Below are positions 1 through 64,000 of a DNA stretch of 64,000 nucleotides, piece after piece (positions within the stretch are counted from its first letter, which is position 1; each line of letters opens with the position of its first letter). Source of the DNA: Actinomycetes bacterium (GTDB lineage: Bacteria > Actinomycetota > Thermoleophilia > BMS3ABIN01); assembly GCA_021790115.1 (NCBI GenBank), contig JAJYIM010000001.1, positions 23,543 to 87,542 on the forward strand, in the 5' to 3' direction. The translations under genes were made by a program, and so were the position numbers. The notes below the pieces were generated by a model. The model did not search any database, was not told where the DNA came from, and saw only the letters and a program-made list of their open reading frames with translations.

Positions 1-512
1 GCGCCGCCTCGGCCTCGGCAAAGTTGTAGCCGAGGCTGATGAGCGCTTCGCGCGCCAGCAGGTAGCCGCCGTTGCCGCTGGGGGCTGCCGGGCCGGCGGC
101 GGCGGCCGCCGGCCCGCCCACCTTGTCTTTCAGTTCCAGCACCAGCCGCTCGGCCGTCTTCTTGCCAATGCCGGAGATGCTTTGAAATAAAGCCACATCA
201 TTGTTAATTACCGCCTTTCGGAGCCCATCGGGAGCGTAAGCGGAAAGGACGGCGATGGCCACCTTTGGCCCCACACCCGCCACGCCCTTGAGGATTTCAA
301 AGAACTCGCGCTCCTCGGCTTCAACGAAGCCGAACAGGCTGAGGGCGTCCTCGCGCACGTGCAGATAGGTATAGACAAACACCTCGTTTGTGGCATTTTC
401 CAGAAAGGAGAGGCTGCGCCCGGACATGCTCAGGCGGTAGCCGACACCGCCGACATCAAGAACGACGCCGTCGGCGTCCCGCGACTGGATATGTCCCCTA
501 AGCGAAGCGATC
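1..512 (-). CDS. ruvA: Holliday junction DNA helicase RuvA (N-terminal part; gene runs past window start)
   Basis: Minus-strand translation from ~512 downward gives MIASLRGHIQSRDADGVVLDVGGVGYRLSMSGRSLSFLENATNEVFVYTYLHVREDALSLFGFVEAEEREFFEILKGVAGVGPKVAIAVLSAY..., a typical RuvA domain I/II. Probable TTG start at ~512, overlapping the ruvC stop. Not in the ORF track because it is cut by the window edge. Confidence 0.8.
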
Positions 513-1061
513 AAGGGTTGCGCCCACGCGCCGGCGGTTGCTAATGATCCTGGAATCTGGTGTAGACTTCATGCTATGGGCGTGGCAGATCGCCACAGCG
601 AGCGCGTCGGCGGCGTGGTCCGGCGCCGGCGCCTGCGGCAGGCCGAGCAGCACTTTCACCATCTGCTGCACCTGCGCCTTGCCGGCGCGCCCGTAGCCGA
701 CAACCGCCTGCTTGATCCTCAGCGGCGTGTAGTCAAAAGGCGCCAGCCCCCGCTCGGCGCAGGCAAGCACGGCCACGCCGCGGGCCTGACCGACAGAGAG
801 CGCGGCCTTCAGGTTCACACCGCCGAAAAGCTCCTCGATGGCAGCCGCCTGGGGCCGAAGGGCGTCGATAACCGCCAGCAGCTCCCGGTAAATTTGAAAA
901 AGGCGCTCATGCGGAACATCCCTTGCCGAAGTCACAATGGCTCCGTGCCCCACCAGCCGCGATTTGCCGTCCCCGTGGTCAATCACGCCCCAGCCGGTCG
1001 CCGCCGTTCCGGGGTCGATGCCCAAAACGCGGATGGTGGATTTCACAGGTTCAAAGTTCAA
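498..1061 (-). CDS. ruvC: crossover junction endodeoxyribonuclease RuvC
   Basis: Track ORF of 187 aa with RVLGIDPGTAATGWGVI and the RuvC catalytic layout. Start is non-ATG, either TTG at 1061 or GTG at ~1046. Sits directly upstream of ruvA in the conserved order. Confidence 0.85.
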   Translation of the reverse strand: MNFEPVKSTIRVLGIDPGTAATGWGVIDHGDGKSRLVGHGAIVTSARDVPHERLFQIYRELLAVIDALRPQAAAIEELFGGVNLKAALSVGQARGVAVLACAERGLAPFDYTPLRIKQAVVGYGRAGKAQVQQMVKVLLGLPQAPAPDHAADALAVAICHAHSMKSTPDSRIISNRRRVGATLDRFA

Positions 1062-1062
1062 G

Positions 1063-1140
1063 GTTCAAAGTTTTTATGGTTTTTGGTTTATCCAAAGTCC
1101 AGCATCCAGAGTCCACCATCCAGCATCCGCTTTTCTACCA
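1063..1140. repeat. heptamer-repeat intergenic element (family 1) copy
   Basis: Begins directly after the yebC stop. The minus strand reads TAG-AAAAGCGGATGCTGGATGGTGGACTCTGGATGCTGGACTTTGGATAAACCAAAAACC, i.e. (GGATGSY)n followed by GGATAAACCAAAAACC. The same architecture is seen at more than 10 other loci in this window. Confidence 0.6.
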
Positions 1141-1881
1141 TCCGCTTTCCAATACTTCTTCGCTGATATCAAAGTTGGCGTGCACTTCCTGGACGTCGTC
1201 ATTGTCTTCCAGTGCGTCCATCAACCGCATCATCTTCTTGGCGTCGCTCTGTCCAAGCTCGACTGTGCTCTTGGGAAGCATAGCAAGCTCGGCGGACGTA
1301 TATTTAATGCCGGCCGCCTCGATAGCCTGCCGCACGCGCATGAAATCGGAGGGATCGGTGACGATCTCGTATGTGCTCTCGTCCTGGTTGACATCCTCGG
1401 CACCGGCCTCGATGGCGGCGGTCATCAGCTCGTCCTCACCAACAGTATTCGCGTCCACCACTATCGACCCTTTGCGCTCAAACAGCCAGGCCACCGAGCC
1501 TGTCTCTCCCAGTTTGCCGCCGGTCTTGCTGAAGATGTTGCGCACGTCCGAGGCGGTGCGGTTGCGGTTGTCGGTCATCGCCTCCACCAGCACGGCGACG
1601 CCCGCCGGCCCGTAGCCTTCATAAGCGATGGTTTCATAAGCGGCGCCTTCGCCGGCGCCGGCGCCCTTGGCGATCGCCCGCTCAATATTGTCCTTGGGCA
1701 TCGAGTTGTCCTTTGCCTTCTGGACGGCGGTTACCAGGGTGGCGTTGCCCGCCGGATCGGGCCCGCCCTCCTTGGCGGCGACGGTGATGGCGCGCGAGAG
1801 CTTGGAAAAAAGCTTGCCGCGCCTGGCGTCGGTTGCCGCCTTCTTGTGCTTGATCGATGACCACTTGGAGTGTCCGGACAT
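1135..1881 (-). CDS. yebC: YebC/PmpR family DNA-binding transcriptional regulator
   Basis: [28 protein letters not shown]... is the conserved YebC N-terminus. ATG at 1881 is internal to the 317-aa track ORF (codon 70), giving a 249-aa protein. Stop is TAG at 1135. Confidence 0.85.
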
Positions 1882-2221
1882 TGCTCCTCCAGGGTTGTAT
1901 TTGTTGCCGCAGGCGTCCTGCCGCCGCGAAAAACCCAGCAGTAATACAGCAATAATATAACAGAGGCCACAGGCGTGCATGCCGGGACATGCAGGCCGGC
2001 ATGAATGAGAATGAACGTTTCTGTTCCGTTCGATACCCGGGTTTTCAATGATTGACTGGAAGAGAGATCTTATGGTAGACTCACCCATTCATCCACACAG
2101 ATGCAAAGGAGGCAAGCCGGGCAAATGTTCGATATCATCAGTTGCTCACTTTTTAAGTGACAAAGCAGCAAACTGCATCAACATTTAGGTTTGTTGTCAA
2201 CTTCACCGGGGAGGAGTTTTA

Positions 2222-4276
2222 ATGAGGAAAACAAGCAAGCTGTTCCCGAAAAAGCCGCTGCTGCTCGCGGCAGCCGCCGCCGTGGCGGTGATCATCCTGG
2301 CTTTCGTCCCCGCGGTGGCAATGGCAACGTCCTACAGCCAGAGCAGCCAAGTAGCGGTAGTGCCGAGCACGACAAATATAGGTCCAGGCTATACGGGCCA
2401 ACTGCCAACGTCGGGCGGCGGTTTTAACGCTTTTACTTTCTCCAGTCTGCCTGAAGCCAATATTAGCGCCGCCAATTTGGCACCGTATGACACCGTTGTC
2501 CTTTACCAGGATTGCGATCTTGGCGCTAATTTGACGCCATCTCAAAAAAGCGACCTGAACAACTGGGTATCCGCCGGCCACAAGCTGATAATTTATGATT
2601 CTGATTCATGCAACCCGACAGATGGCACGACCCCGGACTGGAGCTGGCTGGCCTTCCCGTTTCAAACCAATAATCCGGGCCAGTTGGGTTCCCACAACGG
2701 CTCCCTGAGCGTGGTGGAAAACGATACTCTCGCCAGCGCCGACCCGCCCTCGGCTTACTATATTGACACGGGCAGCATAACAACCAACACCGACGCCGTC
2801 GGCGACGCGAATGTGATGGTAACCCATGACATGAACTGGTACGGAAATATGTCGGCGGTCAACGCAAACGGGGTGCACGGATGGGTGCATACCTACGCCA
2901 CCCTCGGCAGCGGCCTCGTCATTTACAACGGCCTGGACACAGACTTCATGGATACTGATCCGGGCCTGCAGAAAATCTGGCTGCAGGAGCTGCAGCAGCC
3001 CTGGAACCCGGACGGGCTGCCACACCTAAACTCGGCAGCCGCCAAGAATTACTACTGGACCTGGTACGATAACGTCGGCATGCGCAACTGGGTGCTGATG
3101 GCCAACCCGGCCGGGCGCCCCAACTTGAGCTTCAACCTTACTATTGCCGGCAAGCCATACGGCCTGTCGATGGCCGCGGGCAACGCTCCCGGTGTGGTTC
3201 AGGCGGGCAAGACACTGACAGCCATATATCCCGGCATCATTGGCGGCCCGGTGAAAGTGACATCGAAGACGGGGGACAGCGCCGTCGTCAGCCAGAGGAG
3301 CCTGATGGGCAATTCCTTCGAGGAGGTCCTGGGGACGGACGCCGACACACTCTCGAATCATTTCTTCTGGACCTGGTACGATCAGCAAAGCCCCGGCTTT
3401 ACCAACTGGGTGCTGGTCGCCAACCCATCCGCCACCGAGGCAGTGCATGTGGAGATCTCCATTGCCGGCAAACTGATTTCCCAAAACGATATTGCCCCCG
3501 GCCAGAGGTGGACGCCGACGTTCCCCGGCAAGATTGGCGGCCCGGTGGAAGTGAAGGCTTATCTAAAGGGCGGCACCTGGGCGGGAAATCCGCGTGACGT
3601 AATCGCTTCCCAGCGGGTGCTCTCCAACTTCGGCACGGCCTTTAACGAAGTTCCCGGAATTCCGTCCCGCGAGCTGAAGTCCGACTATCTCTGGACGTGG
3701 TACGACAACGCCTCTCCCGGCGCAACTGACTGGGTGCTGATCGCCAATGCCGGCTTCGATCACAGCGGCAATCCTCAAGGGACAGTGACCACCCATGTCA
3801 AGATAGGAAATACCGTCGTCGGGACGTATCACGTCGGCGCGGGTCAAAGGGTAACTCCCACATTCCCGGGCGTGATGGGCGGGCCTGTGGAAGTCTGGAC
3901 AGACTCTGGCGATGTCATTGCCTCGCAGCGCACGACCTGGGGGCCATCGTTTGAAGAGGTCCCCGGCTACGGCAAGGATGCGCTGGCCAGCGATTACAAC
4001 TGGACCTGGTACGACATGCAGAGCCCTGGCGCGGCAAACTGGATCCTGATTGCAAACCCGAATGGCTCACCCGTCACCTACACGATCAAGATAGGCGGGG
4101 TTGTCCCACCCGGGGGCACGGGCATCATCCCGGCTTATGGCCGGGTAACGCCCACTTTCCCCGGCAAGATGAACGGGCCGGTGGAGGTATCCTCCACGGG
4201 CGGCGTTGTCATGGCCTCCCAGCGGGTTACCTGGAACGGCTACTTCAACGAGGTGCTGGGGACAGTGCTGAACTAG
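2222..4276 (+). CDS. secreted repeat protein with 4-5 copies of a ~100-aa repeat (YxWTWYD...NWVLxANP...PTFPGxMGGPVEV...FNEV)
   Basis: 684-aa ORF with a GGGGAGGAG RBS 8 nt upstream. N-terminal signal peptide MRKTSKLFPKKPLLLAAAAAVAVIILAFVPAVAMA. Four clear tandem ~100-aa repeats, each starting [YF]xWTWYD and ending FNEV[LP]G. No named domain that I recognise. Confidence 0.7.
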   Translation: MRKTSKLFPKKPLLLAAAAAVAVIILAFVPAVAMATSYSQSSQVAVVPSTTNIGPGYTGQLPTSGGGFNAFTFSSLPEANISAANLAPYDTVVLYQDCDLGANLTPSQKSDLNNWVSAGHKLIIYDSDSCNPTDGTTPDWSWLAFPFQTNNPGQLGSHNGSLSVVENDTLASADPPSAYYIDTGSITTNTDAVGDANVMVTHDMNWYGNMSAVNANGVHGWVHTYATLGSGLVIYNGLDTDFMDTDPGLQKIWLQELQQPWNPDGLPHLNSAAAKNYYWTWYDNVGMRNWVLMANPAGRPNLSFNLTIAGKPYGLSMAAGNAPGVVQAGKTLTAIYPGIIGGPVKVTSKTGDSAVVSQRSLMGNSFEEVLGTDADTLSNHFFWTWYDQQSPGFTNWVLVANPSATEAVHVEISIAGKLISQNDIAPGQRWTPTFPGKIGGPVEVKAYLKGGTWAGNPRDVIASQRVLSNFGTAFNEVPGIPSRELKSDYLWTWYDNASPGATDWVLIANAGFDHSGNPQGTVTTHVKIGNTVVGTYHVGAGQRVTPTFPGVMGGPVEVWTDSGDVIASQRTTWGPSFEEVPGYGKDALASDYNWTWYDMQSPGAANWILIANPNGSPVTYTIKIGGVVPPGGTGIIPAYGRVTPTFPGKMNGPVEVSSTGGVVMASQRVTWNGYFNEVLGTVLN

Positions 4277-4323
4277 TCAGAAACGAAATCATGCCGGGTG
4301 CGAAGAAAAACCGCGCCCGCGGA

Positions 4324-4352
4324 AAAGGCGCCCTGATCAGGGCGCCTTTTCC
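4324..4352. terminator. bidirectional rho-independent terminator hairpin
   Basis: GGCGCCCTGATCAGGGCGCC is a perfect 8-bp stem, flanked by AAAA on the left and TTTTCC on the right. Lies between convergent genes (plus-strand end at 4276, minus-strand end at 4441). Confidence 0.6.
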
Positions 4353-4440
4353 TTCCGGGCGGCGCCTGGATCAATCTCAAAAGGAATATTCTCTGCGGCC
4401 GCCTGCAGAGGCTTTGAGAGGAACCTGCCTATTTTTCAAA

Positions 4441-4701
4441 TCAGAATAAATCCGCCCGTGAGATATGGGCGACAATTCGATTGATTTCAACGCGGGAAAA
4501 ATCATTTTTATATAGCCTCAAGAAAATTTTTGTACTCAATTGTGCTTCGTCAAGAGTATGGTATTGCTTTTGTAATCCAACCCGCAGCAGGGCCCTGCCC
4601 GTTTCAAACATGTGACTGGCCATTTGCAAACGTTCTTCCGGGCTGCGCGCGGCAATCATTGCAGCGAACTTTTTTTTCATATCTGGTGCCGTGTCATTCA
4701 T
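4441..4701 (-). CDS. small hypothetical protein (86 aa), downstream partner of a nucleotidyltransferase-like gene
   Basis: Track ORF MNDTAPDMKKKFAAMIAARSPEERLQ...EINRIVAHISRADLF. Overlaps the end of the upstream NTase-like ORF by 8 nt, which suggests translational coupling. No recognisable family. Confidence 0.4.
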   Translation of the reverse strand: MNDTAPDMKKKFAAMIAARSPEERLQMASHMFETGRALLRVGLQKQYHTLDEAQLSTKIFLRLYKNDFSRVEINRIVAHISRADLF

Positions 4702-5245
4702 TCGCTTGCGCTTTCCGGAGGAGATCCATCACACCCAGCTCTTCAGACCATTTATCAAGATAATCATTATCGAGGCGGGCCTGCGCCGCCAGTATCTCTT
4801 GCACGTCCCTTAATTGGAGTTCTGAATTTGAGTCTTTTGCCCAAACAAGTTTTGACAGAATGAGATCTTCCGGAGCGACGATCGAAATCGGCATGCCCGC
4901 AACTTCGACCTTTTGCCTGCGGGAAAATTCCAGAGCCCGATATTTCTCTTTCCCTTTGACAATGAAATCAATTTTGATAACGGATTTGTTGTCGATGATG
5001 TTGAACATGCCCCGTTTCTGCACCGCTTGCCGGACACCGGCTTCGTCAATATAGAAATCATGATGGAATAATTCGATGATCTTCCCAACATCATCAACTG
5101 AAACTTGAATGATCATATCGATGTCCCTGGTCATTCTGGGTGTGGCATAGACGGACAGCGCCATCGAACCAGTTAACATATATTCGATTCCGGCCTTTGT
5201 TAGCCGCGACGATACTTCTTTAATCAGGTCAAGTTCTTCAGTCAT
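4694..5245 (-). CDS. nucleotidyltransferase-fold protein (AbiEii/DUF1814-like GS...DID motif), 183 aa
   Basis: YMLTGSMALSVYATPRMTRDIDMII matches the hGGxAL...R.s.DlD nucleotidyltransferase signature seen in the bona fide AbiEii at 55347 (FLGGTALRFLYSIPRFSEDLDFS). Its ATG overlaps the pdxT stop (ATGA). Confidence 0.5.
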   Translation of the reverse strand: MTEELDLIKEVSSRLTKAGIEYMLTGSMALSVYATPRMTRDIDMIIQVSVDDVGKIIELFHHDFYIDEAGVRQAVQKRGMFNIIDNKSVIKIDFIVKGKEKYRALEFSRRQKVEVAGMPISIVAPEDLILSKLVWAKDSNSELQLRDVQEILAAQARLDNDYLDKWSEELGVMDLLRKAQANE

Positions 5246-5910
5246 GATGGTGCCTTTTTTTGAAACCCGGTTGCCTTTTGACCTTCCAGGATTTTGATCT
5301 CGCCGCCAGCGAGCATCTCCAGGAACAACTGGTGCAGCCTGAGGTCGTCCGTAAGCTCCGGGTGGAAGGCGGTGACAAGCAACCGGTCCTGGCGGGCGGC
5401 GACCGGATGGCCTTCGAACTTGGCCAAAATCTCAACCATGGGACCGGCGGACTCAATCCAGGGTGCGCGGATGAAGATGCCGGGGAAAGGCTCGCCGCCC
5501 AGCGCCGGCACTTCAAGCGGCGCCTCGAAGCTTTTTACCTGGCGGCCGAATGCGTTGCGGCGCACCTTGATGTCCATCAGGCCCAGGAGCGGCTGGTCGT
5601 CCTCGATGACCTCGCGCGCCAGCATCACCAGGCCAGCGCAGGTGCCGAAGACCAGCATGCCCGCCGCTGCCAGCTCGCGGACCGGCTGCAGCAAGTGGTA
5701 GCTGACCATCAGCTTGCCAATGGTCGTGCTCTCGCCGCCGGGGATGACGAGCCCGTCGATTCCTTCCAACTCGCTTCGGCGGCGCACCTGGCGGGCGGTG
5801 ACGCCCGCTTTTACCAGCGCCCGGCCGTGCTCGCGGAAGGCGCCCTGAAGGGCGAGGACGCCGATGGTCGGTTTTCTCGAGGATTGCCTCACAAAAAGAT
5901 TATAGGACAA
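5242..5910 (-). CDS. pdxT: pyridoxal 5'-phosphate synthase glutaminase subunit PdxT
   Basis: TIGVLALQGAFREH...GLVIPGGESTT...FGTCAGLVMLA... is a class I glutamine amidotransferase PdxT. The start is non-ATG, either TTG at 5910 or GTG at 5892. Confidence 0.85.
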   Translation of the reverse strand: MSYNLFVRQSSRKPTIGVLALQGAFREHGRALVKAGVTARQVRRRSELEGIDGLVIPGGESTTIGKLMVSYHLLQPVRELAAAGMLVFGTCAGLVMLAREVIEDDQPLLGLMDIKVRRNAFGRQVKSFEAPLEVPALGGEPFPGIFIRAPWIESAGPMVEILAKFEGHPVAARQDRLLVTAFHPELTDDLRLHQLFLEMLAGGEIKILEGQKATGFQKKAPS

Positions 5911-5945
5911 AGAAGGTTCGGAGGCAGGCGGCGCCCGGGTTGCGG

Positions 5946-6695
5946 CTATGCTGCCGGAATCCGGGGCTTGGTTCCTCCAAAGAGCGCCTGTGCCAGTACT
6001 TGGAAATAACAGGCTATGTCAAAAAATCCGGCTTCTGCCAGCCAATCAAGTTGAGCGTCCAGCGGCGCCAGGATATTGGCTTCCCGGTCAGGCCTTGCCA
6101 GCCACTCGCCGGCGACCTCATCCCTGGTCCTGGCGGAACCCTTCCTTTGCTCGAATTCGAAGAGGGAGTCGATAAACAGATTGTCCCAGAGCTCTTCTGT
6201 CCATTCAGGCTGTGGGGTGACGGTATCGAGGTTCAGGAAAAGACCGCCCGGCTTCAACAGGTTAAATATCTCCCGAAACAAGGCCTGTTTTCGTTCATCC
6301 GGCTGGTGGTGAATGGAGTAGCCCGAGACCACCAGATCGAATGGAGCCAAGCCCTTGACAGTGTCGGTCCAGTCAGGGCTGGCGTAGTCGCCGAGGATAA
6401 AGCTGAGTTTGCCGCCCGCCGGCCCGGCTATCTCCCTGGCTGCCTCAATCATCGACGGGGAAAAATCCAACAAAACTCCCACCGACTGAGGGTACATCGC
6501 GTGTATAGCGCGGCCAAGAATGCCGTCACCGCAGCCGAGATCGATGAAACTGCAGTCGCCGGGAACCCGGCTGCGGACTACCCTGAGCATGATGTCGATC
6601 TGCTCGGCCGCCATGGGAATGGCGGAGCGCACATTTTCCAGGAACGCTAGCGCGAGATCCTGTTTTTTCCAAACCTCGTCGGTTCTGTTCATCAT
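5946..6695 (-). CDS. class I SAM-dependent methyltransferase
   Basis: IDLGCGDGILGRAI (motif I) ... LKPGGLFL (post I/II). 249 aa. Inserted between pdxS and pdxT. Confidence 0.75.
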   Translation of the reverse strand: MMNRTDEVWKKQDLALAFLENVRSAIPMAAEQIDIMLRVVRSRVPGDCSFIDLGCGDGILGRAIHAMYPQSVGVLLDFSPSMIEAAREIAGPAGGKLSFILGDYASPDWTDTVKGLAPFDLVVSGYSIHHQPDERKQALFREIFNLLKPGGLFLNLDTVTPQPEWTEELWDNLFIDSLFEFEQRKGSARTRDEVAGEWLARPDREANILAPLDAQLDWLAEAGFFDIACYFQVLAQALFGGTKPRIPAA

Positions 6696-6702
6696 GCCCG
6701 GC

Positions 6703-7584
6703 TTACCAGCCGCGGTACTGAATCAGGTTTTCCTCGCCGATTTCCTTGATGTCGAGACCGGCCATTGCTTCTTTTAGGCCCGTCGACACTTTGGCAAGAA
6801 TCTGCTGGTCGTTAAAATGCGTCGTCGCCTCGACGATGGCCTTGCCGCGCGCGGCCGGATCGGCGCTTTTGAAGATGCCGGAGCCGACGAAAACGCCTTC
6901 GGCGCCCAGCTGCATCATTAGCGCCGCGTCGGCCGGAGTCGCCAGGCCGCCGGCGGAGAAGTTGACCACCGGCAGTTTGCCGTTCTGGGCCACCCACTGC
7001 ACCAGCTCGATGGGAGCGCGCAGTTCCTTGGCGGCCTTGAACAGCTCATCGCCGTCCATGCCGGCCAGCTGCCTGATCTCGCTGGTGATGGTGCGCATAT
7101 GGCGGACTGCCTCGACAACGTTGCCGGTGCCCGCCTCGCCCTTGGTGCGGATCATGGCCGCCCCCTCGGAGATGCGCCGGAGCGCCTCGCCCAGGTTAAT
7201 GGCGCCGCAGACGAACGGAACCTTGAAGTTCCACTTGTTAATGTGGTTTGACTCGTCAGCCGGCGTCAGCACTTCCGACTCATCAATATAGTCAACTTCA
7301 AGCGCTTCCAGGATTTGCGCCTCGACAAAGTGGCCGATGCGGGCTTTTGCCATGACGGGGATGGAAACCGTCTCCTGGATCTCCCTGATCTTCTCCGGAT
7401 CCGCCATGCGGGCCACGCCGCCGGCAGCGCGAATGTCTGATGGCACCCGCTCCAGCGCCATTACCGCGCACGCCCCGGCCTCTTCGGCAATCTTCGCCTG
7501 CTCGGCATTTGTGACGTCCATGATGACGCCGCCCTTGAGCATCTCCGCCAGACCGGTCTTGACTGTCATTGTGCCGATTTTCAT
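6703..7584 (-). CDS. pdxS: pyridoxal 5'-phosphate synthase lyase subunit PdxS
   Basis: [48 protein letters not shown]... is highly conserved PdxS/SNZ. 293 aa. Confidence 0.9.
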
Positions 7585-7689
7585 GCCGCAAAACCTCCTC
7601 GAAATTACATAATCATCCTATCAAAAAACTGACAGCAGATGGATGCTTCCGGTTTCCGGTTTCAAAAAAATGGAGTGATTTTTTCATTT

Positions 7690-7760
7690 ATCAAGTTAAT
7701 TTTTGGTTTTTGGTTTTTATCCAGCATCCAGAATCCAGCATCCACCATCCGCTTTTACGG
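7690..7760. repeat. heptamer-repeat intergenic element (family 1) copy
   Basis: GGTTTTTGGTTTTTATCCAGCATCCAGAATCCAGCATCCACCATCCGCTTTT in the divergent pdxS / IMPDH-like intergenic region. Reverse complement gives (GGATGNT)n-GGATAAAAACCAAAAACC. Confidence 0.55.
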
Positions 7761-7883
7761 TTGACGCTGGTCCGTACAGGTTATAGCATCCGTCTAACCC
7801 GCAAGCGATAACAACAAGTTCAGGTTGTTTTATCTGGAATCTGGCATCCAGAATCCAGAGTGTGCATATGGAGGTTGGCTGGC

Positions 7884-9041
7884 ATGGAAGTAGAGATCGG
7901 ACGCGGCAAGAAAGGGCGGCGCGCCTACGGGCTGGACGATATCGCCATCGTCCCCAGCCGCAGGACCCGTGACATCGAGGACATAGACATCAGCTGGCAG
8001 TTGGGCCCGCACCAGCTGGGCATCCCCTGCCTGGCTTCGGCCATGGATGGCGTCGTTGATCCCAGGTTTGCCGTGACAATGGGCAAGATCGGCGGCATGG
8101 CGGTGCTCAACCTGGAGGGAATCCAGACCCGCTACCAGGATGCCGAGGGAGAATTGAAAAAGATCGCGGCCCTGCCGGTTGACCAGGCCACCCATGGCCT
8201 CCAGGAGATCTATCAGGAGCCGATCAAGGAAGAGCTCATAACACAAAAGATAAAGGAGATCAAGGACGGCGGCGTGCTGGCGGCGGCTTCGCTCACCCCG
8301 CAGAAAGTGACCCAATACTACCAGCTGGCTCTGGACGCCGGCCTGGATGTGCTCATCATCCAGGGGACGGTCGTCAGCGCCGAGCACGTTAGCTCCGTCG
8401 TGGAGCCGCTTAACCTGAAAAAGTTTATCGCCGAAGTGCCCCTGCCGGTAATTGTCGGCGGCTGCGCTTCTTACACCACAGCGCTCCACTTGATGCGCAC
8501 CGGCGCCGTCGGCGTGCTCGTCGGAGTCGGCCCCGGCGCCGCCTGCACCACCCGCGGCGTGCTTGGCATCGGCGTGCCCCAGGCAACAGCAGTGTCCGAC
8601 GCCTCCGCCGCCAGGGTGCAGCATCTGCTGGAGACGGGGCAGTACGTCAATGTCATCGCTGACGGCGGCATGCGCACCGGCGGCGACATCGCCAAGGCCA
8701 TCGCCTGCGGCGCCGACGGCGTCATGATCGGGTCGCCGCTGTCGCGCGCCTATGAAGCGCCCGGGCATGGCTATCACTGGGGCATGGCCACCTTTCACCC
8801 CCAGTTGCCGCGGGGCACGCGCGTGAAGACAAACCAGGTGGCTTCCCTGGAAGAGATCCTGGTCGGCCCGGCGCGCGAGAATGATGGCACCCTCAACCTG
8901 TTTGGCGCCCTTAAGACTTCACTTGCGACTTGTGGTTATGAAAATATCCAGGCTTTCCAGAAGGCGGAGGTAATGGTCGCGCCCTCCCTCCAGACCGAGG
9001 GCAAGAAGCTGCAGCGCGAGCAGGATGTGGGAATGGGGTAG
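7884..9041 (+). CDS. IMP dehydrogenase family protein lacking CBS domains (GuaB3-like)
   Basis: MEVEIGRGKKGRRAYGLDDIAIVPSRRTRD...GIPCLASAMDGV...GGCASYTTALHLMRTGAVGVLVG... is an IMPDH/GMPR TIM-barrel with no CBS pair. ATG at 7884 is internal to the track ORF (codon 9). Preceded by GGAGG. Confidence 0.8.
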   Translation: MEVEIGRGKKGRRAYGLDDIAIVPSRRTRDIEDIDISWQLGPHQLGIPCLASAMDGVVDPRFAVTMGKIGGMAVLNLEGIQTRYQDAEGELKKIAALPVDQATHGLQEIYQEPIKEELITQKIKEIKDGGVLAAASLTPQKVTQYYQLALDAGLDVLIIQGTVVSAEHVSSVVEPLNLKKFIAEVPLPVIVGGCASYTTALHLMRTGAVGVLVGVGPGAACTTRGVLGIGVPQATAVSDASAARVQHLLETGQYVNVIADGGMRTGGDIAKAIACGADGVMIGSPLSRAYEAPGHGYHWGMATFHPQLPRGTRVKTNQVASLEEILVGPARENDGTLNLFGALKTSLATCGYENIQAFQKAEVMVAPSLQTEGKKLQREQDVGMG

Positions 9042-9046
9042 TAAAG

Positions 9047-9080
9047 CGGGTGCTGGATTCTGGATGCTGGATTAAACCAA
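9047..9080. repeat. heptamer-repeat intergenic element (family 1) copy
   Basis: Follows the plus-strand stop directly: GCGGGTGCTGGATTCTGGATGCTGGATTAAACCAAAACC. Confidence 0.55.
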
Positions 9081-9118
9081 AACCAGCTTGACAAACAGCG
9101 GATAATCGATACTCTCTT

Positions 9119-9874
9119 TTAGTTTCCCAAAAACTGCAGGTGGCTGAGCGGCCAGTAAACGATCTCGGCGCGGCCAATAACATTATCGATGGGGACAAAT
9201 CCCCAGCGGTGGCTGTCGTAGCTTTCGTCGCGGTTATCGCCCAGGACAAACAGCTGCCCGGCAGGCACCGTCTCCTGCGGCATGGTGTAATCCGTCTGGC
9301 GGGCATTGGGAACAACAAAGGGCTTGCCGTTCACCAGCACCTGGCCATGCTTGATCTCAACCGTGTCGCCGGGAATGCCGATCACCCGCTTGACAAACGG
9401 CGTGTCCTGATGAAGATCGGCGGGCGGATTAAAGACGATGACATCGCCGCGGTGGATCGAGCGGAAATGGTAAATCAGGCGGTCGGCAAGGATGCGGTCG
9501 TTATCCTGGATGGTAGGCTTCATCGAGCCCGTCGGGATCTGGTAGGGCTTGGCGACGGTAGCCTGGAAGATCATGGCCACGCCAAAGGCGACCGCCAGCG
9601 GGATCACCAGGTCGCGAAGCAGCCAGCGCAGGGGGCTGCGTTTCTTCCTCGGAAGCGCCTCTGCCTCCTGCTCCGCCGGGAAGGCGGCCTCGGCGGGCTC
9701 GGGGCCGGGCTCCTCTGCAGGCCGGTCGTTGTCCCAGCTCCAGTTATCAGGCGGGGGCGTTATCCAGCCGCTGCCTTCGGAAGGCTCGCCAAACCAGTCC
9801 GGCCCGGGCCGCTGCTGGGGAGCAGCCCCAGGGGTTTCATTTCTGTCGCCTGATTCCGGCATGGGCTTTGACAT
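9119..9874 (-). CDS. lepB: signal peptidase I with a ~90-aa Pro/acidic N-terminal extension
   Basis: PTGSMKPTIQDNDRILADRLIY...GDVIVFNPP...VKRVIGIPGDTVE... GDNRDESYDSHRWGFV are the S26 signal peptidase boxes B-E. The N-terminal 90 aa are low-complexity (PGPEPAE...). Confidence 0.8.
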   Translation of the reverse strand: MSKPMPESGDRNETPGAAPQQRPGPDWFGEPSEGSGWITPPPDNWSWDNDRPAEEPGPEPAEAAFPAEQEAEALPRKKRSPLRWLLRDLVIPLAVAFGVAMIFQATVAKPYQIPTGSMKPTIQDNDRILADRLIYHFRSIHRGDVIVFNPPADLHQDTPFVKRVIGIPGDTVEIKHGQVLVNGKPFVVPNARQTDYTMPQETVPAGQLFVLGDNRDESYDSHRWGFVPIDNVIGRAEIVYWPLSHLQFLGN

Positions 9875-9924
9875 TCCTTTCCCGATTAAACGGTCTGCCG
9901 CGCCTGAAGGGCGCTCCGCCGCCC

Positions 9925-9996
9925 TAAAAACCTATCTCAAAAGCATATTCTGCTGCGGCCGGCCTCGCTGCGAACAGCCTTTTGAGATAGATTCTA
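9925..9996. repeat. TIR hairpin element (family 2, MITE-like), copy A, inverted orientation
   Basis: CCTATCTCAAAAGCATATTCTGCTGCGGCCGGCCTCGCTGCGAACAGCCTTTTGAGATAGATTCTA. The termini CTATCTCAAAAG and CTTTTGAGATAG pair perfectly. The reverse complement matches copies at 42876 and 22997. Confidence 0.65.
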
Positions 9997-10067
9997 AAAA
10001 CAAGGCAGCGGCAAATTCTTTATTAAATTAGTCGGTGCACTGCTAAAACCATCTTAGCTTTTTTCCA

Positions 10068-10160
10068 GCAGCGCCACAAAACCCCAAAACCGGATGATGG
10101 ATATTGGGTTGGTTTTGGGTTATCCAATGTCCAAAATCCAGCATCCAGCATCCGCTTTTC
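10068..10160. repeat. heptamer-repeat intergenic element (family 1) copy
   Basis: The minus strand, directly after the stop of the ASKHA gene, reads TAG-AAAAGCGGATGCTGGATGCTGGATTTTGGACATTGGATAACCCAAAACCAACCC... Confidence 0.55.
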
Positions 10161-11407
10161 TATATCTCCATCAGGCGGATAAACTCATCCTGAAACACCT
10201 TGTTTAAAGGCAGGGGGATGTGATGGATTTTGGCCCGCACTTCCTCAAGGTCAAGGCCGGCGCGGCGCTTCTGCGTCAGCATCAGGACGGCGCCCTGGCA
10301 GGCCGCGTCGGCAGCCACCTCGATGCGGTCGTCGGGCAGGTCAGGAAACATCTTCAGTAGGCGCGCATTATCGAGGTTGATATAACTTCCAAACGTGCCG
10401 GTAATCAGCATCCGTCCCAGCTCCTTCGCCCCCAGCTTCTTTTGTAACACCGAGATGGCGGCGTGAACCGAGGCTTTCACCAGCTGAAAGGAACGGATGT
10501 CGCGCTGGCCAACCGTGACCGGGTCTTCCCCGCCGGCAATCACCACCGGACCTTCTTTCAGCAGCCGGCCGCTGTTATCCACCCAGCCATGCCTCCTCAT
10601 CTCTGCAATAATGTCAATGAGGCCTGAGCCGCAGATGCCCTTTGCCTCACCGCCGCCCACGACCTCGTAAACAAACTTTTCCCCGTCAAGCCGGGCCTGG
10701 CAAACGGCGCCAGCCGTCGCCGAGAGCCCGAAAGACATGTGCGCGTCCTCGTAGGCAGGGCCGGCGGGAGTAGAGGCCACCAGTATCTTGCCGCGGCTGC
10801 CCAGCGCGATCTCGCAATTAGTGCCGACGTCCACCGCCAGCTCTGTTTCATCGCTGTGCGCCATCCCCACCATCAGAATATCGGCCAGAGCATCAGAGCC
10901 CACAAACCCAAAAATGGGGCGGGGCACCAGCAGGCTTGCCTTGGGGGCGGCAATGCCGAGCTTGCCAGCGGGGCCGAAGTAGTCCCGGGCGCCCTTAAGA
11001 TTGTAAGGCGAGCCGCAAAGCGGCGCCGGGTCCAGGTCGAGCAAGAAAGCAAACATGGCAGAGTTTCCCACGGCGGCAATATTACAAATATCCGCAACGT
11101 CAATGCCGGCTGCCCGGCTGAGCTGATCTAATGAATCGTTGATAGCATCGATGAGCTGGCGGTGGAGGCGCGTCCTGATGGCAGGCTGCTCGGCGGCCAG
11201 TCCCACGCGGCTGGCGATGTCGGCGCCGTATTCCTGCTGGGGATTAGCGAGCACCCGGGTGCCGAGTGCGCTGCCGTCAGCCAGCCTGACAAGGCGCGAC
11301 CAGATGCTGGAAGTGCCGACATCGATAGCGGCTCCGTAAGCGGAAGCGCCAGCGCCCGCGTCGGGAGTTTTGTTGTTATTTGTGGCATTGGAATCGTGAC
11401 CGTTCAT
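10160..11407 (-). CDS. ASKHA-fold ATPase, DUF4445/RACo C-terminal-like (candidate corrinoid reductive activase)
   Basis: AIDVGTSS (phosphate-1), DVGTNCEIALG (phosphate-2) and ICGSGLIDIIAEM resemble the ASKHA domain of RACo-type activators. ATG at 11407 is internal to the track ORF (codon 68); the upstream 67 codons are unlike any family. No ferredoxin domain. Confidence 0.55.
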   Translation of the reverse strand: MNGHDSNATNNNKTPDAGAGASAYGAAIDVGTSSIWSRLVRLADGSALGTRVLANPQQEYGADIASRVGLAAEQPAIRTRLHRQLIDAINDSLDQLSRAAGIDVADICNIAAVGNSAMFAFLLDLDPAPLCGSPYNLKGARDYFGPAGKLGIAAPKASLLVPRPIFGFVGSDALADILMVGMAHSDETELAVDVGTNCEIALGSRGKILVASTPAGPAYEDAHMSFGLSATAGAVCQARLDGEKFVYEVVGGGEAKGICGSGLIDIIAEMRRHGWVDNSGRLLKEGPVVIAGGEDPVTVGQRDIRSFQLVKASVHAAISVLQKKLGAKELGRMLITGTFGSYINLDNARLLKMFPDLPDDRIEVAADAACQGAVLMLTQKRRAGLDLEEVRAKIHHIPLPLNKVFQDEFIRLMEI

Positions 11408-11477
11408 GAAAACCGGGAAAACGTGGGGAAAAACATCCGCAAAAAACCGGGCCGGCCGGCACACCCTGCGCCTTGTC

Positions 11478-11499
11478 CCAATATACATATTGGGACAGG
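11478..11499. promoter_or_regulatory. perfect 10-bp inverted repeat GTCCCAATAT-AC-ATATTGGGAC (candidate operator)
   Basis: Seen directly in the 415-nt divergent intergenic region between the ASKHA gene (start 11407) and the B12-rSAM gene (start 11822). Confidence 0.4.
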
Positions 11500-11821
11500 C
11501 TCTTAGCGTAGCAGAAATGTGGCAGGCAAACAATCGGGACCGGAGCGCCGGTTTTTGTGGCTGCCGGCGCCCGGAAAAACCGGGCGCTGCCTGACAGCGT
11601 GGAAACAATTACAGCCCTTTGCTACACTTAAATTGAAAAGCGGTGGGAATTTGGTGTGGGGAACTGCAACGTCTCTGGAGGAGCTTTCACTTCCTCTTGC
11701 TTCACTCCTGCGGCATGCTAAGAGCCTGTCCCAGAAAGCTGTTCGTATCGAGGCCGGCCGCAGCAGAATAAGCTTACCGGGATAAGCTCCATGCCCGCAT
11801 CCTGATGAGGAGAAGGCCAGT

Positions 11822-13288
11822 TTGAAATCCATGGTTATCCTGCCGTCCTGGAAGCCCGATGATATTTATCCCTCCCGGGTCGCCAGGTCGGCAGTCAGCT
11901 ACCAGCATCCGCTGGGGCTGCTTTACATTGCTACCTGCATCCAGGCCGCCGGCCATGAAGTCAGGCTGGTGGACGGCGCTTTCTGGACCAATGCGGAGAT
12001 CCTCGGCCGGGTGCGCCGGTTTGAGCCCCGGTTCATTGGCCTTTCCGCCAACGCTTCCATGTGGAGCAAAGCAGTGAAAACCGCCGTTGATATCAAAGCC
12101 ATCAACCCCTCCATTCATGTGACTGCCGCCGGCCCCTACCCGTCTGCCGTGGAGGAGCAGTGCCTGGCGGATTGCCCTGCTCTGGATTCAATAGTCATCG
12201 GCGAGGGCGAAGAGACCGTCCCGGAAATGATTGACAAGTTGACGAATGGCCATAACCTTGAAGGGGTGGCGGGGACCGCCTTCCGCGCCCGGGACGGCGC
12301 CATTGTCAAAAACGATCCCCGGCCGCTGATCGAGGACCTGGACGCCATCCCCATCCCGCGGCGGGAGTTGCTGGGGGATTTTGACAAATACGAGTCGCCG
12401 CCGGGCAGCTACAAGCGCAAGCCGATCGCCATCGTCATGACCTCGCGCGGCTGCAAGGCCCGCTGTATTTACTGTTTCCAGATGAAGGGCGAACACCGTA
12501 TCCGCTTCCGCAGCGTTGATAACGTGGTCGAGGAAGTAGAGGAGCTGATAAACCGCTACGGCTTCCGGGAGATCAGGTTCCTGGATGAGACTTTCACAGC
12601 CGACCGGGAGCGGGCGATGGAGCTGATGCGCCGTTTCCGGGAGCTTCGGCTCGATTTCAGTTTTTATGTATCGTCCCGCGTGAACACTGTTGACTTTGAG
12701 CTGCTCCGTGAGATGAAGAAAGCCGGCTGCTGGGCCATCCTTTTTGGCGCTGAAAGCGGCGTCCAGAAAAACCTGAACACGCTGCGCAAGGGCGTGACGC
12801 TGGACCAGACGCGGGCCGCGGTGGCGGCGGCAAAAAAGGCGGGGCTCAAGGTCTATACGCCCTTTATCATCGGCATCCCCGACGAGACCTATGACGAAGC
12901 TTTAAAAACGGTCGAGTTCGCCATCGAGCTTAATCCGCATTACGCCAACTTTCACACTATGGCGCCATTCCCCGGGACCGAGCTTTACGATAATATTGAC
13001 AAATACGGCACAATGTCAGCAAATACCGATGACTACACATTCGAAGGTGGAGCGTTCGAGCCCTACTCGATGACGCGCGCGCAGATCGAAGACGTGCGCA
13101 CCATCGCCTTCCGCCGCTTTTATTCACGCCCCGGATTTATCGTCAGGCGGCTGCTGGGCGTGCGCAGCATCTATGATTTCAGGACGGTAGTCAAGGGCGC
13201 AGCCAGCTTCTTCTGGCTTTGGGTCAAGCGGGACAGCCTCTCGATGAAGCCGGTCGAACAAGACCATAAAAATCAGCCGGCGGGATGA
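11822..13288 (+). CDS. B12-binding domain radical SAM protein (class B)
   Basis: N-terminal Rossmann-like B12-binding region (LLYIATCIQAAGHEVRLVDG...), then CKARCIYC (CxxxCxxC) and an rSAM core. 488 aa. Confidence 0.8.
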   Translation: MKSMVILPSWKPDDIYPSRVARSAVSYQHPLGLLYIATCIQAAGHEVRLVDGAFWTNAEILGRVRRFEPRFIGLSANASMWSKAVKTAVDIKAINPSIHVTAAGPYPSAVEEQCLADCPALDSIVIGEGEETVPEMIDKLTNGHNLEGVAGTAFRARDGAIVKNDPRPLIEDLDAIPIPRRELLGDFDKYESPPGSYKRKPIAIVMTSRGCKARCIYCFQMKGEHRIRFRSVDNVVEEVEELINRYGFREIRFLDETFTADRERAMELMRRFRELRLDFSFYVSSRVNTVDFELLREMKKAGCWAILFGAESGVQKNLNTLRKGVTLDQTRAAVAAAKKAGLKVYTPFIIGIPDETYDEALKTVEFAIELNPHYANFHTMAPFPGTELYDNIDKYGTMSANTDDYTFEGGAFEPYSMTRAQIEDVRTIAFRRFYSRPGFIVRRLLGVRSIYDFRTVVKGAASFFWLWVKRDSLSMKPVEQDHKNQPAG

Positions 13289-13297
13289 GCGCGCGCG

Positions 13298-14335
13298 ATG
13301 AGCAAACCTGATTCCTCCTCAACGATGGTCTCGGTGGTTATCCCTGTCTACAACAAGGCAGAAACCATCGGCCCTGTCCTCGAAGCAGTCTACAACTCAA
13401 GCTACCGGAATTTTGAGGTGATTGTGGTCAACGACTGCTCCACCGACAACTGCATGGAAGTGCTGCAGGGCTTCACCGGCAAGTACCCCCACCGGCTTGT
13501 CGCCTTAAAAGAAAACATGGGGGTATCCAAGGCGCGCAATACCGGAGCCCAAAAGGCAAAGGGTGAGATCATCCTTTTTATCGACGCTGATTGCATTATC
13601 ATGCCCGACACAATGGCGCGCTGTGTTGAAAGGCTGGGCCAAGGCGGCAGCTGCGTTGGCGGCGCCTACACCAAGGACGCCTGGGACAAGGACTTCTTCA
13701 GCAACTTTCAGTCCCTTTACATCAACTATGTTGAAACCAAAAATGAGCACCCTGACTACATCGCCACCCACTGCATGGCGATCCGCAAGGATCTTTTCCA
13801 GCAATTTGGCGGTTTTGTCGAGAATTCATTTATCGGCCACCAGGCCAGCGTTGAGGATGTCGAGTTCTCGCACCGGCTGGTCGGAGCCGGCCACCAACTG
13901 CTGCGTCCCGCCGACATCCAGGTCCGGCACATGTTTGGCTTCAACTCTGCCAAGTCCATCAGGAATGCCATTAAGAAAAGCAAGTATTGGACCATGTACT
14001 CGTTAAAGAACCGCGATGTGATGCAGGACTCCGGCGCCGCCTCGCATGAGCTGAAAGCCAACGTCGCCACGCAGGTGTTAAATCTGGTCCTGGTGATGCT
14101 GGCGCTGGCGTTTCGGTTTTGGTGGCTGCTTTTGCCCATTCCCTTCTTCTATGGCGTCAACGTCGCCGTCAGCTTCCGGCTGTTTAGGTTGATCAAGCGG
14201 GAGCGCGGCTGGTGGTTTCTGGTCCGCTCGCTGGGCTACTATCAGTTCGTCTATCCCTTTGCCGTCGCTTACGGATCATTTGTTGGCACGCTAAAATATG
14301 TGTGGGAAGTGAAGATTCTGCATCGGTACGCTTGA
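13298..14335 (+). CDS. family 2 glycosyltransferase with C-terminal TM helices (polyprenyl-phosphate sugar synthase-like)
   Basis: VSVVIPVYNKAETIGPVLEAV...VIVVNDCSTDN...IDAD is a GT2 DxD. The C-terminal 90 aa contain 2-3 hydrophobic helices, as in DPM1/GtrB/ArnC-type enzymes. Confidence 0.75.
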   Translation: MSKPDSSSTMVSVVIPVYNKAETIGPVLEAVYNSSYRNFEVIVVNDCSTDNCMEVLQGFTGKYPHRLVALKENMGVSKARNTGAQKAKGEIILFIDADCIIMPDTMARCVERLGQGGSCVGGAYTKDAWDKDFFSNFQSLYINYVETKNEHPDYIATHCMAIRKDLFQQFGGFVENSFIGHQASVEDVEFSHRLVGAGHQLLRPADIQVRHMFGFNSAKSIRNAIKKSKYWTMYSLKNRDVMQDSGAASHELKANVATQVLNLVLVMLALAFRFWWLLLPIPFFYGVNVAVSFRLFRLIKRERGWWFLVRSLGYYQFVYPFAVAYGSFVGTLKYVWEVKILHRYA

Positions 14336-14339
14336 ACAC

Positions 14340-14435
14340 CGGTTTCGGGTTGCGGGTTTCCCTGTTAACTAATACTCAGCCCGGTTCAAAACCTAAACCT
14401 GGTGTGTGAAAACCCGAAACCCGCAACCCGCAACT
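14340..14435. repeat. heptamer-repeat hairpin (GGTTTCG GGTTGCG GGTTTCC ... AAACCCG AAACCCG CAACCCG)
   Basis: Tandem 7-nt units, with an inverted copy 45 nt downstream, between the GT2 stop and the rSAM start. Confidence 0.5.
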
Positions 14436-14453
14436 TTGTATTAAGTTTTAATA

Positions 14454-15539
14454 ATGTACTCACCAATAAAATACATCCCCGCCGTATTCCTGAAGAACAG
14501 GCTGCTGCAGTTTACGTTCTTCATCACCTCGCGCTGCAACGCGCGCTGCCCATTTTGTTTTTACTGGCAGGACCGGCATAGCCGCCGCCGTGAGCTTGAC
14601 CTGGACGAAATTGAGAAAACAAGCCGCTCGCTGGGCGGGCTGCTGTGGCTGCTTTTCTCCGGCGGGGAGGTATTCCTCCGCCAGGACCTGGCTGACATCG
14701 TCGCTGCCTTTTACCGCAATAACCGTCCGGTAATCATCACGCTGCCCACCAATGGGCTGGCGCCGGACCTGATCATTCCCCAGGCTGAAGAAATCGCCGC
14801 CGGCTCGCCCAACAGCGCCGTTGTGATTAAAGTGTCGCTCGACGGCGTCGGCGCGGACCACGACCGCATCCGCAACACCCCCGGCAATTTTGACAAAGCG
14901 ATGGAAACCTGGGAGGGGCTGCGGCCGCTGCGGCGGCGGCACCAAAACCTGCAGATAGGCATCAACACTGTCTTCATGCGGGAAAATCAGGACAACTTGG
15001 ACGAAATAATTGATTTTGTCAACGAGCTGCCGGACTGCGAGACCCACACCATCTCCCTGATTCGCGGCAACCCGGCCGGCGATAACGGCAAAGGCATTGA
15101 CCTGGGAAAGTATCTGCGAACAGTAGAGCGGCTGGAGCAGGACTTGAAAGGCCACCGGCCCAAGATGTACCATTTCACTCTGGCGCGGTTAAAATCCGCC
15201 CAGGATTTGATCCAACGGCAACTGATTTACGAGACCGTCCGCCAGGGAAGGCGGCAGCTTCCCTGCTATGCCGGCCGCATCACAGCCGTGATGAATGAGG
15301 TGGGGGACGTCTTTCCGTGTGAGATTCTCGACTGCCCGATGGGAAACGTGCGCGATAGCGGCTATGATTTAATGAAAGTGTTTAGCTCTGCGGCGGCCGA
15401 CTCCGTCAGGGCGAAAATCAACAGTTCCAGATGCTACTGTTCACACGAGTGCTATTTCGTCACAAACATTCTTTTCAATCCAATGATGTATGGACGGCTG
15501 ATCAAACAGTTCGCGGCGCTGAGGCAGCCGGGCCGGTAA
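14454..15539 (+). CDS. radical SAM/SPASM domain protein
   Basis: CNARCPFC (CxxxCxxC) near the N-terminus and a GGE motif. The C-terminal Cys cluster (LPCYAG...VFPCE...CPMGN...SSRCYCSHECYF) is SPASM/twitch-like. 361 aa. Confidence 0.8.
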   Translation: MYSPIKYIPAVFLKNRLLQFTFFITSRCNARCPFCFYWQDRHSRRRELDLDEIEKTSRSLGGLLWLLFSGGEVFLRQDLADIVAAFYRNNRPVIITLPTNGLAPDLIIPQAEEIAAGSPNSAVVIKVSLDGVGADHDRIRNTPGNFDKAMETWEGLRPLRRRHQNLQIGINTVFMRENQDNLDEIIDFVNELPDCETHTISLIRGNPAGDNGKGIDLGKYLRTVERLEQDLKGHRPKMYHFTLARLKSAQDLIQRQLIYETVRQGRRQLPCYAGRITAVMNEVGDVFPCEILDCPMGNVRDSGYDLMKVFSSAAADSVRAKINSSRCYCSHECYFVTNILFNPMMYGRLIKQFAALRQPGR

Positions 15540-17221
15540 GCACGGAGGAGCCGCCTGCGCCCCGCGTTATCCAGACCGGCGGCCCTTCCCGCAAAGCGCT
15601 TGCCGCCAGCCTCGCCGCCATCTTTCTGCTCGTGCTGGCTGTCGCCATTCCCTTTTTGGGGCAGGCGCTCCACATCGACGACGCGATTTTCTGGGACTTT
15701 GCCAGCAATAACATTTCTCACCCATTTCAGCAGCATCTTTCCAATTACCCGCTGATGGGCCAGGAAGTGGGGGCGTTCCGGGACACGCACCCTCCTTTTG
15801 ATGAGCTTTACATTTCCGTCATTATGCTGGCAGCCGGCACCACCGCGCCGGAGGCTTTTTTCCATGCCGGATTTATAATTTTCCCGCTGATCGCGGGCGT
15901 TTCCATGTTCTTTCTTGCCCGCCGCTTTACCAAAAGTGCCCTGCTGGCAGCCCTGTTGCTGCTGTCCACGCCGGCAGTGATGGTGCTTTCCCATACCTTA
16001 ATGGGAGATCTGCCAATGACTGCCTTTTGGCTGGCGGCGACCGCCGCCTACATCTACGGGGCTGACCGGGGCAGCCGGCCGCTGCTTGCCCTGTCAAGCT
16101 TACTGATTACCCTGGCGGTTTTTACCGGCTACCAGGCTCTGGCCCTGATCTTGCTGCTGCCGGCATACTGGTGGCTAAAAGCAGGCCGGTTGAGATGGAT
16201 GGCAGTCCTGCCTGTTCTTTTGCCGGCGCTTGCTTTTGCTGCCTACATATGGTTTAACCTGGCCAAGTACGGCGCGCTGCCGCGTTTCTCGCATGCGCAG
16301 GGACTTAGCGTTCAGGAAAACAACTTGATCTCGCGCTTCCAGGGGATGTTCCTGGAGTTGGGCGGCGCATCGGTCTTTCCGCCTTTTTTGGCGGCTGGTT
16401 TTATGCTGCGCCGCAAACGGTACCTGGCGCTGCCGGCCGTGGCGGCCGGCGCAGCGCTGCTTGGCTGGCGCCAGCTCTCGCCGGGTTACCCGCCTGCCAG
16501 CGCCGTCCTGCTGGCTATATTTTTCTTCGCGGGCGCCTGCATGATAACCGGGATAGTTTCCGAGGGGCTGATCCAGATAGCAAACCGGTTCAGGCGCCTA
16601 CCGCTGGACCGTGACTTTTTGTTCCTCGCCCTCTGGCTGGGCTCGATTCTGGCGGCCGTCGTCGGCCTTTTGCCGGATGCCACCGTCCGGTACTACCTTC
16701 CCGTCTTCGCCCCGCTGATTATATTGATGTTCCGGGAGGCAGATGCTGCCCTTTCTTCGCGGCGGCTGCTGCAGGGGCTGGCGGTCGCCGCAATCGGGAC
16801 GTCATTTATCACGGGCCTATGGCTGTCGATGGCCGATTACCAGCTGGCCCAGGCATATAAGGATTTTGTCCTGTCGGTCCAGTCCCGTTATCATCCCGGA
16901 GGCGCCGTCTGGTTTGTGGGCGAGTGGGGCTTTCGCCACTATATGGAACTCGAGGGGTACCGGTACCTTACTTCAGACAGCACCGAGCCTCGAAAAGGCG
17001 ATCTGATAATCGAACCCAGTTACATGCAGCGGCCCGTGGCGCCTTCGCTGTGCAAACGCATGCAGCTGGTGGATGCTCCGGCGGCCACATGGGCAGTGCC
17101 GGTGCGGGTCATGAGCGTGGCGGCGGACGCCGGCTTTTACGGCACTTACTGGGGGCGGCTGCCCTTTACCATCACCACGCAGCCGCTGGAGCGTTTTGAC
17201 GTATACGCAGTAAACAGTTAG
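15431..17221 (+). CDS. polytopic membrane protein, GT-C (ArnT/PMT-like, GT39/83) glycosyltransferase candidate; start uncertain
   Basis: More than 10 predicted TM helices, with a first-loop HIDDAIFWDF motif reminiscent of GT-C DxD/ExD enzymes. ATG 15431 overlaps the preceding gene by 109 nt. A GGAGGAG lies at 15544-15550, but no canonical start follows it. Confidence 0.5.
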   Translation: MLLFTRVLFRHKHSFQSNDVWTADQTVRGAEAAGPVSTEEPPAPRVIQTGGPSRKALAASLAAIFLLVLAVAIPFLGQALHIDDAIFWDFASNNISHPFQQHLSNYPLMGQEVGAFRDTHPPFDELYISVIMLAAGTTAPEAFFHAGFIIFPLIAGVSMFFLARRFTKSALLAALLLLSTPAVMVLSHTLMGDLPMTAFWLAATAAYIYGADRGSRPLLALSSLLITLAVFTGYQALALILLLPAYWWLKAGRLRWMAVLPVLLPALAFAAYIWFNLAKYGALPRFSHAQGLSVQENNLISRFQGMFLELGGASVFPPFLAAGFMLRRKRYLALPAVAAGAALLGWRQLSPGYPPASAVLLAIFFFAGACMITGIVSEGLIQIANRFRRLPLDRDFLFLALWLGSILAAVVGLLPDATVRYYLPVFAPLIILMFREADAALSSRRLLQGLAVAAIGTSFITGLWLSMADYQLAQAYKDFVLSVQSRYHPGGAVWFVGEWGFRHYMELEGYRYLTSDSTEPRKGDLIIEPSYMQRPVAPSLCKRMQLVDAPAATWAVPVRVMSVAADAGFYGTYWGRLPFTITTQPLERFDVYAVNS

Positions 17222-17232
17222 CGCCCTGTTGC

Positions 17233-17251
17233 ACAGGCTAAAAGCCTGTGC
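17233..17251. terminator. terminator-like hairpin CACAGGCT-AAAA-GCCTGTG, part of a 27-nt motif shared with 36421-36447
   Basis: Perfect 8-bp stem between convergent gene ends (17221 and 17274). The identical 27-mer TGCACAGGCTAAAAGCCTGTGCCTACC recurs at 36421. Confidence 0.55.
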
Positions 17252-17273
17252 CTACCAGCCTGTGCCTACCGCA

Positions 17274-18716
17274 TTAACGAACCGCCCGCCGCCGAGCCCT
17301 CAACTTCATCCTGTCCGCGGTCAGCCTCACGAACGCCCGCGTCATGCGGGCATAACGCCTCACATCGTCCGGCCCCTCAATGGAAGCAATCATATTGGCA
17401 AACTGCCTGGGCCGGAAAAAGAAGTTGCTAATCGACCGCCTTTGCATAGCTTGGAGATATTCTTCCGTCAGGCCATTGGGCACGAAGCTAAGATCGCCGC
17501 GCGGATAACCTGTACCCAAATCCAGCCCCTTGTTTACCGTTCCATATCGATCCGCGATCTCGCGGGCCTCTGAACCGGGAGCCAGATACATGACGGCCAT
17601 ATTCATGGAATGCAAAGGCAGCGACTTGGCGAAATCAATTGTCTCCTTGATCGTTTCCGGAGTATCCACCAGATGACCCATAATAAAATACCCGCGGATC
17701 TTGATGCCGGCTTCATCCAGCCACCGGGAGACCCGGATGACAGTTTGTTTGTCCACCGGCTTCCTGATGAACTTCAAAACCTCATCGTTCCCGCTCTCAA
17801 TGCCCACAGATACAAGCCAACAGCCTGCATCTTTCATGGCGCGGATAACCTCCGGATCAAGAGTTTTCAGATTCACGGTCGCCGTCCAGATGATGTCCAG
17901 CTTTCTTTCCTTGATCAACGCGCATATCTTCAGAACCCGCTTCTTGTTTAGCGCGAACGTATCTTCATGAAAGCTGATCTCCCTGGCGTTAAACCTGTTG
18001 ACAACATATTCCATCATATCAACGACGTACTTGGCAGAGTTGGCCCGCCACCGCTTGGTCCAGACTGAGTTGCAGAATATGCATGAAAAGGGACAGCCCC
18101 GGCTGGTGACAAGCGTAATCACCGGGCGGCGCCGGTAAACCAGGAGCTGCGGGTTATAGCCGGCAAGATCGTCAATCAGATGAAAGGCGGGGAACGGCAT
18201 CTCGTCAAGGTTGTCAATATACGGCCGCGGCTCATTTTTTAACATCTTGCCATTTTGGCGGTAATGCAGGCCTCTGACGCTTGTCAGCTCGCCCCCGTTT
18301 TCCAGAGTTTGCACGAGCTCAAGCAGGGTCAGCTCCCCTTCTCCGTCCACAAGATAATCAAAGGAATCGAACTGGGCCAGGTCTTCCGGATAGACAATGA
18401 CATGGGGGCCGCCGGCGACAATGGGAATATCAAATTCCTGCTTCAAATGACGGGCGTTTTCGATCGCCGCGTCTGCGCCAATCGAATAGACGGACAGGCC
18501 GATCAGGCCGGGGCCAAATTCCCTCACCTTGGCGCTTAAACTGTTGTGACTGAGCGGGTATCTGACCGAATCAAGGATCTTGACCGTGTGACCCGCCTGC
18601 TCCAGGACGCTCGCCAGGCACATCAGGCCGTAGGGGGGCAGGTAAGCGCCGATGTCATCCAGGTTGCCATACCGGTTTTCGCCGCTGATGGCGCCGCTTA
18701 TCAGGAGGACCCTCAT
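17274..18716 (-). CDS. B12-binding domain radical SAM protein (class B), second copy
   Basis: N-terminal B12-binding region (YLPPYGLMCLASVLEQAGHTVKILD) and CPFSCIFC (CxxxCxxC). 480 aa. Paralog of the 11822 gene. Confidence 0.8.
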   Translation of the reverse strand: MRVLLISGAISGENRYGNLDDIGAYLPPYGLMCLASVLEQAGHTVKILDSVRYPLSHNSLSAKVREFGPGLIGLSVYSIGADAAIENARHLKQEFDIPIVAGGPHVIVYPEDLAQFDSFDYLVDGEGELTLLELVQTLENGGELTSVRGLHYRQNGKMLKNEPRPYIDNLDEMPFPAFHLIDDLAGYNPQLLVYRRRPVITLVTSRGCPFSCIFCNSVWTKRWRANSAKYVVDMMEYVVNRFNAREISFHEDTFALNKKRVLKICALIKERKLDIIWTATVNLKTLDPEVIRAMKDAGCWLVSVGIESGNDEVLKFIRKPVDKQTVIRVSRWLDEAGIKIRGYFIMGHLVDTPETIKETIDFAKSLPLHSMNMAVMYLAPGSEAREIADRYGTVNKGLDLGTGYPRGDLSFVPNGLTEEYLQAMQRRSISNFFFRPRQFANMIASIEGPDDVRRYARMTRAFVRLTADRMKLRARRRAVR

Positions 18717-18974
18717 TCAGGCTCCATTAAATAAAGAGCACCCCAGGGAATGCCCTTGGACAGAAAAATCAATTTCATTTCAAAAAAACAGTTTTTTGGC
18801 AAGAAAAGAAGAGCTGGGAATTTGGCAGCATTTTTTCAAAAAAGAAGACACACCCCATAGCTTGATTCATTTTATGTTTCCTGCGCCGGCTCGCGCTAGC
18901 GTCACGCTTGATATAAAACTATGTTACGTGAAAAGCTACATTTAATTCAACTTTTTTAGAATGCGAGTCACTCC

Positions 18975-19025
18975 TGGTCTGGAATCTGTCTCAAAGGGTC
19001 GTTCGCAGCGAGGCTAGACGAAAGA
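18975..19025. repeat. TIR hairpin element (family 2), degenerate partial copy D
   Basis: CTGGAATCTGTCTCAAAGGGTCGTTCGCAGCGAGGC matches the internal core AAAAGGCTGTTCGCAGCGAGGCC of copies A-C. Confidence 0.4.
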
Positions 19026-19044
19026 GCCATGGACAAGGACGCAG

Positions 19045-19683
19045 TCAAGCGCCGCCCATCAGCTCGCGGCAGGCCGCCAGGGTGCTCTTGACGTCACCGG
19101 CAAAAGCGTCCACGCCCACCTCCCTGGCCAACTCCGGCGAGTGGGCGGCGCCACCGGAGACAACCTTGACCCTGCCGCGCAGGCCGGCCTCACCCAGGGC
19201 GGAAATGACATCCATCAGGGCCTGTTTTGTTGATGTGGTAAAAGCGGAAAGCAGCAGCAGGTCGGCGTTAACCTCCTTGACCTTGGCGACAAACTTTGCT
19301 GCAGAGACATTTACGCCCAGGTCATAAACCCTGTATCCGGCCGCCCTGAGTGCAGAGACAATGATATTTTTACCAATGTTGTGAACATCGCCCCTGACAG
19401 TTCCCATCACCACGACGCCGGCGTGATCGGGCCGCCGCTCGAACAGGTAAGGGTCCAGCACCTGCAGCGCCGCCTCCACTGCCGCGGCTGAGCGCAGCAT
19501 CTCCGGGATGAAATACTCGCCTGTCTCATACTTGGCGCCGACCTCTTCCATCGCTGATGACAAAGCGGCAAGAATCCGGCCGGCGGAATATGTATCCCGG
19601 GCCGCAACTTCGCCGGCAAGGCCGGCGGCCGCCTCAGCGTCGCCGGCTACCAGCGCCTGCTTAAATCTGTCCAGAAGTCCCAA
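19045..19683 (-). CDS. corrinoid (cobalamin-binding) protein, MtbC/MtaC-like
   Basis: N-terminal B12-binding_2 helical cap and a Rossmann B12 domain with the DxHxxG motif (GDVHNIGKNI) plus GVVVMGTV. 212 aa. Confidence 0.8.
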   Translation of the reverse strand: MGLLDRFKQALVAGDAEAAAGLAGEVAARDTYSAGRILAALSSAMEEVGAKYETGEYFIPEMLRSAAAVEAALQVLDPYLFERRPDHAGVVVMGTVRGDVHNIGKNIIVSALRAAGYRVYDLGVNVSAAKFVAKVKEVNADLLLLSAFTTSTKQALMDVISALGEAGLRGRVKVVSGGAAHSPELAREVGVDAFAGDVKSTLAACRELMGGA

Positions 19684-19685
19684 GC

Positions 19686-20696
19686 CTAATACTTTCCGTA
19701 CTTCCTGCCAAACTCGACCAGGGCGGCCACGTTTTCTGCCGGCGCGCTTGAGGGAATCGAGTCTCCCGTGCTTAAAATAAACCGCCCTCCTGCCTTAGCG
19801 GCCTTCATGGCAGTTTCCACCGCCCTCTCCACATCGGCGCGAGACCCTTTCTCCATAACCGAGACAGCATCAATATTCCCTTTGAGGACCACTTTGCCGC
19901 CGACTGCTTGCCGCGCCTGGACAAGATCTACGGGTGAATCAATCTCGAGCACGGCGGCGCCGGTGCGGGCCATTTCCGGCAGGATGGGCAAGCTGTTGCG
20001 GCAAATGTGAAGGATAACCGGGGCCATCTGCTTCAGTTCAGCAACCGCCTCCACTTCTGCCGGGAAGGCAAACTCACGGTAATGGTCCGGCGAAATCATG
20101 CTGGTGGAAGCAAAAGAATCCTTGATGACGATAGCGTCGGCGCCGGCCTGGGCCAAGGCTCTTCCGACCGCCAGCGTCGCCGGCAGGCAAGCCCTGATGA
20201 GGTCACGGGCCAACTGTGGATTCCGGTAAAAATCAGTGAAAAAATCAACCAGCCCGCGCACGGAGGCGGCGTACTCAAACGCCGAGCGCACCGATCCCAA
20301 AATAGCAATGCCGCTGCCCAACTGCCGAGCCAGCCTCCTGACCGGCTCCAGCTTGCCTTCCTGCCAGGGGTCCGGCACAGCAATTTTAGCCAGATCCCCG
20401 GCGTCCTCGATCAGCGTCTCAACCACCAGCGGCACCTGGTTCCCTTTAACCTCAACCCGGCAGCCAAGCAGATTGGGATGCCGCCCCAGGCCCATTTCGG
20501 CCACGGCGCCGTCATAGCCAAACGCCTTTTGCGCCGCCGCCAGCGCCTGGGCCAGGCAGCTATCATCCAACCAGCATTCGTCATTGCCGCGGCCAATAAC
20601 CTTGGGCGCAAAATAACCATCCAGGACCGGAACCACTGGAACCATGTCGGGCGTCTCGCCGGCGAGAACTGCGAAGAAACGCTCGCGGGAATTCAC
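19686..20696 (-). CDS. uroporphyrinogen decarboxylase (URO-D) family methyltransferase, MtaA/MtbA-like (methylcobamide:acceptor MT2)
   Basis: 336 aa. URO-D fold, with a layout like methylcobamide:CoM methyltransferases. Directly upstream of, and co-oriented with, the corrinoid protein (3-nt gap). Confidence 0.7.
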   Translation of the reverse strand: MNSRERFFAVLAGETPDMVPVVPVLDGYFAPKVIGRGNDECWLDDSCLAQALAAAQKAFGYDGAVAEMGLGRHPNLLGCRVEVKGNQVPLVVETLIEDAGDLAKIAVPDPWQEGKLEPVRRLARQLGSGIAILGSVRSAFEYAASVRGLVDFFTDFYRNPQLARDLIRACLPATLAVGRALAQAGADAIVIKDSFASTSMISPDHYREFAFPAEVEAVAELKQMAPVILHICRNSLPILPEMARTGAAVLEIDSPVDLVQARQAVGGKVVLKGNIDAVSVMEKGSRADVERAVETAMKAAKAGGRFILSTGDSIPSSAPAENVAALVEFGRKYGKY

Positions 20697-20715
20697 GGCG
20701 CCACTTCCATCATCA

Positions 20716-20985
20716 TCAAGCCCGGGCTGCTTCCAGCCGGGGAGCGTCTTTCCACAAAACTTCCAAACGGTAAAAATCGCGGGCTTCGGGGGAGAATATA
20801 TGAACTACCACGTTTAAATAATCCATCAAAATCCAGTCGCCGCCGGCCTCGCCTTCCACGCGCAAGGGAGAGCTTCCCGTTTTCTTTATCTGCCTGCGGA
20901 CCTCGTCAGCGATGGCTCTGGACTGACGGGGGTTGCGGCCGGTCAGGATAACAAAGAAATCGGTAAAGGAGCAAACCTCCTTCAT
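20716..20985 (-). CDS. rsfS: ribosome silencing factor RsfS (Iojap); conserved N-terminus continues upstream without a canonical start
   Basis: FTDFFVILTGRNPRQSRAIADEV...MDYLNVVVHIF is RsfS. In-frame upstream sequence (to ~21070) encodes LAKEIAAAAAEKKAAEIVILQ, the usual RsfS N-terminus, but no ATG/GTG/TTG precedes it. Confidence 0.7.
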   Translation of the reverse strand: MKEVCSFTDFFVILTGRNPRQSRAIADEVRRQIKKTGSSPLRVEGEAGGDWILMDYLNVVVHIFSPEARDFYRLEVLWKDAPRLEAARA

Positions 20986-21072
20986 CTGCAGGATGACAAT
21001 CTCCGCCGCTTTTTTTTCGGCGGCTGCCGCGGCAATTTCTTTGGCTAATTTCTCGCTTTTCGTAGCTTGCCC

Positions 21073-22158
21073 CTATTGCTGTTTCCGCAGGTCCTGCAAA
21101 CTGAGGTCACTTCCAATGATAACAATGATTTGCCGTTTTTGAAGTGAATCATCCTTGATGATGGTTCCCTTGCCCAGCAGGTCGTGTATCTGGTTGCTGG
21201 GCCCAAGCGCATCGCTGCCGTACCTGATCTGGGTATAGCCGAAGCCGACCCCGGACTGATCAGATTGCGGCACCATCGTAAAGCGAAGCGGCGCCAGCCG
21301 GGCGGCGAGTGCGTCCGCCAGCGACTGATCGGCAGCGCCCTTGCGGATCCCCAGGGTGAAGGTCGCGTTTACCGGTGAGCCGGACATGAGCGCCTGCAGC
21401 TCGTCGGGCTGGAGATCAAGGTACCATGACTGGCCGCTGCCCGCCCGGCGCACCGGCAGGGGCCAAACCCCAAACGGCTTGCCCGGCGTGGTCATCGCCA
21501 AAAACATGGCGGTAAAATCATCTGCGCTCATGTCGGTTTTTATGCGCCGGTATAACTCCCGGGCCAGGTTGCGGCGGTCCAGCCCGGGCTTGCCCATGAT
21601 GCCATCGCGCAAGCCGCGGTAGAACAGGGCCTGGATCTGCGGGCCGGCGCCGCCGTCATTCACTGAATCATTTAAATAAGCCATCGCCTCATGGGGGCCT
21701 TCCTGGTTGTCGCCTGCCGTGAGGTTAATGGAGCCGTCTTCGCTGCTTAAAGGGCGGTCTGCCTTAAAGTTGACGGTGCCCGCCTGCCCGGCCAGGAATT
21801 CGACCGCGCTTAAATCAAACTCCAGGTGATAGCGGATGGGCACCTTCAACAGGTTGGCCACGGTCTGATCCAGGAGCGGCTGGCCGCCCAGCTCGATAAC
21901 GGTCCCGAGTTGCTGAAACCCGTGGCCGGGCGTGTCGGCTAGAGTGCGGACAGGTAGCGTGTAAACACTGTAGCCGCCCTGGCCATCCGGAGATGCAAGC
22001 AAGATCTGGCTCAGCTTGCCGCTCGCGTCCCTGCCGGTCATGATTACGTTCTGGCTGCCGGCCTCAGCGGGAGGCGGCGCTTCAGCGGTGTTCCTCGATT
22101 TTACCAGCAGTAAAATGACGATGAATGCGGCTGCAGAAACCGCTATCCCTGCAAGCAA
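21073..22158 (-). CDS. LCP family (LytR-CpsA-Psr) cell-envelope phosphotransferase
   Basis: N-terminal TM helix (IAVSAAAFIVILLLV) and an extracellular LCP domain (...FDLSAVEFLAGQAGTVNF...). TTG start at 22158. The frame stays open upstream with an Arg-rich segment overlapping the nadD end. Confidence 0.7.
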   Translation of the reverse strand: MLAGIAVSAAAFIVILLLVKSRNTAEAPPPAEAGSQNVIMTGRDASGKLSQILLASPDGQGGYSVYTLPVRTLADTPGHGFQQLGTVIELGGQPLLDQTVANLLKVPIRYHLEFDLSAVEFLAGQAGTVNFKADRPLSSEDGSINLTAGDNQEGPHEAMAYLNDSVNDGGAGPQIQALFYRGLRDGIMGKPGLDRRNLARELYRRIKTDMSADDFTAMFLAMTTPGKPFGVWPLPVRRAGSGQSWYLDLQPDELQALMSGSPVNATFTLGIRKGAADQSLADALAARLAPLRFTMVPQSDQSGVGFGYTQIRYGSDALGPSNQIHDLLGKGTIIKDDSLQKRQIIVIIGSDLSLQDLRKQQ

Positions 22159-22297
22159 AATATAGAACGCCAGCCGCCGCTGCCTGACCCGGCGCCGTTC
22201 AGCCAGCCTCTCGCTGCGGTACCGCGACTGGCGAAAGACCGGGCCGCCGGGCGGGCCGCCGGCAAAACCGCGCGAACGGGAACGCCTGTGACGCAGG

Positions 22298-22897
22298 TTA
22301 TTCTTGACGGTATAGCCCTTCTTTGTTAATGTACTGCCGGATGCCCTCGGGCACGAGGTACCTGATCGACATTCGCTCTGAGACCCGCCGCCTGATCATC
22401 GTTGATGATACACCTATTCCTGGTATCTCCATGATCTTTACCCTGTTTTCTGTCAGGAACCGGCTCAAAGACCCTGATATCTTGTCCAGCGGGTAGCCGG
22501 GCCGGGTGGCTGCAATCAGCGTCGCCATCATCAGCAGGTCCTGCGGATCTTTCCACTCCAGTATCTCCAGCACGGCATCGGCCCCCGTAATGAAGTAAAG
22601 CTCGGCCTCCGGCATCTGCCGGCGGAAGTGGCGGACGGTATTCACAGTATAGCTGACCTGCTGTTTGTCAATCTCGTAACGGGAGACTTCAAAGCGGGGG
22701 TTGCCGCCGATGGCAAGGACGCACATCCGGTAGCGGTCTTCGGGGCCGGCGCCATTTTGGATCTCCTTGTGGGGCGGCAGGCCGGTTGGCATGAACAGGA
22801 CCCGGTCCAGCCCGTATTGGGAAACCGCCTCCTCGGCGCAGACCAAATGGCCGATATGAACCGGGTTGAAGGTGCCGCCCATGATGGCTAACTTCAT
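22298..22897 (-). CDS. nadD: nicotinate-nucleotide adenylyltransferase NadD
   Basis: MKLAIMGGTFNPVHIGHLV (HxGH motif). 199 aa. Confidence 0.9.
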   Translation of the reverse strand: MKLAIMGGTFNPVHIGHLVCAEEAVSQYGLDRVLFMPTGLPPHKEIQNGAGPEDRYRMCVLAIGGNPRFEVSRYEIDKQQVSYTVNTVRHFRRQMPEAELYFITGADAVLEILEWKDPQDLLMMATLIAATRPGYPLDKISGSLSRFLTENRVKIMEIPGIGVSSTMIRRRVSERMSIRYLVPEGIRQYINKEGLYRQE

Positions 22898-22996
22898 AAA
22901 ACCTCAGTTTCTTGTTTGTGGTTTCTGGTTTCTGGTTCACCCACAAAAAAATCAACTCGAAACTGGAAGCTCGAAACTCGAAACTAAGAGCCTGCT

Positions 22997-23067
22997 GGGA
23001 TAGATTCTTAGAATCTATCCCAAAAGGCTGTTCGCAGCAGAACAGGCGTGCTGAGATAGATTCTAAG
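22997..23067. repeat. TIR hairpin element (family 2), copy C
   Basis: GGGATAGATTCT|TAGAATCTATCCC is a perfect 12+12 palindrome, followed by AAAAGGCTGTTCGCAGCAGAACAGGCGTGCTGAGATAGATTCTAAG. Between nadD and proA. Confidence 0.65.
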
Positions 23068-24346
23068 TTCTAATCTGCCCATCCCCCGTAACCACATATT
23101 TTGTTGTTGTCAATTCGCGCAGACCAACGGGGCCGCGGGCGTGCAGCTTCTGTGTGCTGATGCCAATCTCGGCGCCCATGCCGAACTGCCCCCCGTCCGT
23201 GAACCGGGTCGACGCATTAATATAGACGCAGGCAGCATCAACCCTGTCCACGAAAGTGCGGGCCGCCACCAGGTCTTCGGTTACAATTGCCTCAGAATGC
23301 CCCGTGCCATAGGTGGCAATATGCCCAACAGCTTGATCCAGGCTGTCAACGATCCCCACCGCCATCGTTAAATCGAGGAACTCGGTGGCAAAATGCTCGT
23401 CCGTGGCCTTTTCCATCCCCTTGGCGGCCTCCCCCGCCAGGTGGCTGAACTCCGGGGTCACAAACAGCTTAACGCCACGGCTGGCCAGCTCCCGGGCAAT
23501 GAGAGGCGCAAACGCGGCAGCGATATCCTTATGGATGAGCAGCGTCTCGGCAGCGTTGCATACTCCGGGGCGCTGCACCTTGGAGTTAACGGCGATGGCG
23601 GCCGCCTTTTCCAGATCGGCGCTCGCATCAACATAGACGTGGCAGTTGCCGCCCGCCGCGTAGATCACCGGGATAGTGGAATTCTTGATCAGAAACTCTT
23701 TCAGCGCCTCGCCGCCACGGGGAATGACAAGATCGACGTACTCCTTCATCTGCAGCAGCTTCTTTAAGGGAGCGCGGTCCCGCGATTCAATCAAAAGCAC
23801 TGCATCGGGGGGAAAGCCGGCGTCGATCAGGGCGCCGCTGATCACTCCCGCCAGCATGCGGATGGAATGGAGCGAGGCGCTGCCTCCCCTTAAGATGACG
23901 GCATTGCCGGTCTTGATGCACAGCCCGGCGGCATCCGTGGTTACATTGGGCCTTGCCTCATAAATTACGGCGACAACGCCAAAAGGCGCCCGCACTTTCT
24001 TTAGCTCCAAGCCATTGGGAAGGCGCCTGCCCTCCACCACTTCCCCCACCGGATCAGGCAGCCCGGCCAGCTTGCGCAGTCCCGCCGCCATCTCCTTGAC
24101 CCGGTCCTCGTCCAGCATCAGCCGGTCCATCAGCGCTCCGCTCAAATGGGCGGCCTTGCCTTCCTTGACGTCGTCGTGGTTTTCCCTCAGGATTTCATTT
24201 TTGCGCCGCTCCAGCGCCGCGGCAATCTCCAGCAGGGCGCGGTTCTTCTGCTGGCCGGACATGCCGGCCAGCCGGCGGGAGGCCTGCTGCGCCCGTTTGC
24301 ACAAATCCGTGACTGGCGTCTTGTCTTCCCGTTTAACAGCTGGCAA
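23063..24346 (-). CDS. proA: gamma-glutamyl phosphate reductase ProA
   Basis: 427 aa. Aldehyde dehydrogenase-like ProA with conserved catalytic region. Follows proB with a 4-nt gap. Confidence 0.9.
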   Translation of the reverse strand: MPAVKREDKTPVTDLCKRAQQASRRLAGMSGQQKNRALLEIAAALERRKNEILRENHDDVKEGKAAHLSGALMDRLMLDEDRVKEMAAGLRKLAGLPDPVGEVVEGRRLPNGLELKKVRAPFGVVAVIYEARPNVTTDAAGLCIKTGNAVILRGGSASLHSIRMLAGVISGALIDAGFPPDAVLLIESRDRAPLKKLLQMKEYVDLVIPRGGEALKEFLIKNSTIPVIYAAGGNCHVYVDASADLEKAAAIAVNSKVQRPGVCNAAETLLIHKDIAAAFAPLIARELASRGVKLFVTPEFSHLAGEAAKGMEKATDEHFATEFLDLTMAVGIVDSLDQAVGHIATYGTGHSEAIVTEDLVAARTFVDRVDAACVYINASTRFTDGGQFGMGAEIGISTQKLHARGPVGLRELTTTKYVVTGDGQIRT

Positions 24347-24349
24347 TTT

Positions 24350-25454
24350 TTATCCTTCCATCAAAACGAAATAATCCCGGTGGATGACTTCTTCGCCGCC
24401 ATGTGGCATCAGTTGCACCACTTGACTGCTCTGCATGCCCTTGATCTGCTCAAGTTCCGCAGCGGAATAGGAGCTGAGGCCCTTGCCGATATGCGCCCGG
24501 TCCCCGGCGCGGAAAACTTCCACGGCTTCACCGGCGGCAAAGTTTCCCTCTACGCCGACAATTCCGGCCGCCAGCAGGCTCTTGCCCCGCTTCTGCAAAG
24601 CCGCCGCCGCGCCGGCGTCGACCAGGATGACGCCGCTGCTGGGCCGTCCATACTTTAACCATAGCTTAAAGCTGCTGATGGATGACTTGAGGGGACGAAA
24701 CCTGGTGCCAATTTTTTCACCGGCCGCCGCCGCTATAATCACACCGGGACGGAACCCGTTGGCGATGACGACCTCTATGCCCGCCGATGTCGCCATCTCA
24801 GCGGCCACGATCTTGCTTTTCATGCCGCCGGAGCCGATGCTGCTGGCGGCGGCGCCCGCCTGAATCTGGTCAAGCAGGGACCAGTCGCTAACTTCTTCAA
24901 CTAGCCTGGCATTGGGGTCCACGGCGGGGTTATCAGTATACAACCCTTCCGTATCAGTGAGCAACAACAGCAGGCCGGCCTTGACCAGGATGGCCACCTG
25001 CGCCGCCAGGAAATCGTTATCGCCATAGCGGATCTCTTCCGGGGAAGTGGTGTCGTTTTCATTAATGATGGGAACAATTCCCCACTCCAGCAGCTTCCTG
25101 AGCGTCCCGCGCGCGCTCAAATACTGGCTGCGGGCCTCGATGTCAAAAGAGGTGAGCAGAACCTGGGCCGTGGTGATGCCGGCGCCGGCAAACAGCTGCC
25201 GGTAGCGGTCATAGAGCCGCCCCTGGCCTATGGCCGACGTAGCCTGCAGCTCCACTGTTTCCGTGGGCCGCCGGCCCCCAGGCAGCAGGCCAACCCCGCA
25301 AGAAATCGCCCCCGAGGTGACAACCAGCACCCCGGCGCCGCCATTGACCAGCCTGGCTATCTCATCCACGCGGCGGGACATTTCCTCCGCGCGCAGGCAG
25401 CCCTGCTCGTCAGTGAGGGTATTGCTGCCAAATTTGACAACGAAGACTGTTGCC
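24350..25454 (-). CDS. proB: glutamate 5-kinase ProB (with PUA domain); inferred CTG start
   Basis: The track ORF begins at internal M (MSRRVDEIARLV). The in-frame upstream sequence encodes TVFVVKFGSNTLTDEQG, the conserved amino-acid kinase N-terminus. The only plausible start is CTG at ~25454, preceded by AAGGAA at -9. There is a TAA stop 5 codons further upstream. Confidence 0.8.
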
Positions 25455-25489
25455 AGCGCTACCGTTCCTTAGCCTTGCCGGCGCCGCGC

Positions 25490-26773
25490 CTAAGCCGGGG
25501 TCGCCGACGGAGTACGGTCATTGGTCTGAGCCCGCTGGATATCAGCCCCCAGCGCCTGGAGCTTTTTCTCGAAGTTCTCGTAGCCGCGGTCAATGTGGCC
25601 TATCCGCCTGACCTCGGTTGTGCCCGCCGCCGCCAGGCCGGCCAGAACCAGGGCGGCGCCGGCGCGCAGGTCCGGAGTCTCAACAATGGCTCCCTCGAGC
25701 CGGCAGCCTCCATGCACGACGGCATGATGGCCGCTGGTGCGGATGTCGGCGCCAAGCCTGTTTATCTCATCAACAAATACAAACCGGTTCTCAAAGACGT
25801 TCTCGGTAACAATGCTATGCCCTTGCGCCAGCGACAGCAGCACCATCACCGGCGCCTGCAGGTCGGTGGGAAAACCCGGATGCGGCAGAGTGGCAATGTC
25901 GGCGCTGTGATATTTTTCCCCTCCCCGGCAGCGCACCTTATGGTCAAATTCCTTGATGTCAACACCGATGGCGCGCAGCTTGCTGATGAATATCTCCAGG
26001 TGCAGGGGATTGAAATCTTCAATGACGATGTCCCCGCCGGTGACGGCGGCGGCAGTCATGAAGGTCCCGGCCTCAATGCGGTCGGGCATGACCGTATGGG
26101 CGGCTCCCGCGAGCCCGTCAACCCCGTCAATAACGATCGTGTCAGAGCCGGCGCCGCTGATGCAGGCCCCCATGGAGGTAAGGAATTTGGCCAGGTCGAT
26201 GATCTCCGGCTCGCGGGCGGCCGATTCAATCACCGTGCGGCCCTTGGCCGTTACCGCGGCCATCATCAGGTTTTCAGTCGCGCCCACGCTGGGATATTGA
26301 AGGCAGATGATATCTCCGGTGAGGCCTGCCGCCGCTACGTTGATAAAGCCGTGCTCCACGTTGATGCTTGCCCCCAGCTTTTCCAGCCCGCTTAAGTGGA
26401 AATCAATTTTGCGCGGGCCGATATTGCAGCCGCCGGGCATGGCCACCCGCGCCCGTCCCAGGCGCGCCAGCAGGGGGCCCATCACAATTATTGAGGCGCG
26501 CATCTTGCGCACCAGCTCATAGGGGGCGGTGTGAGAGAGCTCCGCGCCGGGGTCAATTTCAACCCGGCCGTCCTCAAATGCCACCCCAGCTCCCAGTTCC
26601 CTCAGCACTTCCGCCATCGTCAGGACATCCTGAATCCACGGCACGTTGTAAAGCACTGTTTTTTCCTGGGCGAGGAGTGAGGCGGCCATCAGTTTCAGGG
26701 CAGAGTTCTTGGCCCCCGATACACTGACGTTGCCCGCCAGCGGTATGCCGCCATTGATCAAAAAAGATTTCAT
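25490..26773 (-). CDS. murA: UDP-N-acetylglucosamine 1-carboxyvinyltransferase MurA
   Basis: MKSFLINGGIPLAGNVSVSGAKNSALKLMAASLLA... from the internal ATG at ~26772 (codon 23 of the track ORF). The enolpyruvyl transferase fold follows. Confidence 0.9.
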   Translation of the reverse strand: MKSFLINGGIPLAGNVSVSGAKNSALKLMAASLLAQEKTVLYNVPWIQDVLTMAEVLRELGAGVAFEDGRVEIDPGAELSHTAPYELVRKMRASIIVMGPLLARLGRARVAMPGGCNIGPRKIDFHLSGLEKLGASINVEHGFINVAAAGLTGDIICLQYPSVGATENLMMAAVTAKGRTVIESAAREPEIIDLAKFLTSMGACISGAGSDTIVIDGVDGLAGAAHTVMPDRIEAGTFMTAAAVTGGDIVIEDFNPLHLEIFISKLRAIGVDIKEFDHKVRCRGGEKYHSADIATLPHPGFPTDLQAPVMVLLSLAQGHSIVTENVFENRFVFVDEINRLGADIRTSGHHAVVHGGCRLEGAIVETPDLRAGAALVLAGLAAAGTTEVRRIGHIDRGYENFEKKLQALGADIQRAQTNDRTPSATPA

Positions 26774-26774
26774 A

Positions 26775-26888
26775 AAACAGATTCTGGATTCTTGATGCTG
26801 AATGCTAGATAAAATATAACCAAAGTTCAGGACATTCAACCCGAAAGGTGATATCTACCATCTACCATCCGCCATCCACCATCCGCTC
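26775..26888. repeat. heptamer-repeat intergenic element (family 1 variant) between atpC and murA
   Basis: Minus strand after the atpC stop: TAA-GAGCGGATGGTGGATGGCGGATGGTAGATGGTAGAT.... The plus strand carries CTGGATTCTTGATGCTGAATGCT at the other end. Confidence 0.5.
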
Positions 26889-27311
26889 TTATCGTCCGGC
26901 GACCTTGAGCCGGTTAAGCGCCCGCCGGCGGGACTGCTCGGCCCGGTGAACATCCACGCCCACGACCTCATGGGACTTCGCCAGCCAGCGCTCAGCCCGC
27001 TCAACAGCGGCCTGCGCCCGCACCGTGTCGATATCCACTGCCTTCTCAGCCGTATCCACAAGCAGCAGCAGGCGGTCAAACTGCATCTTTACATAGCCGT
27101 TGCCCGCAGCCAAATGTTCCCAATGACCGTCATCGAAGTGTTTGATGCGGGCCTCGCCGATCACCGTCTTGGACACAATCGGCGCATGCCTCGGCAGAAT
27201 GCCCAGCTCACCCATCTCACCCGGCACAACCACCATGGCGACCTCGCCGCTTACCAGCAGCCCTTCCGGCGTCACTATCTCGCATTTGAGCTTAACGCTA
27301 TTTTCTTCCAT
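26889..27311 (-). CDS. atpC: F0F1 ATP synthase subunit epsilon
   Basis: MEENSVKLKCEIVTPEGLLVSGEVAMVVVPGEMGELGILPRHAPI... ATG at 27311; the track ORF begins 4 codons earlier at TTG. Confidence 0.85.
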   Translation of the reverse strand: MEENSVKLKCEIVTPEGLLVSGEVAMVVVPGEMGELGILPRHAPIVSKTVIGEARIKHFDDGHWEHLAAGNGYVKMQFDRLLLLVDTAEKAVDIDTVRAQAAVERAERWLAKSHEVVGVDVHRAEQSRRRALNRLKVAGR

Positions 27312-27338
27312 GCCAGCCTGCAACTTTCCTTCCCGCCG

Positions 27339-28916
<1,578 letters not shown>

Positions 28917-29810
28917 TTACCCCAATGCTTCCGCCCCGGCAACGACTTCGAGAATGTCCTGCGTGATTGCCGCCTGGCGGGCCTTGTTCATCGCCAGGGT
29001 AAGTTTTTCAATCATTTCTTCCGCGTTTTCCGAGGCGTTGCGCATCGCGGTCATGCGGGCCCCGTGCTCGGAAGCGGTGGATTCCAAAAGAGCGCGGTAG
29101 ATAACATTATCGACGTAGCTGGGAAGCAGCCCCTGGAGAATGGCGCTGGCGCTGGGCTCGTAAATAAAGTCGCCCTCAAGCCGCCGTTCCTCCTCGGACA
29201 CTTCGGGCTCGGTGGTGACGACTTCCTCGCCCAGGGGCAGGATCACCTCTTCGGTCACCATCTGTTCCATAGGAGATTTGAAATGGTTGTAAACCAGGTA
29301 GACCCGGTCTACATCGCCGGAGACATATAGTCTAACAATCCGATGGGCAATGTCCTCGGCGTCGGTGAACTTGGGGCGGTCGGTGATGCCGGTAATCGCC
29401 TCTCTCACCTCGAAGCCGCGAAAGCGCATCGTGCCCACCCCTTTCCTGCCGATGGCGGCCCAGACCACGCCCTTGCCTTCCGCCCGCGCCTGATCATGAA
29501 GGCCCAGCGAGTGCCTGATGATGTTGGCGTTAAAAGCGCCGGCCAGGCCGCGGTCGCCGGTCAGCATGATAATGGCGACGGCCTTCTCTTCATCGTGAAC
29601 GTCAAGGAGGGGGTATTGCTCGCCGCCTTCAGTGTGCTTGGCAACTTCCTGCATCAGCTCCATCATCCGCTCAGCATACGGCCTGAGCGCCTCAATCCGC
29701 GCCTGGGCGCGCCTGAGCCGCGCCGCGGCGACCATCTCCATCGCCTTTGTCGTCTTGCGCGTATTTTTGACCGAATTGATTCGGCGTGCTATATCGCGAA
29801 ATGCTGCCAT
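28917..29810 (-). CDS. atpG: F0F1 ATP synthase subunit gamma
   Basis: MAAFRDIARRINSVKNTRKTTKAMEMVAAARLRRAQ... 297 aa. Confidence 0.9.
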   Translation of the reverse strand: MAAFRDIARRINSVKNTRKTTKAMEMVAAARLRRAQARIEALRPYAERMMELMQEVAKHTEGGEQYPLLDVHDEEKAVAIIMLTGDRGLAGAFNANIIRHSLGLHDQARAEGKGVVWAAIGRKGVGTMRFRGFEVREAITGITDRPKFTDAEDIAHRIVRLYVSGDVDRVYLVYNHFKSPMEQMVTEEVILPLGEEVVTTEPEVSEEERRLEGDFIYEPSASAILQGLLPSYVDNVIYRALLESTASEHGARMTAMRNASENAEEMIEKLTLAMNKARQAAITQDILEVVAGAEALG

Positions 29811-29874
29811 AAATCAGATGGTGGCTGCCAGCTGGTAGATGGTTGATTCCATAAGTCTGATTGCGGTCCTTTCT

Positions 29875-31455
29875 TTAAGCCGTTGCCGGTCCGGCTTCGG
29901 CTGCTGCGGCCGCCGGCACATTCAGATCCTCATGGTCGGGCTGGAAGTCTTTCAGGGCTGACTCCAAGGCGGCGCGCAGCTTGGCGTCGGTATCATCAGA
30001 GATGTCCTTTTCATCCCTGATGGCGGTCAGGATCTCCGCATGCTGGCTGCGCAGCCTGGCAATCAGCATCTCGTTGAAGTCGGGCACGCGGTCGACATCG
30101 ATGCTGTCGAGATAACCCTGCGTGGCCGCGAAAATCACCGCCACCTGTTCCTCGACCGGCACCGGAGCGTACTGGCCCTGGTTGAGCGCCACGACCATGC
30201 GTTCGCCGCGAGCGAGCTGAGCCTGTGTCGCAGCATCCAGCTCCGAGCCGAACTGGGCGAAAGCCTTCAGCTCGTTGTACTGGGCCAGGTCGAGCCGGAG
30301 CTTGCCGGCGACCTTCTTCATCGCCTTAATCTGGGCATCACCGCCGACGCGGCTTACCGAGATGCCGACATTGATGGCCGGCCGCACGCCGGAATAGAAC
30401 AGATCGGGCTCGAGGAAGATCTGGCCGTCGGTGATCGAGATGATGTTGGTCGGGATGTACGCCGACACGTCACCGGCCTGCGTCTCAACGACCGGCAGCG
30501 ACGTGATTGAGCCGCCGCCGAGTTCGTCCGACAGCTTCACGCCGCGCTCCAGCAACCGTGAATGCAGGTAGAAGACGTCGCCGGGATAGGCTTCGCGCCC
30601 TGGCGGCCTCCTCAGCAGTAGCGACATCTGGCGATAAGCGTCGGCGTGCTTGGTCAGGTCGTCGTAGACGCACATGGCTTCGCCGCCCTTGTAACAGAAA
30701 TATTCAGCCATGGCGGTGCCCACGTATGGCGCCATAAACTTTAGCGGCGCCCGTTCCGAGGCCGAAGCCATCACAACGATGGTGTAGTCCATGGCGCCTT
30801 TCTCTTCCAGTTTGGCGACGACGCTGGCAACGTTTGATGCCTTCTGGCCGATGGCCACGTAAATGCAGATAACACCCTGGCCCTTCTGATTGATGATCGC
30901 GTCGATGGCGATGGCGGTCTTGCCCGTGCGGCGGTCGCCGATGATCAGTTCGCGCTGGCCGCGGCCGATGGGGATCATCGAGTCGATCGATTTGATACCC
31001 GTCTGCAGCGGCGTACTCACGTGCTGCCGGGCGATGACGCCTGGGGCCTTGAACTCGACCGGCCGGTACTCGGCGGCCTCGATCGGGCCCTTGTCGTCGA
31101 TGGGACGCCCGAGGGCGTTGACCACACGGCCGACCAGTGCTTCTCCGACCGGCACGCTCATGACGCGGCCCGTGCGCTTGACGATGTCGCCCTCGGCGAT
31201 GAGTGTGTCCTCGCCCATCAGCACGACGCCGACGTTATCCTCTTCCAGGTTCAGCGCCAGACCCACGACGTCGTGGGGAAACTCCAGCATCTCCGAGGCC
31301 ATTGCCTTCTCCAGGCCGTGGACGCGGGCGATACCGTCGCCGACCTCGAGAACGCGGCCGACCTCTTCCACTTCGACCTCGGCCTCGTAGTTCTCAATCT
31401 GGCTCTTGAGAACCGCGGTAATTTCTTCAGGGCGCAGTTTCAAAGCTATCCTCAC
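29875..31455 (-). CDS. atpA: F0F1 ATP synthase subunit alpha
   Basis: GDRRTGKT (P-loop). 526 aa with a C-terminal acidic extension. Confidence 0.95.
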
Positions 31456-31503
31456 TCTCCTGTTTGTCCGGGGACATAATTGAAAATGTCCCCCGAAAAA
31501 TAA

Positions 31504-32040
31504 TTACGCCTGCACGAGCCTGGCGCGCAGCTGCGCGAGCTTCGCCTTCAGGCTTCCGTCCACAATCACGTCGCCGATCCTGAGGATCAGCCCGCCGACG
31601 ATGTCCTTGCTGACAGTCGCATTCATCTCAATCTTTTTGCGGGTTGCTTCCTCAATCCGGCGTCTTATCTTTGCCCGGGTCTCCTCCGGCAGCTCCACGG
31701 CCGAGACAATCTCGACCTCTACCACCTTGTTCGCCTCCCGGAGCAGGCGGGCAAACCCCTCCTGGACATCCGGGATTAAATCGGCGTGGCGTTTGTCAAT
31801 CAGCAGGTTGAGCCCGTTGACAAAGATCCGGTCTCCGCCCTCCGTCAGCTCCGCCACGATCTGCTTTTTCTTCAGCGAGCTGATCTTGGGATTATAAAGC
31901 ACCGCCGTCAGGTCGCGGGACCCTCGCATGGCGTCAACAAAAGCGGCCAGGTCGGCGCCGGTGGCGCCGAGCGTGCCGGCATCTTCCGCGGCTGCGAAGA
32001 GGGCCCGGGCGTAAACGTTTGCTATCCGCGAGTCGGCCAA
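31504..32040 (-). CDS. atpH: F0F1 ATP synthase subunit delta
   Basis: MADSRIANVYARALFAAAEDAG... 178 aa, OSCP family. Confidence 0.85.
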   Translation of the reverse strand: MADSRIANVYARALFAAAEDAGTLGATGADLAAFVDAMRGSRDLTAVLYNPKISSLKKKQIVAELTEGGDRIFVNGLNLLIDKRHADLIPDVQEGFARLLREANKVVEVEIVSAVELPEETRAKIRRRIEEATRKKIEMNATVSKDIVGGLILRIGDVIVDGSLKAKLAQLRARLVQA

Positions 32041-32043
32041 GCC

Positions 32044-32565
32044 TTACTTCCCTCCCGCGCCCAACTGGTCGAAATCTACCTCCGCCATCGCCTCATCAAC
32101 AAGGCGAAGATGATCTTCCTTCGTGATCACCTTGCCCGCAACCTTGCCTGCCGCCAGGATGGTCAGATCCGCCACCTGGTCCTTGATTTCCTGGACCGCT
32201 TTGCGGGTCTCGCGCTGGATTTGCTCGCGGGCGCTCTCGACTTCCTTATGCGCGTGGGCTTTTGCCTCGCCGACAATCTCGGCCTTTTGATCATCGCCCA
32301 CCTTGCGGGCGCGGTCGAGAATCTCCTCGGCCTCGTTTTTGGCGTCGGTGATGCTCTGGCGGTATTCGCTCAGCAGCCGGTCGGCCTCATGCCTGGTTTC
32401 CTCTGCCGCCTTGATGCTGGTCTCAATCGCGTTGCGGCGCTCGTCGATGATCTTTTGCAGCGGGCCGAAGGCATACCTCTTCAGAACGTAGAGCAGGACC
32501 CCGAAAGTGATCAGGGTGTATATCATTAGTCCAGGTTGTATAGTCAGCATTGTGCTTGTGGGCAC
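32044..32565 (-). CDS. atpF: F0F1 ATP synthase subunit b
   Basis: N-terminal TM helix, then a long charged coiled-coil (ERRNAIETSIKAAEETRHEADRLL...). Confidence 0.85.
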   Translation of the reverse strand: MPTSTMLTIQPGLMIYTLITFGVLLYVLKRYAFGPLQKIIDERRNAIETSIKAAEETRHEADRLLSEYRQSITDAKNEAEEILDRARKVGDDQKAEIVGEAKAHAHKEVESAREQIQRETRKAVQEIKDQVADLTILAAGKVAGKVITKEDHLRLVDEAMAEVDFDQLGAGGK

Positions 32566-32617
32566 CTCCTAACCGTCAGGGACGGGCGCGCCACTGCGGG
32601 CGCGCCACCGAAAAACT

Positions 32618-32940
<323 letters not shown>

Positions 32941-33768
32941 CTAATGTTCCTGGTGGATTGCTCCACCGATGTAAACCGCCGACAGAATGGCGAAAATGTA
33001 AGCCTGGATCAGGGCTACGAAAATCTCAAAGGCGCTGACCATGAGCACGCCGGCCTCCAGCGGCAATATCAGCACGGCGATGGCGTAGCTCTGGATCATC
33101 AGGATCATGGCGTAAAAAACAAGCAAAACCAGGTGCCCGGCCGCCAGGTTGGCAAAAAGCCGGACTGACAATGAAACCAGGCGGAATACCTCGCTGATTC
33201 CGTGCAGGAAAAAAAGCACCTGCTTCAGCACCGGCGGCGCCGTTGACGGCATCCAGCCCTTAAAGTAGCCGACGATCCCGTTGGCCCGCATGCCGGAAGC
33301 GTGCGTCGCCACAAAAGTAATCCCCGCCAGCGCTATGGTCACATTAATGTTGGCCGTCGCGGCGTAAGTCTTGAACTCAGGGATGTTATGAAAACCGGGC
33401 GCCAGGTTAAACGGCAGCGGGACGAGCCCGATGATATTACTGATCAGGATGAAAAGAAACAGGCTGGCAATGTACGGGAACCAGGCCGCCGCGGCGCCGC
33501 CGGGCATGACCGCGCCCACGAGCACGTCCCGCACATATTCATACAGCCCCTCGAATGCGGTCTGTTTACGGTTCGGGAGCACGCGGGCAGCCTTTGAGAT
33601 GCCGATACAGATCAGCGCCGTCAGCGCCGCCCCAATGAACAGGTAAAGGACCACTTTGTTGATTGACATATCGACCGGGCCGAGGTGAAACTCGAGGTGA
33701 TGGCCGCCGATATCAACCGGCTTCAGCGCATCGGTAAATTCATCAGCCGGATTAAGCTGCGCGCTCAC
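32941..33768 (-). CDS. atpB: F0F1 ATP synthase subunit a
   Basis: 275 aa, polytopic, with the conserved Arg region (...LSVRLFANLAAGHLVL...). Confidence 0.9.
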   Translation of the reverse strand: MSAQLNPADEFTDALKPVDIGGHHLEFHLGPVDMSINKVVLYLFIGAALTALICIGISKAARVLPNRKQTAFEGLYEYVRDVLVGAVMPGGAAAAWFPYIASLFLFILISNIIGLVPLPFNLAPGFHNIPEFKTYAATANINVTIALAGITFVATHASGMRANGIVGYFKGWMPSTAPPVLKQVLFFLHGISEVFRLVSLSVRLFANLAAGHLVLLVFYAMILMIQSYAIAVLILPLEAGVLMVSAFEIFVALIQAYIFAILSAVYIGGAIHQEH

Positions 33769-34138
33769 GCTTCACCTCCCGCTTAAAACCCGTCCGCCCC
33801 CTTAGGCCGACGAAAATCTCCAGCCCAAGAAACGCAGTATAAGCAACGAGGAAGCAAATGGCCGTGGACACGAAATATTGCGGCAGCGCCAGCGCCACCA
33901 GCAGCAGGCCCAGGCCAATCAGTCCAAAACGGAGAAGAAAGCTCAGGACGGCAACCCCTGCTGCGGCGCCGGCACTGACCCGGCCTATCAGGGGCATGAA
34001 CGGCAACGACAGGCCGTAATTGACAGCGAAGATTGCCGCAGCCAGCGCCCAGGGCGCAAACAGCGGCCGGACCACCAGCCCCAGCAGCAGGCCAACCGCA
34101 ATCACCGCCGTCATCATCGTTGCCAATTTTCCTACCAT
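33752..34138 (-). CDS. atpI: ATP synthase protein I-like small membrane protein
   Basis: 128 aa with 4 TM helices. Sits directly upstream of, and overlaps, atpB. Confidence 0.55.
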   Translation of the reverse strand: MVGKLATMMTAVIAVGLLLGLVVRPLFAPWALAAAIFAVNYGLSLPFMPLIGRVSAGAAAGVAVLSFLLRFGLIGLGLLLVALALPQYFVSTAICFLVAYTAFLGLEIFVGLRGRTGFKREVKRERAA

Positions 34139-34283
34139 ATATCAATGATCCTTTTTCATGGCTTTCAAACAGTGTAAATCATAACGCGGGGTTGACTTGC
34201 GCGCGGCCGGTATGGCAACTGCGGCGTTGGCCCCCCGGCGCTGGCTGCCGCCGGTAAAACAACCGGGCCGGGCCGGCGCGGCG

Positions 34284-34496
34284 TTAAAAAACTGTCTTGT
34301 AAATCCCGTAAAGGCCGGCGGCAAATCCGCCAAAGACACCCAGGATTAAAAAAAGCGGCGTGGTGCTCAAAAGATAGTCCAGCCCCAGTCCGCCAATGGC
34401 GCCTAACAGAACCCCTCCCAGCAGGTAGAATGCAATCCATTCCCAGCTGGCAGAGCTGGCCCGGCGACCATTTGGTTTCGCCTTTCTAAGAGGCAA
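34284..34496 (-). CDS. AtpZ/AtpI-family putative F0F1-ATPase-associated small membrane protein (70 aa)
   Basis: MPLRKAKPNGRR... then two TM helices. Sits at the head of the atp operon. Confidence 0.45.
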   Translation of the reverse strand: MPLRKAKPNGRRASSASWEWIAFYLLGGVLLGAIGGLGLDYLLSTTPLFLILGVFGGFAAGLYGIYKTVF

Positions 34497-34562
34497 ATAA
34501 AAAACCGCGTCAGTATACCATGACAGGTAAATCGCTACAAGAGTAACAATCGGAAAATAATA

Positions 34563-35630
34563 TCACCTCGGGCGGGGGCTGCGTCTAGTCCTGATTTTTA
34601 ATATTTCCAATAAGTAAACCAGATAGACACTCACGCCTATGGCCACGCCTGCTAATATCACCGTCACGAAACCGGGTGCGAACCGCATCGAAAGCGCCAG
34701 CGAGCTCATCAGCGTGCACCAGGCGTAGAGGATCAGAACCGCCTTGCGCTGCGTGAAGCCGATGTTGAAAAGCCGGTGGTGCAGGTGGCCCCGGTCCGGC
34801 TTAAAGATCGAGCGCTTGTTCTTGACGCGCCTGAGGATGGCGAACGAGAGGTCAAAAATGGGCACACCCAGGATCAGCAGCGGTATGATCAAGGTGACGG
34901 CGGCAATGCTCTTGAGCACGCCGTGCACCGTGACTGCCGCCAGGAGAAATCCAAGCAGCATCGAGCCCGAATCACCCATAAAGATTTTTGCCGGGAAAAA
35001 GTTATGCCGCAGAAACCCGAGCGTCGTGCCCGCCAGAATCGCGGCCAGGATGCCGGCTCCCGGCCTGCCCATGGAGATGGCGATAACGGCAAATGTGCCG
35101 GCGGCAATGCTGCAGACGCCGGCCGCCAGGCCGTCCATGCCGTCAATGAAGTTGACAATGTTGACCAGGGTGACCACCCAGATTAACGTCAGCAGGATTG
35201 CCAAAGATGAACCAAGGTTGATAAAGCCGACAAGAGGCAGCGTGATGTAATCGATGCGGATGCCGTAACCAACCAGGAAAGCCGCCGCCAGAAACTGCCC
35301 CGCAAATTTCACCATCGGGCCGGTCGGCTTGAAATCATCGACGGCGCCAAAGAGGGTAATGATGGACGCGCCCAGCAGCACGCCTTTCATTTGCGCGGTC
35401 AACTCCAAAAACCAGAGCGCCGGAATGATAAAGCCGAAGAATATTGCCAGCCCGCCCAGGCGGGGCACGGGGTCCTCATGGATCTTGCGGTAATCAGGCT
35501 CGTCCATGGCGCCGACGAAGCGGGCGATGGAGCCAACCGTGGGCGTAACGATAAAAACAATGGCGGCGGCGACCACGAACGCCATCAGGGCAATCCTGGT
35601 TCCTCCCAGGGGATTCTGGATAAAGTCCAT
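34563..35630 (-). CDS. glycosyltransferase family 4, UDP-GlcNAc:undecaprenyl-phosphate GlcNAc-1-phosphate transferase (WecA/TagO-like)
   Basis: MraY/WecA polyprenyl-phosphate transferase family. NIVNFIDGMDGLAAG (DDxxD-like) and multiple TM helices. 355 aa. Confidence 0.8.
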   Translation of the reverse strand: MDFIQNPLGGTRIALMAFVVAAAIVFIVTPTVGSIARFVGAMDEPDYRKIHEDPVPRLGGLAIFFGFIIPALWFLELTAQMKGVLLGASIITLFGAVDDFKPTGPMVKFAGQFLAAAFLVGYGIRIDYITLPLVGFINLGSSLAILLTLIWVVTLVNIVNFIDGMDGLAAGVCSIAAGTFAVIAISMGRPGAGILAAILAGTTLGFLRHNFFPAKIFMGDSGSMLLGFLLAAVTVHGVLKSIAAVTLIIPLLILGVPIFDLSFAILRRVKNKRSIFKPDRGHLHHRLFNIGFTQRKAVLILYAWCTLMSSLALSMRFAPGFVTVILAGVAIGVSVYLVYLLEILKIRTRRSPRPR

Positions 35631-36134
35631 CTAACCGCCCATTCGGTGCAGTTTGACGCCTGCCTCGGCAAAGAACGACGCCGCCAGCTCGTCGGGATAC
35701 CCCTCGTTAAAATAAACTTCCACGATGCCGGCATTGATAATCATCTTGGCGCACAGGGAGCAGGGCTGGTGCGTGCAATAAAGAGCGGCGCCCTCGATCT
35801 TGACGCCATGCAGGGCCGCCTGCGCGATGGCGTTCTGCTCCGCGTGCAGCGCCCGGCATAGCTCGTGCCTCTCTCCCGACGGGACGCCCAGCTCCTCCCT
35901 CAGGCAGCCGGCTTCGGTGCAATGGGTGATGCCGCGGGGGGCGCCGTTATAGCCGGTCGATAATATGCGCTTGTCCTTCACCAGCACGGCCCCCACCTGA
36001 CGCCGCAAGCAGGTAGACCGGGAGGCGACCTGCCCTGCTATCTGGGAAAAGTACTCGTCCCATGATGGACGCGCTAACCGGCGGGGAAGAGGGACAGGAG
36101 AAAGGGGTTCTTTTTTCACTTTCTTTGCGTCCAT
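35631..36134 (-). CDS. deoxycytidylate (dCMP) deaminase, ComEB-like
   Basis: [14 protein letters not shown]...PCSLCAKMI are the CMP/dCMP deaminase zinc-binding motifs H(A)E ... PCxxC. 167 aa. Confidence 0.8.
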
Positions 36135-36299
36135 TTGCCTCTTTGCCTCAGAGCCTGCTGAGACAGGCCCTTATGGACTTTAATGCCCTAGGTTACCCAC
36201 CCCGCCTGCCATTTGCAAGCCGCCCGGCGGCCTGGGCCCGGCTTTTCCCGCATTTTGCCGGCTTTTTCTTCTTCGGGCGCCGCCGGGCTAATCCTTTGT

Positions 36300-36480
36300 A
36301 ATCTTCCCGGGAGATGGCAGGCTTCCTTTACGCGCATGCCCAGTAGATGGCAGGCTTGGTAGATGGCAGGCTTTTAGCCTGCCTTTGGGAGACTTCCTTT
36401 ACGCACAACACGCCCTCATCTGCACAGGCTAAAAGCCTGTGCCTACCGTCGTTTGAAGCGGGCTAAAGCCTGTGCCTGTG
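36300..36480. repeat. complex intergenic repeat block: 3x GATGGCAGGCTT, 2x CTTCCTTTACGC, hairpins GGCAGGCT-TTTA-GCCTGCC and CACAGGCT-AAAA-GCCTGTG
   Basis: Seen directly. Contains the same 27-mer as 17231-17257. Lies between the dCMP deaminase start and the end of the repeat-protein gene. Confidence 0.6.
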
Positions 36481-36481
36481 C

Positions 36482-38680
36482 CTAGTTTAGCACCGTCCCC
36501 AGCACCTCATTAAAGTAGCCGTTGTAAAGGACGCGCTGGGAAGCAATAACGTTGCCGCTGGCGCTTACCTCGACCGGGCCGCCCATCTTGCCGGAGAAGG
36601 TGGGAGTTGCGTTCTTTCCCGGGGCGATTGTGTAGGTGCCTATGGCAGTGCTGCCCAGCTTGATAGTTGCGGTAACTGCAAACGGGTTCGGGTTGGCGAT
36701 AAGCACCCAGTTTTGCATGCCTGGGCTTTGCTGGTCATACCAGGTCCAGTTGTAATCTGAGGTTAGCGCTGAGTAGCCGCCGTCAGTGGAGGCCGCCAGG
36801 CCCGGCACCTCTTCAAAGGAGGGGCCGAAGATCGAGCGCTGGGTGGCGATCACCTTGGCGCCCCCGTCGGTCCAGACTTCCACCGGGCCGCCCATCACGC
36901 CCGGGAAGGTGGGCGTGACATGCTGGCCGGGGCCGATCCGGTAGCTGCCGCGGAGAGCGCCGGCAATCTTGATATGGGCTGTTACCGCGCTTGCATTTGG
37001 ATTGGCGACAAGCACCCAGTCGGTGGCGCCGGCAGAGGCGTTGTCGTACCAGGTCCAGAGGTAATGGTCGGAAAGCTCCGCCGCCGGGATGCCGGGCACC
37101 TCGTTAAAGGCGGAGCCGTAATTGGAGAGGACCCGCTGGGAGGCAAGCACGTCCCCGCCGCTGGCGATAACCTCAACCGGGCCGCCCATCTTGCCGGAGA
37201 AGGTGGGAGTCACTTTTGCTCCCGGGGCGATGGGGCCGCTCCAGACAGGGACGCCGGCAATCTTGACCATGGCCGTTACCGGGCCCTGGGGATTGCCGTT
37301 ATGATCCTGGCCGGGGTTGGCCACAAGCACCCAGTTGGTCATCCCCGGGCTTTGCTGGTCGTACCAGGTCCAGTAGAAATGGCTGGAGAGCCGGCCCGCA
37401 TCGGTGCCGGGCACCTCTTCCATGGAGCTTCCCCCCTTGGGCCAGAGGCTGCGCTGGCTGAGGATGCCGCCGCCGGGCGCCCAGGTGACGGCTTTTACCG
37501 GGCCGTTCATGACCCCCGGAAAGACGGGAGTGATGGAGCGCCCCGGAGCGACAACGCCATTGTTATAGCCGGCGAGGCTCATGGCCCTGCCGCCAATGGA
37601 AAGCTGGGAGGTAACCAGGCTGCCCGGGGCCGAAGCCGGATTGGCGATCAGCACCCAGTTGCTGCCGCCGACATCATCGTACCAGGTCCAGTAAGAAGTG
37701 TTCGTGGTGGCAAGAATGGTGCCGCCATCACCCGCCACCCAGCCATGGCTCTGGTCCACGAAGCTGACGCCTTCAAATTTGTCAGCTGAGCCGCTCGTCT
37801 GGGGGCTCCAGGTAGCGCCGCCGTTTGTGGTGGCAAGAATGGTGCCGCCGCCCGTGCCGCCGCCCATCGCCACCCCGCCCCCAACTGCCCAGCCGTGGTT
37901 TTGGTCAACGAAGCTGACGCCTACAAGCGTATTGGCCGTGCCACTGGTCTGGGGACTCCAGGTAGCGCCGCCGTTTGTGGTGGCAAGAATGGCGCCGTTC
38001 GTACCCACGGCCCAGCCGTGGTTTTGGTCTGTAAAGCTAACGTCAGCAAGCCAGTTTGTCGTGCCGCTTGCCTGGGAGGTCCAGTGGGCGCCGCCGTCGG
38101 TAGTCGCAAGAATGGTGCCTCCGTAGCCCACCGCCCAGCCGTGGTTTTGGTCGAGGAAGAAGACGCGGTAAAGATCATTGGTCGTGCCGCTCGTCTGGAG
38201 GCTCCACCCGGCGCCGCCGTTGTTAGTTACAAGAATGGTGCCGTTAGCACCCACTGCCCAGCCGTGGTTTTGGTCCACGAAGCTGACGCCGTAAAGCAAA
38301 TTGGTGGTGCCGGTTGCCGCAGAGCTCCACCCGGCGCCGCCGTTGTTAGTTACAAGAATGGTGCCGTTAGCACCCACTGCCCAGCCGTGGTTTTGGTTCA
38401 GGAAAAAGACGCGGTAAAGATCATTGGTCGTGCCACTCGTCTGGGGGCTCCAGGTAGCGCCGCCGTTTGTGGTGGCAAGAATGGTGCCGCCGGGCCCCAC
38501 CGCCCAGCCGTGGTTCTGATCCACGAAGCTGATAGAATAAAGATCGCTCGTGGTGCCACTGGTCTGGGGACTCCAGGTAGCCGCCATTGACATTGAAGGA
38601 AAAACTGCCAGCGCCAGAAATGCTGCCGCCATTGCCGGTAGTAAAAACAACATCCGCGGCGTAAAGACTCTCTTCATCAC
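36482..38680 (-). CDS. secreted protein: Ycf48/BNR-like beta-propeller (7 repeats) fused to 4 copies of the ~100-aa WTWYD repeat
   Basis: Signal peptide MMKRVFTPRMLFLLPAMAAAFLALAVFPSMSMA. Seven repeats of the form ATWSPQTSGTTxDLYxVxFxDQNHGWAVGxxGTILxTxNGG (PSII stability/assembly factor-like propeller), then YWTWYD...NWVLIANP...FEEVPG repeats. The C-terminus ends NGYFNEVLGTVLN, identical to the 2222 protein. Confidence 0.7.
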   Translation of the reverse strand: MMKRVFTPRMLFLLPAMAAAFLALAVFPSMSMAATWSPQTSGTTSDLYSISFVDQNHGWAVGPGGTILATTNGGATWSPQTSGTTNDLYRVFFLNQNHGWAVGANGTILVTNNGGAGWSSAATGTTNLLYGVSFVDQNHGWAVGANGTILVTNNGGAGWSLQTSGTTNDLYRVFFLDQNHGWAVGYGGTILATTDGGAHWTSQASGTTNWLADVSFTDQNHGWAVGTNGAILATTNGGATWSPQTSGTANTLVGVSFVDQNHGWAVGGGVAMGGGTGGGTILATTNGGATWSPQTSGSADKFEGVSFVDQSHGWVAGDGGTILATTNTSYWTWYDDVGGSNWVLIANPASAPGSLVTSQLSIGGRAMSLAGYNNGVVAPGRSITPVFPGVMNGPVKAVTWAPGGGILSQRSLWPKGGSSMEEVPGTDAGRLSSHFYWTWYDQQSPGMTNWVLVANPGQDHNGNPQGPVTAMVKIAGVPVWSGPIAPGAKVTPTFSGKMGGPVEVIASGGDVLASQRVLSNYGSAFNEVPGIPAAELSDHYLWTWYDNASAGATDWVLVANPNASAVTAHIKIAGALRGSYRIGPGQHVTPTFPGVMGGPVEVWTDGGAKVIATQRSIFGPSFEEVPGLAASTDGGYSALTSDYNWTWYDQQSPGMQNWVLIANPNPFAVTATIKLGSTAIGTYTIAPGKNATPTFSGKMGGPVEVSASGNVIASQRVLYNGYFNEVLGTVLN

Positions 38681-38857
38681 CTGCTCCTAAAGGTTTGGAT
38701 TGACTTGCCCTTGATCCCGCCACTGCCTTTAAACCACGGGGCAGCAAAACCGACATGGCAGCGGCATAACTTCCAGTCCACTAAAAGTAGCTGCGCCTGC
38801 CCTCCAAGTCAAGTTAGACTGGGGTTAAAGAATGTTGGCAAATATTGAGATTACCCT

Positions 38858-38899
38858 GCGGGGGGGAGATAATTTCTGCAGAAATTATCTCCCCCCCGC
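38858..38899. repeat. 42-nt perfect palindrome GCGGGGGGGAGATAATTTCTG|CAGAAATTATCTCCCCCCCGC
   Basis: Seen directly; a 21-bp perfect stem centred on CTGCAG. Lies 3' of the 38930..40648 gene and 5' of the 36482..38680 gene. Confidence 0.7.
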
Positions 38900-38929
38900 A
38901 CAATTTCCGAAATTCCCGAAACTACTGCT

Positions 38930-40648
38930 CTAGGGCTTGGCGGGGTAGTAGTAAGTGGCACCGTTGCTATCCTGGCAATGGGCGTAAACAGAAGTGTGGA
39001 AAGACTGCACGCTTTGCGGCACATAGTACTGTATCATAAAGGCGTCGCCACCGGACGGCGGCGTATCGATATTGCCGAGCGCTTTTGGCAGCGCAGTCAA
39101 GGCCGTTACGCCGTTAGTGGCGTCAACCCGGTCAATCGATGCCGACAGCGCCTCTTCCTGCCCCTTGTTCATGATCCTGAAATCAACCGACAGCTTACGG
39201 CTGGCGTAGTCAGCCGTGCTGGCCCAGTAAGCGTTTGTCTCAAGCAATTGCATGTCGGGCATCGGCGCCGCCAGTTGGCCCGTGGCAAAGCGGGGCAAAC
39301 CCACAAGCTCGTTGAAACTGGTGCTCATGTACAGCACCCTCTGGCTCGCCAGCAGCACGCCGTTCTGGCTCATGACGTTCACGGGGCCACTCATTACACC
39401 CGGGAACTGGGGCGTTACCCGGCCGCCGCCGCTAATTGCCGTTGCATAAACCGGGCTCGCGGCCGCACCCATGTATACGTTTACTGCCGCGCCGCCCGAT
39501 GAGGGGTCGGGATTGGAAATGAGCTGCCAGTCTTTCATGCCGGGGCTCTGCATGTCGTACCAGCCAAAGTCCATTTCCGTGTCCATGCCGCCCGGCGGCG
39601 TCCCCTGCAACTCTTCAAACGAGTTCTTGTACAACATCCGCTGGCTGACAATCAGTTTCCCGCCGGCGTTGCATCCGGAGGTGCAGACCACCCGCACCGG
39701 CCCGTCCATCAGGCCCGCATAAGTCGGAGTGGCAATCCGGTGCGGGCCAAGCGAGTATGTTCCCCGCGGATTGGGATTGGAACCGATATAGACGCTGGCC
39801 TGCACTGGCGTATTGTTGGGATTGGCAACCAGGACCCAGTTTCCGGCGCTGAAATCCGAGGTCATATCGTACCAGTCGAAATAATAAACGCTGTCCAGAT
39901 GGCTTTCTGGGAAACCCATCGCTTCATTGAAGCTGTTTTTGTAAAGAACGCGCTGGGAGACAAGCAGCTTTTGGCCGCCGGAGCTGACGACATGGACCGG
40001 CCCTCCCATCAGGCCCGGGAACTCGGGGGTCACGAACTGCCCCGGCGCGATATTAAAAGAGCGGCTGGGGACCGTGCTGCTGCCAATGTAAACATTGACT
40101 GCCGCAGCCTGGCTGTCCTCGTTGGCGATCAGGATCCAGTTGCCATTCATGCTGTCCTGAGTGGTAAAGTCGTACCAAGTGAAATAATAGGAGGAGTCGA
40201 GGTTGTCCTGCATGATGGCCGGGACCTCGTTGAAATAGCCATTGTGGAGAACCCGCTGGGTGACAACCAGCGCCTGGCCGCCGGTAGAAATTACTTTAAC
40301 GGGGCCGCCCATTGTGTTGGGCCAGCTGATAACCTGGCGCCCCTGGGCGCCCACGGTGAATGTCTCCCGCGGAGCCGCCTGGTTGCCAAAAAATACCTGC
40401 ACATTGGCGGAGCTGTTTTCCAGATTGCCGATAACGATCCAGTCGCCCTGCATTCCGTCCACCGGCGTAGAGTCATACCAGGTGAAGTAATAAGTCTTGG
40501 GGGCCGGCGTGATCTGCACCGCGCCGGCGCTGGCGGCGGCAAGAGCTACCAGCAAAACTGAAAAAACTGTTAATAACAATAAATTTAAAGTCAGCGTCCG
40601 GGCTCTAACAAGTTTCTTCAAGACAGATACCTCCGTTTTTTTACACAC
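38930..40648 (-). CDS. secreted protein with 4-5 copies of the YYFTWYD...NWVLVANP...FNEV repeat plus a unique C-terminal domain
   Basis: Signal/TM VRARTLTLNLLLLTVFSVLLVALAAASAGA. Repeats such as YYFTWYDSTPVDGMQGDWIVIGN...MGGPVKVIS...VVTQRVLHNGYFNEVPA. Third paralog of the 2222 and 36482 proteins. Confidence 0.7.
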   Translation of the reverse strand: MCKKTEVSVLKKLVRARTLTLNLLLLTVFSVLLVALAAASAGAVQITPAPKTYYFTWYDSTPVDGMQGDWIVIGNLENSSANVQVFFGNQAAPRETFTVGAQGRQVISWPNTMGGPVKVISTGGQALVVTQRVLHNGYFNEVPAIMQDNLDSSYYFTWYDFTTQDSMNGNWILIANEDSQAAAVNVYIGSSTVPSRSFNIAPGQFVTPEFPGLMGGPVHVVSSGGQKLLVSQRVLYKNSFNEAMGFPESHLDSVYYFDWYDMTSDFSAGNWVLVANPNNTPVQASVYIGSNPNPRGTYSLGPHRIATPTYAGLMDGPVRVVCTSGCNAGGKLIVSQRMLYKNSFEELQGTPPGGMDTEMDFGWYDMQSPGMKDWQLISNPDPSSGGAAVNVYMGAAASPVYATAISGGGRVTPQFPGVMSGPVNVMSQNGVLLASQRVLYMSTSFNELVGLPRFATGQLAAPMPDMQLLETNAYWASTADYASRKLSVDFRIMNKGQEEALSASIDRVDATNGVTALTALPKALGNIDTPPSGGDAFMIQYYVPQSVQSFHTSVYAHCQDSNGATYYYPAKP

Positions 40649-40926
40649 AGGAACTCTTTGCCAAATAGCCGCGCAATTGGCAATTCGCCTGTTTATTGCC
40701 TACCGGGAAAGTTCGAGAAGTTCAAAAACCACAGTTTTTCCGCTGCTCATTTATGTCGGTGCAAAGCCGGCCAGCGCAGACTCCCGCCACGGCGCCGCAA
40801 CACGAACTTCCCCCCCCTTACACCCCTGCCCCCTGTGACTCTGAACGTGTGTTTGCTAAGACTGTGCCTATTTTGTGCAAGTAAGTATACACGGCTCCTG
40901 GAAATAATACAAGACCGGTAATTAAG

Positions 40927-42210
40927 CTACAGGTGAGGGTAAAGCGGAAAAGCTGCCAGCAGCTCGTTGACGCGGCGCCGCAGCCGCTTTTTCTCGGCAG
41001 TGGTGACGCGCTGCCCAAGGGCGGCAAGGATGATCGCCGCCACTTCTTCCATCTCCGCCTCCCGGAAGCCGCGGGTGGTGACCGCCGGAGTGCCGATACG
41101 CACGCCGCTGGTGACAGTGGGCGGCAGCGGATCAAAGGGGACAGAGTTTTTATTGACTGTGATGCCTACTTCTTCGAGGCGGTTTTCAGCCTCGATGCCG
41201 GTAATGCCAATGTCGGTCAAATCCGCCAGCATCAGGTGATTATCAGTGCCGCCGGAGACAAGCTGGATGCCCCCCTCCTGGAGGCGGCCGGCGAGCACGG
41301 CGGCGTTGACAACCGTCTGCTTTTGTCTTTGCCGAAACTCTTCCGTGCCCGCAAGTTTAAAGCAGGCGGCCTTGGCGGCAATGATGTGCATCAGCGGACC
41401 CCCCTGCAGGCCGGGGAAAACCGCCTTGTCAACATTCCTGGCAAATTTCTGCTTGCACAAGATGACGCCAGAACGGGGCCCGGCCAGAGTTTTGTGTGTG
41501 GTCGTGGTAACGTAATCGCTGACGGCCACTGGATCGGGATGCAGCCCCGCCGCTACCAGGCCGGCGATATGAGCCATGTCCACCATCAGCCTGGCGCCGA
41601 CGCTGCGGGCAATCCCGGCGAAGCGGGCAAAATCGATACTGCGGGGATAGGCGCTGGCGCCGGCCACAATTAACTGCGGCTGGCGCTCGCGGGCAATCTC
41701 TTCGATATCGTCGTAGTCAAGCCGGCCGGTCTCCTTGTCCAGCCCGTAGCTGTGCACGTGATAAAAACGTCCGGAGAAGTTTACCTTTAACCCGTGAGTG
41801 AGATGGCCGCCATGATCCAGTTTCATCGCCAGGATGGCGTCCCCCATGGCCAGCTCAGCAAAGTAAACCGCCTGATTGGCTGTAGAGCCGCTATGTGGCT
41901 GGACGTTGACATGCTCGGCGCCAAACAGCTGCTGGCAACGATCGATGGCAAGAGTTTCTACTTCGTCAACAAACTCGCAGCCGCCGTAGTAGCGCGCGCC
42001 TGGATAACCTTCCGCATACTTGTTAGTCAGGACTGAAGCCGCCGCTTCCAGCACGGCGCGGCTGGTGAAATTCTCAGAGGCAATCAACTCAATGGTGCCG
42101 CGCTGGCGCGCGAGCTCTTTCTTAAGCAGTCCGGCAAGCTCAGGATCGGCTTCTTTTAGCCGTGACCTGAATTCTGGCTGTGTTTTTGCTTCTACCTTGG
42201 AGCGGGCCAA
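40927..42210 (-). CDS. glyA: serine hydroxymethyltransferase GlyA
   Basis: ...[34 protein letters not shown]...[10 protein letters not shown] (the PLP lysine). Probable TTG start at ~42210 ([29 protein letters not shown]), overlapping the rpiB stop by ~19 nt. The track ORF extends further upstream through non-homologous sequence. Confidence 0.88.
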
Positions 42211-42647
42211 TGCTTCTCCAAATCTGCAATCTGGCTCAGCCGGCGGGCATGGCGGCCGCCTTCGAAATCTGTTTCCAGCCAGGCGTCCAAAATGGCAAAT
42301 GCGGTCTTGTCTTCCAGCAAGCGCTGACCAAGGCAGAGGACGTTGGCATCGTTGTGCCTGCGGCTCATTACAGCGTGCTCCACGCTGCAGGGCCCTACCG
42401 CCCTGACCCCAGCGATCTTGTTGGCCGTGATGCACATTCCCAGGCCGGTGCCGCATACCAAAATACCGCGGTCAACGGAACCGGCGGCGACAGCACCGGC
42501 AACCCGCACAGCATACTCCGGGTAATCAACGCTTTCGCCGGAATCAGTGCCCATATCAATGACCTCGTGGCCGGCCCTCTCCAGCCGCCCGATTGTCATT
42601 TGCTTCAGCTCAAAACCGGCATGGTCGGCAGCCAGCGCCAGCTTCAT
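42192..42647 (-). CDS. rpiB: ribose 5-phosphate isomerase B
   Basis: [16 protein letters not shown]...[16 protein letters not shown] from the internal ATG at 42647 (codon 46 of the track ORF), with GGAGGA at -8. 151 aa. Confidence 0.85.
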
Positions 42648-42875
42648 CAAGCTTCCTCCTTGGGTTTTTCCTCCCGGCCGGAGCCGTCCACGGCCCCGGC
42701 AAGGGCGGGAATGTCTTTCTGAGCGGGACGTTCGACTTTCAGCCGCCGGGGATGAAACATTGCCAGTATATATTATTTTCATGCTGGAGGACTCCCGCTT
42801 CAGCCGGCGGCAGGCGCAGGCCTCCAGGCCTGTGCAGACGCGGATCTCCCCAATTTAGAGTCAGCGGCACAGCCC

Positions 42876-42966
42876 TAAGAATCTATCGCAAAAGGCTGTT
42901 CGCAGCGAGGCCTTTGCAGCCGGCCGCAGCAGAATATGCCTTGAGATAGATTCTAAACGACGCTTC
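42876..42966. repeat. TIR hairpin element (family 2), copy B (longest)
   Basis: TAAGAATCTATCGCAAAAGGCTGTTCGCAGCGAGGCCTTTGCAGCCGGCCGCAGCAGAATATGCCTTGAGATAGATTCTAAAC. The terminal inverted repeats are GAATCTATC...GATAGATTC. Confidence 0.65.
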
Positions 42967-43597
42967 CGATCAACGCCTCGATATCCCCGCGCACTACCGC
43001 GCCCTCTCTCAGAACCCGGGCCGGCTCCCCCTCCGCCAGCGGCCGCAGGTCCACAACTGTGGAGGAAGCACAACCATCGATCGGCCCACTGTCCAGCACG
43101 TATTCACAAGCCTGCTTGAGCTCCTCCGGAATCTCGTTGATGAAGCAGGGGTCAGCGCCGCCGGCCAGGTTGGCGCTGGTCAGCGCCAGCGGCGTGGGCA
43201 ACCGCTGAAATACCGCCGCCTCAGGCAAGGGCAGCACCCGCACGCCAATGCCCCCCTCGAAGGCGGCCGCGGCCCCCTGTTTCCCCGCCGCTGCGGCCGC
43301 CGGCAGGATCAGCGTCACCGCTCCCGGCAGCAGTTCCTCAACAGCATTTAGCACCGCTGCCGGCAGCCGGGTGTATGCATGCACCAGCCGGATGACATCA
43401 TCAAACACCAGCGCCACCGGTTTGCCCGGCGCCCTGCCTTTGGCGGCAAACAGCCGCTGAAGCGCCTCCGGCTCCGGCTTGCAGGCGACGCCATAGACCG
43501 TATCGGCAGGCAGCGCAATCAGCCGGCCGCGCTCCAGCGCCGCGGCCGCGTCCGCCCAGTCGGAGCGGGTCATGGATTTAAGAAGTAGAAGTTTCAC
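42953..43597 (-). CDS. tsaC: L-threonylcarbamoyladenylate synthase, TsaC/YrdC family
   Basis: ...ALPADTVYGVACKPEPEALQRLFAAKGRAPGKPVALVFDD... is the Sua5/YciO/YrdC/YwlC fold. 214 aa, with no Sua5 C-terminal domain. Confidence 0.78.
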   Translation of the reverse strand: MKLLLLKSMTRSDWADAAAALERGRLIALPADTVYGVACKPEPEALQRLFAAKGRAPGKPVALVFDDVIRLVHAYTRLPAAVLNAVEELLPGAVTLILPAAAAAGKQGAAAAFEGGIGVRVLPLPEAAVFQRLPTPLALTSANLAGGADPCFINEIPEELKQACEYVLDSGPIDGCASSTVVDLRPLAEGEPARVLREGAVVRGDIEALIGSVV

Positions 43598-43694
43598 GTT
43601 CCGGGTTTCACGTTCCGGGTTCCGAGTGAAATTATAACGATTATTGACTATTTGTCAGGTTGCCTCTATGAGTTTGGAGTTAACCAGCATCCAG

Positions 43695-43718
43695 AATCCG
43701 CTTGATAGGCGTACGTTC
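43695..43718. promoter_or_regulatory. candidate LexA operator (SOS box): perfect palindrome ATAGGCGTACG-TT-CGTACGCCTAT overlapping a TATAAT -10
   Basis: Seen directly, 50 nt upstream of the lexA start. Core GTAC-N4-GTAC (CGTACGTTCGTACG) resembles the CGAAC-N4-GTTCG / GTAC-N4-GTAC LexA boxes of Gram-positives and Cyanobacteria. TATAAT sits at 43716-43721. Confidence 0.5.
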
Positions 43719-43766
43719 GTACGCCTATAATGTTTTTCCCCACAGGCGGCAAAAACCGCTCTCACT

Positions 43767-44339
43767 ATGGGCATAACGAAATCGCCAAAACATTTCGACA
43801 AGATCGTCGCCTTTTACCGGGCCCACCGGCGCATGCCCAGCCACGCCGAGATCGCCGGGCTGCGCTCCAAGGGAAGCACGTACAAGCTGGTGAACCGGCT
43901 GGTGTCGCTGGGCCTGGTGGAGCGGGACGGAAAGGGGAGGCTGCTGCCCGGGAGCAGGTTCCTGAGCCTGTCGCAACTGGGCACAGTGGAGGCCGGCTGG
44001 CCCTCGCCCGCCGAAGAGGAACTGCCGGACACGATGAGCCTGGAAGAGTTCCTCATCGTGCGGCCGGACAGCACCTTCATCCTCAAGGTGCAGGGCGACT
44101 CGATGGTCGAAGCGGGGATCATGCCGGGCGACATGGTCCTGGTGGAGCGGGGCGTGCGCGAGAAGGACGGCGACATCATCATCGCCGAGGTTGACCGCGA
44201 GTGGACCATGAAGTACTACCGGAGGAAGAACGGCAAAGTCTGGCTGGAGGCAGCCAACAACAAGTACAAACCCATATATCCGCGGCAGGAGCTCCGCATT
44301 GCCGCCGTGGTCAAGGCGGTCATCCGCAAGTACTTGTAG
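43767..44339 (+). CDS. lexA: transcriptional repressor LexA
   Basis: N-terminal wHTH (HAEIAGLRSKGSTYKLVNRLVSLGLVERDG) and the S24 peptidase (GDSMVEAGIMPGDMVLVER...K). 190 aa. Confidence 0.9.
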   Translation: MGITKSPKHFDKIVAFYRAHRRMPSHAEIAGLRSKGSTYKLVNRLVSLGLVERDGKGRLLPGSRFLSLSQLGTVEAGWPSPAEEELPDTMSLEEFLIVRPDSTFILKVQGDSMVEAGIMPGDMVLVERGVREKDGDIIIAEVDREWTMKYYRRKNGKVWLEAANNKYKPIYPRQELRIAAVVKAVIRKYL

Positions 44340-44450
44340 TTTCAGGGACGTACGTTTCCTCCGCAGCAGTACATCCGGGTAATGGATGTTTCGAGGGAGG
44401 TGTCACCGGGAATGCTCCGGCAATGTAATCAGAATTTATGGAGGTGCATC

Positions 44451-44822
44451 ATGGTTTGCGGAATGGAACACGGATTTGGTTACGGTTGCCGGGAACACGG
44501 CGGATATGGAGGCGCGAAAAAAACCCATCATACCTGCCCGGTCTGTGGCATGGCGCATGGCGCCAAGGCCGGATTTGGCGGGATGGAAACCGGCTATGGC
44601 CATCACAAACTTGTAAGAAAAGCAACAAAGAAGCTCCTCGTTGAAAAGATGAAAACAAAGATAGACGAGCGCTGGGGCGACAAGCTTGACGCCATTGCCC
44701 AAGAGCTGGTTGACATGACCGAGGAAAAGATGAAACTGAAAAAAGATATGTGGCAACGGAAAAAAGCAATGAAAGAGCGCATGCACGAGATCTTCGCCGG
44801 GGAGGCGGAGGGAGAAGATTAG
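44451..44822 (+). CDS. small Gly/His/Cys-rich protein with C-terminal charged coiled-coil (123 aa), hypothetical
   Basis: GGAGG sits 6 nt before ATG 44451. MVCGMEHGFGYGCREHGGYGGAKKTHHTCPVCGMAHGAKAGFGGMETGYGHH..., then KK/EE-rich helices. Directly downstream of lexA. A possible second half-site (GACGTACGTTTCC) lies in the spacer. Confidence 0.5.
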   Translation: MVCGMEHGFGYGCREHGGYGGAKKTHHTCPVCGMAHGAKAGFGGMETGYGHHKLVRKATKKLLVEKMKTKIDERWGDKLDAIAQELVDMTEEKMKLKKDMWQRKKAMKERMHEIFAGEAEGED

Positions 44823-44827
44823 GCAGG

Positions 44828-45694
44828 TCAGCCAATCGGGCGGCAGGCGATGGCCACACGGTCATTGCCGGAGTAGTCCTGCCCAATGTCAACCTGCCCG
44901 AACATGCCGGCGCCGGCGAACAGCTGCTGGACCTGGTCGCCTTGCCGGTAGCCGATTTCAACGATCAGGCAGCCGCCCGGCCTTAAAAACTGCGGCGCCT
45001 CCGCTGCCAGGCGGCGGAAACAGTCGAGCCCGTCCTGTCCTCCATACAGTGCCTGACGCGGCTCAAAGTCGCGCACGTCACAAGGCAAGCCCGGCCATTC
45101 CTCAGCAGAAATGTAAGGCGGGTTGGAAATAATGAGGTCAAAAGTCTTCATTGGATCAAGCATCTCAAAAAAGTCTGATAAGACAAACTCAATGCCATCA
45201 TCGAAACCGGTCGTTCTGGCATTCTCTTCCGCCAGCGCCAAGGCTTCCGGGCTCAAGTCAACGGCGGCGAGCTCCGCCTGGGGAAATCCCGCCACAACCG
45301 AGATGGCGATAGCGCCGCTGCCTGTGCCCAAATCCAGTATCCGCGGAGCCCGGTGCCAGTCCCTTTCCATCAGGAAGCGTAGCGCCGCGTCAACCACGTT
45401 TTCGGTCTCCGGCCGGGGTATGAGCACCGACCGGTTCACCTTCAGCGTCAGATTGCGGAAGTACGAGCGGCCCAGGATGTAGGCCACCGGCTCCAGCGCC
45501 GCCCGGCGTTTAACCAACTCACGGAAATGATCAATTTCAGCAGTGTTGAGGGGCTGCTCAAAGTTGGTATAAAGTTCTATCCTGCTTTTGCCCAGCACCT
45601 CCGCCAGCAACAGCTCGGCGTCCAGGCGCGGAGTCGCCGATCCTTTTTCCTTCAGATAGGTCGCAGACGTCTTAAGTAGCTCGGAGATAGTCAT
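44828..45694 (-). CDS. prmC: peptide chain release factor N5-glutamine methyltransferase PrmC (HemK)
   Basis: DLGTGSGAIAIS...ISNPPYISAEEW (NPPY). 288 aa. Downstream of prfA, with the membrane gene between. Confidence 0.85.
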   Translation of the reverse strand: MTISELLKTSATYLKEKGSATPRLDAELLLAEVLGKSRIELYTNFEQPLNTAEIDHFRELVKRRAALEPVAYILGRSYFRNLTLKVNRSVLIPRPETENVVDAALRFLMERDWHRAPRILDLGTGSGAIAISVVAGFPQAELAAVDLSPEALALAEENARTTGFDDGIEFVLSDFFEMLDPMKTFDLIISNPPYISAEEWPGLPCDVRDFEPRQALYGGQDGLDCFRRLAAEAPQFLRPGGCLIVEIGYRQGDQVQQLFAGAGMFGQVDIGQDYSGNDRVAIACRPIG

Positions 45695-45699
45695 AAAAC

Positions 45700-45738
45700 G
45701 GATTCTGGGTTCTGGGTTCTGGGTTCTGGGTTCTGGAT
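45700..45738. repeat. perfect tandem heptamer (GGTTCTG)5 / (CCAGAAC)5
   Basis: GGATTCTGGGTTCTGGGTTCTGGGTTCTGGGTTCTGGATAA, seen directly in the 100-nt spacer. Confidence 0.7.
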
Positions 45739-45797
45739 AATTTTCAATTTAAGAATTATTTGAAACGGCCGGCTCGGCAGTGATTCTTTTTTCCAAA

Positions 45798-47537
45798 TCA
45801 GGGCCGGCCGAAGACTGAAATGGGGGCGCGGCAGCGGTTGCTGGAAGTGTCGAATTCGAAAATCTTATCGGAGGTGTCAGCATAATCCAGCCGGGCATCC
45901 GAAATATCCGTGCCTGCCGGAGCCACCACATAACGAAACCCATAGTAACATAACATTTCGAAGCTCTTGTCTTTAAAATAGTAATAGATTGTCTCATCTT
46001 TGCGGGCAACTGTCATTGGCCGGCGTGATATATAGCCGCCGTAAATGGGATGTCCGTGAATCATCTGGGCAAAAAGCGTTTTCCCGGGCGGCTCCACCCG
46101 GTAGTAGGGGTCATTATAATCGAAGACGGCGCCGGGGGGCAGATTTCTGAGCGCATATGCGTACGCAGGCGGCTGCAGGATATTTCCGTGACGCGAGTTA
46201 AAAGGAAGATACTCAACGGCAATTACCAAAAAGACGGCAGCCAGCGCCAGCTTTGGCCTTTTGATATTTTTCTCTATTTTAGTTAATGAAAGAGCGCAAA
46301 GCATCGCCGCCGCCAGGATCACGACCGCCATCATCCGCTCGGGCACGCCCCCCATGTTGGTCAGCGGCAGTTTTTCAAGCAGCGTGTACGGCATGGGCAG
46401 ACTTATCTTCGTATTCACGATATGAAGAACCGGCCCCAGGCTCAAAAGCAGGAAAACAATCATCACCAGCAGCCAAAAAATAAAAATCCTGCCGCCGGGC
46501 AAATCTTTGCCTGAGTCATTAATGCCGGCAGAAAAATTATTATTGACCTTTTGCTTGCGCCCGCGCCGCAACAACAGGCCCGTCAGGATCAATCCCCAAA
46601 CGCTTAACCCCACAAACCCCTGCCCGCCGCCCTCACCGTATTTCAAGAGTCCGTAAAACCACCGGTTTGCCGGGCCGGGGATGACGAAGGCGAGGAGGCT
46701 GTTCGAATAATTAACCGGGTCATGCATGTCAACAAAGCCGCCGTTTGACGCGCCCTGATACAGATAAAAAAGGAAGGGGCCGACGGCAATGGCGGAAATG
46801 ACACCAAACAGGCCGATCGGTCCCAGGACGCGGCGAGTGAGGAAGGATTCCGCTCCTCTCCGCAATAGCACAGCCATAGCAAAAATGAGCAACAGCAGGC
46901 CTCCGTAAAACGCGTAATAAAGCTCCGAGTAAAAAGTAAGAATGAAGAAAAGCGCCGTCCAGCCTGCAGTTGCATATCTGGGCCTGGTGAGCAGCTTGTG
47001 CCAGAAAAGCAGCAACAGCGGCAGCCACTCCAGCGATATCAGATTAATATGAGTCCTTAAATGTAACATCATGAAACCGGAGAATGCATAGATGAAGCCG
47101 GCCAGAATGCTGGGCCAATAATTGCGGCAGAAGTGCCGGGCAAGAAAAAAAGCGGCGAGCCCGTTGGTTACGACGGCCAGGATTATCATCAGATTGTAGG
47201 CTTGATAAGGAGCGAGAACGCTTTCCAAAATCACGCCGAAGACGGCGTTCACCGGGCTGAGGGTGTGGGCGGCCAGGCTCGTCCCTTCCGGATAGTGGAT
47301 CATCGAAGAAAAATAAGGGTTCGTAAATGAAGTGATTGCCCGGCGCATGTGCCAGATGTTCCAGAGGTTCTGCATCCCGTCGCCCTCATCCCCGTAGAAG
47401 CGGGAGGAGAACTGAGTGATCAGCGGATACGTGGAAACGCAAAAACAAACGAAGTAGCCAAAAAGGGGAAACAGAACAAATTTGAAAGCGCCTGCGGCCG
47501 CCGGTTTCAATCCAGAAACGGCCGGCCGCCGGGTCAT
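45798..47537 (-). CDS. large polytopic membrane protein (579 aa), possible GT-C-like glycosyltransferase; hypothetical
   Basis: More than 12 TM helices. No named family recognised. Overlaps the prfA end by 4 nt (operon prfA-X-prmC). Confidence 0.55.
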   Translation of the reverse strand: MTRRPAVSGLKPAAAGAFKFVLFPLFGYFVCFCVSTYPLITQFSSRFYGDEGDGMQNLWNIWHMRRAITSFTNPYFSSMIHYPEGTSLAAHTLSPVNAVFGVILESVLAPYQAYNLMIILAVVTNGLAAFFLARHFCRNYWPSILAGFIYAFSGFMMLHLRTHINLISLEWLPLLLLFWHKLLTRPRYATAGWTALFFILTFYSELYYAFYGGLLLLIFAMAVLLRRGAESFLTRRVLGPIGLFGVISAIAVGPFLFYLYQGASNGGFVDMHDPVNYSNSLLAFVIPGPANRWFYGLLKYGEGGGQGFVGLSVWGLILTGLLLRRGRKQKVNNNFSAGINDSGKDLPGGRIFIFWLLVMIVFLLLSLGPVLHIVNTKISLPMPYTLLEKLPLTNMGGVPERMMAVVILAAAMLCALSLTKIEKNIKRPKLALAAVFLVIAVEYLPFNSRHGNILQPPAYAYALRNLPPGAVFDYNDPYYRVEPPGKTLFAQMIHGHPIYGGYISRRPMTVARKDETIYYYFKDKSFEMLCYYGFRYVVAPAGTDISDARLDYADTSDKIFEFDTSSNRCRAPISVFGRP

Positions 47538-48604
47538 ACCTTCAGCTGCTCGGCCCGGTCATGGGCCGCCAGCGCCTCGGTGAATTCACCAATGTCACCC
47601 TGAAGGATGGCGTCCAGTTTGTGCAGGGTAAGGCCGACGCGGTGGTCGGTGACCCGCCCCTGGGGAAAGTTATACGTGCGAATTTTCTGGCTGCGGTCGC
47701 CGGTGCCCACCATTGACTTACGCGCATCGGCCAGCTCTTTTTGCTGCTCGGCCAATTTATGCTCATAGAGGCGGGCCCGCAATATCTTCATTGCCTGCTG
47801 CTTGTTTTGCAGTTGCGATTTCTCGTTCTGGCATGATACCACCAGACCGGTGGGGACATGGGTCAGCCGCACAGCCGAGTCGGTCGTGTTCACCGATTGG
47901 CCGCCGGGGCCGGTGGAACGGAAGATATCAACACGAACATCCGCCGGATCAATATCGACCTCAACATCCTCCGCTTCCGGCAGCACCGCGACTGTCGCGG
48001 TAGAAGTATGGATGCGGCCGCCGGACTCGGTCACCGGTATGCGTTGCACCCGGTGCACCCCGCTCTCGTACTTAAAAGCACTATAGGCTCCCTTGCCTTC
48101 CACCTCAACAATAACTTCCTTGAAGCCGCCCATCTCTGTCTCGCTGCTGGAGAGGATCCGCGTCTTGAGCTTCTTTTGCTCAGCATGGCGGGAATACATC
48201 CGCAGCAGGTCGGCGGCAAACAAGGATGCTTCATTGCCGCCGGCGCCGGCACGAACCTCAATAATGACGTCCTTCTCATCATTGGGATCAGGCTCCAGCA
48301 TTGCGACACGGATCTCCTCGGCCAGCTGTTCCATGGCTTCGCGGGATGTAGACATCTCCTCGCGCAGAAACTCGCGCATCTCCGGCTCTACGGCTCCATC
48401 GCCGGCAAGAATCTCCTCCGCCTCGGACAGGCTCCGCTCCGCCTCCCGGTAGCGGCGCACGAGATCATAAGCAGGCTGAAGATCCGCGTGAGCCTTGGCG
48501 GTTTCCGCGTAACGCTGACGGTCATTCATCACTGCGGGATCGCTAAGCTTCCGGTTAAGCCCTTCGTACTTCGCTTCGATTTCATTTATCAGTTCGTCAA
48601 TCAT
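47534..48604 (-). CDS. prfA: peptide chain release factor 1
   Basis: GPGGQSVNTTDSAVRLTHVPTG is the GGQ motif. RF-1 PxT region. 356 aa. Confidence 0.95.
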   Translation of the reverse strand: MIDELINEIEAKYEGLNRKLSDPAVMNDRQRYAETAKAHADLQPAYDLVRRYREAERSLSEAEEILAGDGAVEPEMREFLREEMSTSREAMEQLAEEIRVAMLEPDPNDEKDVIIEVRAGAGGNEASLFAADLLRMYSRHAEQKKLKTRILSSSETEMGGFKEVIVEVEGKGAYSAFKYESGVHRVQRIPVTESGGRIHTSTATVAVLPEAEDVEVDIDPADVRVDIFRSTGPGGQSVNTTDSAVRLTHVPTGLVVSCQNEKSQLQNKQQAMKILRARLYEHKLAEQQKELADARKSMVGTGDRSQKIRTYNFPQGRVTDHRVGLTLHKLDAILQGDIGEFTEALAAHDRAEQLKV

Positions 48605-48789
48605 GTCAAAATGGTTTCCGGTTTCCTGTCTTCAAAAAAATTACGATATTCCGCTAAGGCAAAATTAATTAGGAATCTTCCTCTCACAATTTAAATTGCT
48701 AACCATATAACCCACTCAGGAAGCTCGTGGATGGGGCTGAGCGAAGCGATATCCAACGGCAGTGCCATTCCGGCAGCTAATTCTCAATC

Positions 48790-48850
48790 ATTTTTGGTTT
48801 TCGATGGGTTTATCCACCATCCACGATCTACCATTGTCTGCTTCATGCCA
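48790..48850. repeat. heptamer-repeat intergenic element (family 1) copy
   Basis: Minus strand after the DUF1385 stop: TGA-TGGCATGAAGCAGACAATGGTAGATCGTGGATGGTGGATAAACCCATCGAAAACCAAAAATG. Confidence 0.5.
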
Positions 48851-49769
48851 TCACTTCCACTTCCGCCCTGCCGTCGTGATCCATTTCGATCGGCTCCGCC
48901 GCCGCCACCCCTTCCAAAGCGGCAATCGCAACCTCGATTTGGGAAAGATCGGGCTCACGCGTGGTTAGTTTCTGCAACAGGAGGCCTGGGAACATGACAA
49001 ACCGCATCAACTGGCTGTCCTTGTGCCTGCCTGCATATTTTATCACTTCGTAAGACAGGCCAACAATCAGCGGAATACCTAAAAGGCGAGATAATATCAA
49101 CCAAAGCAACCCCGGCACTCCCACGAATGAGAAGACGGCAATTGCCAGCACCATTACTATCAAAAGAAAGTTAGTTCCACAACGAGGATGAACGGGAGAA
49201 AACTTCTTCACGTTCTCGGGAACAAGCTCCAGCCCGGCTTCCAGCGCGTGGATGGTTTTATGCTCAGCGCCATGGTATTCAAAAACGCGCCGCAGCTGCT
49301 TGATGCGCGAAACTGCCCAAATATAGGCAATCAGGATGAGAATCCGCAGCAGGCCTTCCACCAGGACAAACAAGGATGAGTCTGGCAGCCAGCCGCGAAC
49401 CGACCGCACCACAAATAACGGCAACACCACAAACAAACCAACTGCCAAAATGACGCCGATGGCGATGCTGAGGCCCATCTCTTTCTTGGAGATGTCTTCT
49501 TCTGCCTCCCCCCTCGACTCGTTTGCCGACATCGCCAGTGCCCTCATGCCCAGTGAAAGTGATTCCCAAAGGCCGACAACGCCCCTGACGACTGGCAGCT
49601 TAAAATACCTGTGCCGATCTGCCAACGGATTTAATGGCTCGGAGTGAAGGCCGATGCCGTCATCGGGACGGCGCACTGCCAAGGACCAGTGCCGCTTGCC
49701 CCGCATCATCACGCCCTCAATTACCGCCTGGCCCCCCACCGAAGCCGACACATGCCTCTTTGCGCTCAA
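48843..49769 (-). CDS. DUF1385 (YqhQ-like) membrane protein
   Basis: GGQAVIEGVMMRGKRHWSLAVR is the conserved N-terminus, followed by 5-6 TM helices. 308 aa. Confidence 0.7.
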   Translation of the reverse strand: MSAKRHVSASVGGQAVIEGVMMRGKRHWSLAVRRPDDGIGLHSEPLNPLADRHRYFKLPVVRGVVGLWESLSLGMRALAMSANESRGEAEEDISKKEMGLSIAIGVILAVGLFVVLPLFVVRSVRGWLPDSSLFVLVEGLLRILILIAYIWAVSRIKQLRRVFEYHGAEHKTIHALEAGLELVPENVKKFSPVHPRCGTNFLLIVMVLAIAVFSFVGVPGLLWLILSRLLGIPLIVGLSYEVIKYAGRHKDSQLMRFVMFPGLLLQKLTTREPDLSQIEVAIAALEGVAAAEPIEMDHDGRAEVEVMA

Positions 49770-50533
49770 AGATCTCCCCTGCTGCTGTTCAGGCTCTTTC
49801 CCCAGTATTTTTCCATTTTGTCAACTTCCGCCTGGGTGTATTCCTCACCGCAGTACATTTTCCCCTCGCGGCACTTACGGAAAAGGCAATCCGGACCCGC
49901 CTTACGAAACAGCAGCGGCGCCGCCTCCATCACCAGCGACCGCATCCACCAGGCCAGCCGGTTTATCTCCCATTGGGCACGGCGGCAGCAACGCACCTGA
50001 AAAAAATGGCGCAACTCACGGGCGTTCATGGTTACAACAATCCTCGTCTCGGCCGCATTGGGCAGCACGAACCGGGCGTCCTCCTGGGCAGCCTCCTTGC
50101 CCAGTCCCTGCTCCGCGCCAAGCTCGGCCAGGCGCTCGTAAGCGCTCACGGCGCCGGCTATTGCCTCCTTGAAAATTGCCAGCGCCTTTTCATTTTCGGC
50201 GATCCGGGGTGGAATAATAAATCCTTCTTCATCTGAAAAATGCACATAGCGCTGTGACTGCTGGCTGTAAGAAGCCAGGCGGTGACGGACAAGCTGATGC
50301 GAGCAAGCGCGCGATATGCCATCGATGCCAAAAGTAAACCCGGCGTGCTCAAGCGTGCTTAGATGACCCGAGTTAATCAGGATTTTCAAAAGCCGCGCCA
50401 CCTCGTCTGCGGTCATGCTTTCCTTGAGGCTGGCAGCAGTTAAAGGCGAATAGCAAAGCCTGCCGGCAGCGGCAACCGTCCGCTCCGGGTCCGGGGTGTG
50501 CGAGAGCAGAACGACGTTTAGGCGGGCAGGCAC
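49766..50533 (-). CDS. thyX: FAD-dependent thymidylate synthase ThyX
   Basis: RHRLASYSQQSQRY is the ThyX signature RHRxxSxxxxSxR. 255 aa. Confidence 0.9.
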   Translation of the reverse strand: MPARLNVVLLSHTPDPERTVAAAGRLCYSPLTAASLKESMTADEVARLLKILINSGHLSTLEHAGFTFGIDGISRACSHQLVRHRLASYSQQSQRYVHFSDEEGFIIPPRIAENEKALAIFKEAIAGAVSAYERLAELGAEQGLGKEAAQEDARFVLPNAAETRIVVTMNARELRHFFQVRCCRRAQWEINRLAWWMRSLVMEAAPLLFRKAGPDCLFRKCREGKMYCGEEYTQAEVDKMEKYWGKSLNSSRGDL

Positions 50534-50545
50534 CGGCGGGACCGG

Positions 50546-50758
50546 CTACTTTGGGGTTTGCCTCTTGGCGTACTTGCGTTTGAAGCGCTCCACGCGGCCG
50601 CCGGTGTCAACCAGCTTGCGCTTGCCGGTGTAAAACGGATGACACTTGGCGCAGATTTCAACGTGGATCTCTGGCACCGTCGAGCGGGTTGTAAACTCAT
50701 CCCCGCAGGAACAGCGAACCTTGGTTTCCATATACTTTGGATGGATATCCTTCTTCAT
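50546..50758 (-). CDS. rpmE: 50S ribosomal protein L31
   Basis: [48 protein letters not shown], from the internal ATG (codon 22 of the track ORF). Confidence 0.9.
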
Positions 50759-50922
50759 TTTCCCTCTCAATTTTAAGTGACAAGAAATAATAACAAAAAC
50801 CGGACTCCGGATGCTAGACACTGGATGGCGGATAAACCCAAATCTCCAAATTTCTAATATCTTCCCGTTGAGGCTGAGCCGGCCATCCCACCTTTGTTTG
50901 TTTCTGCTATCCTGAAAATACG

Positions 50923-51522
50923 ATGAAAAAAATGCATATTATGATTATTGCCACGGTTGTCGCGGTGCTGGGGGCAGCATTTTTTGCCCTGGTGCTTATC
51001 CACGGGCACTCCCGCGATCAATCCTGGGCAGAAGGTCTAGTGCAGAACGCTGAGTCCTTGAGGCTCTCGGCGTCAGACAAGCTTAGCAAGGCGGCGCTTG
51101 CCATTGACAAGCTGGTCGAGGGCGCCGCGGCCGGCGATGCCCTGCCGGTAAACCAGACCAAGACAACCGCTGAATCAGCCGTCTCGGACCTGTCATCGGC
51201 CCGCGACGACCTCTCGCAAAGGGCGGCAGACCTGGATGAAGCAACAAAACTTAACCTCAACGGCAACTTCCGGCATTACCTGGCGCTGCTTAAATCAGAC
51301 AATGACAAGCTTGAGGAAGCCATGGCTGCGGCTCAGCAAATTACGGCGCTGCTTCAAACTGAGCAGTATTCGCTGGCGGGTTGGGACCAGGCCCAGGCGC
51401 AAAAGACAGTCGCGCGGGTCCACTCCATGGAAGCCAGCATGGATAAACTGTTTGGCGACTCTGAAGCCCTGTACAACCAGGCAGCACAGCTAAAAAAGGA
51501 CCATCCCGACGATTTTGGCTAG
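50923..51522 (+). CDS. membrane-anchored coiled-coil protein, hypothetical
   Basis: N-terminal TM ([20 protein letters not shown]), then Ala/Leu/Gln-rich helices. 199 aa. Confidence 0.5.
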
Positions 51523-51653
51523 CCAGCGATTCAAATCAAACCCTTGCCCCGCCAAAATGCGGTGTCTAAAATACTGCTAATGTGAGATTTGAAATTATCA
51601 CCTGAACGCTGGATATTGAACGATCCAAAGTCCAATATCCAAACTCGGTTATC

Positions 51654-51731
51654 GGGCGATTAGCTCAGCTGGTTAGAGTGCTGCCCTCACATGGCAGAGG
51701 TCACTGGTTCGAGTCCAGTATCGCCCACCAA
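51654..51731 (+). tRNA. tRNA-Val (anticodon CAC), CCA encoded
   Basis: Manual cloverleaf: GGGCGAT/ATCGCCC acceptor, GCTC-AGCTGGTTA-GAGT D arm, CTGCC-CTCACAT-GGCAG anticodon arm, TTCGAGT T-loop, then ACCA. Confidence 0.88.
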
Positions 51732-51788
51732 ACTCGTCTTATTGGAACTTTTCGAGAGTAGTGGAGTTACCTCGTTTCTGTTGACACT

Positions 51789-52148
51789 TTAGTATTGCCC
51801 AACAGCTTCTACCGGAGCTTCCTCGAGCATTCTTTCATACTCTGCCGGACTCCGGTGTCCCAATGCAGAATGCCGCCTCAGTGGATTGTGGAATCCTTCG
51901 ATATATCTGAACACCGCCAGCCTGGCTTCATCCTTGGTTTTGAAGCGCCTGCGGTGGATGAGTCCGGTCTTGATCGTCCCCATCATCGACTCAGCGGCGG
52001 CGTTGTCACAAGCAACTCCTCGGCTTCCCCTCGAGGCCATGATGCCTGAGCCCTGAAGCGTTTTGCCAAAGACAAGGCTGCGGTATTGGCCGCCCCTGAC
52101 TGAGTGATGAACGTGGCCCGGCCCTGGCTTCCTCATTGTGGCCGCCAT
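51789..52148 (-). pseudogene. IS3-family transposase (OrfB integrase core) 5'-truncated remnant
   Basis: ...HSVRGGQYRSLVFGKTLQGSGIMASRGSRGVACDNAAAESMMGTIKTGLIHRRRFKTKDEARLAVFRYIEGFHNPLRRHSALGHRSPAEYE is the C-terminal half of an rve/DDE integrase. The N-terminal half and OrfA are absent. Confidence 0.7.
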
Positions 52149-52254
52149 TCCCAGGGCGGTTCAACCAGCTATGCGTATGGACAGTTCATCAAGAACGAAT
52201 TCGAGAACTCCGCTTGTGCATCTCAATCAGACTCTTTGCCGCTCAGCTCGAACT

Positions 52255-53403
52255 CTATAGATCATCAAGCAAGCCGGGCAATGCCAGCGCGTATATCTTT
52301 TTCTCAAGCTGAAAGGTCTCTTCACCGGCATGCACGACGTATAGCCGCTGCAGCTTTAAATCTTTAAGAGCGTGGCGCATTGAGGGCGTCACGCGGGGCG
52401 AGCTTGTCAATTTGACTTCATAGCCCATTTTCTTTCTGCCCCTGACTACCAGCAGATCCAGTTCCGCGCCGGCATGCGTCGCCCAGAAAAAACACTCCTC
52501 CCTGGCAAATCCCTGCCGGGAAACAAGCTGCTCGATAACGAACCCCTCCCATGAGGAGCCGATCTTCGGGTGGCGTTCCAGATCGTCGCGGTTTTTTATG
52601 CCAAGCAATGCGTGCAGCAGTCCGCTGTCGGCAATATAAATCTTGGGCGCCTTGACCTGGCGTTTCGATATGTTCTCATGCCAGGGCAGCAGTTGTCTTG
52701 CAACAAGCGCTGAGGACAGTAAATCCAGGTAGTTGCGAACGGTTGTATCGGCTGCCCCAAAAGACCGGCCGAACTCGGAGGCGTTCCATACCTGCCCGTG
52801 ATAATGAGCCAGCATGCTCCAGAACCGGTGCAAGGTAGTTGAGCGAATGGTAATCCCCAACTGCGGCAGGTCCCTTTCGAGAAAGGTGCGGATAAATCCG
52901 CGGCGCCACTCATCGCTTCCCGTATTTGATGAGGCAAGGTATGACCTTGGGAATCCGCCTCTCAGCCACAGCCGCCGGTAGTTCTCAATTCCGACCTCAT
53001 CCAGAGAGAATCCCTTGAGTTCGTGATAAACAATGCGGCCCGCCAGCGATTCGGAGCTCTGGCGAAGAAGTTCGGGAGAAGCGCTGCCCAGCACCAAAAA
53101 GCGCGCCGATGCTCTCGGACTGTCCACAAGCACCCTGAGAACCGGGAAAAGTTCGGGAAGCCTTTGTATCTCATCAATGACCACGAGCCCCTTTAAACCT
53201 TTAAGGGCAAGCATCGGGTCGGCGAGTCGCGCCAGATCCTCCGGGTTCTCCAGGTCAAAATAATTGGCAACGCCGGGTGTTCGTTTTAGGATGGAACGCG
53301 CCAGCGTTGTTTTCCCCACCTGGCGGGCGCCGATGATTCTGACAACTCGGTGGCGTTTCAAGAGCGCAGTAAGCTTATTTAATTCGCGTTGTCTTGCTAT
53401 CAT
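52255..53403 (-). CDS. AAA ATPase with DUF4143 C-terminal domain
   Basis: VVRIIGARQVGKTTL (Walker A). ATPase PF13173 plus DUF4143 architecture. 382 aa. Confidence 0.8.
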   Translation of the reverse strand: MIARQRELNKLTALLKRHRVVRIIGARQVGKTTLARSILKRTPGVANYFDLENPEDLARLADPMLALKGLKGLVVIDEIQRLPELFPVLRVLVDSPRASARFLVLGSASPELLRQSSESLAGRIVYHELKGFSLDEVGIENYRRLWLRGGFPRSYLASSNTGSDEWRRGFIRTFLERDLPQLGITIRSTTLHRFWSMLAHYHGQVWNASEFGRSFGAADTTVRNYLDLLSSALVARQLLPWHENISKRQVKAPKIYIADSGLLHALLGIKNRDDLERHPKIGSSWEGFVIEQLVSRQGFAREECFFWATHAGAELDLLVVRGRKKMGYEVKLTSSPRVTPSMRHALKDLKLQRLYVVHAGEETFQLEKKIYALALPGLLDDL

Positions 53404-53786
53404 TTGGTCAAATATACATTGAAATCTCGGTTATTGTAACAGAAATATCAATGTTTGTGAATGTATCGACGTAAGCGGGACACGCATTGCTTGGGGCACG
53501 AAACAAGAACAGTGAGCTATACTCCATTCTGGTGTATGACACCATCCTGATCAAGCGGTTCACTTGCCGTAAGAGAAAAGGCCCTGGGCCCCGACCACCC
53601 CAATACGGCCCAAAGCCCAAACAACCTGGCGGGGCTGCTTTTAAGAGCAAGGGCGACTACGCCGGCGCCGAGCCCCTCGCCGCCGGGCGCTTGCCATTCT
53701 GGAAAAGAATTTGGGGGAGTTACATCCGGATACGAAAATTGTGAGGCATAAGCTCGAATCCCTAAGGGGCCGACCAAATCTCACAA

Positions 53787-54290
53787 TCAGATTTCATTAA
53801 AATTGCGCAATCCCCATCCGGGCGGCAACCCGGCGGCGTCGAGCGCAAACTTCTCCTCGCGCGGACCGACGAAGTCGATGATCACGCGGATCTCCGTGTA
53901 TTTCCTGATTGCCTGGCGCGCGAATACCAGCAGGCAGGCGAGCGGGCTCATGTTCATGCTCCATTCCTGCCGGGCCAGTCTTTCCATGGCGAAGACGAAC
54001 GCCTCCTGAACCATGTCCTCGGCGCCGGCGTCCTGCGGCTCCCGGGGGCAGTTATCCCTAACGTAACCGAGCAGGGCGTCATGGTATTTGGAGTAGCAGG
54101 ATTCAAACAGGAGCTGGCGCTCGTCAAAATCCAGCTCCTGTCCGCGGCGCAGCTTTGCCAGCGCGCTACGCAACTGATCATTCTTGATACCTGTGAGCGC
54201 TTGCCTCTTCATGCCCTGGATGTGACAATCCCTGAAACCGGGTATCTTCATAAACGTGAGCGGATCCGCTCCAGAATTCCTTTGACCCAT
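53787..54290 (-). CDS. sigma-70 region-2-like protein lacking region 4 (likely truncated ECF sigma)
   Basis: ...YHDALLGYVRDNCPREPQDAGAEDMVQEAFVFAMERLARQEW...LLVFARQAIRKYTEIRV resembles ECF sigma region 2. Confidence 0.4.
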   Translation of the reverse strand: MGQRNSGADPLTFMKIPGFRDCHIQGMKRQALTGIKNDQLRSALAKLRRGQELDFDERQLLFESCYSKYHDALLGYVRDNCPREPQDAGAEDMVQEAFVFAMERLARQEWSMNMSPLACLLVFARQAIRKYTEIRVIIDFVGPREEKFALDAAGLPPGWGLRNFNEI

Positions 54291-54574
54291 TCTTCCTCAT
54301 TGACATAATTATGGTTTTTTGACGTTTGGTACGCTTCCTCGGCCAAGGGCAGCGCTTCCCGTGGCCGGTCCAGCTCATCATTCAGCAATATCGCTTGATT
54401 TGTCAAGGAATAGACCAGGGATTGCGGTATCCCCGGCTCGCGGCAGATGCGCTCCTGTTCCTTGTGGAGGGCCATGGCCCCGTCCAGGTCGCCGCGGTCC
54501 TTGAGGATAAGCCCCTGGCTTCCCTGTTTTTCAATCTTTATTTTCCCCGCGACTGCGATTTCGATGATAAGCAT
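54248..54574 (-). CDS. TPR-repeat fragment
   Basis: ...ALPLAEEAYQTSKNHNYVNEEEW... is short and overlaps the sigma-like ORF. Probably a decayed gene. Confidence 0.3.
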   Translation of the reverse strand: MLIIEIAVAGKIKIEKQGSQGLILKDRGDLDGAMALHKEQERICREPGIPQSLVYSLTNQAILLNDELDRPREALPLAEEAYQTSKNHNYVNEEEWVKGILERIRSRL

Positions 54575-54714
54575 GTGGCCGACATGGCCTACGCGGCGAC
54601 GGCAGACCTGATTGCTGCTGCCCGCGCTGGTTCCGGCTGAAAAGCGGCCGCAGCCATGGGCGGTTCTGCCCAGGATATATTGAAATAATTTATCAGTTAT
54701 GATATTTTATTGCT

Positions 54715-55350
54715 ATGAAATGGGAATCATTACTGGAGATTGCCGGCGACGAACCTGTTTTTTCTTCCGGCCTGCTCCTTTCCGGAAATGAGTCTACCGG
54801 CCAAGTGCGGCTGCAGCTATCGCGCTGGGTACGGGCGGGCCGCCTGATTCAGCTCAGACGCGGCCTCTACGCCCTGGCGCCGGCCTGGCGCAAGATTGAG
54901 CCCCATCCCTTTCTGATCGCCAACCGGCTTCAGCGCGGCTCATACGTGAGTCTGCAATCAGCACTTGCATACCACGGCATCATACCGGAGCATGTGCCGG
55001 TCGCAACCAGCGTTGGGCCGGGCCGTCCCGGGACGCTGAGAAATCCTCTTGGCACTTATCAATTCAGGCACCTGGCTTATGGGATGCTCTTTGGCTATGC
55101 GCGGGTTGAAGTTGCCGCAACCCAATTTGTCTTTATCGCCTCGGCGGAGAAGGCGTTGCTGGACCTGGTATATCTGACGCCGGGCGCGGATTCACCGGAC
55201 TACCTTGGCGAGCTGCGCCTGCGAAATGACGGGGTAATGGATAGGCGTCTGCTCAAGGCGCTGGCGCAACGCAGCGGCAGGCCCAAACTTGTCCGGGCCG
55301 CCCGGACAGTCATGGCGCTCCTGGCGGGAAAGGAAGGAAAACCTTTATGA
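54715..55350 (+). CDS. abiEi: type IV toxin-antitoxin system AbiEi-family antitoxin/transcriptional regulator
   Basis: SGLLLSGNESTGQVRLQLSRWVRAGRLIQLRRGLYA is the AbiEi_4 N-terminal wHTH. 211 aa. Overlaps the next gene by 4 nt. Confidence 0.8.
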   Translation: MKWESLLEIAGDEPVFSSGLLLSGNESTGQVRLQLSRWVRAGRLIQLRRGLYALAPAWRKIEPHPFLIANRLQRGSYVSLQSALAYHGIIPEHVPVATSVGPGRPGTLRNPLGTYQFRHLAYGMLFGYARVEVAATQFVFIASAEKALLDLVYLTPGADSPDYLGELRLRNDGVMDRRLLKALAQRSGRPKLVRAARTVMALLAGKEGKPL

Positions 55351-56159
55351 AAGAGTATCTCCGGCAACTGATGCGACAGGAGGCTGGTGGCCTTATCCGC
55401 GAATATCTTGTGCGTGAATACCTGCAGGCGAGGATACTTGAGTCCCTGCAGGATCATGGGGTCTTCCTGCGGTGGGCCTTCCTTGGGGGAACAGCCCTGC
55501 GTTTCCTGTATTCCATCCCCCGTTTTTCAGAAGACCTTGATTTTTCGCTCATCACTGCCGGTGAGGAAACGCGTTTCGGGGAGGTGATGGCTAAAGTGAA
55601 ACGCACGCTGGAGCGCGAAGGTTACCAACTGGAGATCAAGGTCAGAGGCGGAAAGACGGTCGCCTCGGCAATGGTCGGGTTTACCGGGCTGCTTTATGAG
55701 CTTGGCCTCTCGCCACATGTGCACCAGAAACTTTCCGTCAGGATAGAGGTGGATACAAACCCGCCCGCGGTGGCGGTGCTTGAGACAACCATTGTTCGCC
55801 GCCACGTGACGCTCAACCTTTGCCATTACGACAGAGCCTCTCTGCTGGCGGGAAAGCTGCACGCAGTATTTGGCAGGCCCTGGACAAAAGGCCGTGATCT
55901 TTTCGATCTGGCCTGGTATCTCGCCGAACGGACCTGGCCGGGGCCGAATCTTGCGTTGCTCAATGCGGCCCTGTCACAAACAGGCTGGACCGGGCCGGCC
56001 ATGACGGCGGCCAACTGGCGCCGGCAGGCATGGAAGCGGCTAGCTTCCTTGGACTGGGAGCGGGCCCGTGAGGATGTTCGGCCGTTTCTGGAGCGAGAAC
56101 GCGACCTCGATCTTGTGAGCGCCGAAACGCTTGGCCAGTTGCTGCTTGAGGCAGGATGA
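55347..56159 (+). CDS. abiEii: AbiEii/AbiGii nucleotidyltransferase toxin (DUF1814)
   Basis: FLGGTALRFLYSIPRFSEDLDFS is the canonical DUF1814 NTase motif. 270 aa. Confidence 0.85.
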   Translation: MKEYLRQLMRQEAGGLIREYLVREYLQARILESLQDHGVFLRWAFLGGTALRFLYSIPRFSEDLDFSLITAGEETRFGEVMAKVKRTLEREGYQLEIKVRGGKTVASAMVGFTGLLYELGLSPHVHQKLSVRIEVDTNPPAVAVLETTIVRRHVTLNLCHYDRASLLAGKLHAVFGRPWTKGRDLFDLAWYLAERTWPGPNLALLNAALSQTGWTGPAMTAANWRRQAWKRLASLDWERAREDVRPFLERERDLDLVSAETLGQLLLEAG

Positions 56160-56268
56160 GAATTTTTCTTTCCGACGATGCAATTGGTTTCAACCCGGTT
56201 CAGTTGTACAAATATCTAACTTAGATTTTCTTTCTTTTCCTTTCCTGGTAATTAACTAAAAAACGACG

Positions 56269-56574
56269 TTGACAATTTTAACATTGTGCAGTAAGATTTG
56301 TAAGAATATCTTTACGTCCACGGGTTCGATTTTGGAAAAAGGCAACTGCAAAAAACAAAGGATCGTTTACGGCGTAGTCACCGTCAGCGCTAAGGGTCAA
56401 ATCGCCATCCCCGTGCCGCTCCGCACTGATCTTGACATAAAACAGGGCGACCAGCTGTTTCTGCTTAAACGGAAAGACGAAGCTGGTTTCGTGGCCGTCA
56501 AGCTGGAGGAGATCGACAGCCTTATGCATCAGATCCAGGCAGATGATGATTTTTTAAACAAGGGAAGGAAGTGA
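56269..56574 (+). CDS. AbrB/MazE/SpoVT family DNA-binding protein
   Basis: VTVSAKGQIAIPVPLRTDLDIKQGDQLFLL is a swapped-hairpin AbrB domain. The real start may be TTG at ~56332. Confidence 0.6.
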   Translation: MTILTLCSKICKNIFTSTGSILEKGNCKKQRIVYGVVTVSAKGQIAIPVPLRTDLDIKQGDQLFLLKRKDEAGFVAVKLEEIDSLMHQIQADDDFLNKGRK

Positions 56575-56617
56575 ACCAATAAGCAAAATTAACAGAGAGT
56601 GGCATCTGGCAAACATA

Positions 56618-57256
56618 ATGCCAAAGAATCCCTCCCATGAGCAGCGGATGCAATGGCACGCCGAGCACCTTCGACATTGCCATTGCCATCCGGTTTCCCC
56701 AAAGCTGCAAAAAGAACTGGACGAATTTTTAAATGAACAAAATTCTGCAGCAACTTAACGGCGGCGATTTGAGGTCAGACGGCAAAGCCAATGAGGTCGC
56801 TACGCAGATAATTGAGAGGCCCGAACTGCTTGCTGACCTAATGGAAGGTTTTGATTCAGACAACGAAATGATCAGGATGAGAACCGCCCATGCCGTTGAG
56901 GTTATCTCCAGAAAAAATGGGCAGCTGCTGGAAAGTTCCAAGTCAAAGCTCATTGACCACGCAGGAAATGACCCCCTCCCCGAGACCAGATGGCACCTGG
57001 CCCAGATTTTCGGCAACCTGCCGCTCTCTGACAGGGAAACAGAGACTGTGCTACCGATACTTTACGGCTATCTGAAGGACGGCACGATTTTGGTCAGATC
57101 CTGAACTATTGTGGGACTGGCAAATATCGCCAATCAAAATGCTCGCTTTAGACAGGAAATCCGGCAAAAAATAGCTGAACATGAAGATGACAAAAGCCCG
57201 GCGGTCAGAAACAGGGTGCGGCAGGCTTTGTCCGATCTTAAGTCCAGCGGGTCCTG
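56618..57256 (+). pseudogene. DNA alkylation repair enzyme-like (HEAT-repeat) gene broken into three pieces (frameshift near 56740 and in-frame TGA at 57102)
   Basis: Piece 1, 56618-56758: MPKNPSHEQRMQWHAEHLRHCHCH...LDEFLNEQNSAAT. Piece 2, 56733-57104: MNKILQQLNGG...KDGTILVRS. TGA follows, and the same frame continues: TIVGLANIANQNARFRQEIRQKIAEHEDDKSPAVRNRVRQALSDLKSSGS. Confidence 0.45.
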
Positions 57257-57326
57257 AGCCATAATATTGACCAAAAGATATTAAAGTGTTATTTAGTTAA
57301 AGCAACATTAAGAAAGGAGGTAAAAA

Positions 57327-57464
57327 ATGGCAACATGCAAAGAGTGCAAACATTACCAGCCGGTTGACGAGAGCCAGGGTGACTGTTTTGGTCATCAGGT
57401 GCCGGCGGACCGGGACGTGGGCCAGTGCCCCGCAAGTGCCTTTGAGCCTAAAGAGAGGCCTTAG
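57327..57464 (+). CDS. small Cys-rich peptide (45 aa), CxxC...C...C
   Basis: AAGGAGG lies 8 nt before ATG 57327. MATCKECKHYQPVDESQGDCFGHQVPADRDVGQCPASAFEPKERP. Too short for the ORF track. Confidence 0.45.
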   Translation: MATCKECKHYQPVDESQGDCFGHQVPADRDVGQCPASAFEPKERP

Positions 57465-57484
57465 TTATAATGACCAAAATATAA

Positions 57485-58528
57485 ATGAAGCAAGTTTTCA
57501 AGTCATTTGACAACTGCCCCGCCCTGGACGGATACCATTGCCAGACGAATTCACTGGCCAAGATATTTCATCACGCCGGTCATCCCTTATCAGAGGACAT
57601 GATTCTGGGCCTTGGAGCCGGGATGGGCTTCATTTACTGGCAGATGAAAATTGGCGGGACAGATTCAGTCTTTATCGGCGGCCGGGGCAACACGAAGGAT
57701 TTCTTTGGTGACTTGGGCAAAAGGACGGGCGTAAAGATCGAAACGGTCTCGACCTCGAGCGCCAAAAAGGCAGAGGCAGCCCTGTTGGAGAAGCTGAAAA
57801 ATCAAGAGCCAGTCATGCTTTTTGGCGACATGGGCTTTTTGCCCTGGTTTGAGTTTCCGGTTGAATATCATTTTGGCGGCCACACCTTCGTTGTCTGCGG
57901 TTATGACGGCAAGGACACTGCCTTGGCATCCGATATGGACCAAGCGGCGGCGGGGCTAAAGCAGGGATTCTATTATCCTGTCACCTTGGAACAACTTGCT
58001 AAAGCGCGGGGTTCAACCTTCAAGCCGTTTCCGCCCAAAAACGTGATGCTGGAGTTTGATTTCAGAAGCTTCCATAAGCCGCGCCCGGCAGACATCATTT
58101 CTGCCATAATGCAAACGGCAGAGTCTCAGCTCAACCCTCCCATAAAGAACATTGGCGTCAAGGGGCTCAGGCATACGGCCAAAATGATCGCCAAGTGGCC
58201 CGATTTGTTTGATGATCATACTCTGAGAATGAACCTCTTCCTGCTGTATATATTCTTTGAGATCGGCGGCACCGGCGGCGGCTGTTTCCGCTACATGTAC
58301 GCCAGATTCTTAAAAGAGGCGCAGCGGATAACCGGGAACAAAGAGCTGGGCGAGGCCGCGAAAATATTCTCGGAGTCAGGCAGGAAATTTACCGAAATCG
58401 GGCTGATGTTCAAGGACGCCGAGACCATCAGCGATCCCGCAAAAAAGATACTGGAAGCTTCGCAAGGATTTTCTCTGGTTGCTGACCTGGAAGAGCGAGC
58501 ATATACTTGTCTATTAGAGACTGTTTGA
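57485..58528 (+). CDS. BtrH N-terminal domain (papain/C39-like fold) + DUF4872 protein
   Basis: 347 aa. N-terminal FDNCPALDGYHCQTNSLAKIF... is typical of the BtrH_N family (butirosin acyltransferase-like cysteine hydrolase fold). Confidence 0.65.
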   Translation: MKQVFKSFDNCPALDGYHCQTNSLAKIFHHAGHPLSEDMILGLGAGMGFIYWQMKIGGTDSVFIGGRGNTKDFFGDLGKRTGVKIETVSTSSAKKAEAALLEKLKNQEPVMLFGDMGFLPWFEFPVEYHFGGHTFVVCGYDGKDTALASDMDQAAAGLKQGFYYPVTLEQLAKARGSTFKPFPPKNVMLEFDFRSFHKPRPADIISAIMQTAESQLNPPIKNIGVKGLRHTAKMIAKWPDLFDDHTLRMNLFLLYIFFEIGGTGGGCFRYMYARFLKEAQRITGNKELGEAAKIFSESGRKFTEIGLMFKDAETISDPAKKILEASQGFSLVADLEERAYTCLLETV

Positions 58529-58549
58529 CATAAACACAGGAGCGCTACA

Positions 58550-58687
58550 ATGGTCACTCCCCTGGACCGGTGCGTGCTTTATGTATTTCGCTGCGCCAAT
58601 TATTATGCCGCACACAAGAGGCACGACCCGGAGTTGCTTAAATGGTGGAACTGGAAAGACGAGAAGATGCAAAACGATAAGGACTGA
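58550..58687 (+). CDS. small ORF (45 aa), hypothetical
   Basis: AGGAG lies 7 nt before the ATG. MVTPLDRCVLYVFRCANYYAAHKRHDPELLKWWNWKDEKMQNDKD. Confidence 0.3.
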   Translation: MVTPLDRCVLYVFRCANYYAAHKRHDPELLKWWNWKDEKMQNDKD

Positions 58688-59436
58688 CGCCGTCATCGGC
58701 AGCACCAACAAAAATGCCGCTAAGCGTGGGTGATTTTTATGGTCCCTTTCAACTGATCGAGGCTGTCGAGGGGAAGAAATACTGATTCAGGTTAAAAAAA
58801 CTTCGATTGTTTGATCTGGAGGCCGGCTACCGGTTAGAGCAAAATGGAGAAGATACTCTCCTGAGTTTACTGCTCATATCCTCCAATCCCAACCTAATTC
58901 AGCGCTGCTATTGGCGGCTGGTAAAACCAATTCACAGCGTGTTGGCAGCAAAAACCCTTAAAACAATCAAAGCCGAAGTTGAAAGCTCCATCAACGTTAC
59001 ACATTCCTCGTAAATCTTTTCAACCTCATCATCAATAACGGCGACTTCCACATGCTAGGCGGATTGACCCCGAGAAAGTCAGATGCCGGCTCGATATGCT
59101 GGTTGCTGCCATTGGGAAGCCCCGAGGAGCAGCCCCGAGCCAGGAAGCTGGCCGCGAGACAGCGCATCTTAGAATCTGTCAATGATTCGCCAGGGGCAGG
59201 AGTAATCCCGCCCTTTCTCTGACCGTATCCTTGCTTGCCCGGGTTCTGGGCGCACTTTTTCCTCTGGGGCAAGTGATGACAAATGTAACAGAATAGCAAT
59301 ATTGCGTCAGTCAAATCAAGGCTGTTCTTGAAGCCGGTGAAGGATAAGTGTTGCGCGAAAGCCGGGCGTTAAGTGGTAGAATCACGGTCGTGAGAAGCCC
59401 TGAGACATTGATCCAAAAAACTGACAAGGGGGCGGC

Positions 59437-61989
59437 TTGCGGCAGGTTGACATAGCATCCATCAGCGGCCTTTCCGAGCCGCAGGCAAGGGAGCGCCTCA
59501 GGACTGAAGGCTACAACGAGCTGCCCGCGGCCGGCACCCGCAACATTCTCAGGATTGCCCTTGACGTTGTGTGCGAGCCGATGTTCCTGCTGCTGATCGC
59601 CGCCGGCAGCCTCTACCTTTTTCTTGGCAACCTTGAAGAAGCGCTCCTTTTGTTATTTTTCGTTTTTGTGATCATGAGCATCACTTTCTACCAGGAGCGC
59701 AAAAGCGAGCGCGCCCTGGAGGCGCTCAGGGGGCTGTCCAGTCCGCGGGCGCGCGTCATCCGCGGCGGCAATGTCTGCCGCATCGCCGGGCGGGAAGTGG
59801 TAAGGGGCGACATCCTCATCGTTGATGAAGGTGACCGAGTCCCCGCCGATGCAAAGCTTTCCTTCTGTGACAACCTGTACGTGGACGAGTCGCTGCTAAC
59901 CGGCGAATCAGTTCCAGTGCGCAAGGCCACCGGCGGCGCCCGTCAAGCCAGGCCAGGCGGAGACGGGCAACCGTTTATCTATTCGGGAACGCTTGTTGTC
60001 CGGGGCCGGGGCGTGGCCAAGACAGTTAAAACGGGCAGCGCCACACAGATGGGGCAGATTGGCAAATCCCTCGAGAGGATCGAACCCAAGGATACCGTTC
60101 TTCAGATTCAAACCCGGCGCCTGGTGCGCAACCTGGCTGCTATCGGCATCTCGCTCTGCGTTTTTGTTGCCATCGTTTACGGCGCCACCCGGGGCGGCTG
60201 GCTGGCTGGCCTGCTGGCGGGCATAACACTGGCAATGGCGACCCTGCCGGAGGAGTTCCCTGTCGTTCTCACCGTCTTTCTGGCTTTGGGCGCCTGGAAG
60301 ATATCGCAGAGCCGTGTCCTCACCAGGCGGCTGCCGGCAGTTGAGACTCTGGGCGCGGCGACGGCACTCTGTGTGGACAAGACGGGCACGCTGACCCTCA
60401 ATCAAATGGCGGTTGGCAGGCTCATGGCAAAAGGCAAGGTCTTTGACTTGAATAGCTTAACTGAGATCAAAGGGATTCCGGAAGAATTCCACCCTTTGAT
60501 TGAATATGGCATTCTCGCCAGCCAGCGAGACCCTTTTGACCCGATGGAGAAAGCCATTCGCCGCCTCGGCGAGCACGAGCTGGCGAAAACTGAGCACCTG
60601 CATGATAATTGGCAGCTTGTCCAGTCCTACTCGCTCTCGGAAAAGCTGTTGGCGCTGTCTCATGTCTGGCAATCACCAGGTGGCGACGAATACGTCATCG
60701 CCGCCAAAGGCGCCCCTGAGGCAATTGCCGATTTATGCCATTTTGACGGCGGTCAGCTGCAGGAGATGGACGGGCAAATCAACCAACTGGCGGAGTCAGG
60801 ATTAAGAGTGCTTGGAGTGGCACAAACCCGCTTCCGCAAAACGGCGATCCTGCCATCAAAGCAGCACGATTTCGATTTTGAGTTTGTCGGGCTGCTGGGT
60901 CTTTCGGATCCGTTGAGGCCGGAAGTGCCGGAAGCTATCAGGGAGTGCTACCGCGCCGGCGTGCGGGTAATCATGATCACGGGAGACTACCCTGGCACAG
61001 CAATGAACATAGCGCGGCAGATAGGCCTGCACGGCTGCGAGCGCGTCATCACCGGCCCGGAGCTGGAACAAATGCCGGCGGCAGAGCTGGCCCGCCGCAT
61101 TAGCTCCACCAACATTTTTGCCCGTGTTGTTCCGGAGCAAAAGCTGCGGCTAGTCCAGGCCCTCGGCGCCAATGGCGAAATAGTAGCGATGACGGGCGAT
61201 GGCGTGAATGACTCGCCGGCCCTGAAGGCAGCCAACATTGGCATCGCCATGGGCGGACGCGGGACCGATGTCGCCCGCGAATCAGCGGCGCTGGTGCTGC
61301 TCGACGACGATTTCTCTTCAATCGTAAGGGCAGTCCGGCTGGGTCGGCAGATTTATGATAATATTAAAAAGGCGATGACGTATATCGTCGCCGTTCATGT
61401 GCCGGTTGTCGGCCTGACAATCGTGCCGGTGCTGCTGGGTTGGCCACTAATCCTGCTGCCGGTGCATATAGTCTTCCTTGAATTGATAATTGATCCTGCC
61501 TGTTCCATAGTTTTTGAAGCCGAGCCAGAGGAGGCTGACGTGATGCGGCGCCCTCCCCGCGCGCCGGACGAGCCGCTCTTCGGCCGGCGCTCTCTTTCGC
61601 TCAGCCTGCTCCAGGGGGCCAGCGTCCTGGCAATCGTACTGTTTTTCTTCGCTTTCTTCTATTATCGCGGGCATGGCCTGGGCACAATCCGCGCCATGAC
61701 TTATACAACGCTTATTTTCGCCAACCTGGGGCTGATTTTGACGAACCGATCCTGGTCCAAAACCATATTTCAGACCATCCGCACCAGGAACCGCGCCCTC
61801 TGGCTGCTCTTGGGAAGCGTTCCCGTCTTCCTTGGCCTGGTGCTCTACGTGCCGTTCCTGAAAAGCCTCTTTCTCTTCGAGCAGCTTAGGCCCATTGACC
61901 TGGCAGCCTGTTTTGTGGCTGGTTTTGTCAGCATTGCCTGGTTTGAGGTACTTAAGTTCCTGCAGGCAAGAACTCCAAAGGCGGCTTAG
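59437..61989 (+). CDS. cation-transporting P-type ATPase (type II, Ca2+/Mg2+-like)
   Basis: CVDKTGTLTLNQM (DKTGT), MTGDGVNDSPALKAANIGIAMG and TGES. AAGGGGG lies 6 nt before the TTG start. 850 aa. Confidence 0.9.
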   Translation: MRQVDIASISGLSEPQARERLRTEGYNELPAAGTRNILRIALDVVCEPMFLLLIAAGSLYLFLGNLEEALLLLFFVFVIMSITFYQERKSERALEALRGLSSPRARVIRGGNVCRIAGREVVRGDILIVDEGDRVPADAKLSFCDNLYVDESLLTGESVPVRKATGGARQARPGGDGQPFIYSGTLVVRGRGVAKTVKTGSATQMGQIGKSLERIEPKDTVLQIQTRRLVRNLAAIGISLCVFVAIVYGATRGGWLAGLLAGITLAMATLPEEFPVVLTVFLALGAWKISQSRVLTRRLPAVETLGAATALCVDKTGTLTLNQMAVGRLMAKGKVFDLNSLTEIKGIPEEFHPLIEYGILASQRDPFDPMEKAIRRLGEHELAKTEHLHDNWQLVQSYSLSEKLLALSHVWQSPGGDEYVIAAKGAPEAIADLCHFDGGQLQEMDGQINQLAESGLRVLGVAQTRFRKTAILPSKQHDFDFEFVGLLGLSDPLRPEVPEAIRECYRAGVRVIMITGDYPGTAMNIARQIGLHGCERVITGPELEQMPAAELARRISSTNIFARVVPEQKLRLVQALGANGEIVAMTGDGVNDSPALKAANIGIAMGGRGTDVARESAALVLLDDDFSSIVRAVRLGRQIYDNIKKAMTYIVAVHVPVVGLTIVPVLLGWPLILLPVHIVFLELIIDPACSIVFEAEPEEADVMRRPPRAPDEPLFGRRSLSLSLLQGASVLAIVLFFFAFFYYRGHGLGTIRAMTYTTLIFANLGLILTNRSWSKTIFQTIRTRNRALWLLLGSVPVFLGLVLYVPFLKSLFLFEQLRPIDLAACFVAGFVSIAWFEVLKFLQARTPKAA

Positions 61990-62142
61990 AACCGGGTCAG
62001 TTTTGCCGTTGGTGCTGATGATTGGTCAACCATCTCCTTTCAGGAAGGATCAGCGGTAACGAAGATTCCCTCCCGCTTTCAGGGAGAGGATCAGAGTGAC
62101 GGGTTTAAAGCCCGCCGATAGAGTTCAAAATAACGTCAAACA

Positions 62143-62472
62143 ATGTTCGGACGGAAGCTATTGACCAATGTAGATTACAACCGCGATTCTTATAATGCCT
62201 GCCTCTGTGGCGGCTGCCCGGTGATCCGCAGCAGCGCCTGCATCCACAGTCAGGAAGAGGCGCTGGCGCCCAGGACGGAGGCTGTTGAAAGAGAAGGACT
62301 GATGCCGCCGCCGGAAATTATGCCGGGCATTTACTGCGCCATCGGCAAGTCTGCTTGTGAAGATTTAAGCAGCAGGAAAAAATGCCTCTGCCCGGCATGC
62401 CCGGTGCAAATCGAGGCCGACCTCAGTAAAAGTTATTATTGCCGCTTGGGCAGCGCGGCCGAGGTGAGCTGA
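62143..62472 (+). CDS. DUF2769 domain protein (two CxCxxCP...YYCxxGS modules)
   Basis: ACLCGGCPVIRSSAC... and KCLCPACPVQIEADLSKSYYCRLGSA. 109 aa. Confidence 0.7.
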   Translation: MFGRKLLTNVDYNRDSYNACLCGGCPVIRSSACIHSQEEALAPRTEAVEREGLMPPPEIMPGIYCAIGKSACEDLSSRKKCLCPACPVQIEADLSKSYYCRLGSAAEVS

Positions 62473-62864
62473 TTTTGGCTAGAATCAAGCTGAACATCAG
62501 CAATTATGGAAAGTGCCTGTGCCCGGTTTGCCCCGTTCAGCTGAAAAGCCCGTGCATCGCCGCAAAAAATGAAAACTGGCGCGAGCAGAGGAAGGCCATT
62601 GGGGAGATCCTCAAGGAATATCCTGATCATCCCGAAGCATATCAAATGGACATGGAAGAACTGGAAAAAAGCGGCGTCGGGATCAGGCATCACTTTTCTC
62701 AGCCCCGCCCGGATGAGATGCAGGAGCTCTACTGTTCAGAAGCGGTTGGCAAGTCAAACTGCGATGACCTGGATGAAGAAAAAATGTGCCAGTGCCAGGA
62801 CTGCGCGGTCTGGCAGCAAAACAGGCTGGGCCGGACTTACTTCTGCCTCAGCGGCAGCGCCTGA
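62439..62864 (+). CDS. DUF2769 domain protein (two modules); start TTG 62439 or TTG 62475
   Basis: KCLCPVCPVQLKSPCIAAKN... and MCQCQDCAVWQQNRLGRTYFCLSGSA. Confidence 0.7.
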   Translation: MPLGQRGRGELILARIKLNISNYGKCLCPVCPVQLKSPCIAAKNENWREQRKAIGEILKEYPDHPEAYQMDMEELEKSGVGIRHHFSQPRPDEMQELYCSEAVGKSNCDDLDEEKMCQCQDCAVWQQNRLGRTYFCLSGSA

Positions 62865-62925
62865 GAGAACTTTTTGTTCGAGAGGTTTTGGCCCATAGCC
62901 GAAAGTTTTTAGGGGATTTCCCTGA

Positions 62926-62954
62926 TTGAATTTTAATTTGACTGGTCCTATAAT
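62926..62954 (+). promoter_or_regulatory. near-consensus sigma-70 promoter TTGAAT-17-TATAAT
   Basis: TTGAAT at 62926-62931, a 17-nt spacer, then TATAAT at 62949-62954. Lies ~45 nt upstream of the small peptide gene. Confidence 0.5.
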
Positions 62955-62998
62955 GATTAGGTTTGCTATTTGATCAATCCTACGAAGGGGGTGCGGCG

Positions 62999-63124
62999 GT
63001 GAGTGACAGCATGATTTACGCGCGGCCGGAGCTGAACAAGCTGGGTAATGTCATTGACGTAACTTTTGACGACAGTGGCTGGAGCTGCAGCAATTCGGGT
63101 GACAGTTGCGATAACGATGACTGA
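62999..63124 (+). CDS. small acidic Cys-containing peptide (41 aa from GTG; 37 aa from ATG 63011)
   Basis: AAGGGGG lies 7 nt before GTG 62999. (M)SDSMIYARPELNKLGNVIDVTFDDSGWSCSNSGDSCDNDD. A strong promoter precedes it and a strong terminator follows. Not in the ORF track (<60 aa). Confidence 0.5.
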   Translation: MSDSMIYARPELNKLGNVIDVTFDDSGWSCSNSGDSCDNDD

Positions 63125-63158
63125 GAACAGGAAACGACCTGCGTAAATACAAGAATTT

Positions 63159-63186
63159 CGCGGCCTCTTCGGAGGCCGCTTTTTTG
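63159..63186 (+). terminator. rho-independent terminator
   Basis: GCGGCCTC-TTCG-GAGGCCGC, then TTTTTTG. Confidence 0.75.
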
Positions 63187-63331
63187 TATTTGTTTCATTT
63201 TGTTTAAGCCGGGTGGTTTTCCGTACTTTGGTTTGACCTGGGAAGCTTCTTCTCCTATTATTTTTCTTCGCGGGAGACTGACTGGTTTGCTTTCCCTTCG
63301 GGGCAGTCTTTCGTACAATTGAGTCTGGCGC

Positions 63332-63409
63332 GGGGGCGTAGTTCAGTCGGTTCAGAACGCCGGCCTGTCACGCCGGAGGTCGCGGGTTCGAGTCCCGTCG
63401 CTCCCGCCA
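63332..63409 (+). tRNA. tRNA-Asp (anticodon GTC), CCA encoded
   Basis: Manual cloverleaf: GGGGGCG/CGCTCCC acceptor (one G-U), GTTC-AGTCGGTTCA-GAAC D arm, CCGGC-CTGTCAC-GCCGG anticodon arm, GCGGG-TTCGAGT-CCCGT T arm, then G-CCA. Confidence 0.88.
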
Positions 63410-63620
63410 GCCAATGCCCTTGCCAGCACAAGGGGGTTCTGGCTGCCCTATTTAATCCTTCTCCTTTTTCCAAAAAGCCATCATTTGCCCAGACCAAAAG
63501 CCTGCGCCTGCCGACTTGTTTTTCTCTGTTTCGGTTCTTTCAGGAGGCGGCGCGTTTACGCCTTGCCGGCAAGGGTAAGATTTCGCTGGCACAAAAAAAC
63601 TGATCCGGAGGGCAACCATC

Positions 63621-63830
63621 ATGCCAGTCCCCAATTCACAAGAAAACATGTCCAGATGCGTTTGCGGCTCCTGCCCGTCATACCTTGAGGGGGACAGCGG
63701 ATTTTTCTGCTCCCTCGGCAAGAGCCAGAAAAGCCTGGAGAAAAAAGGTTGTATCTGCAACACTTGCGGCAACTGGGAAGAGGTTGGCTTAAGCGCTGGT
63801 TACTACTGCGCTGAGGGCAGGGCAGAATAG
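63621..63830 (+). CDS. DUF2769 domain protein
   Basis: GGAG lies 10 nt before the ATG. RCVCGSCPSYLEGDSGFFCSLGKS and GCICNTCGNWEEVGLSAGYYCAEGRA. 69 aa. Confidence 0.7.
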   Translation: MPVPNSQENMSRCVCGSCPSYLEGDSGFFCSLGKSQKSLEKKGCICNTCGNWEEVGLSAGYYCAEGRAE

Positions 63831-64000
63831 TGAAGGCATCCGACATAGCTTCCGGCCACGGGGTAGTCGGCGAGATCAACGGCAGGCCGGTAGCCGTCTA
63901 CAATGCCGGCGATCGGCTGGTGGTGCTGGAGAATATTTGCACCCATATGGGTTGTCAGACTGACTGGAATGACTCCGGCGATAGCTGGGACTGTCCCTGC
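63830..64000 (+). CDS. Rieske [2Fe-2S] domain protein (N-terminal part; continues past window end)
   Basis: GTG overlaps the preceding stop. VKASDIASGHGVVGEINGRPVAVYNAGDRLVVLENICTHMGCQTDWNDSGDSWDCPC. CTHMGC (CxHxGC box 1) and CPC (start of the CPCHGS box 2). Confidence 0.6.
   Translation, partial: MKASDIASGHGVVGEINGRPVAVYNAGDRLVVLENICTHMGCQTDWNDSGDSWDCPC

Follow-up and report, generated by a model that had tools for sequence, protein, structure and literature searches.

Tandem arrays of 7-nt units lie in the spacers of the window, by which we mean the whole 64,000-nt stretch of DNA analysed here, and they adjoin genes of the atp operon as well as yebC, ruvC, murA, prmC, prfA and nadD. G/T-rich (G-type) and C/A-rich (C-type) arrays occur singly or as inverted pairs, and are listed here in order of position:

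1042-1089, minus strand: remainder of the yebC-ruvC spacer, made up of (TTTGAAC)3 (1049-1069) and an (AAAAACC)-like tail (1070-1089), running to the ruvC GTG start with no Shine-Dalgarno
1090-1134, minus strand: G/T-rich array after the yebC stop (TAG, 1135-1137; yebC assigned by Pfam), AAAAGC followed by GGATGCT GGATGGT GGACTCT GGATGCT GGACTTT GGAT
7635-7663, minus strand: (GAAACCG)2 with GCATCCATCTGC, a short C-type partner of the G-array at 7719-7756
7698-7756, minus strand: AAAAGC(GGATGNT)5 then (AAAAACC)3, in the divergent spacer between pdxS and an IMPDH-like gene and not after a stop
7833-7859, plus strand: small hairpin made of heptamers, TCTGGAATCTGG-CAT-CCAGAATCCAGA, lying upstream of the IMPDH-like gene
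9042-9084, plus strand: TAAAGC, GGGTGCT GGATTCT GGATGCT GGAT and TAAACCAAAACC, immediately past the IMPDH-like stop (TAG, 9039-9041); a single array in a convergent spacer, unfolded (z -0.2)
10077-10159, minus strand: inverted heptamer pair after the RACo/ASKHA stop (TAG), in the order AAAAGC(GGATGCT..)5, loop, (AATATCC ATCATCC)GG, then UUUUGGGGUUUUG (dG -30.4, z -2.9)
14341-14434, plus strand: inverted pair (GGTTTCG)3 ... (AAACCCG)3-4 between GT2 and radical-SAM genes (z -4.9)
22898-22985, minus strand: inverted pair (AGTTTCG)4 ... (AACCAGA)4-5, ending in GAGGTTTT directly before the nadD ATG (spacer z -7.0)
26774-26888, minus strand: hairpin occupying the entire atpC-murA spacer (z -3.6), its 5' arm GAGC(GGATGGT)4-5 immediately past the atpC TAA and its 3' arm (AGCATTC AGCATCA AGAATCC AGAATCT)GTTTT adjoining the murA ATG (26771-26773), with no Shine-Dalgarno
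28813-28836, minus strand: third, degenerate C-type array (AAGATCC AAAATCT AGTATCT) of the atpG-atpD spacer, running into the atpD Shine-Dalgarno
28845-28916, minus strand: near-perfect hairpin after the atpG TAA, in the order (GGATATT/GGATGTT)4 GGATG, loop, CATCC(CCTATCC AACATCC AATATCC), with a GTT/AAC variant mirrored in register between the arms (dG -39.1, z -7.0)
29811-29843, minus strand: C-type array (ACCATCT ACCAGCT GGCAGCC ACCATCT)GATTT adjoining the atpG ATG, with no Shine-Dalgarno
32871-32940, minus strand: atpB-atpE inverted pair (z -4.0), G arm TAAAGC(GGATGCT GGAGACT GGATGCT GGATTCT)GGAT and C arm CC(ACCATCC ACCATCT GCCATCC ACCATCT)GG
43598-43624, minus strand: (CGGAACC)3-like array adjoining the Sua5/YrdC-like start codon
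43684-43703, minus strand: AAGC GGATTCT GGATGCT GG, a weak array of two units in the divergent Sua5/LexA-like spacer
45695-45739, minus strand: (CCAGAAC)5 with CCGTTTT, adjoining the prmC ATG with no Shine-Dalgarno; a perfect 4.9-copy array (100% matches, TRF), unstructured (z +1.05)
48605-48626, minus strand: (GGAAACC)2 with ATTTTGAC, adjoining the prfA ATG
48789-48832, minus strand: G-type array (GGTAGAT CGTGGAT GGTGGAT) with an AAACCC..AAAACC tail, 12-19 nt past the DUF1385 stop
50807-50847, plus strand: degenerate G-type array, CCGGATGCT AGACACT GGATGGC GGAT with AAACCCAAATCTCC, in the thyX/h199 divergent spacer
51608-51644, plus strand: small GGATATT-type hairpin just upstream of tRNA-Val

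The window also contains a conventional palindromic repeat family of ~75 nt that adjoins TAG stops.

In a lag-autocorrelation scan of the window, 7 and 14 were the sole lags to give strict arrays, and about 30 of the 56 rows returned by TRF had a period of 7 or 14. At a threshold laxer than that of the strict scan, 17 of the 19 lag-7 arrays fell in non-coding DNA (binomial p=1.5e-13), which makes up 8.5 kb, or 13%, of the window; the same 17 compare with a mean of 0.2 and a maximum of 3 in shuffled spacers. Arrays at lags 6, 9 and 12 were mostly coding, the opposite of lag 7. Head-to-tail 7-nt repeats beyond chance, with this strong non-coding bias, are what characterises intergenic heptanucleotide simple-sequence repeats (SSRs; LSSR or STRR type). 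The arrays occupy 15 of 33 core spacers versus none of the 11 spacers of an island that follows tRNA-Val, has lower GC and carries integrase/AbiE genes (Fisher p=0.008); this island is acquired DNA, and the arrays are confined to resident core-genome spacers. Together with the layout described below, these data support the conclusion that the heptamer arrays are far from chance, confined to spacers and polar relative to gene ends.

The initial annotation had described twelve of these loci as one family, (GGATGCT)n-GGATAAACCAAAACC, placed immediately after stop codons. Reading of the sequence and TRF confirmed GGAT-type 7-nt tandem units at all twelve, and the arrays of other units that it placed at 14340, 22900 and 45700 are also present, but they are not a single family of fixed architecture: the units vary from spacer to spacer and the tail said to be common to the copies, GGATAAACC[AC]AAAACC, occurs exactly only once (1078-1093), with two more sites at two mismatches. 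An A/C-rich tail does accompany about 6 of the 12 loci if indels are allowed, and is absent from the atp hairpins; this tail is again built of heptamers, (AAAAACC)n. The first GGAT is found 4-9 nt past the stop (12-19 nt for DUF1385) and not 0-3 nt as proposed; it is a linker that begins 0-1 nt past the stop, TAG-(A/T)AAAGC at yebC, RACo, the IMPDH-like gene and atpB, and GAGC at atpC. Four of the twelve (7690-7760, 7832-7858, 43662-43692 and 50800-50850) sit between divergent genes rather than after stops. About half of the reported copies are the two arms of inverted array pairs (10077-10159, 26774-26888, 28845-28916, 32868-32940, 7833-7859 and 51608-51644), for which the reported GGAT orientation on the coding strand is true of either strand. 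The idea of a 3'-end element survives in part: arrays do adjoin stop codons, and some form strong stem-loops, but about half lie at gene 5' ends, and the C/A-rich arrays adjoining the starts of ruvC, murA, atpG, Sua5, prmC, prfA and nadD had been missed.

These spacers share a consistent layout. The G/T-rich array, of unit RGATNNT in the window, has its 5' end toward the upstream stop, behind the (A/T)AAAGC linker, an arrangement seen after the stops of yebC, the IMPDH-like gene, RACo, atpB, atpG, atpC and DUF1385; other G/T-arm units are GGTTTCN, GGGTTCT and AGTTTCG. The 3' end of the C/A-rich array adjoins the downstream start, often without a Shine-Dalgarno. To set this against other bacteria, we used a sample of at least 120 genome stretches from many phyla matching (TGGATNN)3TGGAT, which is silent on whether TGGAT is over-represented among heptamers because TGGAT was selected for. 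TGGAT-type arrays occur across many phyla among the matches listed; among the same matches, the 5' end of the array was closer to an ORF boundary than the 3' end (median 27.5 vs 119 nt), with 5'-nearer arrays outnumbering 3'-nearer ones by 49:13 (p=5e-6). Across all loci listed, G-then-C (convergent) pairs outnumbered C-then-G (divergent) pairs by 19:1. Within the unit, the RGAT core and final T are conserved and positions 5-6 are free, a conservation somewhat inflated by our anchoring of the register on GGAT. Such unevenness is predicted neither by neutral decay nor by plain stem selection, and hints at possible sequence-specific recognition.

Direct repeats adjoin the starts of prmC, ruvC, murA, atpG, prfA and Sua5 without a Shine-Dalgarno, and nadD has an adjacent array but also GAGG. 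A Shine-Dalgarno was present at 1 of 7 starts beside arrays vs 21 of 55 elsewhere, a difference that is not significant (p=0.40). The layout itself is that of the pre-start heptamers of TAACTGA type. The first ruvC codons (ATCCACCATCCGC, 1029-1041) are able to pair with the 1090-1134 G-array, and a folding test of this long-range pairing was not significant (z -1.28).

Folding divides the arrays in two. Where both arms are present, an imperfect stem-loop spans the spacer, and six spacers with paired arrays fold strongly (z -3.6 to -7.5); single-array spacers are unstructured, with z about 0 or higher (the -0.2 and +1.05 listed above among them). Across spacers there was no correlation between lag-7 score and folding z-score (rho -0.21, p=0.24). 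Variant units are clearly mirrored in register between the arms at atpG-atpD and at locus L096, and not at L035, L054 or L152. Four genomes retain the atpC-murA hairpin, with differing arm sequences (z -3.6, -6.8, -3.8, -2.9), and in all four it is more stable as sense than as antisense RNA (-37.6/-18.4, -49.9/-23.0, -41.7/-36.7 and -33.9/-25.8 kcal/mol) because of its G.U pairs, of which the sense strands hold 5, 9, 5 and 3 vs 1, 1, 1 and 2 in antisense. The other hairpins are equally stable on both strands, and therefore a DNA-level or purely mutational origin would fit them equally well.

No heptamer hairpin of the window was called by a simple intrinsic-terminator consensus scan, nor by a canonical promoter scan, and canonical terminators themselves showed no clear enrichment across the window (28 vs 22.2, 26 vs 19.7 and 27 vs 25.6). 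The heptamer stems are long and not GC-rich, and a U-run follows only some of them (RACo, murA, nadD), so that they differ from Rho-independent terminators, in which a short GC-rich stem of ~5-14 bp and a loop of 3-8 nt precede a U-tract. They nevertheless resemble intrinsic terminators and stabilising stem-loops (PMC4423207, PMC8219983) in standing right past a stop, at the operon end after atpC, or inside the atp operon between cistrons for one heteromultimeric complex; some window copies are flanked by an A-run and a T-run, and atpC-murA has its sense-strand G.U pairs. Arms of 20-35 nt made of tandem units with periodic mismatches, missed by the canonical scan, set them apart from these structures. 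For the inverted pairs, the suggestion that these are terminator surrogates is still live.

Comparison with relatives showed rapid turnover. In close relatives (atpG 86-96% identical) the corresponding spacers hold arrays that differ in unit or length, or hold none. Between atpG and atpD, the window has a hairpin of GGATATT units and genome L001 one of AGTTTCT units, L171 (atpG 96% identical) has ACGTTTC units, and the spacer of L172 is empty, at 36 nt, which shows that the hairpin is dispensable there. Over this range the change is wholesale, not by single-unit steps. L173, L002 and L004 (atpG 81-74% identical), with the same operons, have no arrays. The expectation that mere slippage noise would be absent from close relatives was thus half borne out: the same spacers keep arrays while sequences differ, and at or below 81% atpG identity there are none. 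Smaller steps were seen further afield. A metagenome scan with AAGCGGATGNTGGATGNTGGA gave 45 stretches, ~25 of them (GGATGTT)n elements, in which the 5' linker was fixed by the search pattern and the independent features are the 3' side and the adjacency to stop codons; L144, L149, L161 and other matches were discarded as chance matches in coding regions. Two orthologous soil-contig loci, L148 and L155, Bryobacteraceae-like and not of the window's species, are separated by exactly one 7-nt unit per arm, their flanks being nearly identical save for scattered substitutions. Judged by these comparisons, whole 7-nt units are the step by which arrays change, the two arms of a pair can alter jointly, and turnover among related genomes is rapid. 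An end motif, AAAGCGGATG...CATCCG(C)TTTT, is found in both Actinomycetota and the Bryobacteraceae-like Acidobacteriota.

The window arrays are simple-sequence DNA of slippage type, and members of their class have been reported before from Xanthomonas, cyanobacteria and Beggiatoaceae. The argument from helical phasing in the initial annotation does not bear on an explanation by RNA or by slippage. The closest counterparts are the G-rich intergenic heptamers of Rehm et al. 2015, GGGAATC or GGGANTN in Xanthomonas and GGGGA(C/T)T in Nostoc PCC 7120, which occur mostly in 3-6 copies of the 7-nt unit, are ~90% intergenic and form convergent inverted pairs with stem-loop potential in ~40% of cases; the G-rich array lies on the coding strand downstream of ORFs and on the non-coding strand upstream, and sister species fill the same spacers, beside housekeeping genes, with other lengths and sequences (PMC4692102). 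Our arrays share the usual copy number of 3-6, the intergenic bias, the choice of strand relative to the ORF, the convergent pairs (in at least six window spacers), the conserved core with variable positions, the pattern of same spacer but different sequence and the housekeeping genes, as well as, in the window and the cross-phylum sample, the closeness of the 5' end of the G-rich strand to the ORF (mean 28 nt there, and a median of 27.5 here among the matches listed). They differ in their units (RGATNNT and GGNTTYN types, with runs of GG only, allowing no three-tetrad G-quadruplex), in the presence of several unit types in one genome, in a host that is an uncultured anaerobic actinobacterial lineage, and in arms that often span from stop codon to start codon. 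A G-quadruplex reading, as in Xanthomonas, was rejected: tracts of three or more G in at least four units are not found, and the single GGGTTCT array (45695-45739) is C-rich on the sense strand.

Reports since 2007 make heptanucleotides the most frequent of the long simple repeats in many bacterial genomes; the survey of Mrazek et al. 2007, on LSSRs with units of 5-11 nt, and the cyanobacterial STRR heptamers of Mazel et al. 1990 are summarised (PMC4679880, PMC4692102) as phylogenetically sporadic, with Actinobacteria among the richest and polymerase slippage the proposed origin, and these summaries, unlike the window, describe no stop-to-start hairpin layout and no AAAGC linker. Direct TAACTGA repeats of marine Beggiatoaceae, cyanobacteria and Bacteroidetes adjoin start codons of housekeeping genes lacking ribosome-binding sites, and a translational role has been proposed (MacGregor 2015; PMC4679880); Nostoc likewise has (TTCAAAA)3 and (GAC(C/T)AAT)8 upstream of recF and recO (bioRxiv 10.1101/2022.06.06.494920). 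The same layout is seen in the window at (CCAGAAC)5-prmC, (TTTGAAC)3-ruvC, (GGAAACC)2-prfA and (CGGAACC)3-Sua5, with different units, with arrays beside stop codons as well, and with inverted pairs common, in contrast to 1 inverted set of 170 in BOGUAY, the rest being direct.

We propose that the window records a lineage-specific bloom of intergenic heptanucleotide SSRs, made by slippage, some of which serve as RNA stem-loops, a statement that we think probable as a whole and hold with moderate confidence. That the elements are heptamer SSR arrays is very probable; that the paired subset functions as RNA stem-loops is a tentative suggestion. Replication slippage would create and remodel arrays in 7-nt steps, and hairpin-templated (quasi-palindrome) correction would keep both arms alike, with both processes acting over time on resident DNA. 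In transcripts the inverted pairs may form 3'-end or intercistronic stem-loops, which at operon ends could be terminator-like or exonuclease-blocking structures. Where stop and start stand at the two feet of a stem, the next initiation region might consequently be occluded, or its translation coupled to that of the upstream gene; single C/A-rich arms cannot self-pair and would therefore give structure-free leaders without a Shine-Dalgarno. The absence of calls in the terminator scan, the U-runs behind only some hairpins, the equal strand stability (bar atpC-murA), the uneven conservation within the unit, the non-significant Shine-Dalgarno deficit, the empty L172 spacer and the C.C mismatches count against this proposal. 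Such a mismatch is present in each atpB-atpE unit, and also in the orthologous L172 element; its occurrence in two genomes would be contrary to selection for a stable stem.

A purely neutral origin, with slippage-prone junk tolerated in spacers, hairpins produced by quasi-palindrome template switching and no function at all, seems to us unlikely, although much of the evidence is at home with it: units, lengths and presence turn over quickly among close relatives, one spacer being empty in L172; relatives at or below 81% atpG identity are array-free in the same operons, as is recently acquired DNA; changes are by whole units; and published work reports no function and cites polymerase slippage for the 7-nt preference (PMC4692102, PMC4679880). 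What such an origin leaves needing extra explanation is the strict polarity (19:1 and 49:13), as well as the placement of arrays exactly at stop and start codons and not anywhere in the spacer, the uneven conservation inside RGATNNT, and an atpC-murA hairpin kept in four genomes with its G.U pairs mainly on the sense strand.

At the other extreme, G-arm-first inverted arrays might be a pan-bacterial, actively maintained class of cis-element and not mere slippage products, which we consider quite unlikely. The stem would then join an upstream stop to a start lacking a Shine-Dalgarno, giving structure-gated translational coupling or re-initiation, or a conserved factor would read its target at 7-nt spacing. 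We keep this reading in view because of the 19:1 polarity, the RGATNNT core, the shared end motif and the coupled one-unit changes of the arms. Read as GCUGGAU, the unit would match the bases immediately on the 5' side of the anti-Shine-Dalgarno of actinobacterial 16S rRNA; the C arm, as ACCAUCC, may resemble the anti-Shine-Dalgarno itself.

Very unlikely, in our view, is that the arrays are binding sites for a DNA- or RNA-binding factor that recognises, every 7 nt, the (T)GGAT core or its AUCC counterpart in the opposite arm. Ribosomal protein S1, Csp-type or CsrA-type proteins, or a nucleoid protein or regulator, could be candidates, the first three having been proposed by MacGregor for the pre-start TAACTGA heptamers (PMC4679880). 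The conserved RGAT and final T with free positions 5-6 would suit such a reader, the Xanthomonas logo GGGANTN behaves alike (PMC4692102), and the atpB-atpE arms seem not to be optimised to pair, since the C.C mismatch is kept in both orthologues. However, unlike units (GGTTTCG, AGTTTCG, GGGTTCT, TTTGAAC, CCAGAAC) take the same positions in one genome and orthologous spacers swap unit type, so that a single reader protein is unlikely; moreover, the GGA motifs of the paired elements lie in stems and not in loops, unlike CsrA targets.

We find it highly improbable that these are small non-autonomous mobile elements (REP, REPIN or MITE-like hairpins) inserting beside stop codons. The atpG-atpD site, filled by a ~75-nt hairpin in the window and by a different one in L001 against 36 nt in L172, gives orthologous filled and empty sites, several copies have the common ends TAG-(A/T)AAAGCGGATG ... 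CATCCGCTTTT, that end motif recurs in the Bryobacteraceae-like soil contigs, the window's ~75-nt palindromic family also adjoins TAG stops, and REP, BIME and REPIN elements are likewise abundant extragenic hairpin-forming inverted pairs after genes (PMC2817692, PMC8266576). REPs, though, are discrete, conserved palindromes of 20-40 nt that depend on a RAYT transposase for mobility (PMC2817692, PMC8266576), whereas the window elements are tandem-unit arrays of variable length, without discrete conserved copies or defined ends, that share only the unit and the short (A/T)AAAGC linker, with unrelated loops and arms differing by whole units. No target-site duplication was seen at the filled vs empty atpG-atpD site, nor any RAYT-type transposase among the ~30 window ORFs scanned against Pfam; the many unit types would require many families, and a single-unit change in both arms is slippage-like, not transposition-like.

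Independent small RNA genes, an early suggestion for these elements, are hardly credible: repeated GGA motifs superficially resemble CsrB/RsmZ-type sponges, but here GGA lies in stems, Rfam found nothing but two tRNAs in the whole window at the gathering threshold and no match to the heptamer elements at E<=1 in 26700-33000, no promoter-plus-terminator unit of its own was seen for any element, the elements fill the stop-to-start space inside operons such as atp and so leave no room for a promoter, and the sequence is not conserved among close relatives. The readings as CsrA sponge, independent sRNA and MITE were rejected on this evidence.

Returning to slippage-made heptamer arrays of which some may act as stem-loops, we note that this lineage offers a compact and unusually clear case of the class, in which heptamers make up entire spacers in essential operons (atp, murA, prfA, ruvC). 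If the strand-specific signal of the atpC-murA hairpin does not hold, the arrays still represent a strong, lineage-specific mutational process reshaping spacers, and a process of this kind can lead astray both motif finders and programs that predict elements from repeats. If the signal holds, the repeats would be cheap, rapidly evolvable terminator-like or coupling stem-loops and Shine-Dalgarno-free leaders, and this would affect how the starts of genes and the ends of operons are annotated in uncultured Actinomycetota, Acidobacteriota and Cyanobacteria, among other phyla.

The heptamer tandem repeats reported in the initial annotation are real at the spacers named, by TRF, lag-autocorrelation and shuffle comparison, and they are non-random and well organised. 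About 30 of 56 TRF rows for the window have period 7 or 14, and a lag-autocorrelation scan gave strict arrays at lags 7 and 14 only. When the threshold is relaxed, the scan yields 19 lag-7 arrays, 17 of them in the 8.5 kb of non-coding DNA (p=1.5e-13), against 0.2 in shuffled spacers; repeats at lags 6, 9 and 12 are chiefly coding, as codon-multiple repeats would predict. Arrays are present in about 15 of the window's 44 spacers.

The proposed fixed architecture, (GGATGCT)n plus a shared 16-nt tail directly after stop codons, did not hold. Units vary (GGATGCT, GGATGGT, GGATATT, GGTTTCG, AGTTTCG, GGGTTCT, TTTGAAC); the tail is rarely exact, with one exact occurrence and two sites with 2 mismatches; 4 of the 12 listed loci fall between divergent genes; and the gap from stop to first GGAT, put at 0-3 nt, measures 4-9 nt and is bridged by a (A/T)AAAGC linker. 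Over 79 GGAT-type units, with the register set by anchoring on GGAT, the consensus is R-G-A-T-N-N-T; its first four positions carry 1.2, 1.8, 1.5 and 1.35 bits of information, positions 5-6 carry 0.26 and 0.12, and position 7 carries 0.77.

The spacer between the minus-strand genes yebC and ruvC (Pfam), 1041-1134, consists wholly of heptamer arrays, which read in mRNA sense as follows.

Blocks of the yebC-ruvC spacer
1135-1137, minus strand: yebC stop TAG
1090-1134, minus strand: first block past the stop, AAAAGC + GGATGCT GGATGGT GGACTCT GGATGCT GGACTTT GGAT
1070-1089, minus strand: second block, A/C-rich stretch AAACCAAAAACCATAAAAAC
1049-1069, minus strand: third block, (TTTGAAC)3, reaching the ruvC GTG start

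No Shine-Dalgarno sequence precedes this GTG in the spacer, which by itself is unfolded (z +1.9 against shuffles); the G-array could pair with the opening codons of ruvC (ATCCACCATCCGC), but not significantly (z -1.28).

The features that matter most, beyond those first described, are inverted array pairs and a polar layout. In at least six spacers of the window, two inversely oriented arrays are predicted to form a long imperfect hairpin, giving this paired subset stem-loop potential, while single-array spacers have less structure than their own shuffles.

Inverted-pair hairpins in the window
10077-10159: 3' end of the RACo/ASKHA gene
14341-14434: glycosyltransferase (GT2) to radical-SAM gene
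22898-22985: proA-nadD
26774-26888: atpC-murA
28845-28916: atpG-atpD (dG -39.1, z -7.0)
32871-32940: atpB-atpE

Consensus-type scans of the window for canonical terminators do not call the heptamer hairpins, which counts against a stem-loop role in the transcript. The polarity is fixed: the G/T-rich arm always comes first, against the upstream stop, and the C/A-rich arm second, often adjoining the next start codon, as at murA (...AGAATCTGTTTT-ATG) and prmC ((CCAGAAC)5CCGTTTT-ATG); a C/A array also adjoins the starts of atpG, prfA, Sua5, ruvC and nadD. Six of seven array-adjoined starts lack a recognisable Shine-Dalgarno sequence and other window genes use GGAGG, the deficit relative to those genes not being significant. 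The C-arm ACCAUCC, which we take to resemble the anti-Shine-Dalgarno, pairs with the atpE Shine-Dalgarno in the predicted fold, and GCUGGAU, which is the main unit rotated, presumably matches the sequence immediately 5' of the anti-Shine-Dalgarno in the 16S rRNA of actinobacteria. This likeness is probably coincidental, since other unit types stand at the same positions.

Matches to the atpG product come from MAGs labelled Actinobacteria or Thermoleophilia, and the fetched relatives share the gene order GT4, atp operon, murA, proBA, nadD. Array-bearing relatives (contigs L001, L171 and L172) have 86-96% atpG identity to the window, with densities of 6 arrays per 21 kb in L001 and 4 per 12 kb in L172 against 19 per 64 kb in the window; L173 (81%), L002 (77%) and L004 (74%) have zero heptamer arrays. 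Conservation in close relatives is borne out for the presence of some array at orthologous spacers and not for its sequence, which turns over rapidly. At atpG-atpD the window carries a GGATATT hairpin, L001 an AGTTTCT hairpin and L171 ACGTTTC units, while the L172 spacer is only 36 nt long; between atpA and atpG, the window has (ACCATCT)n and L171 (ACATCCA)3; at atpB-atpE, the window and L172 share arm types, with a C.C mismatch in each unit in both. In L171 (472-609), the closest relative at 96% atpG identity, the (ACATCCA)3 array extends to a few nt from the atpG N-terminal codons; there the alignment has ATA where the window has ATG, and the gene caller picked a later ATG. Either a non-canonical start may be in use or the start may have been disturbed by the array.

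Between atpC and murA a stop-to-start hairpin is predicted in four genomes (z -3.6, -6.8, -3.8, -2.9), with arms differing in sequence; this spacer folds weakly in L002 and L004. In each of the four, the hairpin is markedly stabler in the sense RNA than in the antisense RNA, with 3-9 G.U pairs in sense and 1-2 in antisense, while every other hairpin is strand-symmetric in stability.

Stability of the atpC-murA hairpin, sense vs antisense (kcal/mol)
Window: -37.6 vs -18.4
L172: -49.9 vs -23.0
L001: -41.7 vs -36.7
L173: -33.9 vs -25.8

This sense-strand G.U asymmetry, in modelled folds, is the single direct sign of RNA-level selection. The loop (window 26812-26849) holds a promoter-like extended -10 box, which reads CTGGTAGAATTGA in both L172 (8430-8445) and L173 (9362-9377) and TTGAAT...TGGTTATATT in the window; a putative transcript from it would have the C/A-rich arm alone as murA leader. 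None of the genomes compared has a murA Shine-Dalgarno.

Past tRNA-Val, the final 12 kb (window 51731-64000) is probably an acquired island, because it has lower GC, an integrase-core fragment (51789-52148), a DUF4143 AAA ATPase and an AbiEi/AbiEii toxin-antitoxin pair; it also encodes a P-type ATPase. Arrays occupy 0 of its 11 spacers and 15 of the 33 core spacers (p=0.008), and are confined to spacers in resident DNA.

Beyond the lineage, (TGGATNN)3TGGAT, expected by chance about once in the genome collection, matches at least 120 stretches there. The matches listed include Cyanobacteria, Bacteroidota, Verrucomicrobiota, Acidobacteriota, Chloroflexota, Planctomycetota, Gemmatimonadota and others; among them, G-type arrays come far closer to an ORF boundary with their 5' end (median 27.5 nt) than with their 3' end (119 nt; 49:13; p=5e-6), and G-then-C pairs outnumber C-then-G pairs 19:1. 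Many of these listed arrays directly adjoin arrays of another heptamer (e.g. CTCATTA, GCGGATT, CCCGAGG, CTTCTGA, CTCTTCG, GGGTTTT), some running to tens of copies (in L022, L024, L063 and L104); composite spacers of several units, as at 1041-1134, are thus common outside this lineage. Scanning metagenomes for AAGCGGATGNTGGATGNTGGA turned up about 25 elements on soil contigs, one contig being Bryobacteraceae-like (Acidobacteriota). They have the form [stop]A(0-3)AAGC(GGATGTT)3-4, loop, (AACATCC)3-4 G(C)TTTT, with ATG next in some. Two orthologous soil loci, L148 and L155, have flanks near-identical save scattered substitutions and differ by exactly one 7-nt unit per arm: a whole-unit change, concerted in both arms.

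Rather than a new specific 3'-end element, the window repeats are an instance of a published repeat class, to which they add a host lineage and a unit spectrum. Xanthomonas has (GGGANTN)n arrays and Nostoc GGGGA(C/T)T arrays, 89-93% of which are intergenic; their mean distance is 28 nt to the 5' neighbouring ORF versus 160 nt to the next. They form 70-75 convergent inverted pairs per genome, obey the coding/non-coding strand rule seen here, and occupy the same spacers in sister species with differing length and sequence (Rehm et al. 2015, PMC4692102). That study found no function for them, and our literature searches found no later work settling it. The G-quadruplex property studied for the Xanthomonas units is not available in the window, because its units have no G3 tracts. 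As cited in PMC4692102, Mrazek 2007 described heptamers as the over-represented SSR class in many bacteria and hypothesised polymerase slippage, and heptanucleotides occur in Calothrix. Elsewhere, TAACTGA repeats lie directly upstream of start codons without ribosome-binding sites (MacGregor 2015, PMC4679880), and Nostoc has (TTCAAAA)3 and (GAC(C/T)AAT)8 at recF and recO starts (preprint 10.1101/2022.06.06.494920).

The window contains one more repeat family, of a conventional kind: a palindromic element of ~75 nt (TAGAATCTATC[TC]CAAAAGGCTGTTCGCAGC...GCTGCGAACAGCCTTTTGAGATAGATTCTA) that looks REP- or MITE-like. Its predicted folding is strong, at -33 to -48 kcal/mol, its 12-mer core has 7 matches versus 0.24 expected, and the TAG stops of proA and Sua5 are its first three bases.

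Other repeats and palindromes in the window
9925-9995, 22985-23063, 42870-42953: ~75-nt element, with a partial copy near 18982
43705-43728: perfect 24-nt palindrome ATAGGCGTACGTTCGTACGCCTAT
37884-38581: 123-nt-period tandem repeat, 5.7 copies, 76-79% identity, scored also at 246 and 369 nt
17243-17270: spacer, exact two-copy direct repeat, AGCCTGTGCCTACC x2 (14-nt unit)
36343-36373: spacer, exact two-copy direct repeat, GTAGATGGCAGGCTTG x2 (16-nt unit)

The 24-nt palindrome overlaps the window's best promoter-like match, TTGATA-18-TATAAT (11/12), 40 nt ahead of the gene for a LexA-like S24 peptidase (43767-44339), and is likely the operator of that gene. The 123-nt repeat, inside an unannotated 732-aa ORF (36482-38680), implies a 41-residue protein repeat. 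The direct repeat at 17243-17270 lies next to a hairpin (CACAGGCT...AGCCTGTG) flanked by convergent genes, and a similar GCACAGGCACAGGCT lies past the stop of ORF 36482-38680.

That the arrays are a mobile element is very improbable, and that they encode an sRNA hardly credible. Three observations, namely the C.C mismatch that recurs in each atpB-atpE unit, conservation of the RGAT core, and dispensability in L172, speak either for a neutral by-product, which we consider possible if rather unlikely, or for a binding array read by a sequence-recognising factor, which is improbable. We lean modestly towards a composite explanation, in which the arrays are born of slippage and the paired subset is predicted to act as stem-loops in the transcript. 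Arm likeness would be maintained by hairpin-templated correction, selection, or both, and paired arrays may serve as stem-loops at 3' ends or between cistrons. Since the feet of the stem are formed by stop and start, a ribosome terminating upstream could melt its base and expose the next start, which would be occluded without such a ribosome; single C/A arms, unable to self-pair, would yield open leaders.

What the first reader, a model, noticed from the sequence alone, without database searches (positions are those of the whole stretch)
2222..4276. Novel ~100-aa secreted repeat (YxWTWYD...NWVLxANP...PTFPGxMGGPVEV...FNEV), first paralog
The 684-aa signal-peptide protein carries four tandem ~100-aa repeats with strikingly conserved anchors. 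These are WTWYD at the start, NW[VI]L[IV]AN[PA], a central TPTFPG[KV]MGGPVEV, and ASQRV...FNEV at the end. I cannot match these to any named repeat (not BNR, PKD, Big, SLH or fibronectin). Two further paralogs lie at 36482 and 38930, giving three in 64 kb. This suggests a lineage-specific cell-surface or adhesin repeat domain.
Basis: seen in the sequence. Interest (0 to 1): 0.6.

Follow-up and report, generated by a model that had tools for sequence, protein, structure and literature searches.

The report
Undescribed four-repeat cell-envelope anchoring module
Three secreted proteins in this window share a rigid block of four ~100-residue beta-sandwich repeats that matches no named domain; an uncultured group of Actinobacteria fuses it to many unrelated extracellular enzymes, especially cell-wall-cutting ones, most likely to hold them on the cell surface.

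Summary
ORFs A (2222..4276 +), B (36482..38680 -) and C (38930..40648 -) each have a signal peptide and exactly four abutting ~100-aa repeats. That makes 12 copies, not ~13, and the window holds no others.

No Pfam, NCBIfam or PDB sequence profile matches the repeat, even when consensus repeats are used. AlphaFold2 models the four repeats as one rigid all-beta unit (pLDDT 97, pTM 0.93). Foldseek finds no solved analogue for one repeat or for the module.

An exhaustive profile search finds ~1,430 cluster representatives. Every hit that carries a source name, apart from one partial 'Pseudomonadota' record, is a Thermoleophilia, Gaiellales or Actinomycetota MAG.

Repeat number is quantised at 4, or 8 as two blocks. 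Repeat positions 1-4 are each orthologous across proteins. The module sits at the extreme C-terminus or directly after the signal peptide.

Its partners span more than 30 Pfam families, including every major peptidoglycan-hydrolase class, proteases, propellers and cytochrome c.

So this is not a variable adhesin stalk. It is best read as a new non-covalent cell-envelope anchoring module, analogous to SLH or CWB2 triplets. The ligand is unknown and the function is inferred, not shown.

The parts
2222..4276 (+). Gene A: 684-aa secreted protein = signal peptide + unknown 241-aa domain + four-repeat module
   Evidence: ORF. An identical protein is in public data (P0001; contig k141_1216499). RBS GGAGG upstream.
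2222..2326 (+). A signal peptide (aa 1-35, ...AVAMA|TS)
   Evidence: Basic N-terminus plus hydrophobic core; highest 19-residue Kyte-Doolittle hydropathy average 2.78 (window starting at aa 14). The cleavage site was read from the sequence and is an inference.
2327..3049 (+). A N-terminal passenger domain (aa 36-276), unknown family
   Evidence: No Pfam, NCBIfam or PDB hit. Shared only with L001 and L002.
3050..3361 (+). A repeat 1 (aa 277-380), the degenerate position-1 type
3362..3685 (+). A repeat 2 (aa 381-488)
3686..3994 (+). A repeat 3 (aa 489-591); modelled alone with pLDDT 96.4
3995..4273 (+). A repeat 4 (aa 592-684); ends at the protein C-terminus ...GYFNEVLGTVLN
36482..38680 (-). Gene B: 732-aa secreted protein = signal peptide + Ycf48/BNR-like beta-propeller + four-repeat module
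   Evidence: PSII_BNR E=2.6e-37 on the N-terminal part. Public protein P0030, 731 aa.
37697..38581 (-). B passenger: BNR/Ycf48-like propeller (aa ~34-328)
36485..37696 (-). B four-repeat module (aa 329-732): B1 37379-37696, B2 37064-37378, B3 36755-37063, B4 36485-36754
38930..40648 (-). Gene C: 572-aa ORF (public gene aa, implying a start at 40621) = signal peptide + four-repeat module of the 'YYFTWYD' flavour + 116-aa C-terminal domain
39281..40492 (-). C four-repeat module (aa 53-456): C1 40190-40492, C2 39887-40189, C3 39575-39886, C4 39281-39574
38933..39280 (-). C C-terminal domain (aa 457-572), unknown family; the non-module part of C has pI 8.5
   Evidence: No Pfam or NCBIfam hit. Conserved in L012, L018 and L030. 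pI.

Best explanation
The four repeats form one indivisible, rigid, all-beta module of about 400 aa. The module acts as a non-covalent cell-envelope retention (anchoring or targeting) domain for exported proteins in an uncultured Thermoleophilia-related lineage of Actinomycetota. After Sec export and signal-peptide cleavage, the module is proposed to bind a component of the cell wall, most likely a wall glycopolymer or peptidoglycan. This would hold the attached passenger domain at the surface of a cell that is probably monoderm. Passengers include peptidoglycan hydrolases, proteases, beta-propellers, beta-helices, CAP domains and cytochrome c. In the window, A, B and C are three such surface proteins. 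Shown: the repeat anatomy, the fixed number of four, positional orthology, terminal placement, predicted rigidity, promiscuous fusion, lineage restriction, and the absence of any named family. Inferred: the binding function itself, the ligand, and the monoderm envelope.
For: (1) All three window proteins have signal peptides and no other membrane or wall anchor. By a crude hydrophobicity test, 92 of 120 homologs have a hydrophobic N-terminal segment.
(2) Copy number is quantised. It is 4 in 120/120 and 112/113 homologs, and 4 or 8 in the exhaustive search. Eight-repeat proteins are two blocks of four, separated by a linker or spacer domain in most cases.
(3) Each repeat's nearest relative in another protein occupies the same position in 470/480 cases, so the tetrad is the ancestral unit.
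(4) Repeats abut without linkers. The AF2 model of the tetrad has pLDDT 97 and pTM 0.93.
(5) The module ends at the last residue in about 100/120 A-type homologs, or follows the signal peptide directly. For C-type homologs the split is 76 C-terminal and 33 N-terminal.
(6) Partners span more than 30 Pfam families. They include every main class of peptidoglycan hydrolase or remodelling enzyme: M23, SLT, CHAP, SpoIID and C92; Amidase_2 plus SpoIID flanking two modules in one 1,770-aa protein; and glucosaminidase in about 29 of 120 C-type hits. They also include S8, sedolisin, caspase, M14 and M10 peptidases, CAP domains and cytochrome c.
(7) None of the roughly 233 listed homologs carries an accession I recognise as a known wall-binding domain (LysM, SLH, SH3b, CWB2, PG_binding_1, SPOR) in its precomputed Pfam list. 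Recognising those accessions rests on my own knowledge.
(8) There are many paralogs per genome: 3 in this 64-kb window, and 2-3 adjacent module genes in L007, L008, L022 and L025.
(9) From my own knowledge, this is the signature of SLH triplets (Bacillus anthracis S-layer and BSL proteins), CWB2 triplets (Clostridioides difficile Cwp family; Bacillus subtilis LytB and LytC) and choline-binding or GW repeats.
Against: There is no direct evidence of binding, and the ligand is unknown. The module is acidic (median pI 4.7 over 120 homologs; 5.7, 5.7 and 4.7 in A, B and C). To my knowledge, many modules that bind anionic wall polymers are basic. No phage lysin carries the module (IMG/VR pattern scan; INPHARED tblastn), so the classic corroboration from endolysin wall-binding domains is missing. 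That may only reflect poor sampling of phages of this lineage. One 8-repeat member also has a PEP-CTERM tail, which hints at use in a different envelope type. The coordinates of the model could not be inspected, so no binding groove or pseudo-symmetry was verified. The monoderm status of these MAG organisms is assumed from their phylum.
Confidence: 0.55

Rival explanations
1. The module is a protein-protein docking or self-assembly module. It would plug passenger proteins into a proteinaceous S-layer, sheath or scaffold (cohesin-dockerin-like), or itself form the lattice, without binding a wall glycan.
For: The same architecture data support this (fixed tetrad, terminal position, promiscuous fusion). 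The acidic pI fits protein-protein or cation-mediated lattice contacts. Small proteins that are essentially module-only exist (P0011 at 489 aa, P0055 at 424 aa). There are weak sequence and structure echoes of self-assembling Ena spore-appendage subunits (Pfam Enas E=0.011-0.013; Foldseek Ena3A prob 0.98, TM 0.41).
Against: No candidate receptor or scaffold protein was identified. The Ena similarities are below significance. The strong bias toward peptidoglycan hydrolases is more typical of wall-binding modules.
Confidence: 0.17
2. The module is a carbohydrate-binding or adhesion module aimed at external substrates or other cells (CBM-like or lectin-like). This would be an adhesin function in the first reader's sense.
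For: The fold is a beta-sandwich, rich in conserved Trp and Tyr (W5, Y6, W16). Some partners are glycoside hydrolases (GH17; GH26). There are weak Foldseek echoes of FimH/FmlH lectin domains and of a pectate-lyase CBM.
Against: Most partners have no polysaccharide substrate outside the cell's own wall: cytochrome c, CAP, proteases, propellers, and M23, CHAP, SLT, amidase and SpoIID. A fixed tetrad with positional orthology is unlike CBMs, which occur singly or in variable numbers. The lectin and CBM matches have TM<=0.4 and E>0.08.
Confidence: 0.12
3. The repeat is only a very divergent member of an already named beta-sandwich family (PLipase_C_C PF05506, DUF5719 PF18986, or a generic E-set/Ig-like domain), so it is not a new domain family.
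For: There are recurrent weak hits. For PLipase_C_C, whole-protein sums of 25.8-26.7 bits exceed the 24.4 cutoff in P0124, P0189 and P0262, and window protein C scores 17.0 bits. For DUF5719, 4 of 81 single repeats hit (best E=6e-4), and P0049 scores 26.7 bits against a 26.2 cutoff.
Against: In every hit that exceeds a family's cutoff, no single stretch passes ('stretches 0'). The matches cover only about 40-60 residues. Window proteins A and B have no hit at E<=1. Nine consensus repeats give nothing better than E=0.039. Two different families are hit about equally, as expected for generic beta-sandwich composition. Both families are themselves functionally uncharacterised, so this would not explain function.
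Confidence: 0.15
4. The module is a C-terminal secretion or sorting signal (T9SS-CTD-like, or a substrate tag for a dedicated export or attachment machine) that is removed or covalently processed.
For: The extreme C-terminal placement comes with a conserved terminal motif...NGYFNEVLGTVL[ND]-COOH.
Against: The module is about 400 aa, far larger than known sorting domains. In 33 of 113 C-type proteins and about 10% of A-type proteins it is N-terminal or internal, including window protein C. No conserved neighbouring machinery was seen in 38 loci.
Confidence: 0.04
5. The repeats form a variable-length adhesin stalk or spacer, as originally suggested.
For: The repeats are tandem beta-sandwiches on secreted proteins. 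Foldseek local matches are to MG and FnIII arrays.
Against: Copy number is fixed at 4 or 8. Positions are orthologous. The predicted tetrad is rigid and compact, with pTM 0.93. Global TM to arrays of tandem sandwich domains is <=0.19.
Confidence: 0.02

Closest known systems
SLH (S-layer homology) domain triplets, PF00395 (e.g. Bacillus anthracis Sap, EA1 and BSL proteins)
   Same: Both are a fixed number of tandem repeats forming one compact unit at the N- or C-terminus of secreted proteins. Both are fused to many unrelated passengers, including peptidoglycan hydrolases and proteases, with many paralogs per genome. (Knowledge of SLH is my own; the features of this module come.)
   Different: This module has four ~100-aa all-beta repeats, against three ~55-aa helical repeats in SLH. 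There is no sequence similarity. The ligand is unknown, whereas SLH binds pyruvylated secondary cell-wall polymer. This module is acidic.
CWB2 (cell-wall binding repeat 2, PF04122) triplets: Clostridioides difficile Cwp family, Bacillus subtilis LytB and LytC
   Same: Both are terminal tandem-repeat anchors shared by a large paralogous family of surface proteins. The same enzyme classes are anchored: amidase and SpoIID-like LytB there, and Amidase_2 plus SpoIID on one protein here.
   Different: To my knowledge CWB2 is an alpha/beta fold in threes. This module is all-beta in fours, and there is no Pfam hit.
Bacterial phospholipase C C-terminal domain (PLipase_C_C, PF05506)
   Same: It is a small beta-sandwich domain occurring in tandem at a protein's C-terminus. 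It gives the best recurrent weak sequence similarity, to the first half of the repeat (profile positions ~7-55 of 80).
   Different: In every hit above the cutoff no single stretch passes, and only summed scores exceed it. Window proteins score 17 bits or less against 24.4. The repeat number, partner proteins and lineage all differ.
DUF5719 (PF18986), an uncharacterised family
   Same: There is marginal similarity of the repeat's N-terminal half to profile positions ~53-122 of 319. The 319-position profile is about three repeat lengths long.
   Different: Only 4 of 81 repeats hit, the best single protein is 0.5 bit above the cutoff, and no window protein hits. No function is known and no literature was found.
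FirrV-1-C4 (UniProt Q6XLX4), Feldmannia irregularis virus a, BFVD predicted structure
   Same: It is the only structure found with a similar global arrangement of the whole tetrad: TMq 0.60, E=3.6e-9, 430 aligned columns.
   Different: Identity is 12%. It is a protein of a eukaryotic (brown-alga) virus with unknown function, and it is a predicted model. No sequence-level link was established and no literature was found.
Tandem Ig-like/FnIII/MG adhesin arrays (Big, PKD, FN3, complement MG domains)
   Same: Individual repeats are ~100-aa beta-sandwiches, and there are local Foldseek matches.
   Different: There are no profile hits. Copy number is fixed and the tetrad is rigid. Global TM is <=0.19.

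Membership tests
SLH domain (PF00395) | Match to the SLH profile; three ~55-aa repeats | tested here: not met
   No Pfam hit at E<=1 on A, B, C or on consensus repeats. The repeats here are ~100 aa, all-beta, and come in fours.
CWB2 / Cell wall binding repeat 2 (PF04122) | Match to the CW_binding_2 profile; three alpha/beta repeats | tested here: not met
   No Pfam hit. The predicted secondary structure has no helices of 4 or more residues.
PLipase_C_C (PF05506) | Score at or above the gathering cutoff (24.4 bits), with a domain-level match | tested here: not met
   Window protein C scores 17.0 bits; A and B score nothing. The best consensus repeat scores 15.3 bits. Some homologs reach 25.8-26.7 bits only as sums, with 0 passing stretches.
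DUF5719 (PF18986) | Score at or above the gathering cutoff (26.2 bits) over most of the 319-position profile | tested here: inconclusive
   P0049 scores 26.7 bits and P0070 25.2 bits, covering only profile positions 59-122. Four of 81 single repeats hit at E<=1. There is no hit on window proteins or on consensus repeats. A profile-profile test could not be run.
Ig-like adhesin repeats (Big_x, PKD, FN3, BNR) | Profile match; variable number of beads-on-a-string copies | tested here: not met
   There is no profile match in the repeat region. Copy number is fixed at 4 or 8. The tetrad is rigid.
T9SS-type C-terminal sorting domain | A single ~80-100-aa domain, obligatorily at the extreme C-terminus | tested here: not met
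   The unit is four repeats (~400 aa). It is N-terminal or internal in a substantial minority of proteins, including window protein C.
Functional class: non-covalent cell-wall anchoring modules (SLH, CWB2, CBD, GW, LysM type) | Located on Sec-exported proteins | tested here: met
   Signal peptides are present in A, B and C, and 92/120 homologs have a hydrophobic N-terminus.
Functional class: non-covalent cell-wall anchoring modules | Same module fused to many unrelated passenger domains, prominently peptidoglycan hydrolases; multiple paralogs per genome | tested here: met
   Partners span more than 30 Pfam families, including M23, SLT, CHAP, SpoIID, C92, Amidase_2 and glucosaminidase. There are 3 paralogs in this window, and module genes are adjacent in several loci.
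Functional class: non-covalent cell-wall anchoring modules | Demonstrated binding to peptidoglycan or a secondary wall polymer | not testable with these tools
   This needs biochemistry, such as a pull-down of the recombinant tetrad with sacculi or wall polymers.
Functional class: non-covalent cell-wall anchoring modules | Module re-used by phage endolysins of the same hosts | tested here: not met
   No relatives were found in IMG/VR or INPHARED phages. Phages of this lineage may simply be unsampled.

The most novel reading that the evidence does not exclude
The tetrad is a structurally new, fourth kind of Gram-positive wall-anchoring system, alongside SLH, CWB2 and choline/GW-type repeats. 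It would organise essentially the whole surface proteome, including the autolysin set and extracytoplasmic cytochromes, of an uncultured, subsurface Thermoleophilia-related class. It would recognise a so far unknown wall polymer, in two flavours (WTWYD-type and YYFTWYD-type). Its four-sandwich architecture would be shared only with an orphan protein of a brown-alga giant virus.
Probability: 0.4. Interest if true: 0.7.

Novelty: new variant of a known kind. Interest (0 to 1): 0.55.

Why it matters
If the inference holds, this module marks the surface-exposed proteome of a widespread but uncultured actinobacterial lineage found in groundwater, sediment and hot-spring MAGs. Any protein carrying it could then be annotated as cell-surface-retained. 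That would turn hundreds of 'hypothetical proteins' into interpretable surface enzymes. It would also point to an unknown wall polymer as ligand. The module would be a new candidate scaffold for surface display and a new domain family for Pfam or InterPro. Structurally, a rigid tetrad of beta-sandwiches with no solved analogue is a good target for experimental structure determination. It is not a new principle of biology: terminal tandem-repeat anchors are well known, so the surprise to a specialist would be moderate.

Tried and rejected
(1) Named-family assignment was tried and failed. Pfam and NCBIfam were run on the full proteins, on 81 single repeats, on divergent members and on nine consensus repeats. 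Only sub-threshold PLipase_C_C, DUF5719, Enas, LEA_2 and DUF1425 noise appeared.
(2) A PDB sequence-profile search found only a chance NDK hit at E=2.1.
(3) Foldseek against PDB gave TM<=0.19 for the tetrad and a best E of 0.037 with TM<=0.41 for a single repeat. TRAP, Ena, PLAT and FimH matches were rejected as insignificant.
(5) The phage and plasmid searches found nothing: IMG/VR pattern scan and INPHARED and PLSDB tblastn.
(6) The first genome-contig scan, with the 12-repeat alignment, failed for lack of a conserved stretch. It was repeated with a single protein.
(7) Literature searches found nothing relevant. The terms were Thermoleophilia with cell wall binding, S-layer or peptidoglycan hydrolase; DUF5719; FirrV-1-C4; the motif strings; and Geothermincolia/Humimicrobiia.
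(8) Functional linkage to the neighbouring WecA/TagO-type GT4 gene was considered. The adjacency is conserved in four MAGs, but these are close relatives (GT4 73-85% identical), so it is treated as synteny by descent and not as evidence.
(9) The adhesin-stalk and sorting-signal readings were rejected on copy-number and placement data.
(10) Model coordinates are not exposed to the scripting tool. Pseudo-symmetry, inter-repeat strand exchange and surface conservation could therefore not be analysed.
Full report
OBSERVATION. The ORF at 2222..4276 (+) encodes a 684-aa protein, here called A. It has a GGAGG ribosome-binding site 8 nt upstream of the ATG and a classical signal peptide. It has a 241-aa region with no Pfam, NCBIfam or PDB match. 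Four directly abutting repeats of 93-108 aa fill aa 277-684 and end at the last residue. Two further genes have the same four repeats. B (36482..38680, -, 732 aa) has them behind a Ycf48/BNR-type beta-propeller (PSII_BNR E=2.6e-37). C (38930..40648, -, 572 aa; public gene aa) has them directly after its signal peptide, followed by an unknown 116-aa C-terminal domain.

Repeat 1 is a degenerate version. There are 12 copies, not ~13. An HMM built from them finds no other copy in any of the six frames of the window. The copies are 29-66% identical to the reference copy, with 11 invariant columns.

NOT A NAMED DOMAIN. Pfam and NCBIfam give no hit on A or B. On C, Pfam gives one sub-threshold hit inside a repeat (PLipase_C_C, 17.0 bits, E 0.012), and the only NCBIfam match (class F sortase, 19.9 bits against a 166 cutoff) lies over the signal-peptide region. 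Scanning 81 individual repeats gives only scattered weak hits, with DUF5719 in 4 of 81 at best E=6e-4. Divergent family members give summed scores that just exceed the PLipase_C_C cutoff, but with no single passing stretch. P0049 scores 26.7 bits against a 26.2 cutoff for DUF5719, over about 40 residues. Nine position-specific consensus repeats, normally the most sensitive single-sequence probes, give nothing better than E=0.039. A profile of the 12 repeats finds nothing real in the PDB sequence set. The weak similarities to two uncharacterised beta-sandwich families remain an open lead about remote homology.

STRUCTURE. With a 108-sequence alignment, AlphaFold2 models the tetrad of protein A (408 aa) with mean pLDDT 97.0 and pTM 0.93. 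The model is all-beta, with seven to eight strands per repeat and only a short helical turn between repeats. A pTM of 0.93 over four repeats means their mutual arrangement is predicted confidently, so this is a rigid unit and not a flexible string. A single repeat modelled alone has pLDDT 96.4.

FAMILY ANATOMY. A search with protein A returns 511 or more relatives. The best 120 all match over the ~60% of A that is the tetrad, not the N-terminal domain. All 120 contain exactly four repeats. In about 100 the tetrad ends at the last residue, and in most of the rest it directly follows the signal peptide. A search with protein C defines a second flavour (YYFTWYD...) with the same rule: 112 of 113 have four repeats, 76 tetrads are C-terminal, 33 N-terminal and 4 internal.

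An exhaustive HMMER search with a repeat profile, against 1.84 billion cluster representatives, finds 1,430 proteins at E<=1e-3, 936 at <=1e-10 and 573 at <=1e-30. Of the best 150, 138 show 4 matched stretches and 9 show 8; single proteins show 3, 5 and 7. In the eight-repeat proteins the two blocks of four are in most cases separated by a linker or by other domains.

Each repeat's nearest relative in a different protein sits at the same ordinal position in 470 of 480 cases. Repeat 1 is the most divergent, at ~37-38% identity to the other positions against ~47-55% among positions 2-4. Of the 101 additional representatives, 75 classify as 1-2-3-4. The tetrad is therefore an old, indivisible evolutionary and structural unit.

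PARTNERS. Precomputed and re-verified Pfam assignments show the tetrad fused to a very wide range of extracytoplasmic domains.
- Peptidoglycan hydrolases or remodelling enzymes of every major class: M23, SLT, CHAP, SpoIID and C92 amidase, and glucosaminidase in about 29 of 120 C-type hits.
- A 1,770-aa protein with the order Amidase_2 - Big_13 - tetrad - PKD - tetrad - SpoIID.
- Proteases: S8, sedolisin, caspase, M14, M10 and M6.
- CAP domains.
- BNR/Ycf48, TolB/PD40 and FG-GAP propellers, NosD-like beta-helices, Ig-like domains and the glycoside hydrolases GH17 and GH26.
- Cytochrome c.

None of the roughly 233 listed proteins carries an accession I recognise as LysM, SLH, SH3b, CWB2, PG_binding_1 or SPOR. 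That recognition rests on my own knowledge.

DISTRIBUTION AND CONTEXT. All source names attached to hits are MAGs labelled Thermoleophilia, Gaiellales, Actinobacteria or Actinomycetota, apart from one partial 'Pseudomonadota' record. All 38 loci found in a one-genome-per-species collection are such MAGs. The window itself is identical to part of an ENA metagenome contig of 118,695 bp. No copy occurs in IMG/VR, INPHARED phages or PLSDB plasmids.

The three window genes lie among housekeeping genes: YebC, PdxT, dCMP deaminase, a WecA/TagO-type GT4, ATP synthase, SHMT and RpiB. The order C-like, B-like, dCMP deaminase, GT4 recurs in four related MAGs. These are close relatives, so I give this no functional weight. 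Module genes are often adjacent to each other (L007, L008, L022, L025).

INTERPRETATION. The combination of features is the signature of non-covalent cell-wall anchoring modules of Gram-positive bacteria. The features are a Sec signal, a fixed-number tandem repeat forming one compact unit, strict terminal placement at either end, promiscuous fusion with a strong peptidoglycan-hydrolase component, many paralogs per genome, and the absence of other anchors. Examples from my own knowledge are SLH triplets, CWB2 triplets (C. difficile Cwp proteins; B. subtilis LytB and LytC, which anchor the same SpoIID-like and amidase enzyme classes), choline-binding repeats and GW repeats.

I therefore propose that the tetrad retains exported proteins on the cell envelope by binding a wall component (confidence ~0.55). 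The main rival is docking to a proteinaceous surface layer or scaffold (~0.17). The binding itself, the ligand and the envelope type are inferences. Points against are the module's acidity (median pI 4.7), the lack of phage-lysin copies, and one PEP-CTERM-bearing member. The adhesin-stalk reading is rejected on copy-number, orthology and rigidity data. A sorting-signal reading is rejected on size and on the frequent N-terminal placement.

NOVELTY AND SCORE. Functionally this is a known kind of device, a terminal repeat anchor. The domain family, its all-beta four-repeat architecture and its lineage are undescribed in Pfam (2025 copy), NCBIfam (June 2026), the PDB and the searchable literature. 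I rate it a new variant of a known kind with interest 0.55. It is solid, sizeable (~1,400 clusters at 50% identity) and directly testable, but not paradigm-changing, and its function is still inferential.

Noticed in passing
BFVD model Q6XLX4 (FirrV-1-C4, Feldmannia irregularis virus a) vs window 3050-4273: This is the only global structural match of the four-repeat module (TMq 0.60, E=3.6e-9, 12% identity). It is an orphan protein of a brown-alga giant virus. No literature was found and its sequence could not be fetched.
   Followed up: partly
window 2327-3049 (+), protein A aa 36-276: The passenger domain of protein A has no Pfam, NCBIfam or PDB match. It is found only in two close relatives, L001 and L002. 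Its function is unknown.
   Followed up: partly
window 38933-39280 (-), protein C aa 457-572: This is a 116-aa C-terminal domain with no family match; the non-module part of C has pI 8.5. It is conserved in L012, L018 and L030. About 30 proteins of 508-602 aa resemble C over ≥89% of its length. C may be a conserved ortholog, not one of the shuffled fusions.
   Followed up: partly
window 34563-40648 (-); loci L012, L013, L018, L021: The gene order C-like, B-like (BNR propeller + module), dCMP deaminase, WecA/TagO-type GT4 (PF00953) is conserved in four other MAGs. A GT4 of this type initiates wall-polymer synthesis in other Gram-positives, so a link to the module's ligand is conceivable. The genomes are closely related, so the adjacency may only reflect common descent.
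   Followed up: partly
window 4441-4701 (-) and 4694-5245 (-): A small Rv0078B-like gene (PF18993) overlaps by 8 nt with a DUF6036/DUF2204/AbiEii-type nucleotidyltransferase. This looks like a toxin-antitoxin pair, immediately downstream of gene A.
   Followed up: no
window 15431-17221 (+) and 45798-47537 (-): These two long ORFs (596 and 579 aa) have no Pfam or NCBIfam match. The second overlaps by 4 nt with, and lies upstream of, prfA (47534-48604), so it is probably a real gene.
   Followed up: no
window 10160-18716: A RACo-type corrinoid activase (10160-11608, -) lies near two B12-binding radical SAM genes (11822-13288 +, 17274-18716 -). This suggests a corrinoid-dependent metabolic cluster.
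   Followed up: no
protein P0123 (JGI metagenome, 1194 aa): This protein has an M23 peptidase, eight repeats and a C-terminal PEP-CTERM motif. That is a module-bearing protein with an exosortase-type sorting signal, which hints that the module also occurs outside the Thermoleophilia-like lineage or in a different envelope type.
   Followed up: no
window 26946-28817 (+): This 623-aa ORF has no Pfam hit. It overlaps a 487-aa ORF on the opposite strand (27339-28802), next to the ATP synthase alpha-subunit gene (29875-31455). It is probably a shadow ORF and not a gene.
   Followed up: no
window 51654-51727 (+) and 63332-63406 (+): Two tRNA genes are the only Rfam matches at gathering threshold in the window.
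   Followed up: no

Follow-up and report, generated by a model that had tools for sequence, protein, structure and literature searches.

A composite locus of radical SAM enzymes, glycosyltransferases and a corrinoid methyltransferase set in one Thermoleophilia clade

Introduction

Between positions 10160 and 20696 of the window (the whole 64-kb stretch of DNA analysed here), cobalamin-dependent radical SAM enzymes and membrane glycosyltransferases lie next to a corrinoid methyl-transfer set, which raises the question of whether these genes share a pathway or are only neighbours by descent. A sequence-only reading of this DNA had proposed that the corrinoid proteins service the radical SAM enzymes, and had assumed a Chloroflexota setting; the source is instead an uncultured subsurface actinobacterium MAG of the class Thermoleophilia (Actinomycetota).

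Results

Gene content and layout

The eight-gene grouping is real. Pfam profile matches, some of them below cut-off, back every domain that had been claimed for the eight adjacent genes. The gene set was read correctly but not its order, which from 10160 to 20696 is activase, B12-rSAM, GT2, rSAM, GT-C, B12-rSAM, corrinoid protein and UroD; i.e. the activase comes first, and the corrinoid protein and UroD come last. The locus has three layers: a core operon (B12-rSAM, GT2, an rSAM with a SPASM-like tail, and GT-C), a variable slot, and a corrinoid set made up of a UroD-family methyltransferase, a corrinoid protein and a RACo-type activase without an Fe-S domain. The combination of core and corrinoid set is unusual and undescribed. 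Nowhere in the 64-kb window did we find an MT1-type gene (MttB, MtaB or similar), nor was a second methyltransferase seen, folate-dependent or otherwise. A precursor-peptide ORF was also absent from the 64 kb, in keeping with the earlier view that a RiPP role is unlikely.

The core operon and the accessory slot

The core genes share the forward strand, with intergenic gaps of 9, 118 and 92 nt. The first, B12rSAM1 (11822–13288), is a class-B (cobalamin-domain) radical SAM enzyme (PF02310 and PF04055) with an invariant CxxxCxxC at C211/C215/C218. The family retains 51–56% identity across many phyla, and a species-genome scan found 419 relatives. The top NCBIfam match is HpnJ (232 bits against a cut-off of 577.6) and the second is BchE; HpnJ is the best curated match of the other B12-rSAM as well (198 bits), each with a near end-to-end alignment. 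The predicted (AF2) structure of B12rSAM1 matches TsrM, AprD4, QCMT, OxsB and TokK.

The GT2 gene (13298–14335; PF00535, 114.6 bits) starts 9 nt past B12rSAM1. The protein has an invariant DAD motif, an invariant D96/D98, and a hydrophobic C-terminal region with segments at 252–281. It had been taken for a polyprenyl-phosphate sugar synthase, an assignment that is not supported: the likeness to DPMS, ArnC and GtrB is limited to the generic N-terminal 120 residues, and a search for specific similarity to polyprenyl-phosphate GT2s found none. The third gene (14454–15539; PF04055, 59.6 bits) encodes an rSAM with a SPASM/twitch-like, Cys-rich C-terminal domain (SPASM 19.7 bits, slightly below the 21.5 cut-off) and conserved cysteines at C28/C32/C35, C271, C289, C327, C329 and C333. 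Its family profile aligns full-length to CteB (5wgg); CteB and SkfB are the best PDB profile matches, BlsE and SkfB the nearest PDB matches by single sequence, and NirJ2 and AhbD the best NCBIfam matches. The last core gene (15632–17221) encodes a polytopic membrane glycosyltransferase of GT-C type, with at least seven strongly hydrophobic segments and invariant acidic residues (D16/D17/D22) past the first helix. It scores 20.7 bits against PMT_2, below the 26.1 cut-off; 14 of 14 orthologues match PMT_2, the best with an E-value of 6.4e-15. A longer ORF from 15431, overlapping the rSAM gene, is probably not used.

Beyond the core, on the reverse strand, lies B12rSAM2 (17274–18716; PF02310 and PF04055), an accessory class-B radical SAM enzyme that is a paralogue of B12rSAM1 at 31% identity. 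In Thermoleophilia loci this slot holds 0–3 B12-rSAM genes of at least two types, and the paralogues build up just downstream of the corrinoid gene.

The corrinoid set

The UroD gene (19686–20696, reverse strand; PF01208, 200.3 bits) encodes a UroD-superfamily corrinoid methyltransferase with an MtaA-like fold, matching MtaA 4ay7 at 78 bits and TIGR01463 at 156 bits against a cut-off of 235. Its motifs read LHICRNS...GDSIP, whereas MtaA-like proteins have HxC...GC, and its metal triad is His-Cys-Asp rather than the His-Cys-Cys of thiol methyltransferases. A carboxylate substitution in this triad is associated with O-directed enzymes, and the superfamily includes O-demethylases (PMC10418091). 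Judged by its triad, the UroD protein is probably O-directed, acting on an oxygen nucleophile. This bears on the earlier description of a URO-D-family MT2 whose MT1 was missing. The family and the lack of an MT1-type gene in 64 kb both stand; the MT2 role is called into question by the His-Cys-Asp triad. A single UroD enzyme, MtsA, is said to perform both half-reactions, a result attributed to Tallant et al. 2001, so a missing MT1 is not established, and the view that the MT2 is there and the MT1 absent may be inverted.

The end of the UroD gene is overlapped by the start of the corrinoid gene (19045–19683, reverse strand; PF02607, 55.1 bits; PF02310, 80.4 bits), whose methyltransferase-cognate type of cobalamin-binding protein carries the DxHxxG motif as DVHNIG and scores 152.6 bits against MtgC and 148.5 bits against pyl_corrinoid, both below cut-off. 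We considered a known methylotrophy family for the corrinoid pair and rejected it: every NCBIfam score was below its cut-off, which leaves the pair outside the curated methylotrophy families. Upstream of UroD are rsfS and an LCP-family (LytR-CpsA-Psr) gene (20716–22158, reverse strand; RsfS by public gene call; PF03816, 25.9 bits, and LytR_C, 23.6 bits, for LCP). The UroD gene starts 19 nt past the rsfS stop codon, and this gap is conserved at 2–20 nt. These genes are probably on one transcript, and UroD thus appears to be transcribed as part of a housekeeping operon, not with the core.

On the other side of the core, and divergent from it, is a gene for a RACo-type ASKHA corrinoid reductive activase homologue (10160–11488/11608, reverse strand; PF14574, 183.7 bits; PF17651, 122.6 bits), the 5′ end of which is uncertain (11488 by public gene call, or 11407 by comparison with orthologues of ~400 aa). 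The match to RACo (3zyy/4c1n, 187–188 bits, aligned over 3zyy residues 201–615) rules out a BadF/BcrA protein or a sugar kinase and upholds the original assignment; the AcsV score is 202 bits against a cut-off of 800. However, the protein has only the middle and ASKHA domains, with neither a [2Fe-2S] nor a [4Fe-4S] domain, so the corrinoid kit is not the complete one that had been described. The orthologues (392–430 aa) have the same two domains only. In another lineage, Fe-S-less RACo homologues sit behind rnfCDGEAB and thioredoxin, not behind B12-rSAMs.

Distribution and phylogeny

The full layout is syntenic in ~19 Thermoleophilia species genomes and ~7 metagenome contigs, and so the genes do co-localise in related genomes, the point on which the sequence-only reading had staked its cluster. 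Among these loci the IMPDH–signal peptidase flank and the B12rSAM2 slot vary while the full layout stays fixed. The housekeeping genes (IMPDH, signal peptidase, rsfS, LCP and nadD) are also syntenic within the clade, and the layout may therefore reflect descent, with no selection for linkage.

Outside Thermoleophilia we compared 63 loci from Nitrospirota, Desulfobacterota, Gamma- and Betaproteobacteria, Actinomycetota and Clostridiales. In roughly half of them B12rSAM1, rSAM and GT2 lie side by side (37–56% identity), and a PMT_2-type GT-C is conserved in 26. The window GT-C is homologous to those of other phyla at profile level only (hhalign probability of 91.7% against the GT-C of Nitrospirota-type loci). 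Corrinoid genes were never found near the core in these >60 loci, which bears out the claim that the modules do not normally occur together. The usual neighbours are instead an amine-oxidase flavoprotein, sulfur-relay genes and a different GT-C, and B12rSAM1 shows translational coupling to a redox flavoprotein. The amine oxidase is present in 56 of the 63 loci and absent from the Thermoleophilia loci, the window and L088 (see below), a distribution complementary to that of the UroD–corrinoid pair. In other phyla it is the flavoprotein and sulfur-relay proteins that occupy the spot beside B12rSAM1. The core is a local version of a widespread uncharacterised module.

Independent support for the juxtaposition of core and corrinoid genes comes from a single 12-kb contig, L088, where the UroD–corrinoid pair lies directly beside the core in an order and with flanks that differ from Thermoleophilia; flanking the L088 core are a Wzx-like flippase, a polysaccharide deacetylase and a CWB2 wall-binding protein. 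Identities to the window proteins are 53% (UroD), 47% (corrinoid protein), 51% (rSAM), 48% (GT2) and 51% (B12rSAM1). In simple NJ trees without support values, the GT2 and rSAM of L088 form sister branches to their Thermoleophilia counterparts; L088 B12rSAM1 shares its side of the midpoint root with Thermoleophilia, inside an archaeal group sister to Thermoleophilia, with all amine-oxidase-linked bacterial versions across the root. UroD–corrinoid pairs of the same subfamily also occur without the core in three lineages, including the archaeal L086, and L089/L090, where they adjoin sucD, hemE and aglB.

Discussion

The core is a real unit, given its adjacency across phyla and its single strand and short gaps in the window. 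An envelope role fits the hydrophobic tail of GT2, the membrane segments and acidic loop of GT-C, the L088 flanks and the adjoining LCP gene. From the observed gene content, domains, motifs, synteny, distribution and co-phylogeny, we infer substrates, an order of steps and a physical or metabolic link between shuttle and core. GT2, anchored in the membrane, would place a sugar onto a membrane lipid carrier or lipid; both radical SAM enzymes would then remodel the lipid-bound sugar, the HpnJ-like B12rSAM1 by C-methylation or by ring rearrangement or contraction, and the SPASM-like rSAM by oxidation, decarboxylation or epimerisation; and GT-C would move the product to an acceptor on the membrane's outer face. 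There is precedent for sugar chemistry among the nearest solved relatives in AprD4 (aminoglycoside sugar) and BlsE (glucuronate decarboxylase), and HpnJ, whose substrate is a sugar bound to a lipid, follows the glycosyltransferase HpnI (PMC13459092).

HpnI–HpnK–HpnJ and Cds, as radical SAM precedents on lipid-bound sugars (PMC13459092), also suggest that the core could act much as HpnI/HpnJ or calditol synthase do, on the head group of a membrane lipid, with no carrier-linked glycan: GT2 would glycosylate the lipid, B12rSAM1 would contract or methylate the sugar, and the PMT_2-like protein would serve the envelope separately. The HpnJ matches of both B12-rSAMs and the lack of specific polyprenyl-phosphate similarity in GT2 agree with this, but we consider it unlikely, as those scores are far below the HpnJ cut-off, the 64-kb window has no squalene/hopene cyclase, HpnH, HpnK or other lipid gene, and two very different groups of lineages keep a GT-C with the core, suggesting that GT-C uses the product. 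Maturation of a RiPP or tetrapyrrole cofactor, with the radical SAM enzymes acting on a peptide or porphyrinoid, is highly improbable. The profile matches of the rSAM to the RiPP maturases CteB and SkfB, its NirJ2 and AhbD matches, the BchE match of B12rSAM1 and the URO-D gene itself all point that way; however, the relevant scores are 5–10-fold below family cut-offs, the short intergenic gaps hold no candidate precursor ORF, GT2 and GT-C would have no role, and the URO-D protein belongs with the MtaA-like methyltransferases and has a corrinoid protein as its partner.

A serious possibility, if one we think rather less than probable, is that two unrelated systems are neighbours by descent: an envelope-glycoconjugate core and a self-contained two-component methyltransferase, in which UroD–corrinoid, with the RACo-like activase, would act like MtsA/MtsB or the front end of an O-demethylase, supplying central metabolism with methyl groups scavenged from O-methyl compounds, methoxylated or other, with expression from the nadD–LCP–rsfS operon. 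The tight rsfS–UroD gap, the pairs that occur alone (L086 and L089/L090), the >60 core loci without a pair and the reported double activity of MtsA are all consistent with this, and the rnf-linked short RACo-like proteins suggest general-purpose activases. UroD-superfamily O-demethylases are known, and orphan clusters of UroD, corrinoid and RACE genes that lack a folate methyltransferase have been described (PMC10418091). Yet the corrinoid set is split around the Thermoleophilia core, activase on one side and pair on the other, which is unexpected for an accidental neighbour; the L088 juxtaposition is independent, with five proteins uniformly at 47–53% and a core that branches with Thermoleophilia; B12-rSAM paralogues pile up beside the corrinoid gene; and no second methyltransferase was seen in 64 kb. 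The same co-localisation and co-phylogeny could mean, as originally proposed, that the corrinoid set services the B12-rSAMs directly, by supplying methyl from an O-methyl donor in place of SAM or by returning cobalamin to Co(I). The triad would put UroD on the donor side, B12-rSAM genes would then hold the place of the missing acceptor-side methyltransferase, and the flavoprotein coupled to B12rSAM1 in other phyla hints at a need for a dedicated partner. We nevertheless regard servicing as unlikely: pairs without the core and activases behind rnf operons speak against it, as do the missing electron-entry Fe-S domain and the many B12rSAM1 family members (most of them) that function without a corrinoid set. 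Furthermore, methylase activity is not established for B12rSAM1 (neither HpnJ nor BchE, the curated relatives nearest to it, is a methylase), and AprD4, a solved relative, does not bind cobalamin. In a 2026 review of B12-rSAMs, methionine synthase and CFeSP are the only proteins with a described reactivation cycle, and we found no described B12-rSAM in the literature that takes its methyl from a corrinoid protein.

Our tentative preference is thus for an envelope or lipid-linked sugar-tailoring pathway to which a corrinoid methyl shuttle is probably coupled. The UroD methyltransferase, corrinoid protein and Fe-S-less RACo-type ATPase would constitute the shuttle, inherited together with the Thermoleophilia version of the core and most likely acting on the glycoconjugate, or on a precursor of it, to attach or remove an O-methyl group, while the slot next to the core would gather interchangeable accessory B12-rSAM tailoring enzymes. 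The locus is best explained as a composite biosynthetic locus restricted to one Thermoleophilia clade.

Results

Gene content and surroundings of the locus

An ORF listing together with Pfam and NCBIfam scans confirmed the eight adjacent genes at 10160-20696 that the sequence-only reading had described. These are, in order: a RACo-type activase gene (10160-11488/11608, minus strand), divergent from the first of two B12-domain radical SAM genes, B12rSAM1 (11822-13288, plus strand); a GT2 glycosyltransferase gene (13298-14335, plus), which starts 9 nt past B12rSAM1; a SPASM-like radical SAM gene (rSAM; 14454-15539, plus); a GT-C membrane transferase gene (15632-17221, plus); B12rSAM2 (17274-18716, minus), whose product is 31% identical to that of B12rSAM1; a corrinoid protein gene (19045-19683, minus); and a UroD gene (19686-20696, minus), the end of which overlaps the start of the corrinoid gene. 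Below, B12rSAM1, GT2, rSAM and GT-C are called the core, and the activase, the corrinoid protein and UroD the corrinoid set. Housekeeping genes lie on both flanks: pdxS/pdxT, an IMPDH-like gene and signal peptidase I on one, and rsfS, an LCP-family gene, nadD, proA, proB, a murA-like gene and the ATP synthase operon on the other. The closest relatives are, without exception, MAGs labelled Thermoleophilia, Gaiellales or Actinomycetes, and the Chloroflexota affiliation that had been guessed is therefore wrong.

We searched for an MT1 methyltransferase in Pfam maps over the whole 64 kb. They held housekeeping and mobile genes only, with no MttB-, MtaB- or MtrH-like gene in the rest of the window. 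As the sequence-only reading had noted, no precursor peptide was seen with the radical SAM genes; inspection of small ORFs in the intergenic gaps gave no credible candidate. Two tRNAs were the only Rfam matches across the whole window, with no riboswitch of the cobalamin or SAM type among them, and a promoter and terminator scan did no better than on shuffled sequence. The divergent region between the activase gene and B12rSAM1 contains a perfect 11+11 nt palindrome, 24 nt in all (11474-11497; TGTCCCAATAT-AC-ATATTGGGACA). It is conserved in no related locus, a looser pattern was matched in 21 of 100 shuffles, and it is not clearly above chance.

Elsewhere in the window, the stretch 50900-63400 has a mobile or island-like look: there are tRNAs at 51654-51727 and 63332-63406, an integrase fragment (rve), an AAA_14/DUF4143 ATPase (52255-53403), an AbiEi/AbiEii toxin-antitoxin pair (54715-56159), a BtrH_N/DUF4872 protein (57485-58528), a P-type ATPase (59437-61989) and two DUF2769 genes, and GC goes down to 0.49 at 56-58 kb. 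Two large ORFs, at 2222-4276 (plus, 684 aa) and 38930-40648 (minus, ~563 aa), had no Pfam match. A DUF6311 membrane protein of 579 aa (45798-47537, minus) sits between prfA (RF-1) and prmC, where a membrane protein of this size is unusual.

The layout is conserved throughout the Thermoleophilia clade

B12rSAM1 homologues were aligned and one genome per GTDB species was scanned, which gave 419 relatives of the family among 185,579 species genomes. The best 80 of the 419 loci were taken with 10-kb flanks and searched by tblastn with the window proteins. In the 19 Thermoleophilia-type loci, the whole layout was repeated wherever the contig was long enough: IMPDH, signal peptidase, RACo-like activase, B12rSAM1, GT2, rSAM, GT-C, a B12-rSAM slot, corrinoid protein, UroD, rsfS, LCP and nadD. 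A UroD-seeded metagenome scan produced about seven further contigs with this layout. Across the clade, the cluster proteins are 62-88% identical (GT-C, 44-78%), similar to the housekeeping proteins nadD (63-83%) and rsfS (63-82%); purifying selection thus acts on the cluster genes. Since synteny extends to the flanks, conservation by itself does not tell functional linkage apart from inherited order.

The stretch between IMPDH and signal peptidase differs in length among loci. The slot between GT-C and the corrinoid gene (17274-18716 in the window) holds 0, 1, 2 or 3 B12-rSAM genes, of at least two types, across the Thermoleophilia-type loci fetched (L004-L022 and L091-L097). In the closest relative (L004; B12rSAM1 88% identical), the slot is occupied by a B12-rSAM of another type than that of the window. 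Since the content of the slot varies, B12rSAM2 is an exchangeable accessory gene.

In other phyla the core has different partners

The other 63 loci are spread over Nitrospirota, Desulfobacterota, Gamma- and Betaproteobacteria, Deferribacteres, Clostridiales and other Actinomycetota, as well as Hydrothermarchaeota and archaea related to them. B12rSAM1 in these loci shares 51-56% identity with that of the window; rSAM (43-52%) and GT2 (37-47%) adjoin it in about half of them, and GT-C is also clustered in 26 non-Thermoleophilia loci. RACo-like, corrinoid and UroD genes were found within 10 kb in none of the 63. By clustering all ORFs of these loci and scanning representatives for domains, we derived a canonical order: DsrE-like, rhodanese, PMT_2-type GT-C, YedE-like Sulf_transp, TusA, Usp, amine-oxidase flavoprotein and B12rSAM1, followed on the opposite strand by rSAM and GT2, and then by a double rhodanese. 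The block can be seen in L002 (2208-16386) and in most of L023-L083, the loci from other phyla. The amine-oxidase flavoprotein (PF01593) is present in 56 of the 63, its stop overlapping the start of B12rSAM1; archaeal loci retain rhodanese, amine oxidase and B12rSAM1 only.

The two versions of the locus thus share orthologous B12rSAM1, rSAM and GT2 genes and the presence of a PMT_2-like GT-C. They differ in that the amine-oxidase version has sulfur-relay genes and a flavoprotein translationally coupled to B12rSAM1 but no corrinoid genes, whereas neither amine-oxidase nor sulfur-relay homologues occur in the window. In its composition, the sulfur-relay part resembles the 'YTD' cluster, for which a role as marker of sulfur disproportionation has been proposed (PMC12998232), and the 'conserved hypothetical' genes of that cluster may include these envelope and radical SAM genes.

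Evidence for and against a link between the corrinoid set and the core

In Thermoleophilia, the corrinoid set brackets the core, with the activase gene divergent from B12rSAM1 and the UroD-corrinoid pair at the far end, and B12-rSAM paralogues accumulate directly downstream of the corrinoid gene. For a link, most can be learned from L088, a contig of 12 kb that comes from an unrelated run and in which UroD (53%) and corrinoid (47%) genes converge on a regulator gene, rSAM (51%), GT2 (48%) and B12rSAM1 (51%). Its flanks are different, with a PAPS-reductase-family protein, a Wzx-like flippase, a methyltransferase, a polysaccharide deacetylase and a CWB2 wall-binding protein. In neighbour-joining trees (no support values), GT2 and rSAM of L088 branch as sisters of the Thermoleophilia clade; relative to the midpoint root, the L088 B12rSAM1 lies on the Thermoleophilia side, inside an archaeal group that is sister to Thermoleophilia, and all amine-oxidase-linked bacterial B12rSAM1 proteins lie across the root. 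Given this order, these identities and these trees, the five genes appear to have been inherited together across a divergence of ~50% identity, even though they have been rearranged, the support being one contig. As partners of the core, the amine oxidase and the UroD-corrinoid pair exclude each other.

Against a link, the pair also occurs without the core. In the archaeal locus L086, it is beside DUF3179 and polysaccharide-related genes; the amine oxidase at the edge of L086 is unrelated to the B12rSAM1-linked amine oxidase, so there is no hidden link there. In L089 and L090, the pair lies beside sucD, a bona fide hemE, aglB and aroC. These two contigs (L089, 539-4080; L090, 157-5857) belong to relatives of the L088 lineage, and in both a His-Cys-Asp UroD and its corrinoid gene precede sucD, hemE (URO-D, 418 bits) and the AglB/STT3 oligosaccharyltransferase, so that two URO-D family genes that differ in function are neighbours. 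In the window, UroD starts 19 nt past the rsfS stop (19686-20716), and the gap is 2-20 nt in all Thermoleophilia loci. So tight a gap suggests read-through from the nadD-LCP-rsfS housekeeping operon, with which the UroD-corrinoid pair is probably co-transcribed. Weighing these points, we give about even chances that the corrinoid set and the core share a pathway.

UroD belongs to a His-Cys-Asp branch

The UroD subfamily is tight: within Thermoleophilia, identity is 64% or higher, a few further proteins reach 47-53%, and the next ones are at 34% or less. When 1.84 billion representatives were searched exhaustively with a profile, only about three clusters (at 50% identity) scored high (568, 559 and 374 bits), with a continuum of UroD-family methyltransferases under them. 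Every subfamily member has a His-Cys-Asp triad, the His and Cys in LHICRNS and the Asp in GDSIP, where it takes the place of the third zinc ligand of MtaA-type enzymes. Among the 153 nearest UroD representatives, His-Cys-Cys is found in 123 and His-Cys-Asp in 17. In the UroD superfamily, His-Cys-Cys marks S/Se-methyltransferases, and replacement of Cys by a carboxylate marks O-methyltransferases or O-demethylases (PMC10418091). The nearest solved structure is MtaA, at 78 bits only, and membership of MtaA/CmuA (TIGR01463) was rejected (156.3 bits against a cut-off of 235.4). The MtaA-like MT2 assignment made earlier is not supported, because both the triad and the score below this cut-off set the protein apart from a canonical MT2. 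Judged by its sequence, UroD may be the donor-side enzyme, or may carry out both half-reactions like MtsA, in which one UroD enzyme is reported to be capable of both methyl transfers (PMC10418091).

The corrinoid protein has PF02607 (55.1 bits) and PF02310 (80.4 bits) domains and the DxHxxG motif, as GDVHNIG. It missed the cut-offs of all curated families compared: TIGR02370 (148.5 of 215.3 bits), MtgC (152.6 of 370) and MtbC (143.9 of 350).

Two kinds of described system come close. MtsA/MtsB, a methylthiol:CoM methyltransferase, and OdmB/VdmB, O-demethylases with a corrinoid protein and an activating enzyme, are likewise two- to four-component UroD and corrinoid systems, the O-directed members being carboxylate-substituted (PMC10418091); unlike them, the window set showed no sequence-level membership, and no folate- or CoM-side partner was found in the window. 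[quoted passage not shown] The window set resembles them as an orphan set of the same three protein families with no obvious second methyltransferase, but has one UroD, of His-Cys-Asp type, an Fe-S-less activase, and radical SAM and glycosyltransferase neighbours. With only one URO-D family gene in the cluster and the window, we do not class it as a Type 1 mlp cluster.

The activase lacks an electron-entry domain

The activase matches the RACo middle domain (PF17651, 122.6 bits), the ASKHA domain (PF14574, 183.7 bits) and the RACo structure 3zyy (187 bits). Like RACo, it has the middle and ASKHA ATPase domains, the alignment spanning RACo residues 201-615; unlike RACo or RamA, it has no N-terminal [2Fe-2S] (RACo) or [4Fe-4S] (RamA) domain, and no Fer2 or Fer4 domain was detected in it. 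Assignment as AcsV (202 bits, cut-off 800) or RamA (82 bits, cut-off 500) was rejected. Orthologues in the clade are 392-430 aa long with the same two domains only, and remoter homologues of ~600 aa carry PF00111, a ferredoxin domain.

In another lineage, short Fe-S-less RACo-like proteins, 36-39% identical to that of the window, close an rnfCDGEAB-thioredoxin operon (L102, 68-6633; L103, 4644-11209; L104, 3-3499). This arrangement suggests a ferredoxin/Rnf-fed type of activase and, more widely, that the short activases may be fed by ferredoxin and possibly be general-purpose. To our knowledge, a ferredoxin/Rnf-fed Fe-S-less type has not been described.

Two class-B radical SAM enzymes

Class-B radical SAM enzymes are among the largest enzyme groups, and their substrates are mostly unknown. 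We know of no accessory system described for them. B12rSAM1 and B12rSAM2 both have a B12-binding domain (PF02310) followed by a radical SAM core (PF04055), with the motif CKARCIYC in the former and CPFSCIFC in the latter, the cysteines being invariant in the family. By domains and motif, both are class-B radical SAM enzymes, with cobalamin use predicted. In a Foldseek search with an AF2 model of B12rSAM1 (pLDDT 68.5), class-B structures were all matched about equally (TsrM, AprD4, QCMT, OxsB, TokK and CysS; E 7e-18 to 1e-15). By sequence, the solved structures nearest to B12rSAM1 are those of the sugar 1,2-diol dehydratase AprD4, which binds no cobalamin, and of the glutamine C-methylase QCMT.

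The best curated match for both proteins is HpnJ (TIGR03471), aligned nearly end to end at 232.2 and 197.8 bits. Membership was rejected against the cut-off of 577.6; the next NCBIfam matches are BchE or P-methyltransferases. HpnJ follows HpnI, a glycosyltransferase, and HpnK, a deacetylase, and is proposed to contract a lipid-bound glucosamine ring; calditol synthase (Cds) is its archaeal analogue (PMC13459092). The window locus is like HpnI/HpnK/HpnJ and Cds in pairing a GT2-type glycosyltransferase with a B12-domain radical SAM enzyme, which in those systems remodels a membrane-bound sugar (PMC13459092). It differs in having no deacetylase or hopanoid genes (shc, hpnH, hpnI and hpnK are absent from the Pfam maps of the 64-kb window) and in adding a SPASM-like rSAM, a GT-C and the corrinoid set. 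BchE, NirJ/AhbD, MftC/MftF, ArnC and MtaA memberships of locus proteins all scored below the curated cut-offs.

SPASM-like rSAM and the glycosyltransferases

The SPASM profile (PF13186) scores 19.7 bits on rSAM, just under the cut-off of 21.5, and five C-terminal cysteines are kept in 18 orthologues. The family profile aligns over its full length to CteB; the nearest single-sequence PDB matches are BlsE, a glucuronate decarboxylase, and SkfB.

GT2 has the PF00535 domain (114.6 bits), an invariant DAD motif and a hydrophobic region at residues 252-281. The sequence-only reading had taken it for a polyprenyl-phosphate-sugar synthase. The GT2 domain, the DxD motif and the hydrophobic C-terminus agree with this type, but no specific relationship to ArnC, GtrB or DPMS was found: the ArnC family (NF007986), with its cut-off of 529 bits, matched at 49.9, and the hits to DPMS, ArnC and GtrB in PDB span residues 8-134 only and are weaker than those to chondroitin synthase. 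Because the similarity is confined to the generic nucleotide-binding half, a lipid-carrier acceptor is an assumption.

The window GT-C scores 20.7 bits against the PMT_2 cut-off (PF13231) of 26.1, and all 14 Thermoleophilia orthologues match PMT_2 at E < 0.01 (best 6.4e-15). It is a polytopic membrane protein with at least seven strongly hydrophobic segments and, after the first helix, an acidic stretch (HIDDAIFWDF) in which D16, D17 and D22 are invariant in the 14 orthologues. A single-sequence AF2 model (pLDDT 40.7) was too low for a fold search, and the GT-C profile gave no match to PDB sequences at E up to 1. Pairwise BLAST found no significant match between the window GT-C and the Nitrospirota-type GT-C; hhalign of the Thermoleophilia and other-phyla GT-Cs gave 91.7% probability (E 7.8e-7, 137 columns), so that the two are related, by this sequence comparison, at profile level only. 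As in ArnC/ArnT, GtrB/GtrC and Ppm/Pmt, one operon holds a membrane-associated GT2 and then a PMT_2-like GT-C; unlike in those pairs, the GT2 shows no specific relationship to ArnC, GtrB or DPMS, and two radical SAM genes intervene. The window has no flippase gene.

Discussion

Literature searches gave no matching description of this gene combination. The cluster is a real, clade-wide and undescribed combination, with the orphan mlp clusters and the HpnI/HpnJ pair as the nearest described. Because no component reaches a curated family threshold, we infer the function of the core rather than assign it. In the scheme we propose, GT2 would make a membrane-anchored sugar, radical chemistry would remodel it, and GT-C would transfer the product outward. 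Such a pathway would fit the flanks of L088, which are of polysaccharide type, the neighbouring LCP gene and the conservation of GT-C in two very different versions of the locus; its main variant is a lipid head-group pathway of the HpnI/HpnJ type. The product of the core probably belongs to the cell envelope, in microbes of the subsurface and of the sulfur cycle.

The original interpretation, which we find partly supported, had the corrinoid set service the B12-rSAM enzymes. The unusual combination on which it was built is real and clade-wide; the servicing itself found no direct support here, and several indications oppose it. As a dedicated support system, UroD, the corrinoid protein and the Fe-S-less ATPase would pass a methyl group from an O-methyl donor to the bound cobalamin or restore Co(I), and the amine-oxidase flavoprotein coupled to B12rSAM1 would be the functional counterpart in other phyla; SAM would then be spared in an energy-limited subsurface organism. 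However, the B12rSAM1 family mostly works without the corrinoid set, methylase activity of the B12-rSAM enzymes is putative, and the activase has no electron-entry domain. We therefore consider dedicated support improbable.

The locus offers a natural experiment, in that the same widespread core is found with a corrinoid shuttle in Thermoleophilia and L088 and with a flavoprotein and YedE/TusA/DsrE relay elsewhere. Should the core and the corrinoid set have nothing to do with each other, the locus would still give a clean entry to an uncharacterised His-Cys-Asp branch of UroD methyltransferases. If the shuttle works with the core, corrinoid-protein methyl transfer would be extended from energy metabolism into the tailoring of glycoconjugates, and if it feeds the B12-rSAM enzymes directly, this would be a new principle of cofactor supply.
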